Assembly: GCF_001194135.2 (NCBI RefSeq)
Contig: NC_069001.1
Location: 39,313,201-39,377,200, forward strand
Direction: 5' to 3'
Length of the DNA stretch: 64,000 bases
Source of the DNA: Octopus bimaculoides
Taxonomy: Eukaryota
The notes beneath the pieces were generated by a model. The model had not been told where the DNA came from, searched no databases, and was given only the letters and a program-made list of their open reading frames with translations. Within the stretch, counting starts at the first letter, position 1. Each line of letters opens with the position of its first letter. Of this stretch, positions 1-64,000 are shown in pieces. The position numbers and the translations under genes were made by a program.

Positions 1-140
1 AGTAGCATAAGTAGAGATTGTTATTATTGTTTCACTTCTCAGAACGCTCGATCTTTTTTGTTTTGGTAGATTCTATGAGAAGGGACAGAGATCTCAGGAT
101 CTCTTTCCGCACATTATAAGATTTGATAATTAGTTGCTAA

Positions 141-410
141 TTATCGTGCGAGACATTCAACATCCAATGCCAATTTCAAAATCCTAGCTGTCCCAAGCAG
201 AGCAGGTTTGGTGGGGGCGTGCTCTGCTCTCATGTCAATTCCGATTTCTTTGACATATTTCTTGAACTTGGTTCTTAGTGCTCCGAGTGCCCCCTACTGG
301 AATGAAACACTCCCCTCATACTCCACACTCTTGCAATTTCGTCTTTTAATAAATAGTATTTTCTAGTTCTTTGTCACTTGTGCGTGAATCCTCAGGTATG
401 TCTAATCACA
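141..410 (-). mobile_element. 3' fragment of R4/Dong-like non-LTR retrotransposon (restriction-like endonuclease C-terminus), frameshifted
   Basis: Manual minus-strand translation gives DIPEDSRTSDKELE / KYYLLKDEIARVWSMRGV / GALGALRTKFKKYVKEIGIDMRAEHAPTKPALLGTARILKLAL...*. This matches the RLE-clade pattern D..PGD.R..EKE.EK..KY..LK.EI.R.W...V..GALG...K.ALLGTARIL. Confidence 0.8.
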
Positions 411-479
411 AATAAACTTTATCTACCGATGCGATGTTTAGAACTCAATCTCATTGTTCAACATTTAATATACATGTTT

Positions 480-488
480 GTGTATGTA

Positions 489-522
<34 letters not shown>

Positions 523-582
523 CACACATCTAAATACTGCTTATTTTCGTGCAATTTATACTTTAAAAAAATCACGCTATGC

Positions 583-635
<53 letters not shown>

Positions 636-662
636 CATACATACATACATACATACATACAC
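480..662. repeat. (TA)n / (TACA)n compound microsatellite
   Basis: Directly visible. Confidence 0.95.
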
Positions 663-1152
663 GTGGCGGGGTGAGTTCGTGTATAGAGATGGGAAGCGAA
701 CTCAGGAGGTAAGAGTTCGTCTACTCAGCACAGTGAATATGCGTCAAGATATGTAAGCTGAGACAACCCCAGTTGTCTCGACACAAAACATTTTTTTACT
801 GTCACCCAATCTGTGGACACGATTCGATCATGTGATGTTTTTCACGCTCAGAACCGTTGAATATTTAAGCTTACGTGGACTCGTCCAGAAGGAAACAAAA
901 CACATTATGTCCTCTACCAGGTGACGTAGATATACATCGACTCATTGTTGTCGATTAACTCTTTTCACCTTAGCACACTCTGGTACAGACAGTTCATCTT
1001 GTTTCGCGGGCAAAATGAAGATATCGTTCGCCACTTCTCACTTCAGTTTCTAATTGTTGCAATATTTAGTTGGTACGTTTATAAAATTATATTCTGTGTA
1101 CGATATTATCCATCTTACTTTATGGCAGACGCGGGAAATCTTAAAAAGAATA

Positions 1153-1660
1153 ATGGCACGATTGAAGGCATTTAACTCAATAAAGAATGTGCTCCCAGCA
1201 AAGCGAGAGAATGCCCCAGGCTCCTGACTCTTCAACAGCATCGTCCTACCTCCAACTTTACACCCAAGTGAGACGTGGACTACTAGGAAGAGATTAGAAC
1301 CTCGATCGGCGACGACACAAACGGCCATGGAAAGATTCATACTAGGAACATCACAAAGAGAGCACATTCGAAATGGGATAATTCGAGGATGAAGCGGGAT
1401 GAACGATGTGGTTGCAGAGTAGCTAAAGCGCAATTTCTGGTGAGTCAGTCCTGTTGCAAGGTTCACAACAAGAGGTGGACCCGTGCAGTTGCCGAGTGGT
1501 ATCTAAGAGATCAGGAAAGAAGGTTGTTCGGAAGGTTTAAACGGCGATAGGAAGAAGATCTAGTCAAGCAATTTGAGTCATGATGGAAAAGAATAGCTCC
1601 GTCAAGACAGAATTGGAAGCGCATTGTGAACAGCGGTGTAAAACATCTGGTGGTCTAGCT
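1153..1660 (+). mobile_element. 3' end of RTE-clade LINE ORF (post-RT region), with stops and a frameshift
   Basis: Translation AFNSIKNVLP..*LFNSIVLPPTLHPSETWTTRKRLE...TQTAMERFILGTSQREHIRNGIIR..MNDVV / KRWTRAVAEWYLRD..GR..R*EEDLVKQF..WKRIAPSRQNWKRIV. This is the typical RTE C-terminal signature. Confidence 0.85.
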
Positions 1661-1815
1661 GATACTGTGTAAATATACTCATCAAGTCAACTTTTGTTCC
1701 TCTACCGTTTTATGTCTGTCTGTCTGCTTGATTCTGTTTGTCTGTCTATCTATCTACACACCCATATGGATTTATATATATGTAAATACATGAATTGTAT
1801 AATCCCTCGTATTTA

Positions 1816-1911
1816 GTCTAATTACAATTTTACTTTCCATTTGCAGGTAAGTTGACTTGCCTCACTATCCACCCTATAGACCGAAGACGGTTGTAAACGC
1901 CAGGTAAGATA
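1816..1911 (+). promoter_or_regulatory. Candidate recursive splice site (AG|GTAAGT at 1845-1852) with 57-nt cryptic exon 1847-1903 and downstream donor GTAAGA at 1904
   Basis: gtctaat branch motif at 1816-1822, pyrimidine tract ttttactttccatttgcag, then GTAAGTT; second donor CAG|GTAAGATA. A similar cassette is at 13704-13800. Confidence 0.55.
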
Positions 1912-2204
1912 CAAGCTTTCAAATATACAAGCACACTCACTCACTATCTTTCTCTCTCGCTCTCTCAAACACACACACATACAGCTACGACTGCTTAGTT
2001 TATAGAGTCGAAGTTAGGCTTGTTTTATTCGGCGAAAATTGTGAGAGGGAATGGAATTACATTGGGCTTACACCTGTAGTTTGGAGAGGAAATCCTTGAG
2101 CAAAGGTTCGTGTCGTTGGCGGTGAGGATGAACTTGGATGTCATTCCAATAATTCTTTATCACAGCCTCTGACTCGTTTCCATACCACCTTTATGCTACT
2201 CTGA

Positions 2205-2205
<1 letters not shown>

Positions 2206-2272
<67 letters not shown>

Positions 2273-2285
2273 GTCTGTCTGTCTA

Positions 2286-2352
<67 letters not shown>

Positions 2353-2353
2353 G
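2206..2353. repeat. (TCTA)n-(TCTG)n tetranucleotide microsatellite running into N gap 2354-2484
   Basis: Directly visible. Confidence 0.95.
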
Positions 2354-2484
2354 NNNNNNNNNNNNNNNNNNNNNNNNNNNNNNNNNNNNNNNNNNNNNNN
2401 NNNNNNNNNNNNNNNNNNNNNNNNNNNNNNNNNNNNNNNNNNNNNNNNNNNNNNNNNNNNNNNNNNNNNNNNNNNNNNNNNNNN

Positions 2485-2527
<43 letters not shown>

Positions 2528-2622
2528 GCACGTGTGTGTGTGTGTGTGTACTTGCACATGTGTGCATGTATACATATGAATACTTACGTGTGGTGAGCAA
2601 GTGCATGCGAACACACACATAT

Positions 2623-2918
2623 GACCACTCCGTCGGTTACGAAAACGTGGGTCCCAGCTGATTCATGAAACTAACGTGCAAGTAACTGAACACTCCAGAC
2701 ACGTGTGCCCTTCACAACGTAGTTCTCAGGGAGAATCAGCGTGACACATTGTGACAAGGCTGGCCCTTTGATATACAAGTACTCCTCATTTTTGCCAGCT
2801 GAGAGGACTGGAGCGAAATAAAGTGTCTTGCTCAAGGACACAACGCGTCGCTGGGATTTGAACTCACGACCTTACGATCGTTAGGCGAATAACTTAATCA
2901 CTAAGCCACGCGCCTTCA
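2623..2918 (-). mobile_element. tRNA-derived SINE, family B, near full length
   Basis: Reverse complement begins GTGAAGGCGCGTGGCTTAGTG (A box)...GAGTTCAAATCCC (B box), then TGTGTCCTTGAGCAAGACACTTTA and tail ...GTAACCGACGGAGTG. A homologous copy is at 26168-26475. Confidence 0.8.
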
Positions 2919-2961
2919 CTGATGTATGTATATTATGTGTATATATATATATATATATATA

Positions 2962-3030
2962 TTCTATAGCCTCGGGTCGACCAAAGCCTTGAGTGAATTT
3001 GGTACACGGAAACTGAAAGAAGCTCGTTGA

Positions 3031-3067
<37 letters not shown>

Positions 3068-3285
3068 CGTGTGTGTACATGTTTATGTGTGTTTGTCCCC
3101 CTAATATCGCTTGACAACCATTGTTGGTGTGTTCATGTCCCCGTAACTTAGTGCTAGCGGTTCGGCAAAACATACCGACACAATAAGCACTAGGCTTACA
3201 AAGAATAAGTCCTGGGGTTGATTTACCCGACTAAAGGCGGTGCTACAGCATGGCAGCAGTCAAATGACTGAAACAAGTAAAAGAA
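2962..3285 (+). mobile_element. SINE family A, 5'-truncated, with internal (TA)n(TG)n
   Basis: CTATAGCCTCGGG..GACCAAAGCC..GGAAACTGAAAGAAGC, then microsatellite, then GCTTGACAACC..GGCGGTGCT.CAGCATGGC.GCAGTCAAATGACTGAAACAAGTAAAAG. A homologous copy is at 28420-28768. Confidence 0.8.
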
Positions 3286-4289
3286 ATATAATATATATAA
3301 ACTCTTACACGCATGTATATATTTACATTTGGTTGTTCGGATAAGATTTAACCGGGAGGGAGACATTGTTTCCTTGCGAAGGTTTTAAGTTAACAAGAAC
3401 CTAACTTCCTTTCGTGTAGGCCAGCCAACTGGTCTGCTATTTGTTTCTAATGTTATGAACTTACTTGACATTACATGTCGCCGTCTCTCCTTCCATTCTC
3501 TCACTTCTATTGCGTCTGGCATTCTGACAATATATACTTAGGTGTCTGGAACTGCTATCAAAACCTGGTCACAAGAATAAACTCTTGGATACCACCTTCA
3601 TTAAGGTTTCCTATTTCGAATGGAGGAATATCCGTGTTCATATGTGTGCGTGTGTTTATCTGTGCACACACCTACACCTTACTGTAGGATATAATATGGT
3701 AGCCAAATAATGACGTAAGAACTCCTATACGAACCTGTATATATATATATATATATATAATTAGAGATATACAGCGGTATCTCTGTATTTTGTTTTCCGA
3801 CACCTCAGCTGTATGAATAAGGTGAAAAGAAAATAGCTTTTGTCTGTAAAAATGTTTGAAACAATGAAGAAATTACACGTCCGAATCTATTGATTTCTGA
3901 AGGATTTCGTCAAGAAATCGATTATCTTGTGGAAATGGCAATTAATCACCTTCAGTTGCTGATCACACTGTTGTGATTGAAATGATAGAATCGGGACGGT
4001 GAACCTGTCAATGTGGACTAATGAGAAGCGCCCTCTGTACTACAACAACAACAACAAGTAAGAAACATCTTGTAAAACGTCGTAGAATTCACGAGAGGTT
4101 TCTATTTCGAGTTGCGTTCTCTGTGAAAGCCACGATTAACTTTCGATCGCAAACTGTTTTACAATTCTCCGATAGTTTGGCAAGTCTCTGAAGAAAATTA
4201 GGAGGAAAAAATAAAAATTAAATTTCTTTGGACGAACAAATATTTTGTTTCTCTTTGTTTTTTTTCTTATAGTTTAGTATCTTTTATTC

Positions 4290-5620
4290 GGACTTAGCTG
4301 GAACTTGTCCTAATCTAGCGGGCCTATGTTCAAAAATCTTCCATCCTTGACCATCCTGTGCTTAAACTCAATGACTACATTAATATGTCTTCGTTGATGC
4401 TGTGCTTGTTGTTTATTGTGGTGGTGATGATGATGACGGTGATTGGGATGATTCTCTTTAGCACACAGTTTGACTTGATACTAAAAACTTATGGTTCAAG
4501 TAACTCCAGCCGTGACCCTCACGTCTTTTATTTAGAAATACACTGAGCTGCAAAAGAAACGCGAGATGTATGTGACTGTGAAATATATTTCAATTTTATT
4601 ATGTCAGAGATAAATTTTAATAAGTCTGATAGTAAATTCGTTGGATGCACTTTGACCTCAGTCTATGGGTCGCGTTGTCATGCGTTCTAGTAGTGGGCGG
4701 ATCAAGCACATCTTGATTGTAGGGCGTGACATGTTCAAAACCGTGTATGCCCTCCCTGGGTGTTCAAAACTATACACTGTCAATGCATGGGGCGGTTCAC
4801 AAAAGCCATTGGTACTTGTGCCCACACTTGGAGGAAAGCTACCTCTAGTACCACACGTGTTGTCGGCTTTGAGACCACCTGGTTCAGCCGTCTCTGGGTT
4901 TAATTCATTCTACAGGTGTTCAATTGGGTTCAAATCCGGGCTGAGAGCCTGGCGGGCGGTGAGGACAAGCCCTCGAGCAGGACGGCGGCAACGCAGGCTG
5001 TTGCCGCTCAGTCGACGTCTACCGTGTTGCCGCTGTCCAATGCCAATGGTCTCTCGAGCTGTCACGCTGACCGGTCTGAAGCAATCACGGAGGTGTTGCA
5101 GGTGGATGAAGCGGTCCTGCGTTTTGGCGTCTCGTTTCAAGGGAAGTTGAAAAATTACTTGTAATTTAGGTCTCAGCCATAAACCAACATGTCTTACATC
5201 CCCGAAATTTTCACAATTTACCATATAAAAAGGACATTTGGAAAAATGGTGTTTCTTTTGCGGTTCAGGGCAGCGTGTCCAAGACTATATTGTCTAATGC
5301 GTATCTTGTCATTGTTTAGCAAAGACAGTCATATGATCCTGCAGTCACGTGATCGAATATATTCCCTCCGTGACCCTCCCATAATTTTGTCAGTCATAGT
5401 GTATCTGGGACTACAGTAGTTAAAACTAGTGGCTTTAGTCGTTGTTTAGCCCTAGGTCCGTCCTGGTCTAGCGGACTCATGATCAGAGATGTTCTAAACT
5501 TGAACATCTCATCTGGGAGTACATTATCTGGGAGTACATTATCTAACTTGTCCTTCTGAGACTTTGACCAAGAGTCAGGAATGAGATTGCTCAACATGCT
5601 AGAAATAACAGCCTATAACC
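4290..5620 (+). repeat. Cluster of fragments of an unclassified dispersed repeat (family D), interrupted by the Tc1 derivative
   Basis: Recurring modules tttagccc.aggt..tgatc...ttccagc.gtgacc and gactacattatctaatg...gctatttctagcagg, also seen at 16.5, 26.6, 30.9, 45.8, 46.0 and 48.9 kb. Confidence 0.55.
4541..5270 (-). mobile_element. Internally deleted Tc1-like DNA transposon with both TIRs
   Basis: TIRs CACTGAGCTGCAAAAGAAAC (4541-4560, preceded by TA) and GTTTCTTTTGCGGTTCAGGG (5251-5270), 17/20 match. Minus translation QDRFIHLQHLRDCFR...RRRLSGNSLRCRRPARGLVLT joined to ALSPDLNPIEHL*NEL, then QRRLN...QGGHTRF*. Confidence 0.85.
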
Positions 5621-6036
5621 TTAAAAGATTAAGTGGATGTATTGGATAATGAATTCTCTGAGATAGAGGATGGGTTGGTCACTCCTAAAATGTGTTTAAC
5701 CATTTACCAGTAATATCAATGTTGACCAAGATTTAAATAATAGCTTGGACAACTCATTAATTTTGACATCTGACCTAATGCGCACGCGCGCGTACACACA
5801 CACACACACACCACTGAGACACATGCTCATATGCAGAAAATCCCATAATACAGTGTGTAGAAGATATATACACACATAGAACTCTCAACAAACACACACA
5901 AGCACTGAACATAAACACATATACAGAACTGTGAACGGCCGCACATACATACACATAGAACTGCGTATGAATATATACACAAATACATATATATCTGAGT
6001 CTGGATACAGACACAACTCTTGGAAAGGGACACGCC

Positions 6037-6115
6037 CACACACCTGCACTCACCTCCACACACAAACACACGCACACACCTACACTCACCTCCACACACA
6101 AACACACGCACACAG
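6037..6115. repeat. 36-nt tandem duplication in CA-rich sequence
   Basis: cacacacct(g/a)cactcacctccacacacaaacacacg twice. Confidence 0.8.
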
Positions 6116-6552
6116 ACACTCAAAGACACAGCCTTGCACGTCTAACTTCAGTAGAATGTCAGTTGATTACTGGAATAAATTGAAAATCAATTTAATTACT
6201 TAATTAGTTAACCGTCTTGTAATGTTGTAATAATATTTTGGTCTATAAAAGAAACCATTAAAACGAAACCAACAGATTTTCATCAACATATTTCACGCTG
6301 TATCCGCGACATTTGTTATACATACATAAATGCATACTTTATATGTTTGCTTGTATATATATATATATATAAGTATATATATATATATATACATATACAC
6401 TACGCGCAGATGTGTGTGCATGTGTGTGTCGTAGAAAACCCTTTCGAAGAGGTCTTACTTGGTTACCAAGTTAAGAGGTCAATGGGTGAAAGAGAATCTT
6501 GTCTGAAACCTATGAGCCCACTTAAATGTCGCTGCATTCATTTCTTTTCTTA

Positions 6553-6597
<45 letters not shown>

Positions 6598-7742
6598 ATA
6601 TATATACCTCATCTTTACATAACTAATTCCTATCATAAAGACCACTCTTTCTAGTTGACGTTTTGTCTTTTCCTGCTTTTGTCTTTAATCGCCTGTCTTT
6701 ATTTATATTTATTTTCTATAAATTCTTATTTTCATTTCTTTTTTTTTTGTATTTAGTTTGCCTTAATAATCTCTTATCCTTTATGTTTTACTTTTATATT
6801 GTTAGATTTTGTATGGTATTGAATTTCATATTTTGCATACACACACACACACTCACCGTGTGTGTGTGTAATACATGCATTGTGTTTCTGGCGTTGCGCC
6901 AAAATTTGAAACCAAGATAGACGTGATGTTTCGTACTGCAACCCTTTGCTTTCGGGTGCAATTCCGTCTTTGCAGTTTATAATCTCTTTGCTAACGCTAC
7001 AAGTTCGAGGTGATCAAAGAGCGGGAAGTTAGCTTACCATTTTACCAGCTTTTTCCTAGTAAACTCTGTTGTTATCATGCACAACCATTTTCAAGCATGG
7101 GCAGTATTAATCTTCCCGTTTCCTTCTTAACCCAACCTCCCCAATTTTTCCTCCATCATTCGTCCGATTAATTTTTATCTGACGGTAAATGGAGGGCTAC
7201 AGGGTCTTCAATAAGGAACGCAGTTTGTAGATCGTGCAGCGGAATTATTTTCGCCTGCAGACTGCAGTGGCGTGAAAATCGAATCACCAGACTATCTCTT
7301 TCAGTTTCTAGAGAAAGAAAATCCTCCTCAGCATAAACTGAGTACTTCTCTCTCATTTCTTTCGATATAAACCAAGGTATATATGTTTATGTGAGTGTGT
7401 TTGTGTCATGTTCATTTATATCGTCATGGTACTATCTTCATTCTGCATTACCAACGGTTTTCCACTGTTTTTCTCTTTTTAAAGAATAAGGATGATTATA
7501 TCAGCGGTAAATAAAATTCTCTTATTTAACCTTGAAATGCGATGTAAAATGTTACCGACGCGCATTATGTTACAACAACAATTCTTTCCCCCACAATCGT
7601 TAGAATACTCAACAGCGAGAAAAACGCAGCAGCAACGTGGGAAATTTCGGCTTCCAGTAAATACATCGTTCTATTCTTAGTTAGGATTTAACTTTTCTTC
7701 CTCTCCATAATAATCACGTATATTCCTCCATCTATTCAGGCA

Positions 7743-7790
<48 letters not shown>

Positions 7791-9051
7791 CGTATGCATA
7801 TATTAACGCATGTATGTATGCTAGTATGTATGTATAATGAAAGTATTATGTAGAACTACACACACACGTACACACACACACATATACTTGACTATATTTG
7901 TATGAATATATAAGCATAAATAAATCTGGGAGTGTATGAATGCCTGCATGCAGCTAATTATGTATTTCTATAAACATCACGTGAAAGGTTAAACTAAAAC
8001 TCAAAGCAAAATGAGATAAAAATATCTTCGTTTTCATTTTTGTTTATGCATATTATCTTGTTAGGTCTCTTTGTTCTTTCGCTCGCCAAAATTAGTAAAT
8101 ATGTGTAAATAACAAAATTTCAAATAGAATTATATCTACATATCTGTATCTATCTATCTATCTATCTATCTATCTGTCTATCTATATATCTTTCAGTCTC
8201 TCTCTAATATGTACGATTGTTGTATTCTAGCATTCGATAAAACAATTCCGACCGCCATCATTCTCAGCGTTGCTCCGTTGTGTTCTTACACGCTTTGCTA
8301 ATGTTATTTGTTTTCCCCTGTACCGTATTCTCACTGGTCTAATTTTACCGACCAACGTCCTACCGCTTTAGCTACTTGATGCAATGTCTGCGGGGGATTT
8401 CTGGGCAGAACAAAAACTAATATCCATAACTAAAGTTGAAGACAGCGGAAATGACATTTATCCGAGTTTCTAGAATGGGATTTTTACGTGTATACAGCAA
8501 TTATGTGTATATAGACATATATTAGTATAGATGTGGAAACACACCCTGGAGTAGGCATGGAAAGTAATTATGATCTTTAGGGAAAATACGATTATTGAAT
8601 TTGTGTAATAGGTCTTGAGTGTAAACAGAATAATTGAATGAAATATCGCAATTTTATTAACCTAGATGTTTTGGATTTGAGCTTTTCAAAGAGAATTTAT
8701 AAGATGTTCACACTTTCTCCCATACAGCATTTCATTTGCTAAGCAGAACCTCATATTACTAATGGAAGCTGTACAGAAACGCTTCGAAATGGTGAATTGT
8801 AATACATTAGGCTATTGTGTTGTAATCTATACATCTTCACCAAGAACAACTTATGTTTATTCCGTTGAATATAAATGTGTATCCGTGTCTAGGAGTGTGA
8901 GTGTGTTCGTATCAATCGGGTTATGAAGGCGTATGTCTTTCAGTGTGTGTAAATGCGGTAGGCGGTTGGTTTATGTGCATTTATCTATATTCAGCAAATT
9001 ACATTTTTATGAATATTAGTGTGTGTGTGTGCATGCGCGCTCTCTCTGTGT

Positions 9052-9086
<35 letters not shown>

Positions 9087-9678
9087 NNNNNNNNNNNNNN
9101 NNNNNNNNNNNNNNNNNNNNNNNNNNNNNNNNNNNNNNNNNNNNNNNNNNNNNNNNNNNNNNNNNNNNNNNNNNNNNNNNNNNNNNNNNNNNNNNNNNNN
9201 NNNNNNNNNNNNNNNNNNNNNNNNNNNNNNNNNNNNNNNNNNNNNNNNNNNNNNNNNNNNNNNNNNNNNNNNNNNNNNNNNNNNNNNNNNNNNNNNNNNN
9301 NNNNNNNNNNNNNNNNNNNNNNNNNNNNNNNNNNNNNNNNNNNNNNNNNNNNNNNNNNNNNNNNNNNNNNNNNNNNNNNNNNNNNNNNNNNNNNNNNNNN
9401 NNNNNNNNNNNNNNNNNNNNNNNNNNNNNNNNNNNNNNNNNNNNNNNNNNNNNNNNNNNNNNNNNNNNNNNNNNNNNNNNNNNNNNNNNNNNNNNNNNNN
9501 NNNNNNNNNNNNNNNNNNNNNNNNNNNNNNNNNNNNNNNNNNNNNNNNNNNNNNNNNNNNNNNNNNNNNNNNNNNNNNNNNNNNNNNNNNNNNNNNNNNN
9601 NNNNNNNNNNNNNNNNNNNNNNNNNNNNNNNNNNNNNNNNNNNNNNNNNNNNNNNNNNNNNNNNNNNNNNNNNNNNNN
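9087..9678. other. Assembly gap (one of 10: 2354-2484, 9087-9678, 11804-12164, 20564-21163, 28087-28378, 29297-29368, 36000-36009, 51160-51596, 58098-58279, 59668-60285)
   Basis: Runs of N, mostly bordered by (TA)n/(CA)n. Confidence 1.
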
Positions 9679-10077
9679 ACACACACACACACAGGAAGAG
9701 AGAGTGAATGAATGAAAAGGATATGATGAAATGAAGTCTCAAGTTAGTCGTAGCAGAAAATGGTAAAAACACTGGGGACTCGGCCTAAAAAATATTCCGT
9801 TCAGTCGAAATTTTGAGAAAGATTTTCTTATACCAAAGAAAAGAAGCATTATGTTCTCAAAATTCTGAAATAAATTCTTACTTTTTATGTCCCCAACAAA
9901 AAACGTATTCTTCTTTGGCTTCTTTTCTTAGTTTGTGTAGCAATGAATTCTTGGTTGAATTTGCTAGGCGCAAGGCTAAGACATCTCTTTAGCTTGAATT
10001 TAGGACTGATGTTAATCTTTATTTGAATGACAATAGCCAGACAGCGAAAGAGAGATATGTATAAAGAGAAAAAGAGG

Positions 10078-10078
10078 G

Positions 10079-10146
<68 letters not shown>
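10078..10146. repeat. (GA)n microsatellite
   Basis: Directly visible. Confidence 0.95.
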
Positions 10147-10148
<2 letters not shown>

Positions 10149-10630
10149 AAGTGAGTACTCAGAACAGAAGTACCCGGACATTTGAGTCTTAATATGAGCT
10201 AATAGCTTTGTTTATAAATTCAGCGAAATAGCTGACGCGACGCGAACCTTGACTGTTCCAGAATGTATTGCACCTCTGGATCGAGTATGTTATGAATATA
10301 TCAATCATCGTAAAAACGAAAATATGATTTCCTATGACGTGAACAACAAAGATGAGCATAAATGCGTTCAAATCTGTCTGAAGGTCTTAATATTAAGGAT
10401 AAATATGAGATCCATCGTTTCAGATCTCAGCAATCACAGTGCAAATTACACACATACAGACACACACATACAGACACACACATATATATTAAGTGAGGGA
10501 GAAAGAAGCAGCTGTAATGTTGAGCATGCGTAGTATTAATAGGAAAGAGAATTATTAATGCTGCGCATGCTCACCATTTCAGCTGCACCTTTTGTTTATC
10601 ACCGCCAGCATCATCATCGTGATACACACT

Positions 10631-10670
<40 letters not shown>

Positions 10671-10824
10671 CAGGTACACACGAACACACATTTACGTATA
10701 TGTACTTATATTTAATGGAATATACACATGTGTATATTCACACGCAAGTGTTTCTCTGAGTATGTAAATATACAATTGTACTCTTTAATTTCTGTGTATG
10801 TCCACATATAGGGAAATATGCTCT

Positions 10825-10860
<36 letters not shown>

Positions 10861-11765
10861 CACACACACCCACACACGAAATGCCAATTTACGAAAGTAA
10901 TGACCCGTAATATTTTGTAGATATATACACACGCACATGCACAGATGATTGTGTGCGTAGGTCTGTATGTGTGTACGTATATATTTAAATATGTGTGAGC
11001 ATTTGTATGTAAATGTGTAGCTTAGTGCGTGTGTATGTGCAGCGTTTTCTCTCGCCGCGACCACGTGTGCGTGTGTATATATATGTGCATATGGATATGT
11101 GTGTATGTATAGGCGTATATATGTGTATGGATAGTTATGTATATGTGTATTCAATACATTTCTGAGTGTTGAATAGAGTTGAATACCTCAGAATTGGTCA
11201 TTTAATTTAGTGAAAGGAAACATTTCGAGACAGAATTACTGTATCAATAGTTGTGTGATGTTTATATAATGTATAATACCGAAGTAATAGAGGATAAAAT
11301 ATACAACAGTCGGACTAATGTAATATACAATGTACCGCTTGAAACACAATAAGCTATTTAACGAGAGGCTGACTCTAAAAACAATCTCTCTCTCTCTTCC
11401 ACTCTCTGTCCCTCTCACTCTCTGTCTCTCTCCTGTCCCTCAGTAAATAACAAACATTGTCATGGAGAGAATCTTAATTATTTTTCGGTTCTGTATTTTG
11501 AGTATTTACTTTGGCAAAGTGTCCCTCTTGGCAATATTCCAGTGAAATCCTAGAAATGTTGGCGTGAAGGTATTAGAATATTTAAAAATATTTAAAAAAA
11601 GAAAACCCTTTATGTGTAGAAAGCAATGAAATTATTTAAATAAACCAGTTTTAATATGGAACAATATTTAATGGAATTGAAGCCAAAATTATGGCTCAGA
11701 CTAAGACACCGAAAATCCCCGCATTTAGCTGTGTAGTGTGTATGTAGTTAAGTATACATCATGCA

Positions 11766-11803
<38 letters not shown>

Positions 11804-13703
11804 NNNNNNNNNNNNNNNNNNNNNNNNNNNNNNNNNNNNNNNNNNNNNNNNNNNNNNNNNNNNNNNNNNNNNNNNNNNNNNNNNNNNNNNNNNNNNNNNN
11901 NNNNNNNNNNNNNNNNNNNNNNNNNNNNNNNNNNNNNNNNNNNNNNNNNNNNNNNNNNNNNNNNNNNNNNNNNNNNNNNNNNNNNNNNNNNNNNNNNNNN
12001 NNNNNNNNNNNNNNNNNNNNNNNNNNNNNNNNNNNNNNNNNNNNNNNNNNNNNNNNNNNNNNNNNNNNNNNNNNNNNNNNNNNNNNNNNNNNNNNNNNNN
12101 NNNNNNNNNNNNNNNNNNNNNNNNNNNNNNNNNNNNNNNNNNNNNNNNNNNNNNNNNNNNNNNNTATACATACATATAAGATTTGTTTAAATGATTGCAA
12201 GACAACTACAAGATGTTTCATAGGCACTCAGCTCTGGGTAGACGCAGGCTTACTTATAAAAGACACAAATGTAAACCAATGAAATGGATTACCTAACTCC
12301 TGTTGTTTTGTCATTCATTAATTGATGTAAAACTCTGTATTGATCTGGCGGGTTATTGTAAAGTATAACTACATTAAGTTGTAACCACTGATTATTATTA
12401 TCACTATACCCATACAAATACATATTTGTCGATGAAGAACTGAATGCAAATGTGGAGCGCAATAATTCATTTAAGCCGGCTCCGTGGTCTGTTACGCCGG
12501 AGTTTCGAGGGCATGTGGCCACTTTTCAGAGAGGTCAAATTGGTCGAAAAGACACGTTACACCAGACCAAATGTGGTTGCAATGCAGTGGATACTGTTCA
12601 CTACCCTCGAAATTCTGTTTTACCCCCAGAGCATGGCACAAATCATTGCCGCACACTGGGATCGATCTTCATATTCATTTTGTTGCAAACCTATTATGTC
12701 AAGCGAAATTGCAATGACTGCACCCAGTTAAAAGAAGAGGTTTCTTTTGTAATTGTTTCTTTTGTAATTGAGTCTAAAACATTAGAACGATTGTGAATGA
12801 AACGCTCAAGGGGGGAATTGGTGGTGTTGATGATATTTTACGAACGTCTATTGCTACAGGGAATAGCATTTGACAATGTCTAGAGACATTCAACTGACAT
12901 GAAAGCCACCTTTAACGAGATCAAATGAATGTTTACAAGCTGAAACATTGACGTACTCTGTGTATTTCAACCACTTCTGAATAAGACCTGAACTGAAGAC
13001 AAAGAAGCGAGGCGGACAGTTCTGAAATGGTGTCGGTATAACATTCAGTCAGTTGGAGAAGCGAATAAATGGAGAAACGAATAAAGTTGATTAGATCAAG
13101 GGAATGTGCTTTGGTGGAGGTCATAAGTTCGCCTCACAAACATGTTGCATTCCGCACTAAATATTCCACGATAGTTTCTCTAGCATTCAACCGATTTTCT
13201 CATCTGTTGCCCTCCCCTTTATAATTATAACAATAAAAACTACATTAATATAATTAATATTATTAAAATTAATGGCTCTCTTAACATTATTGTTTCTATT
13301 TGTGTTGTGAATATTCATACGAAGTAACTTACTATCAATTATTGACTTCGTACAGTGAAATATATGACTGGCATTAGGTTTAGGTATTTATTTATCTCTG
13401 TATGTATGCATAAATAAATATATACATATCTATGTATCTATTTGTGTGTACATATACACAAACACACATACATATATAAATATATATGTGTGTATACATG
13501 TATATCGCCAACATCGTGCATACAGACACACATATATATCTGAATGTGTAGGTATGTATACATTTACATGTATATGTATACACGTTTATATATGTATACG
13601 CATATATACACAAATGTGTACATATACAAATATATCATACACACACACACATACAATATAAAGTATAACAGTATCTTTTCCTCTGCATATTCTCTCTTTA
13701 TTT

Positions 13704-13800
13704 GTCTAATATTAATTTTCTTTTCCTTTTTAGGTAAGTTAATTTGCCATTTTTCTCCCTATACAACTCGAAGACGAAGTTTATTCCCTCAGGTAAGATA
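13704..13800 (+). promoter_or_regulatory. Candidate recursive splice site (AG|GTAAGT at 13732-13739) with 59-nt cryptic exon 13734-13792 and downstream donor GTAAGA at 13793
   Basis: gtctaat at 13704-13710, tract ttttcttttcctttttag, then GTAAGTT; second donor CAG|GTAAGATA. Same spacing and shared internal motifs as 1816-1911. Confidence 0.55.
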
Positions 13801-14654
13801 AGTGTATACACATACACACACTCATACACACACACTCACATACATACACACTCACACACATGTATGTATATATATATATATATATAGATAGATAGATATT
13901 TATGATTACATGTATATATACAACCACACACACACACTCATTCACACACATATATTCATGATTAATATAATTTCCTTATTTCAATTATTCTAGCACAATG
14001 AGGAACATTTGCTAAATTATAGCAGATGAAATGTCAGTTGATGTTTGAGGAAGCGGGTGAGAGAAGGAAAGAAAGAAAGAAAGAATGTTGTGGGCGTTTG
14101 TGATCGAGAGAGAGAGGTGCGGGAGTGAGAGGGAGAGAGAGAGGGGGGAGTTGGATGTGAGGCCAGTAATGGAATAATGCATAAAAGGAAGGGAATTTAA
14201 TTGTAAAATAGTTGGGGCATCAGCGGGGAATTAGGTGCATCGATCTAGGCGGGTGAGTTGTGATTCATCCGATTGGTTTTTGTAAGAAAATAGTTGGGTG
14301 GAAATAAGGGAAAGAAAATGTAATGCTCGTCTGATAATAGCTTCCCGGTGAACTGCTATTGGTCGACAAGAAATGGCGTGGAAACGGAAGTCATTCACAT
14401 TTATGGACTCGATTTGACTGGTTGATCGGATAAGCGAATTAAAATATTTGTGCGATTTAAAACCATTTAAGCAAGCAGGAAGTCTCTAGTTCAGAATGGC
14501 ATTTTTGAAATGCATGATTGAAAATTGTTCGTGATTCAGAAATGCAAACTACATTTAGACTGTAAGAATGGGAGAGAGAAACTATTCCTCACTTTGCCAT
14601 ATATGGCAAAGGGAAACTATTCCTCACTTGACGAATCAGATTGAGAGTTCCCTT

Positions 14655-15072
14655 GTCGTTTGACGAGAATTTGGTTTAATCGCTCTTAATCGAACTCAAC
14701 TGGACGGCCAGAACGAGGTGCGTCTTTGAGGTCAAAATTTCCATTTTTAAACCTGGCATACCAATCACGACCGGTTCTTTCAGCCATGGCACCCTCTCCA
14801 TACACAGCACAAATGTCGCAAGCAGCTTTTGCAGCCTTAGAACCTTGATTAAAAGCAAAATGAAGGAGGTGTCGAAAATGCTCGTTTTTCTTAACTTGAC
14901 ATTCCATCTTAATGACCTGAAAATAAACAAAAATTAACTAAAATTTAACTAGAAAAAAAACAAAACAAAAAGCAAAATAGATTCCAAGATGATTCAAAAA
15001 TAGAATTCTCGAAGAAAAAAATAGATTCCAAAATTTAAAAAAAAAACGGCGGGAACTTAGTTGCCAACCCAA
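14655..15072 (-). mobile_element. Mariner transposon left end: TIR plus N-terminal HTH region of transposase, truncated
   Basis: ORF 14686-14907 MECQVKKNEHFRHLLHFAF...ICAVYGEGAMAERTGRDWYARFKNGNFDLKDAPRSGRPVEFD is a Mos1-type N-terminus. TA-TTGGGTTGGCAACTAAGTTCCCGCCG terminus (minus strand) at about 15046-15074 resembles mellifera-type TIRs. Confidence 0.9.
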
Positions 15073-15699
15073 TATATTAAACTGTTCATTCCACCGAACA
15101 TTTGAAGGATAGAGTTATTCCTCTTGTGAATATATTTTGTTTTTCAAACGTTAATATTTCCCAATGCAGGAGTTTTATTATGGAAGCCAATCTTTTTCTG
15201 ATTTATTTGAACTCAACTGTTCTCTGAAATCTTAAATTGAGTTACTCCAAATATTTCAGATTTTCTCCTATTGATTGATCTGTCGGAGGTCACCACGATA
15301 CTCCTTCACCCTTTTCTACCCCATTTTACAATTTTCTATGCTACCTACTTTATGGACGCACACACACACATACACGCTCATGCACACACGAATGATTGAA
15401 CAAACGAAAGAAAGTAGTACCGAACATATTTAGTAGAAATTACATATTTTTAATAGCAGTTTGACTCAGCTTAAAGTTTCTCGGATGAGTATAGACAGAC
15501 AGACAGACGGACAAGCATAGAGTGGGATGTTTCCCTTAACAACTTGGGAGACGAAACTAAAGCAATGATGACTGCCAATGCTTTCAACATTATCAAACGT
15601 TTCTATCACGCTTTCTCAAACACTGAGTTCTGTGTGTTTAGTGCTATCCCTATTCCATTACAATAGGTGTGTTAAGTTTATTCCTACTGACACACACAT

Positions 15700-15750
<51 letters not shown>

Positions 15751-16514
15751 CGCATACACACACATATGTAAGTTGTTTTCCCTGTATATAATTTTATTTA
15801 CGTGTTTGTTTGTAATTGCTTTACTATTAAGTTTGATCTTTGACACGATAAAGGTTGCCATAAATGTGTACTTAAATGCTAAACTGCATCTCGATAGCGG
15901 TAGTTATATTGGTCTGTAACATTTGAGTCGTCGTCTCGCCATATTTTTATTATAAAGAAGCGCTTTTGATCTCAGTGAATAAATAGATTCGGAAGAAATC
16001 CGTGATGATGGCCGCTGTCAAATACCAAATACACCGAACATAAAAACAAAGCTACAGAATTGAATAAATTAGTTTTCTGCCAGAAATCTGAAGCGACACG
16101 TTAAAGTTCTCCTCTCCCTTTCGATATAAACGTTTATTCCAGTTTGTGGTTTTTCATTTTAGCTTTCTCTGGTTTCATTTCATTTACGGCAATTACTGGA
16201 GACGCTGATTTTAACAACGTCAAACAACAGAATCCAGAGAATCGGTTTTCGGTGCTGTTTGATTGAACTAAAATTAATTCGAGGCAGCACATAGCAGATC
16301 CTGGAATGAATAGACATGGTAAGGGGTTAACGATAGATGTTCAATAGGCAGAAAATAATGAAAATCAATACTTATCGAAATGAGAAGTCGCCCTTCAATG
16401 AAACAGTCAATACATCAAATATGTTCGATCACCATGACAATCAATCAGATTTATCCAAAACTCGTCAAATTCGTAATTTCTCCCGAAAGAGACAAAAGAT
16501 GGCCAAGTAATCTA

Positions 16515-16690
16515 TGCATTCGCTTGACCTCCTAAAACTAGCAGCTAAATCTCTCGCATCTCACACTTTATCGTGAAATGATGGAGAGAATGTTATGTTT
16601 GGATAGTGTGAAGTTACATAGACTGTATCAAAACCCCAAAGACGCGATGATCAATACTGGAATGTCTCCATCATAGTTCTACGTGATCAG
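16515..16690 (-). repeat. Family D dispersed repeat fragment
   Basis: gacctcctaaaactagcagctaaatctctc...gatgatcaatactggaatg is the reverse complement of the family D modules. Confidence 0.55.
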
Positions 16691-16744
16691 TATTTACCGA
16701 TGGTCAACAAACCCTGCCTACTTATATATCATTCGCCATGATAG

Positions 16745-16936
16745 ATCGCTAGCCACGAAACCTTTTTTCTATTTTCTCTCCCTGTTTCTTTCTGTGTTCC
16801 TTTCTGTCGAAGAGCGAAGGGTCGAAACGTAAAAGACTTTCTCACTTCCCAAGCGTTAAAATAATATTTGTTTGTTGTTTACTCACCCGTCTTCGTTTTT
16901 CTGTTTTTTTTTGTTTTTTTTTTTGTAAATTCTCAC

Positions 16937-16940
<4 letters not shown>
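16745..16940 (+). mobile_element. Possible Penelope-like element end (pseudo-LTR) with degenerate minimal hammerhead core at 16807-16831
   Basis: tcGAAGAGcgaagggtCGAAACGTA resembles CUGANGA-G..C-GAAAC-GUH; it is followed by a T-rich tail ending at a (TA)n tract. Confidence 0.45.
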
Positions 16941-16971
<31 letters not shown>

Positions 16972-17364
16972 GCACACAATGATATATATGTATTCATATG
17001 TATACATACGTATGTACATGCAAACAAACACACATACACACTTATAGAGCTGTCGGATCTCTACGGAAAATGCCGTAAACAAATGAATGCTCACGTGCCA
17101 AATAAATTTCCCGGAATTGGCCGATAGTTTCAGCTTTCAAATTTAACAGTTTTCTAATGTTACCAATAATCACTATTTATTTCTGCTGCTAATCTTTCAA
17201 GTAGGTTGTAGCTGAAAATAATATAATCTCGCAATGAAAAATTTAATGGATGCTGAAAAATCAATGACTATAAAATATTCCTGTGGACAAACACATTTGA
17301 AGTTCTCGACTATCAATGCCGTGCCATCATCTTAATCGCCATTTTTACGTTCTCTTGTCTATAG

Positions 17365-17442
17365 GCGTTGCTGCTTTTCTGTGTAGTGGTATCTACCTCC
17401 TTTTAAAAGCTACAAAAGCTGAGATATTCTATAAGCGACTGC
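17365..17442 (+). CDS. Candidate 78-nt symmetric (phase 1-1) exon of unknown host gene, GVAAFLCSGIYLLLKATKAEIFYKRL
   Basis: Acceptor ttttacgttctcttgtctatag, donor GTATGT, stop-free, hydrophobic. No family recognised. Confidence 0.2.
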
Positions 17443-18249
17443 GTATGTCGTCACCTTCTTATCCGATTCAGTGGATATTCATGATTGCGTTGGGGCAAGT
17501 ACTCGGCGCTGCTTAAGGAGTTAACTCCGGTTCATTATTGCCGAAGTCATGCAAGAAATGTTAGTCTAATATGGTTTCAATAAGATTTTCTTAAATGATT
17601 ATGCGTTGGTTTGGAGGAAGGTACTGGACCAAAAACCTTCAGAGATCCTCCGACGCAGAGACGCCGATAAAAATGCTATTTTGGAGGGTAATCAAGTATT
17701 TTTTAACAAATATATCCAAATACGATAACTTATCTCTGCTATATTCCACAGTAGAGTGGTTGCTCTTGTTAACACTTTATGAAAGTCTTGAATTGAGAAA
17801 GTCTATCGAAAACTTCTTTCAAATAAGAAAATACAATCCTCTTAATATTCCTCCCAACTTCTCATTGAATGTACTTTAGAACCCCTTGTAATGTGTTTTG
17901 GAAACAATACGATATTTTCGAAAATGTAATAAGGCCTTTGGAAATAATTTTCGTGAATCAGGATTTCGGTGCATTTTTTTGTATTTTGAAATGATTTCAC
18001 TCTAATAATGTGATCGGGAATTAATTCACTGCAATATAAAAGGAAAAATGCATTTTCTTATTTTCCACAACGCATACACATATACATACACATGATATAT
18101 ACATACATACTGTACTTATATATGATGTATATTATAATATAATTTATATATATTATATGTATATAGGTATAAGTATATATATATGTATGTATATGTGTAT
18201 ATGTATGTATGTGTATATGTGTGTGTGGGTGTGTATGCGTGTGTATAAC

Positions 18250-18308
<59 letters not shown>

Positions 18309-20497
18309 ATATATATGTGTATATGTATGTACACCTTTTTGCAACTTTGCGCAGGCCTCTGAGCAGTTATCTCCATGGCATTTTTCTCTGTCATGGCCAA
18401 TGCGACGATCACACGCTACACACTTTCCTGCTGTAAACAGGAGAAGTGAGCTAGAAAGTTAAAACTTAGTGCCCATGCACAGCAGAATTTAGGGTCAATC
18501 TGTGCCGGCAACAGTTTGGATACTTATTGATCAGACCTCGTATATGTATATACAATTACGTACATACATATGTACATTCATAAAACGCACACATAAACTT
18601 TATGGTCTGTGTTTCTTGTGTTCTTATTGTACAGATTCGATGAATTGCCAATAAATTGGAGAGATCAAAGCGTTTAAAATAAGTACATCAGATAGCGCAC
18701 AAGGGGTTTTACTCGGTTAAAAATTCCGAGTGTGTGATAGCTGTTGAAATAAGGTTCCTGTGTCTGTGAGGGTATCTAAATAATAATGATTGTATAGAAA
18801 AAATAGTACAATGACAATTATTTTATATCTGTCTACGATTATATGTCTGCATATTCCAGACATTTATTTGACAGATTTCGAAACCGCAAATAGCGTCAAT
18901 TCATTTTAAATCCAGCAGACTACGGTGACTTATAGAATATATACAATAGTATATACAATATCAACAATGGTATATTACCAGATTCAATAGAATCTATTTG
19001 GAAGTGGTAATAAAAGTAGATCTAATGTAATATAAATATATTTGCTGTGGAGGGAAAAAAATATCTACATTTTCGATATTAACCATTTTTTATGATAAAG
19101 GATAAGAAAGCGAGAATTGACAAGGAAATCTCCACTTGCTTATTATAAAGAAGAGGTAGTTATGATAGCAGAAAGATGTAGATAGATCTGAAGTCAGTGT
19201 TGTGTTGCTGTTTATCTATGAGTCAACTGTAGTCCACCAGGCATTTGAACAAAGACTCTTCTGTTTCTCTCACTTCTCTCTTCTACGGCTACATTATTTA
19301 TATAAGTTGATAAGATTATGATTTGAGGGAGATAAGGCTGGTATTTCTAACAGAAGGATACTCTGCCATTGGCTCGTTCTCATGGAGATAATTGTGGTCT
19401 GAAATATGCGATATGCTCTAAATGGAATATATTTCGCCTGTCGACAGGTCGATGACTTGTGGAAGCTCTTATCAAATCTCCATTGCATGTCGTTTTATAA
19501 CAACCATCCTTGAAATACAGGAGAAACATAATAATTGCTTAAATGTTGAACATGTCTGGACTTAAAACGTAACGACTCTATATTTAGAATGGAAGAAAAG
19601 TTTGGTATAGATGCAAGACAGACGGCATGGTAATGGAAATGTTTTACTTGAAATAGGAAGAATTTTGTGAAAGCATTTACTAGAAAAATTGAGATGTTAA
19701 TTACGTCGGAAAATTCCATTATAGAATGGATTCTTTAAGAGTTTTTACACTCGCCGGTTTCTTCGGTTTATAGTTCCAGTCGTCATCTTCTCAAGAAAAT
19801 ATACTTTGAACGTTTAAGTAAAGTTTCCTCACACGAGTACAACTCCACGTATTTACTTTTTGAAATCCAATATTTCAAACGGAAAATACTTTATATAGTT
19901 TTGTTTTCCAATACTATTTAATTTTTGTCTAGTCCATGTTGTCATTAAAATTAGTTTAATGTTAGCAGCTATCTAATTTCAATTAGAGTTTCTCATTTAA
20001 ATTAAACTTGTTTCTCACATCGGTATTGAAACGAGTAAATATTTCCCTGCTCCATAAATGTCGACAAACTTATTAACTATTTCCTATAAAACAATGATTG
20101 AAGCTAACCTGACAGTATTGAACCTTCCACCAGTTACACCTGACTACCAATTTTTACCCTTCCTTTTCACATATCAGTAGTTGTCTCACGTCCTACCAAT
20201 GCTGAACAGTTGATTAATTATATATCTTTTTTCATTATTATATTGCCTGGCAGTAAAGCTAGACAGTCGCAGCCTGTTATCTTGCAAACAAACACGGAGG
20301 GTGATAATTTATAAGTTCATGTGTTAATCAGTTAAATATTGGCTTCGCCATTCTATGACGTCATACCAAGATTCCATGTTGGATTTGCAGAGGAGAAATG
20401 TGATGCGGCGTCAGATGAATTGTTGCATTCGAACTGAATTTTTTAAAAGTTCAATCGATATTTTCTTACAATTACTAGTTATGACATATACATACCT

Positions 20498-20563
<66 letters not shown>

Positions 20564-21204
20564 NNNNNNNNNNNNNNNNNNNNNNNNNNNNNNNNNNNNN
20601 NNNNNNNNNNNNNNNNNNNNNNNNNNNNNNNNNNNNNNNNNNNNNNNNNNNNNNNNNNNNNNNNNNNNNNNNNNNNNNNNNNNNNNNNNNNNNNNNNNNN
20701 NNNNNNNNNNNNNNNNNNNNNNNNNNNNNNNNNNNNNNNNNNNNNNNNNNNNNNNNNNNNNNNNNNNNNNNNNNNNNNNNNNNNNNNNNNNNNNNNNNNN
20801 NNNNNNNNNNNNNNNNNNNNNNNNNNNNNNNNNNNNNNNNNNNNNNNNNNNNNNNNNNNNNNNNNNNNNNNNNNNNNNNNNNNNNNNNNNNNNNNNNNNN
20901 NNNNNNNNNNNNNNNNNNNNNNNNNNNNNNNNNNNNNNNNNNNNNNNNNNNNNNNNNNNNNNNNNNNNNNNNNNNNNNNNNNNNNNNNNNNNNNNNNNNN
21001 NNNNNNNNNNNNNNNNNNNNNNNNNNNNNNNNNNNNNNNNNNNNNNNNNNNNNNNNNNNNNNNNNNNNNNNNNNNNNNNNNNNNNNNNNNNNNNNNNNNN
21101 NNNNNNNNNNNNNNNNNNNNNNNNNNNNNNNNNNNNNNNNNNNNNNNNNNNNNNNNNNNNNNNCGTCAATCAAGTTGCTTTTTTTTGTTGTTCTCTTTAA
21201 TCAT

Positions 21205-21590
21205 TCATTAAAAACATTCCCTCTTTTATCTTTTTGTTATAGTTTCATCTCCAACGCTTCTCATTTTTCTTTTTCCTGTTGTTCCTCTTTTTCTTCTTCC
21301 TCTTCTCCCCTCCATCCCTTCCTACTCTGCTCTGCCCTCTTCCTTTTCTCACTTTTTCCTTTCCTACCTTACTATTTATATTTTTCTCTCTCCCATATCC
21401 CACATTGCAATACCTCCTCCTCCTTCACCTTGACCTCCTGCTTCCACCTTACTTTACACCTCCCTCCCCTTGTCAATCTAATCCACATCAAACTCCCCTA
21501 CCATTACCACGATCCCTCCCCCAGGCCCTTCCTCCCCTTTTCCCCATCTCCTCTCACTACACCCTCTCGTTGTGATCTGCCACACACACA
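21205..21590. repeat. Long C/T-rich low-complexity tract
   Basis: Strongly pyrimidine-biased + strand. Confidence 0.85.
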
Positions 21591-21686
21591 CACACACACA
21601 CACGTTATCATCTGTTCCATTCATATGAAATCAATAGCGCACTCACCTCAACTCTCATCATGTTTTATTCTCGTACAGATTTCATA

Positions 21687-21809
21687 ATGAAATATACTCA
21701 TAAATCCACTTGCATAATCCAATACGCTCGACTGCTGCTGCTGCTGCTGCTATTGATGCTGCTGGTGCTCCTCCTCATCCTTCCCTCCCACCACTACTAC
21801 TGTCTCTGC
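21687..21809 (+). CDS. Candidate first coding exon with signal-peptide/anchor-like poly-Leu
   Basis: Acceptor ttttattctcgtacag (21677-78), ATG at 21687, MKYTHKSTCIIQYARLLLLLLLLMLLVLLLILPSHHYYCLC, donor GTGCGT at 21810. The Leu run derives from a (CTG)n repeat, so it may be incidental. Confidence 0.2.
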
Positions 21810-23349
21810 GTGCGTGTATATGTATGTGTATATACATACATATCTGCATATATTTATTTGTATACATCCATATATGCCAAAATCGTTTTCAATATGACGA
21901 ATGCCAACGGTGTTGCCACCTTGATCCTCTTCACGAATGGACACTGGGCAGCGGTTCTTATACTCGGGAAACAGTGAAAGCGTCAAAAGCTGGAATCCTT
22001 GGAACTACTTCACCGACAATGACGTCACTAACTTGTATTATGTTGAGAGTGAGAAAGATCACAATGTGCAAGAAAATCAGACTACTGCGTACACTGGTCC
22101 CTTAAATCGGTCTCTATGAACGCCTGACTTGGAGTCTCACTTGACAAATACAGCAAAAGTTAGAGGTATTGGAAATATGTTGTTTGTGCAGCATCTTATT
22201 CGTCTCATACTCGGCCGATATCGTGAATAAACACCAAACATCTCATTGTTGAAGAATTAGGGACCTCAATTTGTCAAAAGCTAAGCCTTAATCATCTCCA
22301 TCATTTCTCTTTCCACATACACTTCTCTGAAATCTGGGCAGACAATAAATGTAGACGGTAGTGGAACCTCTCAGCAAACAGGGACACGCAGTCATTAGTG
22401 AGAATTCGATTTAGAGATGAAATCGAATGACTTGGAAAAACCAACACAATTATTAACTCCATGTGATAGGAAGATGACAGCTGGTACAATCCGCCATACA
22501 ATATGACTGTTATCCACTCGTTGTTAAAAGCAATTTGCTGCAACAAAAGTAAATACAAGTTCTTTAATAAAGCAGCATAAAGGTAAACTATAGCGACGAA
22601 TTGTCTAAAATTCTAAATCTCTCAGCAGATTTGAAAATTGAAATACTTCGCTGTCTTTGCATGAATATATTCTCTCGTACCCCATGAGAAATGCCTATGG
22701 AAAGAGCTTTGATTTAAAGTTACAAAAACAAGTTTAACAGGAAAGGCAACATTATAAGTGTTAAGAGAGAAAAATCATCAAAAGCAGGAATGATGTGAAT
22801 ATCAGCTTTTGATGTTTTGGCTTTTCAAACATAAGAATCAACTGAAAATCAGCGTCTATACATTTGGAATCTTAAAGTAAAAGGAAGTTACAGCGCTCTG
22901 ATGAAATAGAATATTGTCCAGTAAGGTGTGGACTAAATAAAACTCAATAAACTGAGGAACCGAGCTGCTCAAGAAACAAACGAAAAAAAACCCAGCATAA
23001 TTAATATAATTTGTCTTGATTAATTTCCTTTTGATTTTAAATTTATCAAATTCCCTGAAGCAACCTAAAAGCAATAATGTATGTCGAAAGAATTAACTTG
23101 TGTTTTAGGGTCACTTGTTTATTGTGTCTTATTGGAATGCATCACTTATCAACGTTTTCTATGACTGAATTATTGGGTGTCCTTGCTTGCATCGCTTTGG
23201 CGCCACACTTAAGAGGACAGTTATGTAACAAGATTATCATTAAATGAAGTAAAGTTATGACTGGTCTTATTTATGTTATGACTAAATCTATAAGTGTTAT
23301 AGCAAAACTATGTAAATGCTGTAATGTTACGATTAACTGAACAGTGTTC

Positions 23350-24600
23350 TGTGGTTAACTCAACTAAATCTACGACTGAGTATACCATGGTTATTACAAT
23401 CCTTATGTTATGATGAAACGTACCAAAACTTATGTCTAAGAATACCAAGACGATAGGGGAATCTGCCTCCCGAATGCTGCAGGTGATGTACAAAACTCGA
23501 TAATTCTTGTGATGCGTTTGTAATTGTAAGTTAAATGAAAGTGGAATTCATTTTAGATAGAAACGAAAGAAAATAATCGATGAAATAGAAAAAAAGTAAA
23601 AACTGTGCAGTTGATGACAATTTGTAGAAGAGTGGTCCAGGTAGTAATCTGTTTAAAGTGTCAGTCTCTTATCTGACAAATCCGGAATTTTTATCGTAAC
23701 ACTGATGGTCTTGTGTGTTGTGAACCTGTTATTAGATCAGAAGAAGTTATCGATCAGATAAAGACGGAGAGCAAGTAAAAGCAATGAACAGGAAAAAAAA
23801 GATAGAAAGGAATGATGAAGAGGAGGGGGATGAGAGTTAAGGTTAAGTGTAAATGGAGGTCAGAAGAAGTAGCCAATACCAAGAACAAATCAAATAAGAT
23901 TGAAACAGAATTATCCTTTTTAGAAGACAATTGAATTAGGTTTTACAATGAATTTAGTGTGACGCCATGCAGATTGCTTGAACACGTTGCGCTCCGCAAC
24001 GCAACAAAATGGAAGGAGAGAAAGAAAAGGGCATTGAAAGTAAAGCAAGATCTGATTATTTAGGGTTATTTAGCAAATATTATAATAGTAAGGGGCGGCA
24101 TTAGGGGAGTCGTGGCACAATAAGACAAAACGCCACAGGTTCAAATCTTAAGTGTTAGAGAGAAAACAGTTGTTCCTATTGGTCAACTGCATTGTTACTT
24201 AATTATTATTCTCTTAATATGATAGTTTGGTCAGAAGGGAAGGATAATCTATATTTCAGGGTTTCCCTCGCAGGTGAAAGGAGAGGAGATTCATGTGATT
24301 CCACCAGAAAGTTGGTCTGGATACATGCAAGAAATTGAATTTCATTAATGTTACCCGAGATTGGGGCGGCGGTGTTAAACAGGGTCTCAGATTAAATGTG
24401 GCGTTCAATAACAGAAAAAAACATTATTAGTAAATGCTTCATTGAAGAGATTAACAATTAAATCTATAATAGATACACACAATGTAAGAGAAAGAGGCAG
24501 GAGATCACTCAGTACAGTCAACGTAACAGGGATCTATGACAGGCTTGTATTACTGGATAAGGGCTATGTTAGCGGGAGGTATGGCATCCCTATATTACGA
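23350..24600 (+). mobile_element. Highly degenerate R4/Dong-like LINE reverse-transcriptase region
   Basis: Faint motifs in the expected order: K.YD.V.H.WL (about 23370), R..Q.. (about 23630), TMEFSVTPC similar to MEFG..KC (about 23945), DYLG (about 24055), KSIID...VRERGRRSLS similar to KSD.DRLY..R..GGRGL (about 24460-24510). Needs several frameshifts. Confidence 0.4.
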
Positions 24601-25490
24601 GATACAAACTATGCAAAAGGGAGTTGTGGTATTTTAGTTGAACTCCATGATTATAATTTACAACAACTATTTGTGCTAGCAAATATATTAAACACTGCAT
24701 TGTGGTTTTTCATAAATAGAATTCATTCTGTCTCTTACTGCGAAGAATATATCCTACAAGCTTATACATACAAACATAATATATGCATGCATATATTCAT
24801 ATATGCATACCTACATGTATGCATGCATGCATACATACATGTTTGTATGTTCGTATCAATATACGTATATATTATCTATATCATCCTTGGCATGTACACA
24901 CCACCATCTCAAAGAAAAGTGTCTGTGATACCGATATCAAATCTTATTTATTATTACTCGACACCAATATATTTAGTCAAGTAAAAACCACGGCTGTCGA
25001 CTCATCCAAACAAATGCACTCTTCTATTTTAGTGTTTAGATCATTGTCTTGTATTAAAATAACGTATAGCGATATTTTTGTGATATCAATATTTTGGTTG
25101 CGTATCCGTACTTTTAACTATTTAATATGCTCTGGGATTTAGCAAAAAAAAGTAATTGTCTGTTGGGGAATCATTGTAATATTGGTTAAATTCGTTTCTT
25201 TATTTTTCTGCTGCTCGTTGTTCCACAAAGTGACAGCAGACAAACATATGCCAATCGAGAGCTCAGTGATTAATATGTCTTGGTCTTTATGAGGCAGAAC
25301 GTTAAATGGTTATTTTTATGCAGTTTCAGACACCCGGGTTTATTATACATGCACTTATGTTAGAAATTATTATATATATATATACACACTGACTTGGTCA
25401 TGACTCAGAGACCAACAGTTACCAACATCTCGTCGGTTTGTGTTCTAGTATTGTAGGAGAGTAATGCCTTTACGCTTATTTACAAGATTT

Positions 25491-25615
<125 letters not shown>

Positions 25616-25744
25616 ATGATAGTCTCTGTTAGTCTGAGAAAGACGGTTTTGCAATTTCTTGCTAAACAACCTGCACAAATAGTTTTGTCTAATGTGATTA
25701 AATCTACATTGTCTCATTTTCTTCATCAAATCGACGTTGTCTGA

Positions 25745-26040
25745 ACAAGTGAAAGCTGTACCACACGTCAGGTGTCGAAATGAAGTGTTTTTGTTTTCTG
25801 TTCAAGAACACAACGCACCACAGAGTTTGGCAATTGAACCCACGATCTCGCGATCGATTGCACAATAGAGCTAACCGTTCAAGAACACCACAACATCAGC
25901 CTTTCATCCGGTTTCCATCGACTAAATTTCAACCCTAGCCCATTGACCGAAACGAAGCGAAATTAGAAAGAGCTGTGTAGTGGAATTGAACCAGAAAATC
26001 CATATTTGTGAGATGAGCTTTTCAACCACGCGTTCATACC
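25745..26040 (-). mobile_element. Two adjacent degenerate SINE heads (family B-like 25745-25880; family A-like 25895-26040)
   Basis: tgttcaagaacacaacgc..aattgaacccacgatc and gtttccatcgactaaattt..gtagtggaattgaaccagaa are reverse complements of B-box-containing heads. Confidence 0.55.
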
Positions 26041-26167
26041 TTTTTTGACCTCTTGGTATTTAAAACTTGATTTGACCTCGATTAGATTCGATCTCAAAAT
26101 GTCATATCATGAACTTCACTGGTTTTATTTAAACCAAATCTGTCTCCTATGCGTTGAACATGGTGAT

Positions 26168-26475
26168 GGCTGGGCACTCCGTCGGTTACGGCGACGAGGA
26201 ATATTCCAGTTGATCCAATTAACGAAACAACTTGTTCGTGAAATTAACATGTAAGTGGCTGAGTACTCCATAGACACGTGCACCCATAACATAGTTCTCA
26301 GGGAGATTCGGTGTGACACAGAATGTGACAAGAGCGGTCATTTGAATTACAGGTACAATTTATTTTTACCAGCTGAGTGGACTGGAGCAATGAGAAATGG
26401 AGCATCTTGCTCAAGGATACAACGTGATACCGAGAATCATACGGCCTTACGATCGCGAGCCACAAAAGCGACACC
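26168..26475 (-). mobile_element. SINE family B, near full length
   Basis: Aligns along its length with 2623-2918 (cactccgtcggttac...agttctcagggaga...ccagctgagtggactggagc...cttgctcaagga...ccttacgatcg). Confidence 0.85.
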
Positions 26476-26559
26476 TATGCACACACAGTGACATAGAAAT
26501 GGCTTCTGTGAGGGCAAGGAGTAATTTGTGCCCGTGTCTACAATATTGTGCCGCACTGG

Positions 26560-26845
26560 GATATTGCAAGCGATCGATTAAGTAAAAACAGCAGGCAAAT
26601 CTTTGTCAAGCCACATCTTGCTGATTTACCGAAAAGAAAGAACCATTAGATAATGTAATCCATGACTGATTTGTTTTGAAGATGAAAAGACTAGATGGTC
26701 ACAGCTGGACCGGCTTTGATCGTAGATCTGTTTGATCAGCGTTGGTCTGGGAGGGAATAAAAACGATTACAAGAACAACAATAGCAACAACGAAAGCAAA
26801 CAACAAAAACAACACAACAAAACCAACAGCAGCAACAACAACAGA
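26560..26845 (-). repeat. Family D repeat plus adjacent imperfect (CAA)n
   Basis: ttagataatgtaatcc...gatggtcacagctgga..tttgatc is the reverse complement of the family D modules. Confidence 0.6.
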
Positions 26846-27104
26846 TATATGTAATTATCGGTGGGTGATCGAGCACGTACTTTAACGTGTCAAAAGAACA
26901 TTTACTGTGTATTGTTTACCTCGAGAACTTCAAAGGCAGTCGTGATTGATTTTCTTTTCATCGTTCAGTGTTCGATAAAACCAGTAGCAAAAATATTAAG
27001 GACAAAGTGAATTAACTGTACCTCACCATATTTTCCATTCAGCACAACTAGGTCACCTGCTTTTACACTCTAAACTCATTATGTATATATATATACGGCT
27101 ATAA

Positions 27105-27240
27105 ACGACAGAGTTGGGCGATTAAACCTATTTCCTTTCGCAACAATACGGTTCCGCGTTCCATCTCATTCCTCAGTATCTTAGGTTCTTATTTCCTACC
27201 AAAACCTGACACTAAAATTGGAAACTGTGACGAAGCCTGC
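27105..27240 (+). mobile_element. Degenerate SINE family A head
   Basis: ttcgcaacaatacggttccgcgttccatctca...ggaaactgtgacgaagcc. Confidence 0.45.
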
Positions 27241-28419
27241 TCTCAGAAGGAATATCCTTCATATTTGGGTTAGAAGACTTAATCAGTTGCTATTTATTAC
27301 ACTATATTCTAATCTGTAAATAGTTTTAACAATGACCACTCGGTGGTCAGTAATCGGATCAAAACTTTGGCCAGAGGGCACATTCCGACCATTTTGTCAC
27401 AAATACTGAAAATCCTGAAAAAGTTGGAAGGCACTGATTCCCTCCCCTGGATCAATAAAAAAATTATCGAGACGTATATTAGGAACAAGATATTTCGTTA
27501 AAGCATATTTTTAAGAAAGCTAAGTCATCCGCATTTCTAAGAAAGACGAGATATATTTCGAATGTAGAATGCGTTGAATTTATTATTTTAGGAAAATCAC
27601 ACTGGTTTCACTTCTTGATACTTCATCGGAAATCTGGATAAACTTGCAATAAATATTTACTGAAGTGATTCCGCACATTATAGATGTTGTGCGTATTAAA
27701 TATGTTGCTATTTACATGAATAACTTGATCAAATATTGATCTTATTTACTTAAATATCTGAAATAAATTATTTTTAAAGCAAATATGTTCGGTCTATTAA
27801 CGTCAGCTTAAAAGATGAAGCATTTCTTTAAATGCGTTCTCTTTAATTGTTTTCAATATTTCGATGTTTTATCAACATATATGAAAAAATATAAGACATT
27901 CGACAACAGCTGGAGAAGAGACAGATCGAAACGTTGTGTAAATGTAAAAGAAAGTGTCATCTCTAAAGATATGTTTAATTACTCACGTTATCTTCATTTT
28001 TTATTCTTCCGAGTTGGCAAGATAAGAACCACATAATAAATAATTCAACACTACAAAGTTCTAGCGGTGTGTGTGTGTGTAAGAGGNNNNNNNNNNNNNN
28101 NNNNNNNNNNNNNNNNNNNNNNNNNNNNNNNNNNNNNNNNNNNNNNNNNNNNNNNNNNNNNNNNNNNNNNNNNNNNNNNNNNNNNNNNNNNNNNNNNNNN
28201 NNNNNNNNNNNNNNNNNNNNNNNNNNNNNNNNNNNNNNNNNNNNNNNNNNNNNNNNNNNNNNNNNNNNNNNNNNNNNNNNNNNNNNNNNNNNNNNNNNNN
28301 NNNNNNNNNNNNNNNNNNNNNNNNNNNNNNNNNNNNNNNNNNNNNNNNNNNNNNNNNNNNNNNNNNNNNNNNNNNNNNCACATGTTTTCTTTATTCAAAA
28401 TTCGGACAGAACTTATGGG

Positions 28420-28768
28420 ATGACCTGATAAAAGAAACTCGTCGCGCGCACACACGCACACACACACACACATATATGTATGTATATATGTATGTAGATG
28501 TGTGTGAATGTATGTATGTATATATGAGTGTGTGTATGCATGTATATATTTATGAGTGTGTCATTGTGTCTATGTTAGTCCCCACCATCGCTTGACAAAC
28601 GATGCTCGTGTGTTTACGTCCCCGTACTCTAGCAGTTCGGCATAACAGATCGATAGAATAAATACTAGGCTTTCAAAGAATAAGTCCTCGGTTCGATTTC
28701 CTCGGCTAAACAACATGTAAGGTGGTGCTCCAGCATGGTCACAGTCAAAGGATTGACACAAGTAAAAA
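28420..28768 (+). mobile_element. SINE family A 3' part with internal microsatellite
   Basis: Aligns with 3090-3285 (atcgcttgacaa..gtgtgtttacgtccccgt..gaataagtcct..ggtgctccagcatgg..agtcaaa..acaagtaaaa). Confidence 0.8.
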
Positions 28769-28879
28769 TTTTATGTAAAAGAATATATAGAATATATAGA
28801 ATATAATACAGACGTACATGCACAGAAACGATTGTTGAGATAAGTGATTAAAGCCTGTTTATTCCATTTCTCGATTCGC

Positions 28880-28927
<48 letters not shown>

Positions 28928-29248
28928 TCACACTCGTATGGGTGTAGGTGTGCTATGCGTGTGTGGTATATTATCTTTATTTCTCTTGAGATATCTTTTT
29001 TGACGAAACACCCTGCATATTGTAAAAAAAGAAAGCTGAACGCATCATGTACATGAATGTGTATATATGTAATCATGTATGTATATGTGTGTGTATATAT
29101 ACATGCGTACATACATGTATGTATATATTCGTTCACACATATGTATATGTGCATGCATATATATATATATATATACATGCATACACACACACACACATAT
29201 ATACACATACCTATATCTGCATATAGATAGGCATTCATATATGGACAT

Positions 29249-29294
<46 letters not shown>

Positions 29295-29368
29295 CTNNNN
29301 NNNNNNNNNNNNNNNNNNNNNNNNNNNNNNNNNNNNNNNNNNNNNNNNNNNNNNNNNNNNNNNNNNNN

Positions 29369-29418
<50 letters not shown>

Positions 29419-30054
29419 ACATATGTGTGTGTGTGTGTGAGAGAGAGAGACAGAGACAGAGGAAAGATATAAAGAGGGACAGATAGACATATACTGAGAG
29501 ACATAAACATACACTCACAAATATACACACTCACATACACACACACACACACACAAACACAACAGGAACTCGAGTCTTCGCCAAAAAACAAAAATAATGC
29601 TGAAACTAAAAAATAAAAACACAAATGAAAGGCAAAAGAAAAAGCAGAACCCCCCCTCTCCTAAGCCAACAGCGAAAGCAGATTAGTATCAACATATATT
29701 CAGGTATACAACTGATGTATGACAAAGGATAAGTATTATAAAACCTACATATATATATATATAAATATTAGAAAAAGCATTATGTTTAATTTTCTCCATC
29801 TTGGCTAAGTGAATGTATCATTATTGATTTTTAGTCGCCATTTTCATAGAACAGTCTTCTTTCAAAATGTGACCATCTGCATAATGAACGCCAACAAGAA
29901 CAATAACAACATCAACAACGGTACAACAACAAAATAACAATAATAAAAAAAGGATAATAATGAATATATCCTTTTGTCAAACGACAATGGAAGGGAAAAT
30001 TCATGAAATATAATAATGCACAACTAAGTATTCATGAAATGATGATGACTATGA

Positions 30055-30160
30055 TGATAATGATGGTGGTGGTGGTGGTGGTAGTGGTGGTGGTGATGCT
30101 TTGGCAATCATAATAATGATAATAATAAGGATAATAATAAGGATAATAATAAGGATAATA
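30055..30160. repeat. (GAT)/(GGT)n triplets and 12-nt ataataaggata x3
   Basis: Directly visible. Confidence 0.85.
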
Positions 30161-30829
30161 CGGATGCTAAACAAATATTAAAATATTAATAGAAACTTTT
30201 AGAAATGGCGGACACGTTTTCACACTCAACGAAATAACAATGAAACGTTTCATAAAAAGAAAGGATACGCTTCACTTCTCCTATAACTACTTTTATTCCT
30301 CCCCCCCCTCCGCCTCATCATCATCATCACTCTTCTTCCAACACCGGTGTCCACACCTCCAACCAGACGAGGATCTGTTAGTATTGATGGCCGTGAGTCT
30401 GAAAACGACCAATCCCCAACAGAAACGGGCAGTTTCCTTTTTAAACCTCTTTGTGAGATAAAATACATGTAAAAAAAAAAATATATTTGCTTCAGCTTTG
30501 CAATCAAAGAAAAAGAAAATAATTATAAAAGAGTCATCGTTGTTGCATAAAATAGAGGAAACGGTTGTGTATAGAGTTTACTTCTGTATCCATCTGTTTA
30601 CATTATACAAGATGCATTTGTGTGTAACAGAAGAGCATAAAAGAAATGAATGGCTTATAAAAAATGGTAACTTTTTGCAGAAGATCTTCACTTTGTATTC
30701 AACAGGGGCACTAATAGCCCTCACAATCGTAGATCCATGTCGAATGTTCCCCTCTCTTTCTCTCTTCTGGTTCTACATAACCACTTAAATCGGCAACATC
30801 AACGCCAACAATGTGACAGCAAGCTAACG

Positions 30830-31030
30830 AAAGAGCCTCTCACAGGGTCGTTCAACCTGCTAGAGAAGGCAACCAAATTCGCGTAAACCCCAGCCCCACG
30901 TTAAACAATATGATCTTGCGTTCCATGGACACTGAAAAACGACGGGATGGCCACGGTAAGTTGGACATTGATCAAAGGATTTCTTGCTGGGTGCTGGCCA
31001 GACCTAAATAAGGGCTGTGGTAAACCGTTG
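30830..31030 (-). repeat. Family D repeat
   Basis: gtcgttcaacctgctagagaaggcaaccaaatt...gacgggatggccacgg...ttgatcaaagg. Confidence 0.6.
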
Positions 31031-31594
31031 TGTGTTACTACGTGGTTGCTAGCTCTACTTGACATAGCAGTCAAATCTTCCCTCCGTTATATCCTCCTGA
31101 CTTTTAAAACACAAGGGATATGTTGTTTGAAGAGCGGGATGGTTACGGTTGGAACCCGTTGATTAGTAGTGAGATCGATCAGCTTTGAGACGAAGCTGAA
31201 CAACAACTGTGGTGATTGTGACAACACAGCTGTCGAGAGAGAGAGAGAGAGAGAAGCAATGCCGGGAGAAGGGATTTGCAGATTTTCTGAACTATTTTCA
31301 AGAGTAAATCAAAGAAGGAAGACAATGTCGTCTGTTTCGTTCCAATTTTAGTCGAGATTATGAATGTGATTAATTTTGGCTAAAAATTAGATTAGCCGAG
31401 ATATTGCAATGTTGCCGCTTCTTTATAACGTCATCGTAAATTTAGTTATTTGTACGTCTGTACCCGCACACACCGACACACATGTATGTATACTATAATG
31501 CATATACATATATAAATACACGCACACACACATATATTGTGTGGAGTGATTCACGATTTGTGTCTTGTGTCACTTCGTTAGAAACATGAACGAG

Positions 31595-31730
31595 GTACTT
31601 GCAGAAATGTTGGCGCGTCGCATTAAGTGTCTTGCTGAGATCGAATTCTACCGGTAACAACTTTAAATTTCATCATCCTGGGACCGATAAATAAGCCAAC
31701 AGTTAAGATATGAGGGCGATTAACTTTCCC
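31595..31730 (+). mobile_element. Degenerate SINE family E
   Basis: gcagaaatgttggcgcgtcg...gaattctaccgg..tttcatcatcctgggaccgataaataag, similar to 48377-48593. Confidence 0.5.
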
Positions 31731-32386
31731 TCTCTCTCTCCTCTTTTTCTCTCTCTCTCTCTTCTCTTTCTCTCTCTCTCACTTTCCACTTACCCTCTCA
31801 AGTGCCTTGCACTCTCTCTTTGTCTCTATCTTTTCCTTTCACTTATATCTCTTTCCCTGTCTTTCTCTTCCCTACCTCTTCCTCCCTTGCATCTCTTCTT
31901 TCTCTCTTTCTCTCTCCACATTACATCACCAGATGTGTCATGGCGGTATTCGTTTCATTAACTTCATCTTAATAATTATTCGACTTAATAAAATTCATGC
32001 TAAACTAGACAGTAATTAACACAACCAACACATATTTACTCCAATAACATCATTATTTTGCAAATAATTATCTGTGGAGCAGTAATCTAGATCGTCTGCT
32101 ACAGTCCGATATTTTGCCAATCTCTCATGAAACAGCTCTGACATATTTAATTGTTATCCTCTTCAGCAGAAAACACGGAACTGCATTAATCATGGCAGCA
32201 GTTGACATCAATCTGCGGTTGTATTCCTGGATCATATTTTTTAAAACTATTTCTAAAATATTTTATGTAATCGTATGAAATGGTAAAAACCAGCAACAGA
32301 CTGTTGTTACTACTGCAAAGAAACAAATGTTGGGTTTTGTAATTAAAGCCTTTTCATTCCATTTTATTGGTTTAAAAATCTTTCTG

Positions 32387-32422
<36 letters not shown>

Positions 32423-32656
32423 ATAATTTGGGATGGCCATTTTTTTATTGGCAAATGAGCACACGCACTGTATATTCATTCATCTCTCGTTTATTATTGT
32501 TCTTATTTTATGTTATGGCCATAATCTGGAAATCTATCTTTCGTCACACGCCAGTGATCTCTTCAGCGGTTCTATCTCACCAGTATTCGCCTGTTCTTGT
32601 TCGTCTATTCTATCATTCTATGACGTGTATCTTTATCTGTGCACATATTTCCATCA

Positions 32657-32689
<33 letters not shown>

Positions 32690-35129
32690 CACGTTCGTCG
32701 CATGTATACGCACTTCTAAGTGGTTTTTTTTTGTGTGTATTGGTTTGATTACTATATTGTTTGTATGCGTCGTTTTTATAGTTTTTTTTTCTTTCTTTCT
32801 TTCATCTGCTTGTTTATCTCTATTTCTTGTATTTCATCATATGTATGGGAATACATGGGTTTATGTATTATGCTGTTTGTATGTCTATCACTTTTTTCCT
32901 TCCCTTCTGCCCTTAATCGTTGTGTTGCGTAATGTGGTGGTGGTGGTGGTGTGTGTTATTGTTTCGTAAACGTAATATCAGAGTATATTTTACCTAAATT
33001 TCTTTCTCGTATCTGTTGTTTAATTACTAAAACTTCAACTTTCATTAAACTTGTGAATTATTTGTCGTCCCCAAATAGACTTTCTGACAGAGTTGTTTTC
33101 CTCAAAATTTGAAAATATATAATTTTTGATGAAATTTTGCAGAAATACTTTATCGAATGTAACAATTTCGTGTCCTCCCCATTCTGACATCGGCTCCACA
33201 TAACTTTCTTAATAATATAATTCTTTTTTTTATTCTGAAAGAAAAGAATTCCACATCACATTTTCTTTTTATTTATCAAATTTCCAGAGATATGAACTAA
33301 AGACGTGATAATGAAAGAATTAGCGAACAATAAGATACAATATTGAAAATGTTGGGTTCTTTTCTACAGTTCCAATTAATCTCTTTTGCACATTTTTTTT
33401 TTCATTTGATGAAAAAAACTACTTTTAACGAGGATTTTTTGTTATCATAGTTCTTCTTTATCAAGATATTATTTTTTTTCTTTTTGTCTAGTCACGAAAT
33501 TAAAATTAGAAAAAGTAGGATCGAAAGCTTCACACATCTGAGAAATCTGAAAATTATTCAATTTATGTACATTAAAACTAAAATTAAATATATTCTACAT
33601 TTTTGTGTATAAAATGACTTCATCAGAACTTGGCATATTTAAAGTTATTCCATGTATTTGGCGCTCGGGCAAATCTGGGTAACCCCGCTTATCTATTGAC
33701 ACGACAATGTACGCATGAGAAAGAAAGGACCAAGCAACAGTGGTTTAGTTGCACGTACCATGGTTTCCATTGCTGTTTGAAAGTATCTGACATGGAGAGC
33801 AGCTATCCCTAAGTTCATACTGCTCCCACCCTATACCCAGTGTAGTGCACAGGACGTAAGTAATAGAAAGGTTTTACCAATACAAAATTGGTCCTAATTT
33901 CACCTGACCCCGCTGGAGCAACTGTGAAATTATATTTTGATAGTAATGTAACAAGCCGCCCCACCCATGAGTCGCACCAACGCCTTTATGGTCATGAGCA
34001 TTCGAAACTATATATCTTGAAGGGAGTATGTTCACGCTAGCGTGTGTGTGTGTCTCTGTGTATATACATGTATGCGTGTGTATATGTGTGTGCGCACACG
34101 TATATACGTGCACATGTATGTCCGTGTACATATGTGGGTGTTCACGTTTCTTTATATGCGTGTATACATGTGCGTTTGTCTTCATAAGTGTATACGTACA
34201 CGTGTGTACATGTGTAAATCACTATATCTTTGTGTGTAATTTCGTTTATCCAGTGTAAACTGTTGTGTCGCTTTATGTCAGACTGTTATCCAGCGTTTCA
34301 ATAAATAATATCGCTAAAATAATAACGAAATTGTAATAATTAGTCGGACGGATATGAGCGTCTATAATGTTTGAATGTGTTGCGTCAGCGTAGCCGCAGT
34401 CTGATAATTGAAGCCAGTGACAGAAAGGTGAGCGAATTTTCATTGAAATCCTTTATATCAAAATCACAGATCAATAATTAATGATATTGACCTGCAATGA
34501 AAGAGATCTTTAGTTTTGTTTCGCTTCAAGAATAATGAAATGTTAATTGCTGTCAAAGAGAGAATTGCGTTTCTGCGACATCAAACTCGTTCAGGTTTGT
34601 TACACGTTGGACACAGATCACTTAAAAAGTTGCCCATCTCTAACTAATCCAATATATTCAGAAACTAATTTACATAAACGTGCATACCATTTAAATTGAA
34701 TATCTTGGATTAATCAATGACGTAGGGACAACGCTAATTACGTTTTTTTGTTGTTTTTTTTCTGGGGCTGTGGAAACTAGTGGGAGGAATTATCAGTGAA
34801 CCAGAGACAGACATTGATTGGTTGTATCGATTGGTCGTAACCGTGAACTCGGCCAAACGTATTCAGAGACTTAGAGTTAAACAAAGCAAGCCCCCAACGC
34901 CAGCCCCAGCCGCCGCCAACGTGATTTCCCTTCATCAAATTTTCATTCAGATTGGAATCGAGGTCGTTAGAAGATACGCGGCCGACATGTCGCATAGTCA
35001 GCTTGAATTGCAAATGATATTTTTGATGTCATTTTGTCAGGGTCTTTCGGCAGTGGATGCATTGGTCGCTCTGTGGTCGTGAGTATATATACATATCTAT
35101 GGGAGATAAATAGATGTTTACATACAAGT

Positions 35130-35280
35130 TTGAAGATACGTCACCGACTTCCTCACAGTTTCCATGAAATAAATGCCATTCGCAAATCGATGTTTATGAA
35201 GACATTCTTCTGAAAAGCGCTTTACTCTTGGACCGGAACTAAAACCGCGTCGTTTCGAAATGACATCCTTAGGCACCAAA
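35130..35280 (-). mobile_element. Degenerate SINE family A head
   Basis: cttcctcacagtttcca...gaagacatt...ggaccggaactaaaacc. Confidence 0.35.
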
Positions 35281-35929
35281 TTCTTGCAAGCAGGTCAAGC
35301 GTAAACACAGGTTACTCTGGTATTCTGTTTGCTAAATGTTCCAGTGACTGAATCTATGTTGTCGTTGGTTAAACACTGGAAGCAAACAAAAGCAACATTT
35401 GAAACGGAAGCCATCAGATACTAGCCATGGTATTTTATTCAATGCTCTGGGGATGGCGGTAGGGGCGGGGTTGGTAAGAGTACCCCCGTTCTAATTCTCC
35501 GTTTATTTTAAACATATTGTCAGCAGGATGAGGTTTATATTTATTTAAACAACATTTTTCTATTCAGTTCGTATCACCTCCATCAAACTTATTTCTCACC
35601 TTCACCCCCCCCCCCACCGACGCCATTAACCTGGTGGCTCCAATTCAGTTCAATCAACCGATACAAACAAAACAGTCATCGATTTGTTATGATTGAAAAA
35701 TTATGGAAACTAAATGGGGAACCAAATTGAAAGCTCTCAAAACATCGATAATAAATGAAAACAACAACGCTGGAGGCGGCGGTGATGGTCATGGTGGAGC
35801 GGTGCTCACAATGGGGATAATGTTAGTGGTGGGAGGAGGAAGAGAAAGGTGTTGGTCAAATGTTCAATTTAACTCCATTAAGGTCTTTCTTAATAATTTG
35901 AAATTGAAACTTAGCAGAATGGGGGGAGT

Positions 35930-36199
35930 TTCTCTTCTCTCTATATTTACCTCCCACCTCTCACTCGCTCTCTCTCATCCTCTCTCTCATCCTCTCTCTN
36001 NNNNNNNNNTCTCTCTCATCCTCTCTCTCATCCTCTCTCTCGTGGTTTTCTCCCTCCTTTTCTCGAATCCTTGCTGCTTCTTCCCCCCTCTCTCTCTGTC
36101 TCGCTCTATCTGTTTTTCTCTCTCGCACTGTTTAACTCTCTCTCTCTCTCTCTTGCTCTGCCTCGCTGTCTTTCCATCACTGTCTCTCGGTCGCAGTCA

Positions 36200-36231
<32 letters not shown>

Positions 36232-36423
36232 GTCACTCTCTCTCATTCTCTCCCTCTCTGTCACTGTCTCTCTCTGTCACTGTCTCTCTCTGTCACTGTC
36301 TTTCTCTGTCGCTGCCCCCTCTCTCTCTCTGTCACTCTCTCTCTCTCACACTATTTCCCTCACTTTCCCTCTCTGTCGCTATTACACACACACACACACA
36401 CACTCTCTCTCTCTCTCTCTCTA

Positions 36424-36460
<37 letters not shown>

Positions 36461-36520
36461 GTGTGTCTCTCTCTCTTTCTCACTTTCACTCTTTCTATCA
36501 CTCTCGCTGTCTGTCTGTTA
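35930..36520. repeat. (CT)n-rich compound low-complexity tract with 12- and 16-nt subunits
   Basis: Directly visible; source of the spurious 291-aa ORF. Confidence 0.95.
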
Positions 36521-37446
36521 CTTTCGTTCTAACACACTTTTATTGAGACAGAACGAGAGGTATTTGATACCAAATTAAGAGCAGTTTTGAAATAATGTTC
36601 AAACCATTAAAGATAAAGTGATAATTCTATTGAACCACCAACTACATAGGAAATGACGAGAGAAGGTTAAAAAAAAAAGATGTTGTGATTGGTTGGAATG
36701 TAACCAATCCTATTCCGGTAGATATGTGAATCATTTTGTTATGATTCACGTGTCAGATCCAGAGAAGTCAAATTGATCAATGGATACCGGCCTCTTTTGT
36801 ATGTATCAAAATCTACAATTGCAGTGTGTTTTTACTTATTCAAGATTCTAGGCTGCGGTTCGTGGGAAGCTTTTGGAAGCAAGTTCATTGTGCAATCGCT
36901 GTTTCAACCACGATATCTTTCAAAAGGTTATTGTATTGTTTTGCGCTGTGTGTTTGTTGTCAATATTGCCTTTTAACCCTAAGGCAGCAGCTTGACAAAA
37001 TCGTTGGCACGTCGGACAAAATGCTAATCGGTATTTCTTCCGGTTCTTTACATTCTGGAATCAAATTCCGCCAAGATCGACTTTGCCTTTCATGTTTTGA
37101 GATCGATAAATAAAGTACAAGCTGAACAATGAGGTTGAAGCAATCGTTTTCCGTCTCACTCCAAATTGGTGACCTTGTACCAAAATATGAAATCATTTTG
37201 TGTATAAAAATTCTTGCAATATTTAGAAAGGTGACAATTTCTGAATCACTGTTTCCATACAAATGACAACAGTATCTGCATGGTTTTTCATTTCTTGTAT
37301 TAGCTTTCTGTCTCCCAAAGAGGACCTGAAAGAAATAAGTTTTTTTTTTAATTGGTTTTTATTTTCATTCTCCTCAAATATCCCTCGCACATTGTATATA
37401 TGAAAACTTAATAAAACTATATGTATAAAGATTGAAGTTAAAAATG

Positions 37447-37487
<41 letters not shown>

Positions 37488-38489
37488 GTGCATATATATG
37501 TATTTGTACATGGCACTTAGAAGCAATTGTATGTATACACACACACACCTTCTCCAGCAGCTTCTTGTATTTTCTCCGGAAACAATCGCTCTCAGATCAA
37601 CCTGAACTAAGAATGTCACAGAAAGCCGAAATCCAAGAATCCTTATTAATTACGGAACTAATTCCGGCTAATTCCAGCTACAATCCATGAAAAGCTGTAA
37701 TATTTGATTTAAGAAAAACACCTCACATTCTTTCATCGATCTTAATGTTTTGTTTTCCTTCTTTCATCACAATTCTTCCGCTCTTCACCGATAGATTCTC
37801 TATTTTCATCTCCTTGTTCTTTGCTAAACAACAAAACCTAAAAGCAAGGAAAGTAATGATCTCTCAATCCTGCCGTATTTCCTCTTCTCATCTCATTACT
37901 TATTGCTGCTGTATTTTTAATCTGATCACCTCTTCTCAACAAACACACATTAATCAACGCTTCTCACGTTTTCTCTTGTTTCTCTTTCTGTGTTTTTGTT
38001 GAAATTTATTCCCAGATTTATTTCGCCGTATGCCATCCCTTTTTCCCTACTTTACCTACCAGGTTAGCTAGCTTGCTAATTAATTAACTCCATTTACACC
38101 AATAACTCCCCCGCTCCTACTTTCAACAACACGCTGAAATTAGCTGAGTGCTTGACAAACACGTTCATGTATTCACACATACACACACACACACATACAC
38201 ACGCACACGGGTAATCACGTGTATGATTACACACACGTATATAGAAACGTGTGCTAGTACATATCAACATATATGTATTTATACACACCCATTCACACAT
38301 AGACACACATATACATATATACGCATACACACACACACACACACACAACATTGCTACAATAAAATAACTCTTCAAATATCACTATGGAAGCTGCGAGAGA
38401 AAGCGTGGGAAAGAGAGGTTGGGGGAGGGGAAATGGTGGACGGTAGGAGAGACTGTGGTAATGTAATTTCATTGATTAGAATAATAGAA

Positions 38490-38660
38490 GGAGGAGGAGG
38501 AGGGGAGAAGATGGAGGAGAAGGAGGGAGAGGGTGGAGGAGAAGGAGGGAGAGATGATGAAAGAAGAGGAGAGAGGGAGATGAGAGAAAGGAAGGAACGC
38601 GATGAAAGAAAAAGGAGTGAATGAAAAGAAAGAGAAAATGAAAGGAGGGAGGTAATGAAA
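38490..38660. repeat. GA-rich low-complexity tract
   Basis: Directly visible. Confidence 0.9.
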
Positions 38661-40437
38661 GAAGGTTCGGTTGACATAGAAGGACTGGTTAAAGTGGGAC
38701 ACGTTGAGGGCGGCATTAATGAGGTGTGTCTTAAGATTTGTCGCTGATTAATCAATCATTTCATTGAGGACATAAAATTTTCAGGTAAAGAAACCCCAGG
38801 TTTTTTGCGAATCATTCAGAAAGAATGAAACGGCAGAAGATATTAGCAGTATCCATGATTGGCAGGTGTGTGTGTGTGTGTGGGGGGGGTGATCTATGCG
38901 GTCGCATGAACGGTGAAAATAACTACGAAACGTTCCTCAAATCACACAGTAAGATACATTACTCGATAGTGTTCCAGGTTTTCTTGATCGTAGGATAAAA
39001 CGGAATGGTCTCTACCGGAGTTCTTTTGTTCATAGGCCTGTTTGTAGATGACCATGGGCTAAAGAACAACGATGAGCTTCAGCTGTTTGATCGCCCCACC
39101 CCCACTGGATTTGCGTTTGTGGAATTATTATGCAAGTGGTCGAGAATTCCACACATCCTATCAACAGGACACATTCCGTGATAATTCTATTCAGAATCCA
39201 GATCAAGAAACGCAGAACCGATTCAGTATTGTTTCGGTATTTTATCGATTGATTTGAAATCGATGGTTCGATGAAACACTACAGCAGTGTTCGTTGCCGT
39301 CCTTGAGACGAGTACTCGGTGAGGCCAATATCTATTGTTCGGAGATGAGGGCACAGTGCTCTTTATCGGTCTGCGTCTCACTGTCAACATCCTCTTCTCG
39401 TCAACTTCTTCCCCAATGGGGCCTAGTTTTTCTTCCACCACAAACAATCAAATATGTCGACATTTCACACGAAAACTTCAATAATAAACGTTTTATATGT
39501 TGGCAGTTGATTTTTAAGTCGCCGCCTTGAAGCTTCTTTTGAATCTTGTTCCTCTTAACAACACACTTTAAGAATTCTTTAAATGTTTCCAACCCGTCAC
39601 CGCTGCTGATGTAACACATCCACCTCATCGATATTTAATCTTCTCCGTGCAAGATTCCAGTCCTGGGCAGCGATTCGTGATGCATTCTAAATCCAAAATA
39701 GGATAGATTTTTTTTTTGTGAAGTTGATTCTCGACGCTTAGTGTCTTTGAAATTCATTGGACAGCAACATTTGTTACCTTGTCTTCCTACTTTCTAGCTT
39801 TTCCTGCCGAATCTGCGAAATATATATATTACAGCATAAATCTTAGATTTCCACCTGCACAGTCTGGCTGTAAATAAATTAAAATTATTTCTTTACCCTA
39901 GGTCGTCGTAGGCGAATGCATTCGTTTATAAATGTTTACTGTGGACAAAAGCAGAGTGATGATCAGTTGATCTAGAATTTTATTGTCATTCCGAACACGT
40001 CAGGAAACCTTTGTCTTTCACTTAACTGTCGACAGGAAAATTGTATTTGTTGTCAGTATAGTCAAAATGCTTGTTTAATTGGGTAGACACCGGTTTGTTA
40101 AAATGGGTACACCAATTTACCAATTTACATAATTGCTGCATCCTTGGCATTTAGTTTCATTAAATTACCAAGCTAGAATCTAGTTGGAGCGGTTTTTAAA
40201 ATTATTTTTTGTGATCAACTTGAAATTGTATCAACAAATTCAGCTGTTTGTAAATGTTCATTATGTTAAATTAAGTAGATTAGATTTATTCTGTAGGAAA
40301 TCAGTTTCTTAAGCGAAATGATCGGTCGTCAACCCTACATTATGAGATAACCACTTGCTTTAATATATATATGATAAGTATGCATGTATATACTAATGTA
40401 TGTGTATCCGTGTGTGTATATATGTGTGTATGTATTA

Positions 40438-40607
40438 CAGTCGTGGTCAAAAGTTTGGAACAGTTTTGGAAATTAAAATTCTTATACCCTCCATATTAGT
40501 GTAAGTAGTAATAATATATTGCAAATTAATTACGGAGAGGGAGCGCTAAGCATTACAAATAATGAAAACATTTTCAGATCTCTGTTCCAAACTTTTCCTC
40601 ACAACTG
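40438..40607. mobile_element. 170-bp Tc1-derived MITE with 26-bp TIRs and TA target duplication
   Basis: TA-CAGTCGTGGTCAAAAGTTTGGAACAG ... CTGTTCCAAACTTTTCCTCACAACTG-TA; 22/26 TIR identity; CAGT..G..CAAAAGTTT is a Tc1-type terminus. Confidence 0.85.
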
Positions 40608-40754
40608 TATTATAGCATGTAACCTTTGCTTTTAACGCGCCGTAAAAAAAAGTACTCAACGCAACAAGCAAATGTAAAAGTTTATTGAAGATGTTTAACT
40701 CTGATTTTTCTGGTGTGTAGCCGTTTGTGCAGCCTAAGCACACACGCACACATG

Positions 40755-40785
<31 letters not shown>

Positions 40786-42136
40786 ACCCGTGTGTAGATA
40801 AGCTGTGTACCTTGTGCCACGTTGCGCTGCAGCTCTAAATAGAAGACGATAAGATTGAGAAAGTAATGAATTGCATTTTGAAGAACAGAGAACCGTTAAA
40901 TTCTATGAGGATTGCGGTGTTAGTCGCAGAGAAAGACAAAATAATTCTTCTGAGATTGTGTGAGAAGCTGGAATATAAAGAGATTATTATAAGATGTCAC
41001 TTTTACGTCATTGGAAAATAAAAAGGGCTATTTGCTTGTAAAGTATAAAAATTTCAAGATATTTGTCAGGAAATAAATGGAAGAGTAGGGGTTACACTCT
41101 AGGGAATGGTCGGACAACGAATAAATACATCAATTTTGTGAAAACTGCTAATTTTGTTTATACAATAACAATCAATGCATCTTCTCGTTAACTCGTTCAA
41201 TATCCTTAATCTTAAACAGTAGATTTCTTTTGTCAAGATTTTCATTTATCAATTTAATGTTGCAGAAATTTGTTGCACAAACCGAGGCTCCTTTCAATGG
41301 AAATGATTTGAAAAATTCATCCAAAATATTTCAACACAAATCTATATCACTTTCCATTCAATTGAAGTTTCTCTGCAATTCCTGAGGGAGGAACGCCGCC
41401 ATTTTTGTCTATTCTCTGACAAATATCTCTGCAGAATGAACCATAGAATCGAAGAAGATATCGGAAACTAAACTTGCTCTACAGTGGTTGATTTATAAAC
41501 AAAGTTAAATCGACAATTAGATAAATGGAGTATAGTATAATATGGTTTAAAATGTTTCTGTCACATTGAGCAGAAATGTCTGACAAGATAATTATTAATA
41601 ACATGCTGATAAGACAATAAACTACGTTGTAATATCATCCTGACGATATAATACTGTTAAGGAAACAACTGTGTTCTAGTAACATTCACAAAGTGAGAAA
41701 AGAGGGGTAAGGTTAGGGTTAGCAACATACAAAACAAGGTGTGTTCATCTTTTTTCTGACTTCAGCAGAAAGTTTAGAATATGGGAGAAAAGGTATGGAA
41801 GGAGTTCAGTAGATTAAATCGATCTCAGAACCTGCTTGTTTAATACTTTAATTTAGCCAAGTCGAAGGGATAAGAGGCTAAGTTGAACACGGCCGGATTC
41901 AAACATAAAAGATCGTAATTTTGCCAATGTACAAATCTCAAATGTAGTACTCATTATAACTGTAATTATAATAAGCGTAATTGAAATTGAAATTAAATGA
42001 AACAAAAGAGGAAATTCTATAATTTCGGTTTCAGTCCCTTCAACAACGACAAAACACATTTTTCCCTTATTGTCGCTAAATTCCGGATGATAGCAACCTC
42101 AATTATTTTTCCTTTCGCAGTAAATAGTTCACGGAC

Positions 42137-42181
<45 letters not shown>

Positions 42182-43773
42182 CAATTGTATATTAACATAA
42201 CATTGTAATGACTAGAACTATTCACCCGGTTTATCAGCACCACGGTATGAGTCTTGGGTTTGTTTTAGCGCAGTGTATCCCGTTGCAAGCTCGTTGGGTT
42301 TGTATTCGCAGCTGTGCATAATTACTTTTCTTTCCATTCTTTTGGAAACATTATCAAAGTCATTGGGGCAGCATTTTCGATAAAGATATTAAAAATATAT
42401 GAATTACAAACACACATACAAATTTTGTGTATATATATATATGTGTACGGGAGAGGAATAGGTTTCCCAATCTTAATAAGTAGAATCATAAAATGAAATC
42501 AAGCAGGGTTTTCATTTTCGAAATATTTTCAAAATTTTAATGCAATTTAATCTTCAATATTTGGCAGAATTTGCTTTTTTTCCCCCTGAAGACATCTAAA
42601 GAGACTGTTGGTAATATTGTTCCTAAAATCGAAATTCAATATCTTAAAGTAATTTGCTGATATCGTTTATTTCAACAACATTAACAAAACCCATAATCAA
42701 CAGCAACAACACCAACAGCAATAAATAAAATACAAAACGCTACTAAAACCAGCAACAAAGATGGCAACATCAATCAAGAAAAAAATCCAATGATTTTTAT
42801 TATTATTTTTTTTATATATAATCATATTTTGTTTACTTGTTAAACTGTCATGGAGCTGCTGCCTCGCTCTAACCATTACAATTATACCGTTTTGTCTGCC
42901 GTCACCTCTTCTCATTTCAATTGCTTTTTATTGTGTTTCTGTAACTCTGTTCGATGCCAATGTGTTCCAACCTTCTTTGAGTTGCTGAAATCACTTTTAT
43001 TTATAATTCTGATATTTCTGTGAAATTTACACGGAATTAGTTTGGCATTTGCACCAAGTCTTTTTTTTAGGTCATTTAATGTCTGAGAGGAAGAAATGCA
43101 CCACCGATGATACGTTTCATGAACTGTGGTCGAAGAGAGGAACAAAACAAATTATTCAAAGACCGGAAGAACTGCAACAATGGCATAGCTGATGGATTTC
43201 CATAGCATCCGTTTACCAAATTTCACTTGCAATTTTTTGCTTAACTCAAGCTTTTTGTAGAAACCAGTAGCCAAATTATACTATGCGGCAGGATCGAACT
43301 AGCCATTTTGTATAAGTTTGTCGTCACTTTAACGGCTTCACACATTTGGCATATGGCACGCCTGTTGCAATAATTTTTATCCTGACATAACTTGATGTGC
43401 AGTTGCATTTCCTGCTACCATTGTTTTTCATAGAACCTCAAACTGATGTCAGACCGTCTCTGCACTCAGTCGGACGATACCACGCGTCTGCAACAAAACC
43501 GGAATTTCCGTACTTACATAGAGTTGGAGCAGAGGCAAAATTAGTTAGGATTCCTCCTCTGACTGCATGCCTCTGTCCTTCATTGAGGTGCTCTATAAGG
43601 GGAGGGCCTCATCTTTGTCTATTATTGTGTGTCTTGTTTATTGTAGCGCTCCTAGAATATGGTATAGCATCTGTAACATTTTGGCTCAAAAGTTGATCTT
43701 AATCGACTGTCACCACACTCACACATGTCTGCGTGTATGCATTTTTGTATATGCATGTATGTATGTTTATGCG

Positions 43774-43827
<54 letters not shown>

Positions 43828-45424
43828 ACTCTTTTGTTTCCGCATCCACAGAAAGTGTAACACCACGTATTATATTCTCCCTTTCCTGCTGTCAACCAAT
43901 TCCTTTCCATCCATTAATCATGCCAACATTATTACAGGATCGCGTCTCTCCATCTTCCATTGCACTGTCCACATTTTCTATTTCGAGGTATCGGATTCTT
44001 CAAAATAGGTTCAGAGTCGCTTTTATCTTTACAATGAAGTTGTAGCTGTTTCAGTTTTCGTGGTTCTAATATGTTTAACTCTGTCAGGTGTTCACCAGTA
44101 ATAAATCTTCCAACATGGCTTTGAAATATTGTCATCATTGAAGCTTGTTCTTTTTTCAGGCCAGCATCATATGCAATCCAATTCATAAATGGGTTTAGGG
44201 CGAATGTAAATGTTCCATATGTATACAGTGTGTGTGTGTGTGGGGGGGGGATGTGTGTCTGTATATGTGACTGCCTGCCTGTATATGCTTATACAAGTTT
44301 ATATTGGGCATATCTATAAATTTGGCGTATCAAAATGACTATTTACATATATACATGCACATGCACACACACACACACATACACATAGATATATATACAA
44401 TGGGTGTTGAGAAAATTTTTTACATTTTCTGTGTGAACAAAATGTCAAAGACGAACGGTTTGTAATGGTAGAATCCTTGAAATTAAATGTCGGTGGATCA
44501 AATGGTTAGGCCGAGCACCAAGTATGGTGGTGCAGGTTACCTAAGGTAGCCTTGCGGTGATTATCACCTAGAAAATGAAAGCATGGACACCAAAATACAC
44601 TTGTGGTAGAACAAGTGAAGGTGAACTAATAGAAGTACAGCTTGTATGAAAGAAGACACCAAACTGCTTAGGCTCCACTTGAATGGTATCCATCAGTTGA
44701 AGTCTTGTCTTCCAGTTAGAAGGAAGAGGGTTAAGGCGAAAATATAAAATATTAATCTTTATGGAATGGGAGGCGACGATGGAAATGGGAAGTATTTAAT
44801 GGAGGACTTGACAAGAAGATGAAACTAAATTCTCTCAGACATTAGTTTTCTGCCATCTCATTCCTGCCTCTCTGCTGTTTCCATCTATCATTGCTAGTGT
44901 AATATTAATAAATATATAATAGCGAACCTAATTGACTGGAGAAAGTTATGAAGGGAAATATTAATGATGACTTTCAAGTAATCGATTTAAAAATCACTTA
45001 AGAAATATTGATTATTGAATCAATAAAGTAGTTTTCACTAAATATTAGTCTAACAATTATGCAGGTCAGCTGACCTCTTAGTCTAAGGCAATATGAAAGT
45101 ATAATGGGTGGACCTTTCGGAGGAAATATTCCTATGATGTAGATAAAAACAAGAGAAAGTGTTAATTTATTGATTTCGTATCGATTTCTGTGTTTTGACA
45201 CAAGATTACAATAGAACAACAATCTATCGAAAACTTTGAGGAAAGCTGCAGGTGTTTTGAGCTGCTGTTGTTTGAAAACTTGATGCACACTGAGGGGGGT
45301 CGGAGTGTGAGGTTGAATTTTACACCGCAATTCCTTAGGTTTTGGGTTCAATCCAACTGCTGAACCCTTTGGTAACTGTCACCTAGAACTCAGATGAACC
45401 ACTATCTTATTTGAGTATCGTATG

Positions 45425-45715
45425 ACTCAGTCAGGACTCCTGTTCGTAATTTAGTGGCTTTGGGTTCGATCTTTGTGATGGCATCTTGAGCAAGTGACTT
45501 GAGCCTCACATGTCCTCAAATTGATTAACCACAAAATTGTGACGTCTGCGAGAGTAAAGTAAATATATGACCCAGTTTAACATCTCTAGAGGAGCCCACC
45601 CTGCCATACGTATCGGGGTAAGACCTTCGGCCTCGGGACGACGACTTGCCCTCCTCCTCACCAGTATTTCAAACCCTAAATGACGCTCAGAGGCGCTGCC
45701 CTGCCTTATATGAAT
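45425..45715 (+). mobile_element. Possible further tRNA-derived SINE (family C)
   Basis: B-box-like gggttcgatct followed by ggcatcttgagcaagtgacttgagcc (CORE/V-domain-like motif) and a GC-richer tail. Confidence 0.4.
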
Positions 45716-45754
45716 CATTCGTGTTCATCCTCTCTAGTTTATATCTAGAACTTC

Positions 45755-46100
45755 ATATCCTAGTGTTGCGTTAAAAGTAGAGAAGAGGGTGGTTTGGCTG
45801 TCATTTCTAGCAGGTCGTTCAACGATTTACTTCCTTTGCTTTTCGAGTTCTTATTGTCTGGAAGTGAGGCTCTTTATCAAGCTTCTGTCCTTAATTTTTT
45901 ATTTTTCATGACACAATCACTGAAATATATTGATTAACCCCAAGTGAATACTCATCGGAAGGGACTCTGATCAAAAACATTCCAGCCGTGACCATCACGA
46001 ATTTTTGTATGTTATTAAGATATTTCATCTAATTTGTTTTTTGAGTTTCAATGTGGGCAGTTTATAAATTAAGATTTAGCTGCTATTTCTAGTAGCTTGT
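45755..46100 (+). repeat. Two family D fragments
   Basis: tttggctgtcatttctagcaggtcgttcaacga; ctgatcaaaaacattccagccgtgaccatc...gatttagctgctatttctag. Confidence 0.6.
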
Positions 46101-46289
46101 TGGCTCGATTTGATCTTAGTAAATATATTCGGCCAGATGATTCTACACCCACATAACCATTAAAAAGAAACACAGTTATAGGAAATGAGATATTGTGTCT
46201 GAAAGTTGCCTTTCGGCCGAAGAACTTGCCTACGCCTTCAACGCAGTTGTCTCTCCCAAATAGACACAACGATTAAGGAAACGGGAAGA

Positions 46290-46445
46290 ATCCCTCTGAC
46301 ATTCTCCATATTTGGAAATTCCAGTAATAATTCTTTGTCGACCTGAAGTTATGGAATAAAAAAATTCTTATCCAAGTTAATGGCATGCTGTAGGATCGGA
46401 ACCCGGTGAAGGTAACTGTGAAGTGAATTCCTTAATTGCAAAACC
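46290..46445 (-). mobile_element. Degenerate SINE family A head
   Basis: tctttgtcgacctgaagttat...cttatccaag..atgctgtaggatcggaacccgg. Confidence 0.4.
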
Positions 46446-48376
46446 AGGAATGTAAAGCAGCTTAACCCCCTACACAAACACACAGGGCTATACACACACA
46501 CACGTCTATGTACAAAGACGGATGGATATAATCAGATAAAAGAAAGTATCGCATTGATTGTCTTTATTTTAAAAACAATCAATACGATACTTTTATCAGT
46601 CTGCCAGGGTCTGCAAAGATCCACCTCCAATTCCATTCATTTAACTTTCATTTCAGTCAGTTCCATCCGACTTAAATGGCTACTGTAACCGTCTCACAGA
46701 TTCTGTTCCAGTTTTAATAGCTGCTTGTTCCTATTACGAATCATTTAGTCATAATTAATGCGAGAGCAGACCGAATCATTCCCTGAATATTCTCGAATTA
46801 TGAAAAAGTCCAAAGTAATAAAATATGCTGCCAGACCAAAGTTATGATTTTACTGGTTGCAATCGGTAAGAGTTGGAATATCAAAATAACCAGAAGCTGC
46901 GCAATAAAATTGGTTGATTTTCGCCAAGGGATGGAATATTTAACAAAGATTTAACTCTGGAAACGGTTGGAGTATCATAAATACAAGTGTCTAATAATAA
47001 TAATAATGATAATAATGGTGGTGGTGCTGGTAATAATGATGATGACAATAATAATAGATAATAACGGGGTTCTTCGTAACATGGAGTCTATTTGGAGGCT
47101 TTTCATATAAACAACCGCTGGATATTGCTTAGCACAACTAAAATAATGTTTGCAAGATGTGCGTATGTGTCTGTTTGTCTGTTTGTGCGTATGCAAAGAA
47201 ATGAAATAAATGACAAGGGAACCAGAAATTACGCAATGAACTCCATTGGCTTGCAGCTGTTTCAGCTATCGGATGCAATGCACTCATAGCTAAGTGCTGT
47301 GTTTCACCTTATAGCTTCATCAGATTTGCAGAATCGATACTAATCAAAACAAGTAGTGATACAGAAGAAATAACTGAAGTTTAAAATGCACAGAAATTAT
47401 AAGATTAATTTTTTTTTTTAAATACACTTAACCGCTTTTCCGTTTGAGTTTCAAAAGTGTGCGATATTTGGAGCTGTGTCACAAACTGTATTTTTCTGGC
47501 CGTTGTGCTAAAAGTCGTCTGTTTTTATAGAGTGAATGTGGTTCAGATGGCTATCAGTTAACGTTGAGATTGATTGGTTGAGGATGGTCAGGTGTTCGAG
47601 ATAAGGGAGTGCGTAACTTATGCATTCAAAATAACGATGTAAGATTCGATAATTCTCCAGAGAAATCATTCCGTACCGACGTTAGGCCGTGAAAATTACA
47701 AATTATGTCGGTAGACGAAACTTTCATCAGTGGATGGAACGGTTATACCACGTAATTTCAACATACACTGCGCTTTCTCAGTAACAGGTGTCTTCCCATC
47801 GAATGCCAAATCGAAAATTCCTCAAACCGATACAGTTTAACATTTACTAAACACTCATTGATGTGGAAAAAAAAAAAAGCTGTCAGGCTGTGAATAAATC
47901 AGTTACTAACGAAGAAGGCAGCCTTTGTAACGAATCTTCAGTAGCACATCCAACCTGAATTGGAAACGCAACCTACGCTAAAATCACGCGATACAATCGT
48001 CCCATCCGCTGGCGCTGACGAAAATTTCGTCTGCCGATATAATTTATGCTTTTTATAGCAACTAACATCTTAATGAGAGGATTTCTTAGGACGATTACCG
48101 CAGCTTATTGCGTTCTAAACAACAGATCCAATTTAAATTGGATGCGCTAATTAATATTTATTACAAAGGCTGCTTATGACGCTAATAGCTAATATATATA
48201 CGCGCACGCACGCACGCACACACACAGACACACACACACACACACACACACGTCTCTCTCTCACTCATTCACATTTATATTGTCGTGTAGTATGTTATTT
48301 TTATGGAATATAAACAGTCAAAATATTAGCTACGGTTTCGCGCCCACTATTGTGCTTGTCAGTATAAATGACTCTT

Positions 48377-48593
48377 TTAAAGGCAGCGCGCTGGCAGAAC
48401 CATTAACAGGCCGGGACTAATTCTTAGCAGCATTTCGTCTGTTATTACGTTCTGCTTTCAGATTCCGCAGGAGTCGACTTTGCCTTTCATCCTTTCGAGG
48501 TTCGATAGAATAAGTGCCAGTTAATTAATACAGTCAATGTAATCGACTTACCCCGATATTGCTGGCTTTCTGCCAAAATTTGAAATTACTATT
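48377..48593 (+). mobile_element. SINE family E, full length, with 10-bp target-site duplication
   Basis: AGGCAGCGCGCTGGCAGAA head, central GTCGACTTTGCCTTTCATCCTTTCG..GATAGAATAAGTGCCAGT, tail TGCCAAAATTTGAAA; aatgactctt at 48367-48376 and 48594-48603. Confidence 0.85.
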
Positions 48594-48650
48594 AATGACT
48601 CTTCAGGTCAGCCGGTCAGAGACGCGAAGCCTCTTTTACGCTGGAAGTAA

Positions 48651-48727
48651 ATATTCAGCCCTGAAGCGTCGTTAATATAATCAAGTGCAAAACTATGCTG
48701 GACACCGTCAGGAACTTTCTGACCGGT
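48651..48727 (+). repeat. 77-bp segment duplicated at 50493-50570
   Basis: 4 differences over 78 aligned nt. Confidence 0.9.
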
Positions 48728-48889
48728 TAGATGCTATAACCAGGAATCTGCTGAGCAACATAAAAGTATAACTTTCTCTTTTTTCTTTCTTGATTCATGC
48801 TCAACTAATTGATAGTTATATATCTATAGAAATAAGAGCGAAATTCTGTCTGTCCGTATGGGACCCTTGTATCTCCATTTGTTCTACAT

Positions 48890-49020
48890 AGACATATACC
48901 TTTTTAGAATCAGGGTGATTCCGGGATTGAAAATCTGCCCTTCATTTGGTTCTTGAACATCCAGCACTGAGATCTGATTTGAAAGCATTTTGGTTGCTAT
49001 TTCTAGCAGGTAAAGCTTGG
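48890..49020 (+). repeat. Family D fragment
   Basis: gatttgaaagcattttggttgctatttctagcagg. Confidence 0.5.
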
Positions 49021-49330
49021 CTGATTCACATCAGAGATCAAGTGGAGAGATAAATGACATTCGCTTCTTTAATTTTACGGTGAGAGAAGAACTTTGGGAC
49101 AGATTGGCCAACAGCTGGGATTCAACTTGGGACTGGAACAATAGAATGATTCATTACTGAATTAATTCTCTCATCCGCCCTTAACTCCTGAGCAAACACC
49201 ATCACACCATATATAGTCATTATACACGTATTATAGTCATGCTATTTAGCTCTCTAGTTTTGGGCAGCAGGCCCAGTTATCACTCCGCAGGAGCTGACTT
49301 AAAAGTCCGCATGGAGTGCGCCTTTTAAGC

Positions 49331-49379
<49 letters not shown>

Positions 49380-49381
49380 AA

Positions 49382-49610
49382 TTGAATAAAGTCACATGGT
49401 CTGGTTTTCAGGTTTATTATTATTGTTTTACAATGTTGTAGTGTTAAACATTAAAAAGAATATTTTGTAATGTTCATAAAGCTCAATTAAATTGAAATTT
49501 ATGAACATTACAAAATATCTTTTTAATGTTTAACACACTACAACATAGTATTTTTTTTAAATACACTAATAAAAAACCTGAAAACCAGGCCATGTTGTAT
49601 CTTTATTCAA
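49382..49610. repeat. About 230-bp foldback palindrome
   Basis: Inner 48-bp arms (49433-49480 / 49498-49546) differ by two small indels; outer 29-bp arms (49394-49422 / 49567-49595) have 2 mismatches; ttgaataaag/ctttattcaa at the ends. Confidence 0.9.
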
Positions 49611-49648
49611 CTGATATATTATTCTATACACATTGACACAAATTCAGA

Positions 49649-49687
<39 letters not shown>

Positions 49688-49695
49688 TAAGTAAG

Positions 49696-49738
<43 letters not shown>

Positions 49739-50492
49739 TTGTACACATGTGCACATACGTGTGCGGAGAGAGAGGAGGGGTCGAAAGCAAGTAATAGGTA
49801 CAGATAATGGTGAGATATAGAGAAGGAAATCGGTCTTAAAAAGAAGGAGGTGACAACATTAGAAAGTCAGTTATTTAGAAATGGTTTGTTAATCTAAAGT
49901 TTTTGTTTTCTAAATAAAATATCAGAAAATTATGAAAGAAGAAAAGTACCAAATAATCTCGTTGGACTTTTGAGGAAGAACAATTCCTGAAAGCGTAAAA
50001 GAATTCAACAAAGTTTAATGCCAATAAAATTGAAATACATCGATAAAAGATGAGGCGAAGGAATGGTGGTCACGTCCGGCAAGTATTTCTATTAGGCTTC
50101 ATATTATTGAAACCATAGAACAATTCTTGAACAATATTACAGAATTATGATGGCAGTAAAGGTAGAAGATTTTAGGTAATGTCTTCATATTGTTATTGTC
50201 TTTGCTATTTGGAATATCCTGTTCTCACCTTCTTAATTTAACAGAAGGATTTACAGATTCCGGCTTTCAAGATGTTTGTTGACATAGTGCTAACTAGATT
50301 TGGTAATATATAGTTCACACTCTCATGCAAAAGATAAGAGTTACTCCTGATATATGTGAAATTATAATCCGGTCAATTGAAATTAATTGATATTAAACCT
50401 GTGGCGAGAGGAAACAGTTTTTAGTTTGATTAATATTTCGTGAAAAATACTGACTGGAAATGTAGACGCTGGGTGGTTAGCCTAACAGAAAT

Positions 50493-50570
50493 ATATTCAG
50501 CCCTGAAGGGTCGTTAATATAATCAAAGTGCAAAACTATGCTGGAAACCGTCAGTAACTTTCTGACCGGT
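50493..50570 (+). repeat. Second copy of the 48651-48727 segment
   Basis: Direct alignment. Confidence 0.9.
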
Positions 50571-51596
50571 AGGTCATTATAATGTGTTGTATATAGCTAT
50601 AAAATAAATTTCGTGGATATACAAGTCTCCACACACTTTATTATTAATATTACTAATTTATATATATATGCTCGAATTATGACGAGATATACGTTGGTCA
50701 GACCGGGAATACATTAACACAACGTTCATGTGTGCACCGACAGCAAATCAAGGACTCTGACGTCCGTGAGATCCCATAAAGCAACCATCTGACAGACCAG
50801 ACGCACTCTTATCTGTCTCCTCTTCTATCTTTTCTCTCATCAAAGACAATATTCCTCCAGCGTTCGCTACCTTACCTCGTCTGACCTAACGGCCATCCAT
50901 GTCTCTTTTCGCTTGGTTTGTTGTATGTCTCCACTGTCCTGTTTTTGTTACCAAATTTGACCCTCCGCAAATCTCAAATTTTATTTTGGTTCACGGGAGC
51001 GACTCCCATTCGAAGCCTCGTATTGTCGTTAATTACTCGAAATGGGGAGAAGATGGACAGCCGACAACGATGAAGGGTAGTTCTTTATGTTACTTGTCTT
51101 GTTTTCCATTTGTTTCTCTCGTTGTTCGCATGCCCAAGTTTGTCTTCGTATTTCATGTTNNNNNNNNNNNNNNNNNNNNNNNNNNNNNNNNNNNNNNNNN
51201 NNNNNNNNNNNNNNNNNNNNNNNNNNNNNNNNNNNNNNNNNNNNNNNNNNNNNNNNNNNNNNNNNNNNNNNNNNNNNNNNNNNNNNNNNNNNNNNNNNNN
51301 NNNNNNNNNNNNNNNNNNNNNNNNNNNNNNNNNNNNNNNNNNNNNNNNNNNNNNNNNNNNNNNNNNNNNNNNNNNNNNNNNNNNNNNNNNNNNNNNNNNN
51401 NNNNNNNNNNNNNNNNNNNNNNNNNNNNNNNNNNNNNNNNNNNNNNNNNNNNNNNNNNNNNNNNNNNNNNNNNNNNNNNNNNNNNNNNNNNNNNNNNNNN
51501 NNNNNNNNNNNNNNNNNNNNNNNNNNNNNNNNNNNNNNNNNNNNNNNNNNNNNNNNNNNNNNNNNNNNNNNNNNNNNNNNNNNNNNNNNNNNNNNN

Positions 51597-51869
51597 AAGA
51601 GGAGTGAGTGGACTCCTATATGCTAGAAATAGATGCTGAATCATCTAACCACGAAAAAAGAATATATGTTCTCAGTAAAAATTTAGCGACACAACAGACT
51701 GTAAAAGGGCAAGACATTTAGTTTTTTTTTTATTTAGTATTTTTTCATTTGTCTTGCACTTTTACAGTCTGTTGTGTCGCTAAATTTTTTCTGAGAACAT
51801 ATATTCTTTTTTCGTGGTTAGATGATTCAGCATCTATTTCTCGCATATAGGAGTCCACTCACTCCTCTT
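51597..51869. repeat. Foldback inverted repeat, 120-bp arms, 33-bp spacer
   Basis: 51597-51716 versus the reverse complement of 51750-51869: 3 mismatches. The ORF track shows the same MIQHLFLAYRSPLTPL peptide on both strands. Confidence 0.9.
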
Positions 51870-51884
51870 ATTTTTGTGTATATA

Positions 51885-51930
<46 letters not shown>

Positions 51931-52656
51931 TACATACTCACATACTCCAGCCTACATATTACGTGCGTATGTGTGTGATTGCCGATGTTGTTGTGTTTAC
52001 GACAAACTGAATATTCAACCGAAAATGACTGACTTCGTCGTTCACACGGAAGTTTTAAAAAGCAAATTGTTTAAAATTTAAATATTTCGAACAAAATAGA
52101 GCAAACCATTGTTTCTTGCATTGATTTGTTCACCGAACGCGTATATCAGAGAATTAGGAATGTAATAATGGCTTTCAAGGCACTCAAGAATATTCTTGGA
52201 TTTTCTAAAGCTTCAGCTTATAGATTTAAAAGTCCTTTTGTGAATCTGTAAGATAGATAGGTGGGTAGATAGAGAGAGACACATGTATATAGGATGGTAG
52301 GTAAATGGATAGACAGAGAAAGAAAAACATGGATAAGTAGAAATGCAGATCTGTTGGAAGGACACATGGAAAAGCGGAAAGGAGATAAGGACGTGTATGT
52401 GTACGTGCGCCTCTGTGTGTATATATATATGTATATATATATATGTAAGGTGTGCGTTAGTGTGTATATCATCGAATATTTTAGTAAAACTGTTTCAAAT
52501 CCTAAAATAATCTTTTTTAATCCAATTTGAAATAACGCAAGAACGCTAGAAATCAGTTCAATAGAAGAGATAGACGCAATGGTCGCCTGGTTCACTTAGC
52601 ATTGGAACAGATTTCTTGTGAACACACTTCGTAAATTGCAACTCACACATACTCTC

Positions 52657-52662
52657 TCTCTC

Positions 52663-52736
<74 letters not shown>

Positions 52737-52781
52737 GCGTGTGATTTTATTTATATATATATATATATATATATGTGTGTG

Positions 52782-52812
<31 letters not shown>
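52657..52812. repeat. Long (TA)n tracts
   Basis: Directly visible. Confidence 0.95.
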
Positions 52813-53039
52813 GGACAAAGGGAGGGATGGTTGATTGATTGTTTTGTGGTTGGATAGTCAGATGGATAAATACACAAACATGTAGGTGGGAGAAATCACT
52901 TAATATTGAAAAACTTCCTTTAAAAACATTTGTGATTAAATAGATATTTCCAGAACGTATACTTAGAACATTTGAGAGTAACGCGTGCACAGACGAACAT
53001 ACACTTGTGTGTCAGTATATATATGGGTGTGTAGGTGCT

Positions 53040-53185
53040 GTGCTAAGTTCGCTTTGCAGCCAAATGTTCCTCAGTTCGATCCCATTTAATCCTACCTTGG
53101 TATAGTGCCACTTTCTATATATTTAGCTCGATCTATATATTGTGAAGAAAACTGAATAAACGGAAACTGTATAGAAGCGTTTTGT
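53040..53185 (+). mobile_element. Degenerate SINE family A head
   Basis: aagttcgctttgcagcc..cagttcgatccca..ccttgg..aaacggaaactgtatagaagc. Confidence 0.55.
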
Positions 53186-53288
53186 GTGGATTTTACCTGG
53201 AATGCATTTAATGGAACTGAATTTTCAATGGCAAGCCCAGGAAATCCTTCCACACTCTCACACACACACACACACACGTGTGTGTGTG

Positions 53289-53320
<32 letters not shown>

Positions 53321-54151
53321 CGTGTGTGTGTGTGTGTCTGTGTGTGTGTGTGTGTGACTAATCAATTATTTTCTTGGTCTTTGAAGAAAGGTAAGCAAGT
53401 CTCTGAACTTGGAAAATTCCGAATCTAATTCTAAAAACCGCAAAATTTCTCCGACATTCTAATAATCTTTTGAATGCTCCCCTATAAAGTCACTGAAGTC
53501 GACCATTGCAAGATGTTTGAAACGTGATTTTATGGAATTCAGAAGAGATAAAAGCAAGACTGACCTGCGTAGGATTTGACCTCAAAATGTGAAGGGTCCT
53601 TATTTATTACTACAAAGTATTTTGTACCCCACTCACATTTCTACCCGTACAGCTCATATAGTCATCTAAGTGATTATAGGCGTGTATTTGATTTAGTCGT
53701 CGATAAGGAGGACTACGGCGGGGGGGGGGGAGACAAAATAATCTGATGTTATTTAAACAACGCAGTTTCGTATTGAGGTTCCTTTATTAGGGCCTGGCCC
53801 TTCAGATATGCAATCGCTCACAATCATTATTCCTTTCTAGTAATCTTAATTTTGAAATAAGTATCAGCGAAACAATCGGCTTGTGTCAAGATGTTCTCGT
53901 CCTCTTCTCTCTGTCTCCATAACAACAGGTTTCCGTAGATAGAAGCAGGTTGTGTACCAACCGAGCGAGCAAAAGATTGGCAGCGAGAAAGGCAAAGGCA
54001 ACTCAACGAACGATCTGCAATTCACTGATTTCTATGCCATGTCAGATGCTTCGTTTTATGCGCATGAATTGCAGCATAGCCTTTCCTCAAACAATGTCTT
54101 CACTCGTATCGATCCACAATGCATAAACAATCCATTCTCTCCCTCCCCTTG

Positions 54152-54262
54152 TCTCACATGCTCTCTCCCCCTCTCTTTCTCTCTCCTCCTCCTCATCTCT
54201 CACATGCTCTCTCCCCCTCTCTTTCTCTCTCCTCCTCCTCATCTCTCACATGCTCTCTCTCT
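54152..54262. repeat. 46-nt period tandem repeat (about 2.3 copies), CT-rich
   Basis: cacatg anchors at 54155, 54201 and 54247. Confidence 0.85.
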
Positions 54263-54596
54263 CCATCTCTCTCTCTCTCTCTACTCTGCAGTTTAATATC
54301 ATTATCTCACCCCCAGACTGGCCGTTGTATATGTCACTGATCGACTGTTGCGTGGACCAGTTTATCTGATGGATCATCAGTTTATTGATAATATTTCAAC
54401 TCTGCCTAATCCCGACGAATTACTTTCTCTCTATAGAAAACTGTTCGAAGAAGATTTATGCAGCAAAACTACTGCAATCAATAAAACCTGTAAAAATACA
54501 AAAAAAAAAAAATAGTCGGAAGTCTTCACAAGTTACACATGGTCAGGATTTCTCAGGGTTTTTTTTTTTTAAAGTTTATAGAGGTCAAGATATATG

Positions 54597-54745
54597 ACTC
54601 ACCTGCTTGAAGATCGAATAACTCACCTGGTAACGTAAAATTTAAGAGGTGGAATAACCCTTATAATTTATGGAAAGACCCGACTGATTAACGAAATATC
54701 CCAGAATGTGCCGGACATCTCTCTACATCTGGAAGAGGGAAATTT
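54597..54745 (-). promoter_or_regulatory. Candidate non-coding minus-strand exon 54627-54728 with two CAG|GTGAGT donors 24 nt apart
   Basis: Minus strand: aatttccctcttccag|102 nt|ccag|GTGAGTTATTCGATCTTCAAGCAG|GTGAGTC. Confidence 0.4.
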
Positions 54746-54791
54746 TCACTACAGAATTTTTTGCCATACAACATCATTCTTGAAAACACGC

Positions 54792-54847
<56 letters not shown>

Positions 54848-55629
54848 GCACATACACACGTGGGTACAGAATAGAATAAAGGAGTCCATCAAGCTATTAA
54901 AGGAATCGTCCAACTCCCAGACATTTTTCAATGCAGTTTCTTTGAATTCTTTGTATTTTCAATTTTAAAAATTAAATTCATTTTTAATTTTGGTCAAATC
55001 ATAATCCACCGTGACACTTTTCTAATAATTTTTCCAAGGAATTACTTCCTCAGTCATCACGTAATCCTCATTTTGTACCGTTTTGTACATTTCATCAAAT
55101 CTTTCGGAAGAAATAACATTGTTTGCTTCACGACTCTTTCCAAAACCAGTAAAATATATAAGGAAAAAAATTATATTTTACTGAATATGCGAGTGTGTAT
55201 ACAGATCTGCATGAATATATTCTATGTCTGTGTTTTAATTTATAGCTGTGCACTGAGTCTGGTCTTCTTGCCGGCGACCATATTCATAGACTAGTTTAGA
55301 TTGGACGGCCAAGAGACATCTGCAAATTTAATATTTCAATCTCTTGCTATTGGCAATAAAAACTTTGATAGAACTCCCTCAATTGACAAATAATGTCATA
55401 CAACGAAATCAATAGAAAATAATAACAACAACAGCTTAAAGTTAGATTAGAAATGAAATTTAAAAAAAAAAATTAATAAGACTAACAAAGTTGATGCGAG
55501 TTTTTCTGAAGAAGTTTTGCAGCAATTTTGTTTGAGAAATATCTTCAAAGAATCGAAAGTTAATTGGAAGTCAGATTTAATCAACCTTTGTTTCATGGCA
55601 CAAGTTATTTTAGGGTGATTTAAAGGACA

Positions 55630-55674
<45 letters not shown>

Positions 55675-55857
55675 TTGATGTTTCTGTAACCTTGCTCTAT
55701 ATAGACACAATTATCGTAGATCAAACTATACACACACACATGCTATATATATATATATATATACGTATATTGATATAAATGTATATATGTGTATGCATAT
55801 ATTTATATAGATAGATAGATATGTATATATGTGTTTACATATATATATATATATGTA

Positions 55858-55889
<32 letters not shown>

Positions 55890-56064
55890 GATCCACGTAT
55901 TGACGTTACATATGTGCATATGTGTGTGCCAGTAGATAAGTGAAAGACATGGCTCCACAAATCCACTCATGTTTCTCTCACCATTCCTCTCGACCTTAAC
56001 CTCTTTCCTTCTCTTTCTCCCTCTCCCACAAACTTCACTGAAACATATTGACATAGATATATAG

Positions 56065-56117
<53 letters not shown>

Positions 56118-56186
56118 GCGTCATCTAAACATCGATTAAATGCCGAAAACACTACAAATATAATCTGATGCAAATAAACAATTGAC

Positions 56187-56355
56187 AGACACAGCTGTGT
56201 GGTTCGGAAGTTCTCTTTGCGAGTATATGTATCTGAGTTCGATACCACATCATATCATTTTAGTGTGACGTGAGATCGAATTCTACTTAGAGCCTCAGGT
56301 TGATAAATGCTTGGAAATGAAATTTGATAAACGAAAATTGCACAGACGCGCGTTC
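56187..56355 (+). mobile_element. Degenerate SINE family A head
   Basis: gctgtgtggttcggaagtt..gagttcgatacca..gagcctcaggttga..aaacgaaaattgcacagacgc. Confidence 0.55.
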
Positions 56356-56358
56356 GCA

Positions 56359-56390
<32 letters not shown>

Positions 56391-56974
56391 TACATGTGTA
56401 TATATATATATGACGAGCGCGAGTAATAACGACACACATGCAAAGCTACATGACACCAGCAACACACAAGCTTACAGGAAAGCGGCCCCTCAAGCTTTTC
56501 ATAACAATAACTACGAAACCAAATATGTAGCGTTTAAACCATAGAAGACCGCCAGCCACGTTCCACAACATTCATGCATAATAAATGAAATATCCAAGCG
56601 AAGCCTCTCTCTGACCATTTAGTTGGCAGGTTTGACTGTCAATTCATCGATAATTGTTTAATGACGTTTGAACTTCTAATATTAATCTAACCAGATCTAT
56701 TTGTATAGGTTGTTGTGTGTAGAATGTTAAATATGAGAATTTGCTGCTGTTAAACTGTGGCAATTAGCGTTAAGAACTTTTACAGAGTTTCTTGTCGCAG
56801 CTGTCAACAGATGAGTTTATCAAATTTGACACGTTGCTGTAAACGATACATATTTACGTTAAGTATTTTATTTTAATATTAAATATTGTGATATCACGTG
56901 TTTCTAACCACGTACCGCACGAAAATCATTTCTGACGTTGCCAAAACAGTTATATTTATGATTATTAATACGAT

Positions 56975-57155
56975 GACTCGGCAGAACAGTGAGCATGCCG
57001 GACAAAATGATTAGAGACATTTCTTCCGACTCTTTATGTTCAACTTCGCTTTAATTCTTTTGGAAATAAGTGCCAGTCAAAGACTGGAGTCGGTCGTATT
57101 GACTTCAGCACTCCCCTTAAAAGTTACTGGCCTTGTGCCAAAATAAGAAAAAAAC
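56975..57155 (+). mobile_element. SINE family E, internally deleted
   Basis: cggcagaacagtgagcatgccggacaaaatg...aataagtgccagt..ctggccttgtgccaaaa. Confidence 0.65.
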
Positions 57156-57269
57156 AATTTACTTTTCTTAACACAGTAGATTCCCTGGAGGATGAAACGA
57201 AGTGTCGGCCGTCCATAAAAACAGTGGACCAAAGAAAGACATTTCATTTGAATTTCGAGAATTTTGTGG

Positions 57270-57780
57270 AGGGAATTCCTACAATTCCGAGCAACACTAA
57301 CTTGAGTAGATTCTCCTACTTCACATTCACTACTATCATTTAAATTCTATCTGTGAGCTTCGTTCATATTGTTCCCAGGACTCCAACAGCAACACAAACC
57401 AATCTCACCTTCTTCAATGACCAGTCTTTTTATTTCCCACTTCAAACCATCATGTCTGATCTGTTTTACTTCTTTCCGATACTCTCTCATCGCCAGGGCA
57501 TGCTATATCTATAATTTAACAGAGCTTTCCTCATTTATTCATAACTACTATACCCGACTCTCAATGTTCTATTTTACGATCTCATTGGATCCTTACGTCC
57601 CATAGTCTCTTGTCATTCTTAACTTCTTCTTGGGTTTGCCCATATCACATCTTTGCTCAATCCAGTCCATACTTACCCCACAGCTTTCAATAAATCAGTC
57701 TTGTGATATTATCGCATCTCCTTTTGTATTCTTTGTGGTCCAATACCATGCACTACTTTACACTCTGTCATACAGTCGCG
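57270..57780 (-). mobile_element. R4/Dong-like LINE 3' region (end of zinc-knuckle region plus RLE domain), many stops
   Basis: Minus translation KEYKRRCDNITRLIY*KLWGKYGL...LWDVRIQ*DRKIEH*..IVV..K..C*IIDIACPGDERV / DGLKWEIKRL / VAVGVLGTI...LKLVLLG. Colinear with the RLE-clade C-terminus. Confidence 0.8.
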
Positions 57781-57806
57781 TTTTTATCACCGCACAGCTT
57801 GCACTT

Positions 57807-58097
57807 GTCACTTAGAATCGCGGTTTCGATTCCTAGACCGGGCGTTGTGAGTGTTTATTGAGTGAAAACACCTAAAAGCTCCACGAGGCTCCGACAGGGG
57901 ATGGTGGCGAACCCTGCTGTACTCTTCCACCACAACTTTCTCTCACTCTTTCTTCCTGTTTCTGTTGTGCCTGTAATTCAAAGGGTCAGCCTTGTCACAC
58001 TGTGTCACGCTGAATATCCCCGAGAACTACGTTAAGGGTACATGTGTCTGTGGAGTGCTCAGCCACTTGCACGTAAATTTCACGAGCAGGCTGTTCC
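57807..58097 (+). mobile_element. SINE sharing the family B 3' half but with a different central domain; runs into a gap
   Basis: B-box-like gtttcgattcc, a distinct middle (aaaagctccacgaggctcc..gaaccctgctgtactc), then caaaggg.cagccttgtcaca..gagaactacgtt..gcacgt.aatttcacgagcaggctgtt as in family B. Confidence 0.8.
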
Positions 58098-58593
58098 NNN
58101 NNNNNNNNNNNNNNNNNNNNNNNNNNNNNNNNNNNNNNNNNNNNNNNNNNNNNNNNNNNNNNNNNNNNNNNNNNNNNNNNNNNNNNNNNNNNNNNNNNNN
58201 NNNNNNNNNNNNNNNNNNNNNNNNNNNNNNNNNNNNNNNNNNNNNNNNNNNNNNNNNNNNNNNNNNNNNNNNNNNNNNNTATATACATATAACCTGCACA
58301 CACAGGTATATAATCAAATTTGTGTGTATGCATAATTCCGATCTCTATTCGGAAAGTAATGAAACACAGACCTGTGTGTGTGTGTGTGTGTATGTGTGTA
58401 TGTATGTGTGTGTGTGTGTGTGTGTGCGAGAGAGAGAGAGAGAGGAGGAGGAAATGATTTGCCAGTGCAGCTGACGATACCAAGTGTTTCCCCATTCTGG
58501 GTAGAACCAATATTATTACGTCTTTACATTCCTTCTGATGGTGACGAGGGTAGCGGTGTTGGTCTTATTCTAGTTGACGTTGAAGTGTGTGTA

Positions 58594-58632
<39 letters not shown>

Positions 58633-58719
58633 TTATATAGACACATACTCTTCAAAAGTATTAACTAGCAATTCACATGACCAGCTGTAGGAAGAATGCA
58701 AAAATAGATGTGTGTGTGT

Positions 58720-58790
58720 GTGTGTGTGTATACTTGCATGTGTGTGTATACATGCATGTGTGTGTATACATGCATGTGTGTGTGTATATA
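58720..58790. repeat. 18-nt tandem repeat tgtgtgtgtatac(a/t)tgca x3
   Basis: Directly visible. Confidence 0.85.
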
Positions 58791-58946
58791 TATATATATA
58801 GCTGTGTGTAAGGGTGTATTTTGGCTTGTATTTGTGTGTGTGTATATATACATACGTATGTATGTCGCTGTGTGGTGTGATTACTTTTGCTTTATTAATA
58901 TATTTGCTTAAATGAATTTCACAACGCATCACCCTCTCTTAGCCTT

Positions 58947-58977
<31 letters not shown>

Positions 58978-58992
58978 TTCCATTTTCTCTCT

Positions 58993-59065
<73 letters not shown>

Positions 59066-59175
59066 GCTCTGCCTGCCTGAGAGTAGAAGGAGGAGGTGTA
59101 GCTGCAACCTGTGAAGCTAAGAATAGCAAATAAACAGCCTGCTGTGCAGATACCTGTGTGCATACGTGCATAGAT

Positions 59176-59230
<55 letters not shown>

Positions 59231-59525
59231 TACGAAGATCTCTAAAGATATGCGTATGTGTGTATCACTGTCCGCGTGAATGTGTGTGTGCGTGTCTGTG
59301 CATATGTGTTTCCACATAAATACGTGCGTACACGCGTGTGAACATAATGCTAAATATCTGCGTACACATGAAACGTTTTCGTAGAATACACAATTACACA
59401 TGTTGGCAGGAATTCATCTTTGTGTGTGTATATGTACGAGAGTGTGTGCTAGCTCGCATATATGTTTGTTTATACATACGTATATGCTTATACTCACACA
59501 TATATATATATATATGTATGTATGA

Positions 59526-59578
<53 letters not shown>

Positions 59579-60607
59579 TATCCGTGTATACATATATAAG
59601 TATATATGTATGTATATACACATATATTTACAGATGCGTAAGCATATATTTCTATTACATATATATANNNNNNNNNNNNNNNNNNNNNNNNNNNNNNNNN
59701 NNNNNNNNNNNNNNNNNNNNNNNNNNNNNNNNNNNNNNNNNNNNNNNNNNNNNNNNNNNNNNNNNNNNNNNNNNNNNNNNNNNNNNNNNNNNNNNNNNNN
59801 NNNNNNNNNNNNNNNNNNNNNNNNNNNNNNNNNNNNNNNNNNNNNNNNNNNNNNNNNNNNNNNNNNNNNNNNNNNNNNNNNNNNNNNNNNNNNNNNNNNN
59901 NNNNNNNNNNNNNNNNNNNNNNNNNNNNNNNNNNNNNNNNNNNNNNNNNNNNNNNNNNNNNNNNNNNNNNNNNNNNNNNNNNNNNNNNNNNNNNNNNNNN
60001 NNNNNNNNNNNNNNNNNNNNNNNNNNNNNNNNNNNNNNNNNNNNNNNNNNNNNNNNNNNNNNNNNNNNNNNNNNNNNNNNNNNNNNNNNNNNNNNNNNNN
60101 NNNNNNNNNNNNNNNNNNNNNNNNNNNNNNNNNNNNNNNNNNNNNNNNNNNNNNNNNNNNNNNNNNNNNNNNNNNNNNNNNNNNNNNNNNNNNNNNNNNN
60201 NNNNNNNNNNNNNNNNNNNNNNNNNNNNNNNNNNNNNNNNNNNNNNNNNNNNNNNNNNNNNNNNNNNNNNNNNNNNNNNNNNNNNGGTGGTGTGGTGGCG
60301 GCGGCGGTGGTGTGGTGGCGGCGGCGGCGGCGGGAGTTGTAATGTTTATAGTAATATGTAATATTATTGTTTGTGAACTTTTGTGTTTAGTGGAGTGTGG
60401 ATGCAAAGAACGATGGGTAGAGAGAAGGAGGGAGGCAGAAGTGGATTGTAGTGAGTGAAAGGGAGGAAGGTGGGGGGATAGGAAAAGGCAGAAGAATTGT
60501 AAGAGATGGAGAGTAATTTATAGGGAGAAGGAAAGTGGAACAGAGAGAGAGAGAGAGATGGAGAAATATGAGTTAGTATATGAGATGATAACCAAGAATG
60601 TTGTCTT

Positions 60608-60641
<34 letters not shown>

Positions 60642-61414
60642 GTCTTAAGCGTTGAGGTTCGAATAATCTGGTGTAAAACTCTGAACGAAGCATTAGTGGA
60701 GGCTCCGATAAAGCAATAAGAATTTACTCAGGCACTTAACTATGAAGTCACAGCATCCTGTAGCAGAAACAGTTGTAAGCTAATGAAGTTCATCCCCCCA
60801 CACTCACACGTATATATACGAGTATTCATATCGCATACTTGCATTTGCATTCGCGCACCGCCACTACCGCCACCACCAATGCCACCACATCGTAGGGAGC
60901 AATAAAGGGGTAAATTAACGAATCCACGATATCCTGCACCTTTGTATGACTTCAACCCATCGACTTATCTGAGCCCTTATTTGTATTTACTATAAACAGT
61001 AAATATATTTGCTAATGACTCCGTGGGCCGAAACTGTGACGAAGGTCTCTATGAAAGACGATGGAGTCTCAAAGAACTTTGTTTTATGACTATTATTGTT
61101 GTTTTTTTTTCTCTCTCTCAACAAGGAAAACAAAATCTGGTGAAACCATTTTGTTTGACTTTTTGTGTTCGGATGAATGGCATAGAAAATCGCGTATAGA
61201 AACACAGGCCATAGATATATGCTTATAGAAAGCACACAGGCGTGAAGAAACCACGGCAACGACGATAGTTCATAGGTGCAGGCGTCAAGGCTACCTTGCA
61301 ATGCCAGCTGCTGCGTCTCCAACAAGTCCAAGTCTTGACTTTGGCTCGGACAAAAAGTGCGAAACGTAGCAACACATCAGATTTGATAAACTATGGTTTT
61401 TTTTTGAAATCTCT

Positions 61415-61560
61415 ATATACCAACTTTGAGAATTTGGTTATGGTTAATTAAATTAAACAATAGGGTAAAAAAAATTGGATATTAATTAATATCAATTTAA
61501 TACCAGGTAACAAGCACATTAATTTAATTAACCATAACCAAATTCTCAAAGTTAGTATAT
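61415..61560. repeat. 146-bp foldback element, 42-bp arms with central 16-bp palindrome
   Basis: Arms 61415-61456 / 61519-61560 are 41/42 identical; gatattaattaatatc at 61478-61493. Confidence 0.9.
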
Positions 61561-61840
61561 TCGATGTGGAACTTTTTTCTGAGGAGATATTTCCGGATTT
61601 AGCGCGCAAAAACGAAGACTTTTGAATCTTACCATAAAATATAATTTAATAGAACCGTACACACGTGCTTCCCTTGTGGCGTACAACTTAGTGTGCGATC
61701 AGATACATTGGATTTAACCAACGGTCTGTACTGATGAGAAACAGATATTTTCGGTAAGAAACTATTAATTTCGAAACATGTTTACAGATAATTGTATTTT
61801 TTTGTGCAAGTTTCACTGGTCTTGCCCGTTTTACGTTTTA

Positions 61841-62513
61841 TTACATCTGGTAAAGTACAGAACAAGAAAATTATTACTTTAAAATATTGCAGCTAAGGAT
61901 AAAATTTCAAATAAAATATTTAGATTTAGAAAATATTAGCTTTTATTAAAACTGAAAATGTTATTATGAGTTGTTACTTTTATTCGCTAATTACTTGTTA
62001 CTTCTCTTAAAAATTAGAAATAACTCAATCAAAATATTTTTGCACTTTAAAAAATCTGTTTTTTAAATTATTAATTAATAATTAGAAATTTGAAAATAGA
62101 TTATAAAAATAATAGTAGTACGTAATTAGTACAATAAATAGAATAATACAAACATTAGTTATATATTACAGTAAAATCTACGTCCACAGTAAAATTTGTT
62201 TGAGTTATTGCCAAGTCTTCACATTTTTAGTCTTGACCCTATTTTTTGCATAATGAATTTGACTACCATATATACTATTCTACTTTGAACATATACTATT
62301 CTACTTTACATGAAACTTTAGCTAGATTGTTACTTCTGGCTCTCATTTTTTAAGTATTCTAGTGTGTCAATATTTTAACAAAATTATGGTACCTTTTTAA
62401 ATTATAATGTTACTTTGTAAATTAAAATCAAATAATTTTTAATATTCAAATCTTATCCTTAGCTGCAATATTTTAAGTAAAAATTTTCTTGTTCTGTACT
62501 TTACCAGATGTAA
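61841..62513. mobile_element. 673-bp non-autonomous TIR element (MITE-like), long AT-rich TIRs, TA flanks
   Basis: TA-TTACATCTGGTAAAGTACAGAACAAGAAAATT... and its reverse complement at the right end followed by TA; first 32 bp perfect, similarity extends about 65-70 bp. Confidence 0.85.
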
Positions 62514-63304
62514 TAAGTTGTCCTGAACTTTTCCAAGTGTTATATCTTGTCCTGTAATTTTCCAGTTTCATAGTCTTAAGAATACTACTTTTCTTGCACG
62601 CATTTTTTCATGTAATCCATGTTTTTATTTTCGTGTAATGCTATAATTCTAATTAATAATGTGTCAAACGTGTCAATTACAGGTGTCGTTTATAATTTTT
62701 TCCCTACCTCAGTGTCACCGGTGACATATACTAAAAGTCTCCTTATAGAACTATATTCATAAAAGAGTAGAGAACTATATTATCACATTTAGATTAAACT
62801 TTTTCTTTTAAAACTTCATTGCATGAGATTGATACCATGAAATTCCTCGAATAGGGTTCTATCGTTTAAGCTTAATTAGAATATAGTTTGTTTTTAAAAA
62901 AGTTAATTATACTTAAATCCAATTTTTTGCCTTATATTTTTTTCATATTTTACCTCACAACATTTTTCGTACAAAATTTTGTTGCATTGGAACAAAAGCT
63001 ATGAAATTCTTCCTGCTTTCGTCTATCATTGAAGCTAAGATAAATATATTTTGCTTTTAAAATATAAAAAAAATTATTTAGATCTAAACTTGATTGGTGG
63101 CGTATCTCACTGTCCTATAAAGTTGCTACAAATTTTGAGGTAAACTTTTTTCTACTGGATTAAATCTCAGTTTTTTTCAATGTCAAAATGTAGTCAGGGA
63201 TCAGGTCTCTTCAAAAATATTAACGGTTTTCAATTGGGTTAGGAACTGGATTTGCGACAATCTCTGAAAGATGCAGCGTGTGAGGAAATTGTGGCTTTAA
63301 GCAT

Positions 63305-63810
63305 ATTATTCAACTACTACCGCAACCATAGGATGAATTTGATCAGATAAAATGCTTAAACAGTCTTGACTATTAATTCTGCCATGAAGGGAAACCATTG
63401 GGCCAGCGGATTTCCAAGAAATAGCTCCCCAGTTCATCACAGATACTACTCCATGTTTAACAGTTGGAAGAAGGCAAACTGGGTCAAATGTTTCTTTTGG
63501 CTGTCTCCACACGTATACTTGGCCGGTGGTCGGAAATAACGTTCTTCCACTGCTCTAGGGACCAATTCCGTCGGTTTTTACTCCACTCTAAATGCTTTGC
63601 AACGTTTGTTTTTGAAAGTAGTGGTTTTCTGATTGCAGCCCTTCCATGGAATCCGGCTTTGTGCAGCTCCCGACGAACAGTTTTTGTGGAAACTGGATTC
63701 TCGAGGTGGTCATTTAGCTCTGCACTGAATTTGGGAGCTATACTTATGTGATACTTTCTAACAATTCGCGTAAGAGTCCGACGGTCCCTACCTGAAACTC
63801 CTGTCTGTTT
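63305..63810 (-). mobile_element. Tc1-like transposase fragment (HTH2 to mid-DDE), frameshifted
   Basis: RDRRTLTRIVRK...VSTKTVRRELHKAGFHGRAAIRKPLLS...WKNVISD / VWRQPKETFDPVCLLPTVKHG..SVMNWGAIS...GRINSQD.LSILSDQIHP. Confidence 0.9.
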
Positions 63811-63964
63811 ATGATGCTCCACCACTGGCCTCACCCTCTGAACAAATTTCACTGGAGAGCAGGTCCCGCCCTCGCTATTCTCACTTTCATTTAATGATAA
63901 TGCTAAACAATAATCGTTTGAGTTATGCATAAATTTGAGGACAGCGACAAAGCATTGAAAGTGA

Positions 63965-64000
63965 TGCCAGTACTTGACTGGTTCTCTTTTTTATGGACCC
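63965..64000 (-). mobile_element. Edge fragment of SINE family E
   Basis: tgccagtacttgactggtt...tttatggaccc resembles the reverse complement of the family E central domain. Confidence 0.45.

What the first reader, a model, noticed from the sequence alone, without database searches (positions are those of the whole stretch)
1816..13800. Two matching recursive-splice-like cassettes (ratchet point plus cryptic exon) 11.9 kb apart
Seen: at 1816-1911 and 13704-13800 the + strand has GTCTAAT (branch A 24-25 nt before the end of the AG), a strong pyrimidine tract, AG immediately followed by GTAAGTT, then 57 or 59 nt ending CAG|GTAAGATA. Both inserts share GTAAGTT-A-TTGCC, CCCTATA and CGAAGACG (at insert position 36 in both), yet the flanks are unrelated microsatellites. 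The 57-nt insert has an in-frame stop in phase 1, and the 59-nt insert shifts frame. Known: Drosophila ratchet points and vertebrate RS-sites are AG|GT junctions followed by short, often poison, cryptic exons with a downstream 5' splice site. Inference: the window lies in a giant intron removed recursively, with possibly duplicated RS cassettes. I know of no such description for cephalopods but cannot check the literature.
Basis: partly seen in the sequence, partly recalled or inferred. Interest (0 to 1): 0.75.

Follow-up and report, generated by a model that had tools for sequence, protein, structure and literature searches.

The report
Paired recursive-splice-like cassettes in octopus DNA
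Two related ~117-base units in exon-free octopus DNA each carry every sequence signal of a recursive splice site plus a short cryptic exon, and those signals are the parts kept identical between the copies; if RNA data confirm use, this would be the first recursive splicing described in a cephalopod.

Summary
Units A (1796-1911, + strand) and B (13684-13800, + strand) each have, in order:
- GTCTAAT, a branch-point-like motif with its A 25 or 24 nt before the acceptor G
- a pyrimidine tract
- AG|GTAAGTT
- a 57- or 59-nt insert with stop codons
- CAG|GTAAGATA

AGGTAAGT occurs nowhere else in the 64 kb on either strand. On a crude composite splice score the two sites rank 1 and 2 of 305 AGGT sites. 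Only 1 of 300 random windows reached that score, and none of 142 kb of other Octopus DNA did.

The copies are truly homologous: the insert interiors align far above shuffles. Conservation is very uneven: 26/26 identical at the splice signals against 52/92 elsewhere.

The unit is not a high-copy repeat, matches no Rfam family, shows no stable fold and has no TE hallmarks. The window shares repeats with Octopus bimaculoides and has no detectable host coding exon.

The recursive-splicing reading is the best fit at sequence level. It remains unproven: + strand transcription, the host gene, junction reads and orthologue conservation could not be tested. The two cassettes lie on different contigs of the scaffold, so their spacing and relative orientation are only as good as the scaffolding. 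Verdict: partly supported, moderate interest.

The parts
1796..1911 (+). Cassette A: the whole unit homologous to cassette B
   Evidence: blastn 72% over 121 nt, E about 9e-8. nhmmer profile hit E=3e-32. Homology ends at these borders.
1816..1822 (+). A: branch-point-like GTCTAAT (CTAAT fits CTRAY; A at 1821, 25 nt before the acceptor G)
   Evidence: Read directly. 7/7 identical to B.
1823..1846 (+). A: pyrimidine tract and acceptor ...TTTGCAG
   Evidence: Acceptor score 7.0 on my approximate matrix.
1847..1853 (+). A: GTAAGTT directly after the AG, i.e. the candidate regenerated (ratchet) 5' splice site
   Evidence: AG|GTAAGT is 8/8 identical to B.
1847..1903 (+). A: 57-nt candidate cryptic RS-exon with stops in all three frames. 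It contains TTGCC (1857-1861), CCCTATA (1872-1878) and CGAAGACG (1882-1889).
   Evidence: The interior is homologous to that of B (alignment score 11 against -8.6 +/- 3.6 in shuffles; 0 of 2000 shuffles reach it).
1901..1911 (+). A: downstream 5' splice site CAG|GTAAGATA
   Evidence: Donor score 11.3, among the top 15 donors of the window. 11/11 identical to B.
13684..13800 (+). Cassette B: the whole unit homologous to cassette A
   Evidence: nhmmer E=2.9e-28.
13704..13710 (+). B: branch-point-like GTCTAAT (A at 13709, 24 nt before the acceptor G)
13711..13733 (+). B: pyrimidine tract and acceptor ...CTTTTTAG
   Evidence: Acceptor score 8.7.
13734..13740 (+). B: GTAAGTT directly after the AG, i.e. 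the candidate ratchet 5' splice site
13734..13792 (+). B: 59-nt candidate cryptic RS-exon. It shifts the frame, has stops in frames 1 and 2, and contains TTGCC (13744-13748), CCCTATA (13757-13763) and CGAAGACG (13769-13776).
13790..13800 (+). B: downstream 5' splice site CAG|GTAAGATA

Best explanation
A and B are paralogous exon-definition units of the recursive-splicing type, each a ratchet point joined to a short cryptic RS-exon. They lie in exon-free DNA of an Octopus genome, most likely O. bimaculoides.

Inferred mechanism, by analogy with Drosophila and vertebrates:
1. During + strand transcription of a very long intron, the unit is recognised as a small exon. The recognised parts are the branch point GTCTAAT, the pyrimidine tract, the AG, and the strong downstream donor CAG|GTAAGATA 57 or 59 nt away. 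The purine-rich CGAAGACG may act as an enhancer.
2. The upstream exon is spliced to position 1847 or 13734. This rebuilds a 5' splice site, (exon end)|GTAAGT.
3. That rebuilt site, with T at +6, out-competes the downstream GTAAGA donor. The stop-laden 57- or 59-nt insert is removed together with the next intron segment, and the intron is taken out in pieces of roughly 10 kb.

Shown here: the anatomy, its rarity, the homology of the two units, and the concentration of identity on the splice signals.

Inferred, not shown: transcription, strand, host gene, and any use of these sites.
For: - All motifs are at the stated coordinates.
- These are the only two AGGTAAGT in the 64 kb on either strand.
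- They are the top two composite scores of 305 AGGT sites, 28.6 and 26.9 against 21.9. That level was reached in 1 of 300 random windows and never in 142 kb of other Octopus DNA.
- The units are homologous by descent: the insert interiors align at z of about 5, with 0 of 2000 shuffles reaching the score.
- Identity is 26/26 in the branch point, AG|GTAAGT and CAG|GTAAGATA, against 52/92 elsewhere and 25/50 in the insert interior. The hypergeometric P is 3e-5 for the 22 core signal columns. This pattern suggests selection on splicing signals, not on coding.
- The homology borders coincide with the span from branch-point region to donor +8, and the flanks are unrelated.
- Insert lengths of 57 and 59 nt and their stop or frameshift content match the described RS-exons: about 50 nt, poorly conserved, generally out of frame, with ultraconserved acceptor|donor motifs (PMC8605326).
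- The nominal spacing of about 11.9 kb is close to the mean fly recursive segment of 9.1 kb (PMC6110457).
- No host coding exon was detected in the window.
- The unit is not a high-copy repeat.
Against: - There are no expression data of any kind. The host gene and the transcribed strand are unknown, and the window could be intergenic.
- Base skews are near zero and uninformative.
- Orthologous loci could not be retrieved, so constraint rests on only two paralogues.
- The signal columns, especially the branch point, were partly chosen after seeing the data, and the pair was noticed because both copies carry the motif.
- The splice matrices are my own approximations, not octopus-trained.
- Paralogous ratchet points with conserved internal blocks are not a described feature of fly or vertebrate recursive sites.
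- The sample of 142 kb only bounds copy density at about 1 per 47 kb (95% bound).
Confidence: 0.42

Rival explanations
1. Neutral relic. The two units are fragments of a low-copy repeat, or of an old local duplication, whose ancestor happened to contain splice-like motifs. They are not used by the spliceosome.
For: - There are only two copies and no RNA evidence.
- The window is packed with repeats and microsatellites.
- A LINE fragment with a microsatellite tail ends about 40 nt upstream of A.
- Weak imperfect inverted repeats lie near the unit ends.
- The 142-kb sample cannot exclude a family of up to tens of thousands of copies.
Against: - Identity is far from uniform: 26/26 at the splice signals against 57% elsewhere, P about 3e-5. 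Neutral decay should be even.
- Both copies stop at the same borders, and these borders are exactly the functional span of an exon unit.
- No target-site duplication, no pol III boxes and no tRNA-like part were found. The inverted repeats are 71-73% complementary and sit at non-homologous positions.
- One full cassette is already a roughly 0.3% event per random window.
- The true high-copy families of the window hit 8-10 times in 81 kb of Octopus DNA. The cassette hits 0 times in 142 kb.
Confidence: 0.28
2. Ordinary duplicated cassette exons (non-coding, 5'UTR or poison exons) of an unannotated transcript. They are spliced in conventionally, and the GTAAGT at the exon start is never used as a donor.
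For: - Each unit is a complete strong exon: branch point, pyrimidine tract, AG and a strong donor.
- The purine-rich CGAAGACG is conserved at the same offset in both.
- Stops and a frameshift suit a poison or non-coding exon.
Against: An ordinary exon has no reason to begin with a perfect GTAAGT. Yet GTAAGTT is 7/7 conserved in both copies while the adjoining interior is about 50% identical. Known exons of this anatomy are the 'expressed RS-exons', which are themselves recursive-splicing substrates (PMC8605326, PMC6224609).
Confidence: 0.2
3. A different cis-function of the same motifs: clustered U1 snRNP binding sites (two strong donors 57-59 nt apart) that protect a long transcript from premature cleavage and polyadenylation, or decoy exons that hold back intron removal.
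For: Each unit has two near-consensus U1 sites. A small conserved hairpin (AGGUAAG/CUUGCCU in A, GGUAAG/UUUGCC in B) could modulate access to the first one (and direct reading).
Against: This does not explain the conserved branch point, pyrimidine tract and AG. The folds are no more stable than shuffles, z from -0.75 to +1.4. It is as untested as the main model.
Confidence: 0.1

Closest known systems
Drosophila intronic ratchet points with cryptic RS-exons (Ubx, kuz, Bx; Duff 2015, Joseph 2018/2021, Pai 2018)
   Same: - A juxtaposed strong acceptor and GTAAGT donor.
- A short cryptic exon (about 50 nt in flies, 57 and 59 nt here) closed by a second strong donor.
- Exon content that is out of frame or stop-laden and poorly conserved, next to invariant acceptor|donor motifs.
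- A setting in long exon-free DNA, with spacing near the mean fly segment length.
   Different: - The lineage is a cephalopod. No paper in the library links recursive splicing with octopus or cephalopods.
- The two sites are paralogues of each other and share internal blocks (TTGCC, CCCTATA, CGAAGACG).
- Use of the sites is unproven.
Vertebrate RS-sites and RS-exons in long neuronal genes (Sibley 2015; EJC-repressed RS-exons, Blazquez 2018)
   Same: An RS-exon is defined first. The reconstituted 5' splice site then competes with the RS-exon donor. Inclusion would introduce stops.
   Different: Vertebrate sites were defined from RNA data. Here there is sequence only. Any dependence on the EJC or on the identity of the upstream exon is unknown.
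Exonised fragments of interspersed repeats (for example antisense SINE exonisation)
   Same: Short repeated units that carry a pyrimidine tract, an AG and a donor.
   Different: No further copies were found in 142 kb of Octopus DNA or in the rest of the window, and there are no SINE or MITE hallmarks. Conservation is concentrated on the splice signals instead of being uniform.

Membership tests
Recursive splice site (ratchet point) with cryptic RS-exon | Juxtaposed splice acceptor and donor: pyrimidine tract, NAG|GTAAGT | tested here: met
   TTTGCAG|GTAAGTT at 1840-1853 and TTTTTAG|GTAAGTT at 13727-13740. These are the only AGGTAAGT in the window.
Recursive splice site (ratchet point) with cryptic RS-exon | Usable branch point at the normal distance upstream | tested here: met
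   GTCTAAT in both units, fitting CTRAY, with its A 25 or 24 nt before the acceptor G. This is a sequence match only.
Recursive splice site (ratchet point) with cryptic RS-exon | Downstream 5' splice site that closes a short (about 50 nt) cryptic exon | tested here: met
   CAG|GTAAGATA 57 and 59 nt downstream, donor score 11.3. The length criterion comes from PMC8605326.
Recursive splice site (ratchet point) with cryptic RS-exon | Acceptor|donor motifs strongly conserved; exon content poorly conserved and out of frame or stop-containing | tested here: met
   Between the paralogues only: 26/26 at the signals against 25/50 in the interior. Stops in all frames of A; frameshift plus stops in B. 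Cross-species conservation was not tested.
Recursive splice site (ratchet point) with cryptic RS-exon | Regenerated donor at least as strong as the RS-exon donor, so that the cryptic exon is skipped | tested here: inconclusive
   The intron part GTAAGT (T at +6) is better than GTAAGA (A at +6). Positions -3 to -1 of the regenerated site depend on an unknown upstream exon.
Recursive splice site (ratchet point) with cryptic RS-exon | Located inside a long intron of a gene transcribed on the same strand | not testable with these tools
   No annotation of the locus was reachable. Only TE domains (HTH_48, HTH_Tnp_Tc3_2) were found in the ORFs of the 64 kb, and there was no convincing exon candidate. 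This fits an intron or intergenic DNA.
Recursive splice site (ratchet point) with cryptic RS-exon | Splicing intermediates: exon-to-ratchet junction reads, sawtooth coverage, lariats | not testable with these tools
Interspersed repeat (SINE, MITE or LINE fragment) | Many dispersed copies in the genome, on both strands | tested here: not met
   There are 2 copies in the window and 0 in 142 kb of Octopus DNA from three species. The window's real repeat families hit 8-10 times in 81 kb. Power is limited: the 95% upper bound is about 1 copy per 47 kb.
Interspersed repeat (SINE, MITE or LINE fragment) | Structural hallmarks: terminal inverted repeats plus target-site duplication, a pol III tRNA-like head, or coding remnants | tested here: not met
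   No tRNA-like sequence and no Rfam match. Only 71-73% complementary inverted repeats at non-homologous positions, and no target-site duplication. There is no homology beyond the ~117-nt unit.
Structured small RNA gene (snRNA, miRNA or mirtron) on either strand | Match to a known family, or a fold more stable than shuffles | tested here: not met
   Rfam found nothing on the cassettes even at E up to 10. Fold z-scores were -0.75 to +1.4 on both strands.

The most novel reading that the evidence does not exclude
Cephalopods remove their giant introns recursively. Ratchet-point cassettes multiply by local duplication as introns expand and are kept by selection on their splice signals. A conserved small hairpin (GGUAAG paired with the downstream UUGCC block) and a purine-rich element at a fixed offset may tune the choice between the regenerated donor and the cryptic-exon donor.
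Probability: 0.3. Interest if true: 0.72.

Novelty: new member of a known kind. Interest (0 to 1): 0.55.

Why it matters
Recursive splicing has been shown experimentally only in flies and vertebrates. Octopus genes have very long introns, and how these are removed accurately is not known. A validated ratchet point in an octopus would extend the mechanism to lophotrochozoans. A paralogous pair would also show one way such sites arise, by duplication followed by selection on the signals. The two cassettes give exact coordinates (1847 and 13734; branch A at 1821 and 13709) that can be checked directly in existing total-RNA data.

Tried and rejected
- **Chance.** Rejected.
- **Convergent motifs without common descent.** Rejected, because the insert interiors and the 20 nt upstream of the branch point align above shuffles.
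- **Haplotype or assembly duplication.** Rejected: identity is only 66-72% and the flanks are unrelated.
- **Larger segmental duplication.** No collinear similarity was found beyond the unit.
- **Tandem-repeat origin with a ~58-nt period.** Self-similarity is weak (p=0.11 for A, 0.012 for B).
- **Known RNA families, U1-like gene on the minus strand, mirtron.** No Rfam hit on the cassettes and no stable fold.
- **Coding exon.** Stops and a frameshift rule it out.
- **Retrieving the same or orthologous locus.**
  - Exact look-ups of 12 window ORFs found nothing.
  - A protein search with the pooled ORFs around both cassettes found nothing.
- **Metagenome pattern scan.** It gave one hit, an unrelated 69-nt satellite (L003). 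It has no BLAST similarity to the window or to the Octopus loci. Its resemblance is not significant once rotations and the way it was found are counted.
- **ENA contigs L001 and L002.** They share only a Tc1 element with the window and were not used as a genome sample.
- **Strand of transcription from base skews.** Uninformative.


Full report
**1. Observation**

I read both places directly and located every motif by script. All coordinates below are on the + strand.

| Feature | Unit A | Unit B |
|---|---|---|
| GTCTAAT | 1816-1822 | 13704-13710 |
| Branch-type A | 1821 | 13709 |
| Distance from that A to the acceptor G | 25 nt | 24 nt |
| Pyrimidine tract ends in | TTTGCAG | TTTTTAG |
| Acceptor AG | 1845-1846 | 13732-13733 |
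| GTAAGTT | 1847-1853 | 13734-13740 |
| Insert | 1847-1903 (57 nt) | 13734-13792 (59 nt) |
| CAG\|GTAAGATA | 1901-1911 | 13790-13800 |
| CGAAGACG (insert position 36 in both) | 1882 | 13769 |

- Insert B has stops in frames 1 and 2, and its length shifts the frame.

*Assembly gaps*
- Neither cassette touches a gap.
- Three gaps (2354-2484, 9087-9678, 11804-12164; 1084 N) lie between the cassettes, so A and B sit on different contigs of the scaffold.
- The '11.9 kb' spacing and the same-strand arrangement are only as good as the scaffolding. I could not test that without reads.
- All three gaps have a microsatellite array on at least one side (both sides at 2354 and 9087). Nothing here is coding, so frame continuity is not an issue.

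**2. Is it more than chance?**

- AGGTAAGT, AGGTAAGTT and CAGGTAAGATA each occur exactly twice in the 64 kb, all on the + strand and all in these units.
- I built a crude composite score: acceptor matrix, plus the six intron bases of a donor right after the AG, plus the best donor 25-120 nt downstream. The matrices are my own approximate metazoan frequencies, not octopus-trained.
- On that score the two sites rank first and second of 305 AGGT sites on both strands: 28.6 and 26.9, against 21.9 for the next.
- In 300 first-order Markov windows of the same composition, a score of 26.9 or more appeared once.
- In 142 kb of real Octopus DNA fetched from three species, the best score on either strand was 23.7.

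**3. Are the two units related?**

- blastn gives 72% identity over 121 nt, E about 9e-8. The similarity is confined to 1796-1911 and 13684-13800.
- The flanks are unrelated microsatellite-rich sequence. No collinear similarity exists between the surrounding kilobases.
- The similarity is not only the splice consensus.
  - The insert interiors, taken without GTAAGT and CAG, align with score 11 against -8.6 +/- 3.6 for shuffles (0 of 2000 reach it).
  - The 20 nt upstream of the branch motif also align (p=0.0025).
- The units are therefore paralogues.
- Identity is strikingly uneven: 7/7 in GTCTAAT, 8/8 in AG|GTAAGT and 11/11 in CAG|GTAAGATA, but 14/22 in the pyrimidine tract, 13/20 upstream and 25/50 in the insert interior.
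- All 22 core signal columns being identical has a hypergeometric P of 3e-5, given 78/118 matches overall.
- Caveats:
  - The branch-point columns were chosen after looking at the data.
  - The pair was noticed because both copies carry the motif.

**4. What it is not**

- *Not a structured RNA.*
  - Rfam finds nothing in the window at gathering thresholds.
  - At E up to 10 it finds nothing on the cassettes; the only weak hits are microsatellite-like miRNA models in the flanks.
  - There are no tRNA-like sequences.
  - Neither strand of either unit, nor the inserts alone, folds better than shuffles (z from -0.75 to +1.4).
  - That rules out an snRNA-like gene on the minus strand and a mirtron-type hairpin.
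- *Not a recognisable transposable element.* There is no target-site duplication and no homology outside the unit. The only inverted repeats are 71-73% complementary and sit at non-homologous positions.
- *Not a high-copy repeat.* A profile of the two units finds no third copy in the window.

**5. Organism and copy number**

- TE-derived proteins of the window led to annotated Octopus genes, and through them to genomic loci:

| Species | Assembly | Loci |
|---|---|---|
| O. bimaculoides | GCA_001194135.2 | L004, L006, L007 |
| O. sinensis | GCA_006345805.1 | L005 |
| O. vulgaris | GCA_951406725.2 | L008 |

- The window shares many interspersed repeats with the O. bimaculoides loci, up to 95% identity, and fewer with O. 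sinensis.
- The window is therefore Octopus, most probably O. bimaculoides.
- The window's real repeat families (2964-3297, 36980-37215, 48375-48595) hit 8-10 times each in 81 kb of this sample. The cassette profile hits nothing in 142 kb.
- If the cassette were dispersed at the density seen in the window, zero hits would have probability of about 0.009.
- The bound is still loose, at about 1 copy per 47 kb, so a low-copy family is not excluded.

**6. Context**

- ORFs of 50 aa or more across the whole window gave only two Pfam hits. Both are transposon domains: mariner HTH_48 at about 14.7 kb and Tc1 HTH_Tnp_Tc3_2 at about 63.7 kb, both on the minus strand.
- A scan for open segments bounded by good acceptors and donors gave no convincing coding exon. 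Its second-best candidate was cassette B itself.
- The window is therefore exon-free as far as I can tell. That fits a giant intron and equally fits intergenic DNA.
- Base skews are near zero after masking simple repeats and say nothing about the transcribed strand.
- I could not reach the annotation of this locus or an orthologous locus.

**7. Mechanism**

- Each unit has everything needed to be recognised as a small exon, and that exon begins with a perfect 5' splice site.
- Under that model:
  1. The upstream exon is first joined to 1847 or 13734.
  2. The rebuilt donor (GTAAGT, T at +6) then competes with the downstream donor (GTAAGA).
  3. The stop-laden insert is discarded with the next intron segment.
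- The nominal spacing of about 11.9 kb is close to the mean fly recursive segment of 9.1 kb (PMC6110457).
- The conservation pattern between the paralogues is what selection on splicing, not on coding, would leave.
- Only the anatomy and its statistics are shown. Every step involving RNA is inferred.

**8. Rivals**

- *Neutral relic of a low-copy repeat or old duplication.* This is the main alternative (about 0.28). The non-uniform identity and the coincidence of the homology borders with the functional span count against it, but two sequences are a thin basis.
- *Ordinary duplicated non-coding or poison exons* (about 0.2). This does not explain a conserved GTAAGTT at the exon start.
- *U1-binding or decoy function* (about 0.1). 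This does not explain the conserved branch point, tract and AG.

**9. Novelty**

- No paper in the searchable library links recursive splicing with octopus or cephalopods. The experimentally documented cases are in Drosophila and vertebrates.
- If used, these would be new members of a known kind of element in a new lineage. They have one unusual trait: they are paralogues that share internal blocks.
- I rate the interpretation partly supported, with confidence about 0.4 that the sites are real recursive splice sites, and interest 0.55.

Noticed in passing
window 1845-1862 and 13732-13749: The conserved TTGCC block is complementary to the ratchet junction. In A, AGGUAAG pairs with CUUGCCU (7 bp with one G-U, loop UUGA). 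In B, GGUAAG pairs with UUUGCC (6 bp with two G-U, loop UUAA). The C-to-U difference keeps the pairing. A small hairpin could mask the regenerated 5' splice site. With two sequences and no excess fold stability, this is only a lead.
   Followed up: partly
window 1880-1891 and 13766-13779: The conserved CGAAGACG sits in a mini stem-loop: ACCG-AAGA-CGGU in A, and CUCG-AAGA-CGA(A)G in B. The outer pairs differ on both sides (C-G against U-A). The GAAGA core also looks like a purine-rich splicing enhancer. Not testable with two sequences.
   Followed up: no
window 1228-1760: A frameshifted C-terminal fragment of a LINE ORF2 lies on the + strand. Recognisable motifs include ...SETWT..RKRLE...TQ.AMER... 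and ...NKRWTRAVAEW.... It is followed by a (TCTG/TCTA)n tail that ends about 40 nt before cassette A. It is not shared with cassette B.
   Followed up: partly
window 14642-15077 (-), 63309-63990 (-), 4660-5284 (-): Three decayed DNA-transposon fragments. One is mariner (Pfam HTH_48, 87% identical to a copy in O. bimaculoides locus L004). One is Tc1-like (HTH_Tnp_Tc3_2). The third is a Tc1-like remnant with ...LSPDLNPIEHL.
   Followed up: partly
window 2663-2777, 26173-26359, 57813-58096; 2964-3297 and 28511-28808; 36980-37215; 48375-48595: Octopus interspersed repeat families, probably SINE-like. They hit up to 8-10 times in 81 kb of other Octopus DNA. One copy is 95% identical to O. bimaculoides CM046602.1. 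These hits identified the organism.
   Followed up: partly
window 61838-61920 and 62434-62516: An 84-nt inverted repeat pair, 92% identical, about 600 nt apart. It could be a foldback or MITE-like element. A 78-nt direct repeat at 48651-48727 and 50493-50570 is 95% identical.
   Followed up: no
all 10 assembly gaps of the window: Most gaps abut microsatellite arrays: (TCTG)n|(TG)n, (TA)n|(AC)n, (CA)n, (TCTA)n|(TA)n. A 10-N gap lies inside a CTCTCTCATC repeat at 36000. The breaks therefore look like read-through failures in simple repeats.
   Followed up: partly
L003 372-2577 (JGI metagenome contig Ga0268261_10030591): The only metagenome match to the cassette pattern is a 69-nt satellite of 32 copies. 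Its unit also holds CAGGTAAGTT, CCCTAT, GGTAAGATA and GAAGACG, in a different order. It has no BLAST similarity to the window or to the Octopus loci. I judged the resemblance to be due to chance and to how it was found. The source organism is unknown.
   Followed up: partly
window 13780-13800: In cassette B the second junction, TTTATTCCCTCAG|GTAAGATA, is itself preceded by a moderately pyrimidine-rich stretch and so also looks like a weak acceptor-donor site. In A the equivalent stretch, GTTGTAAACGCCAG, is not pyrimidine-rich.
   Followed up: no
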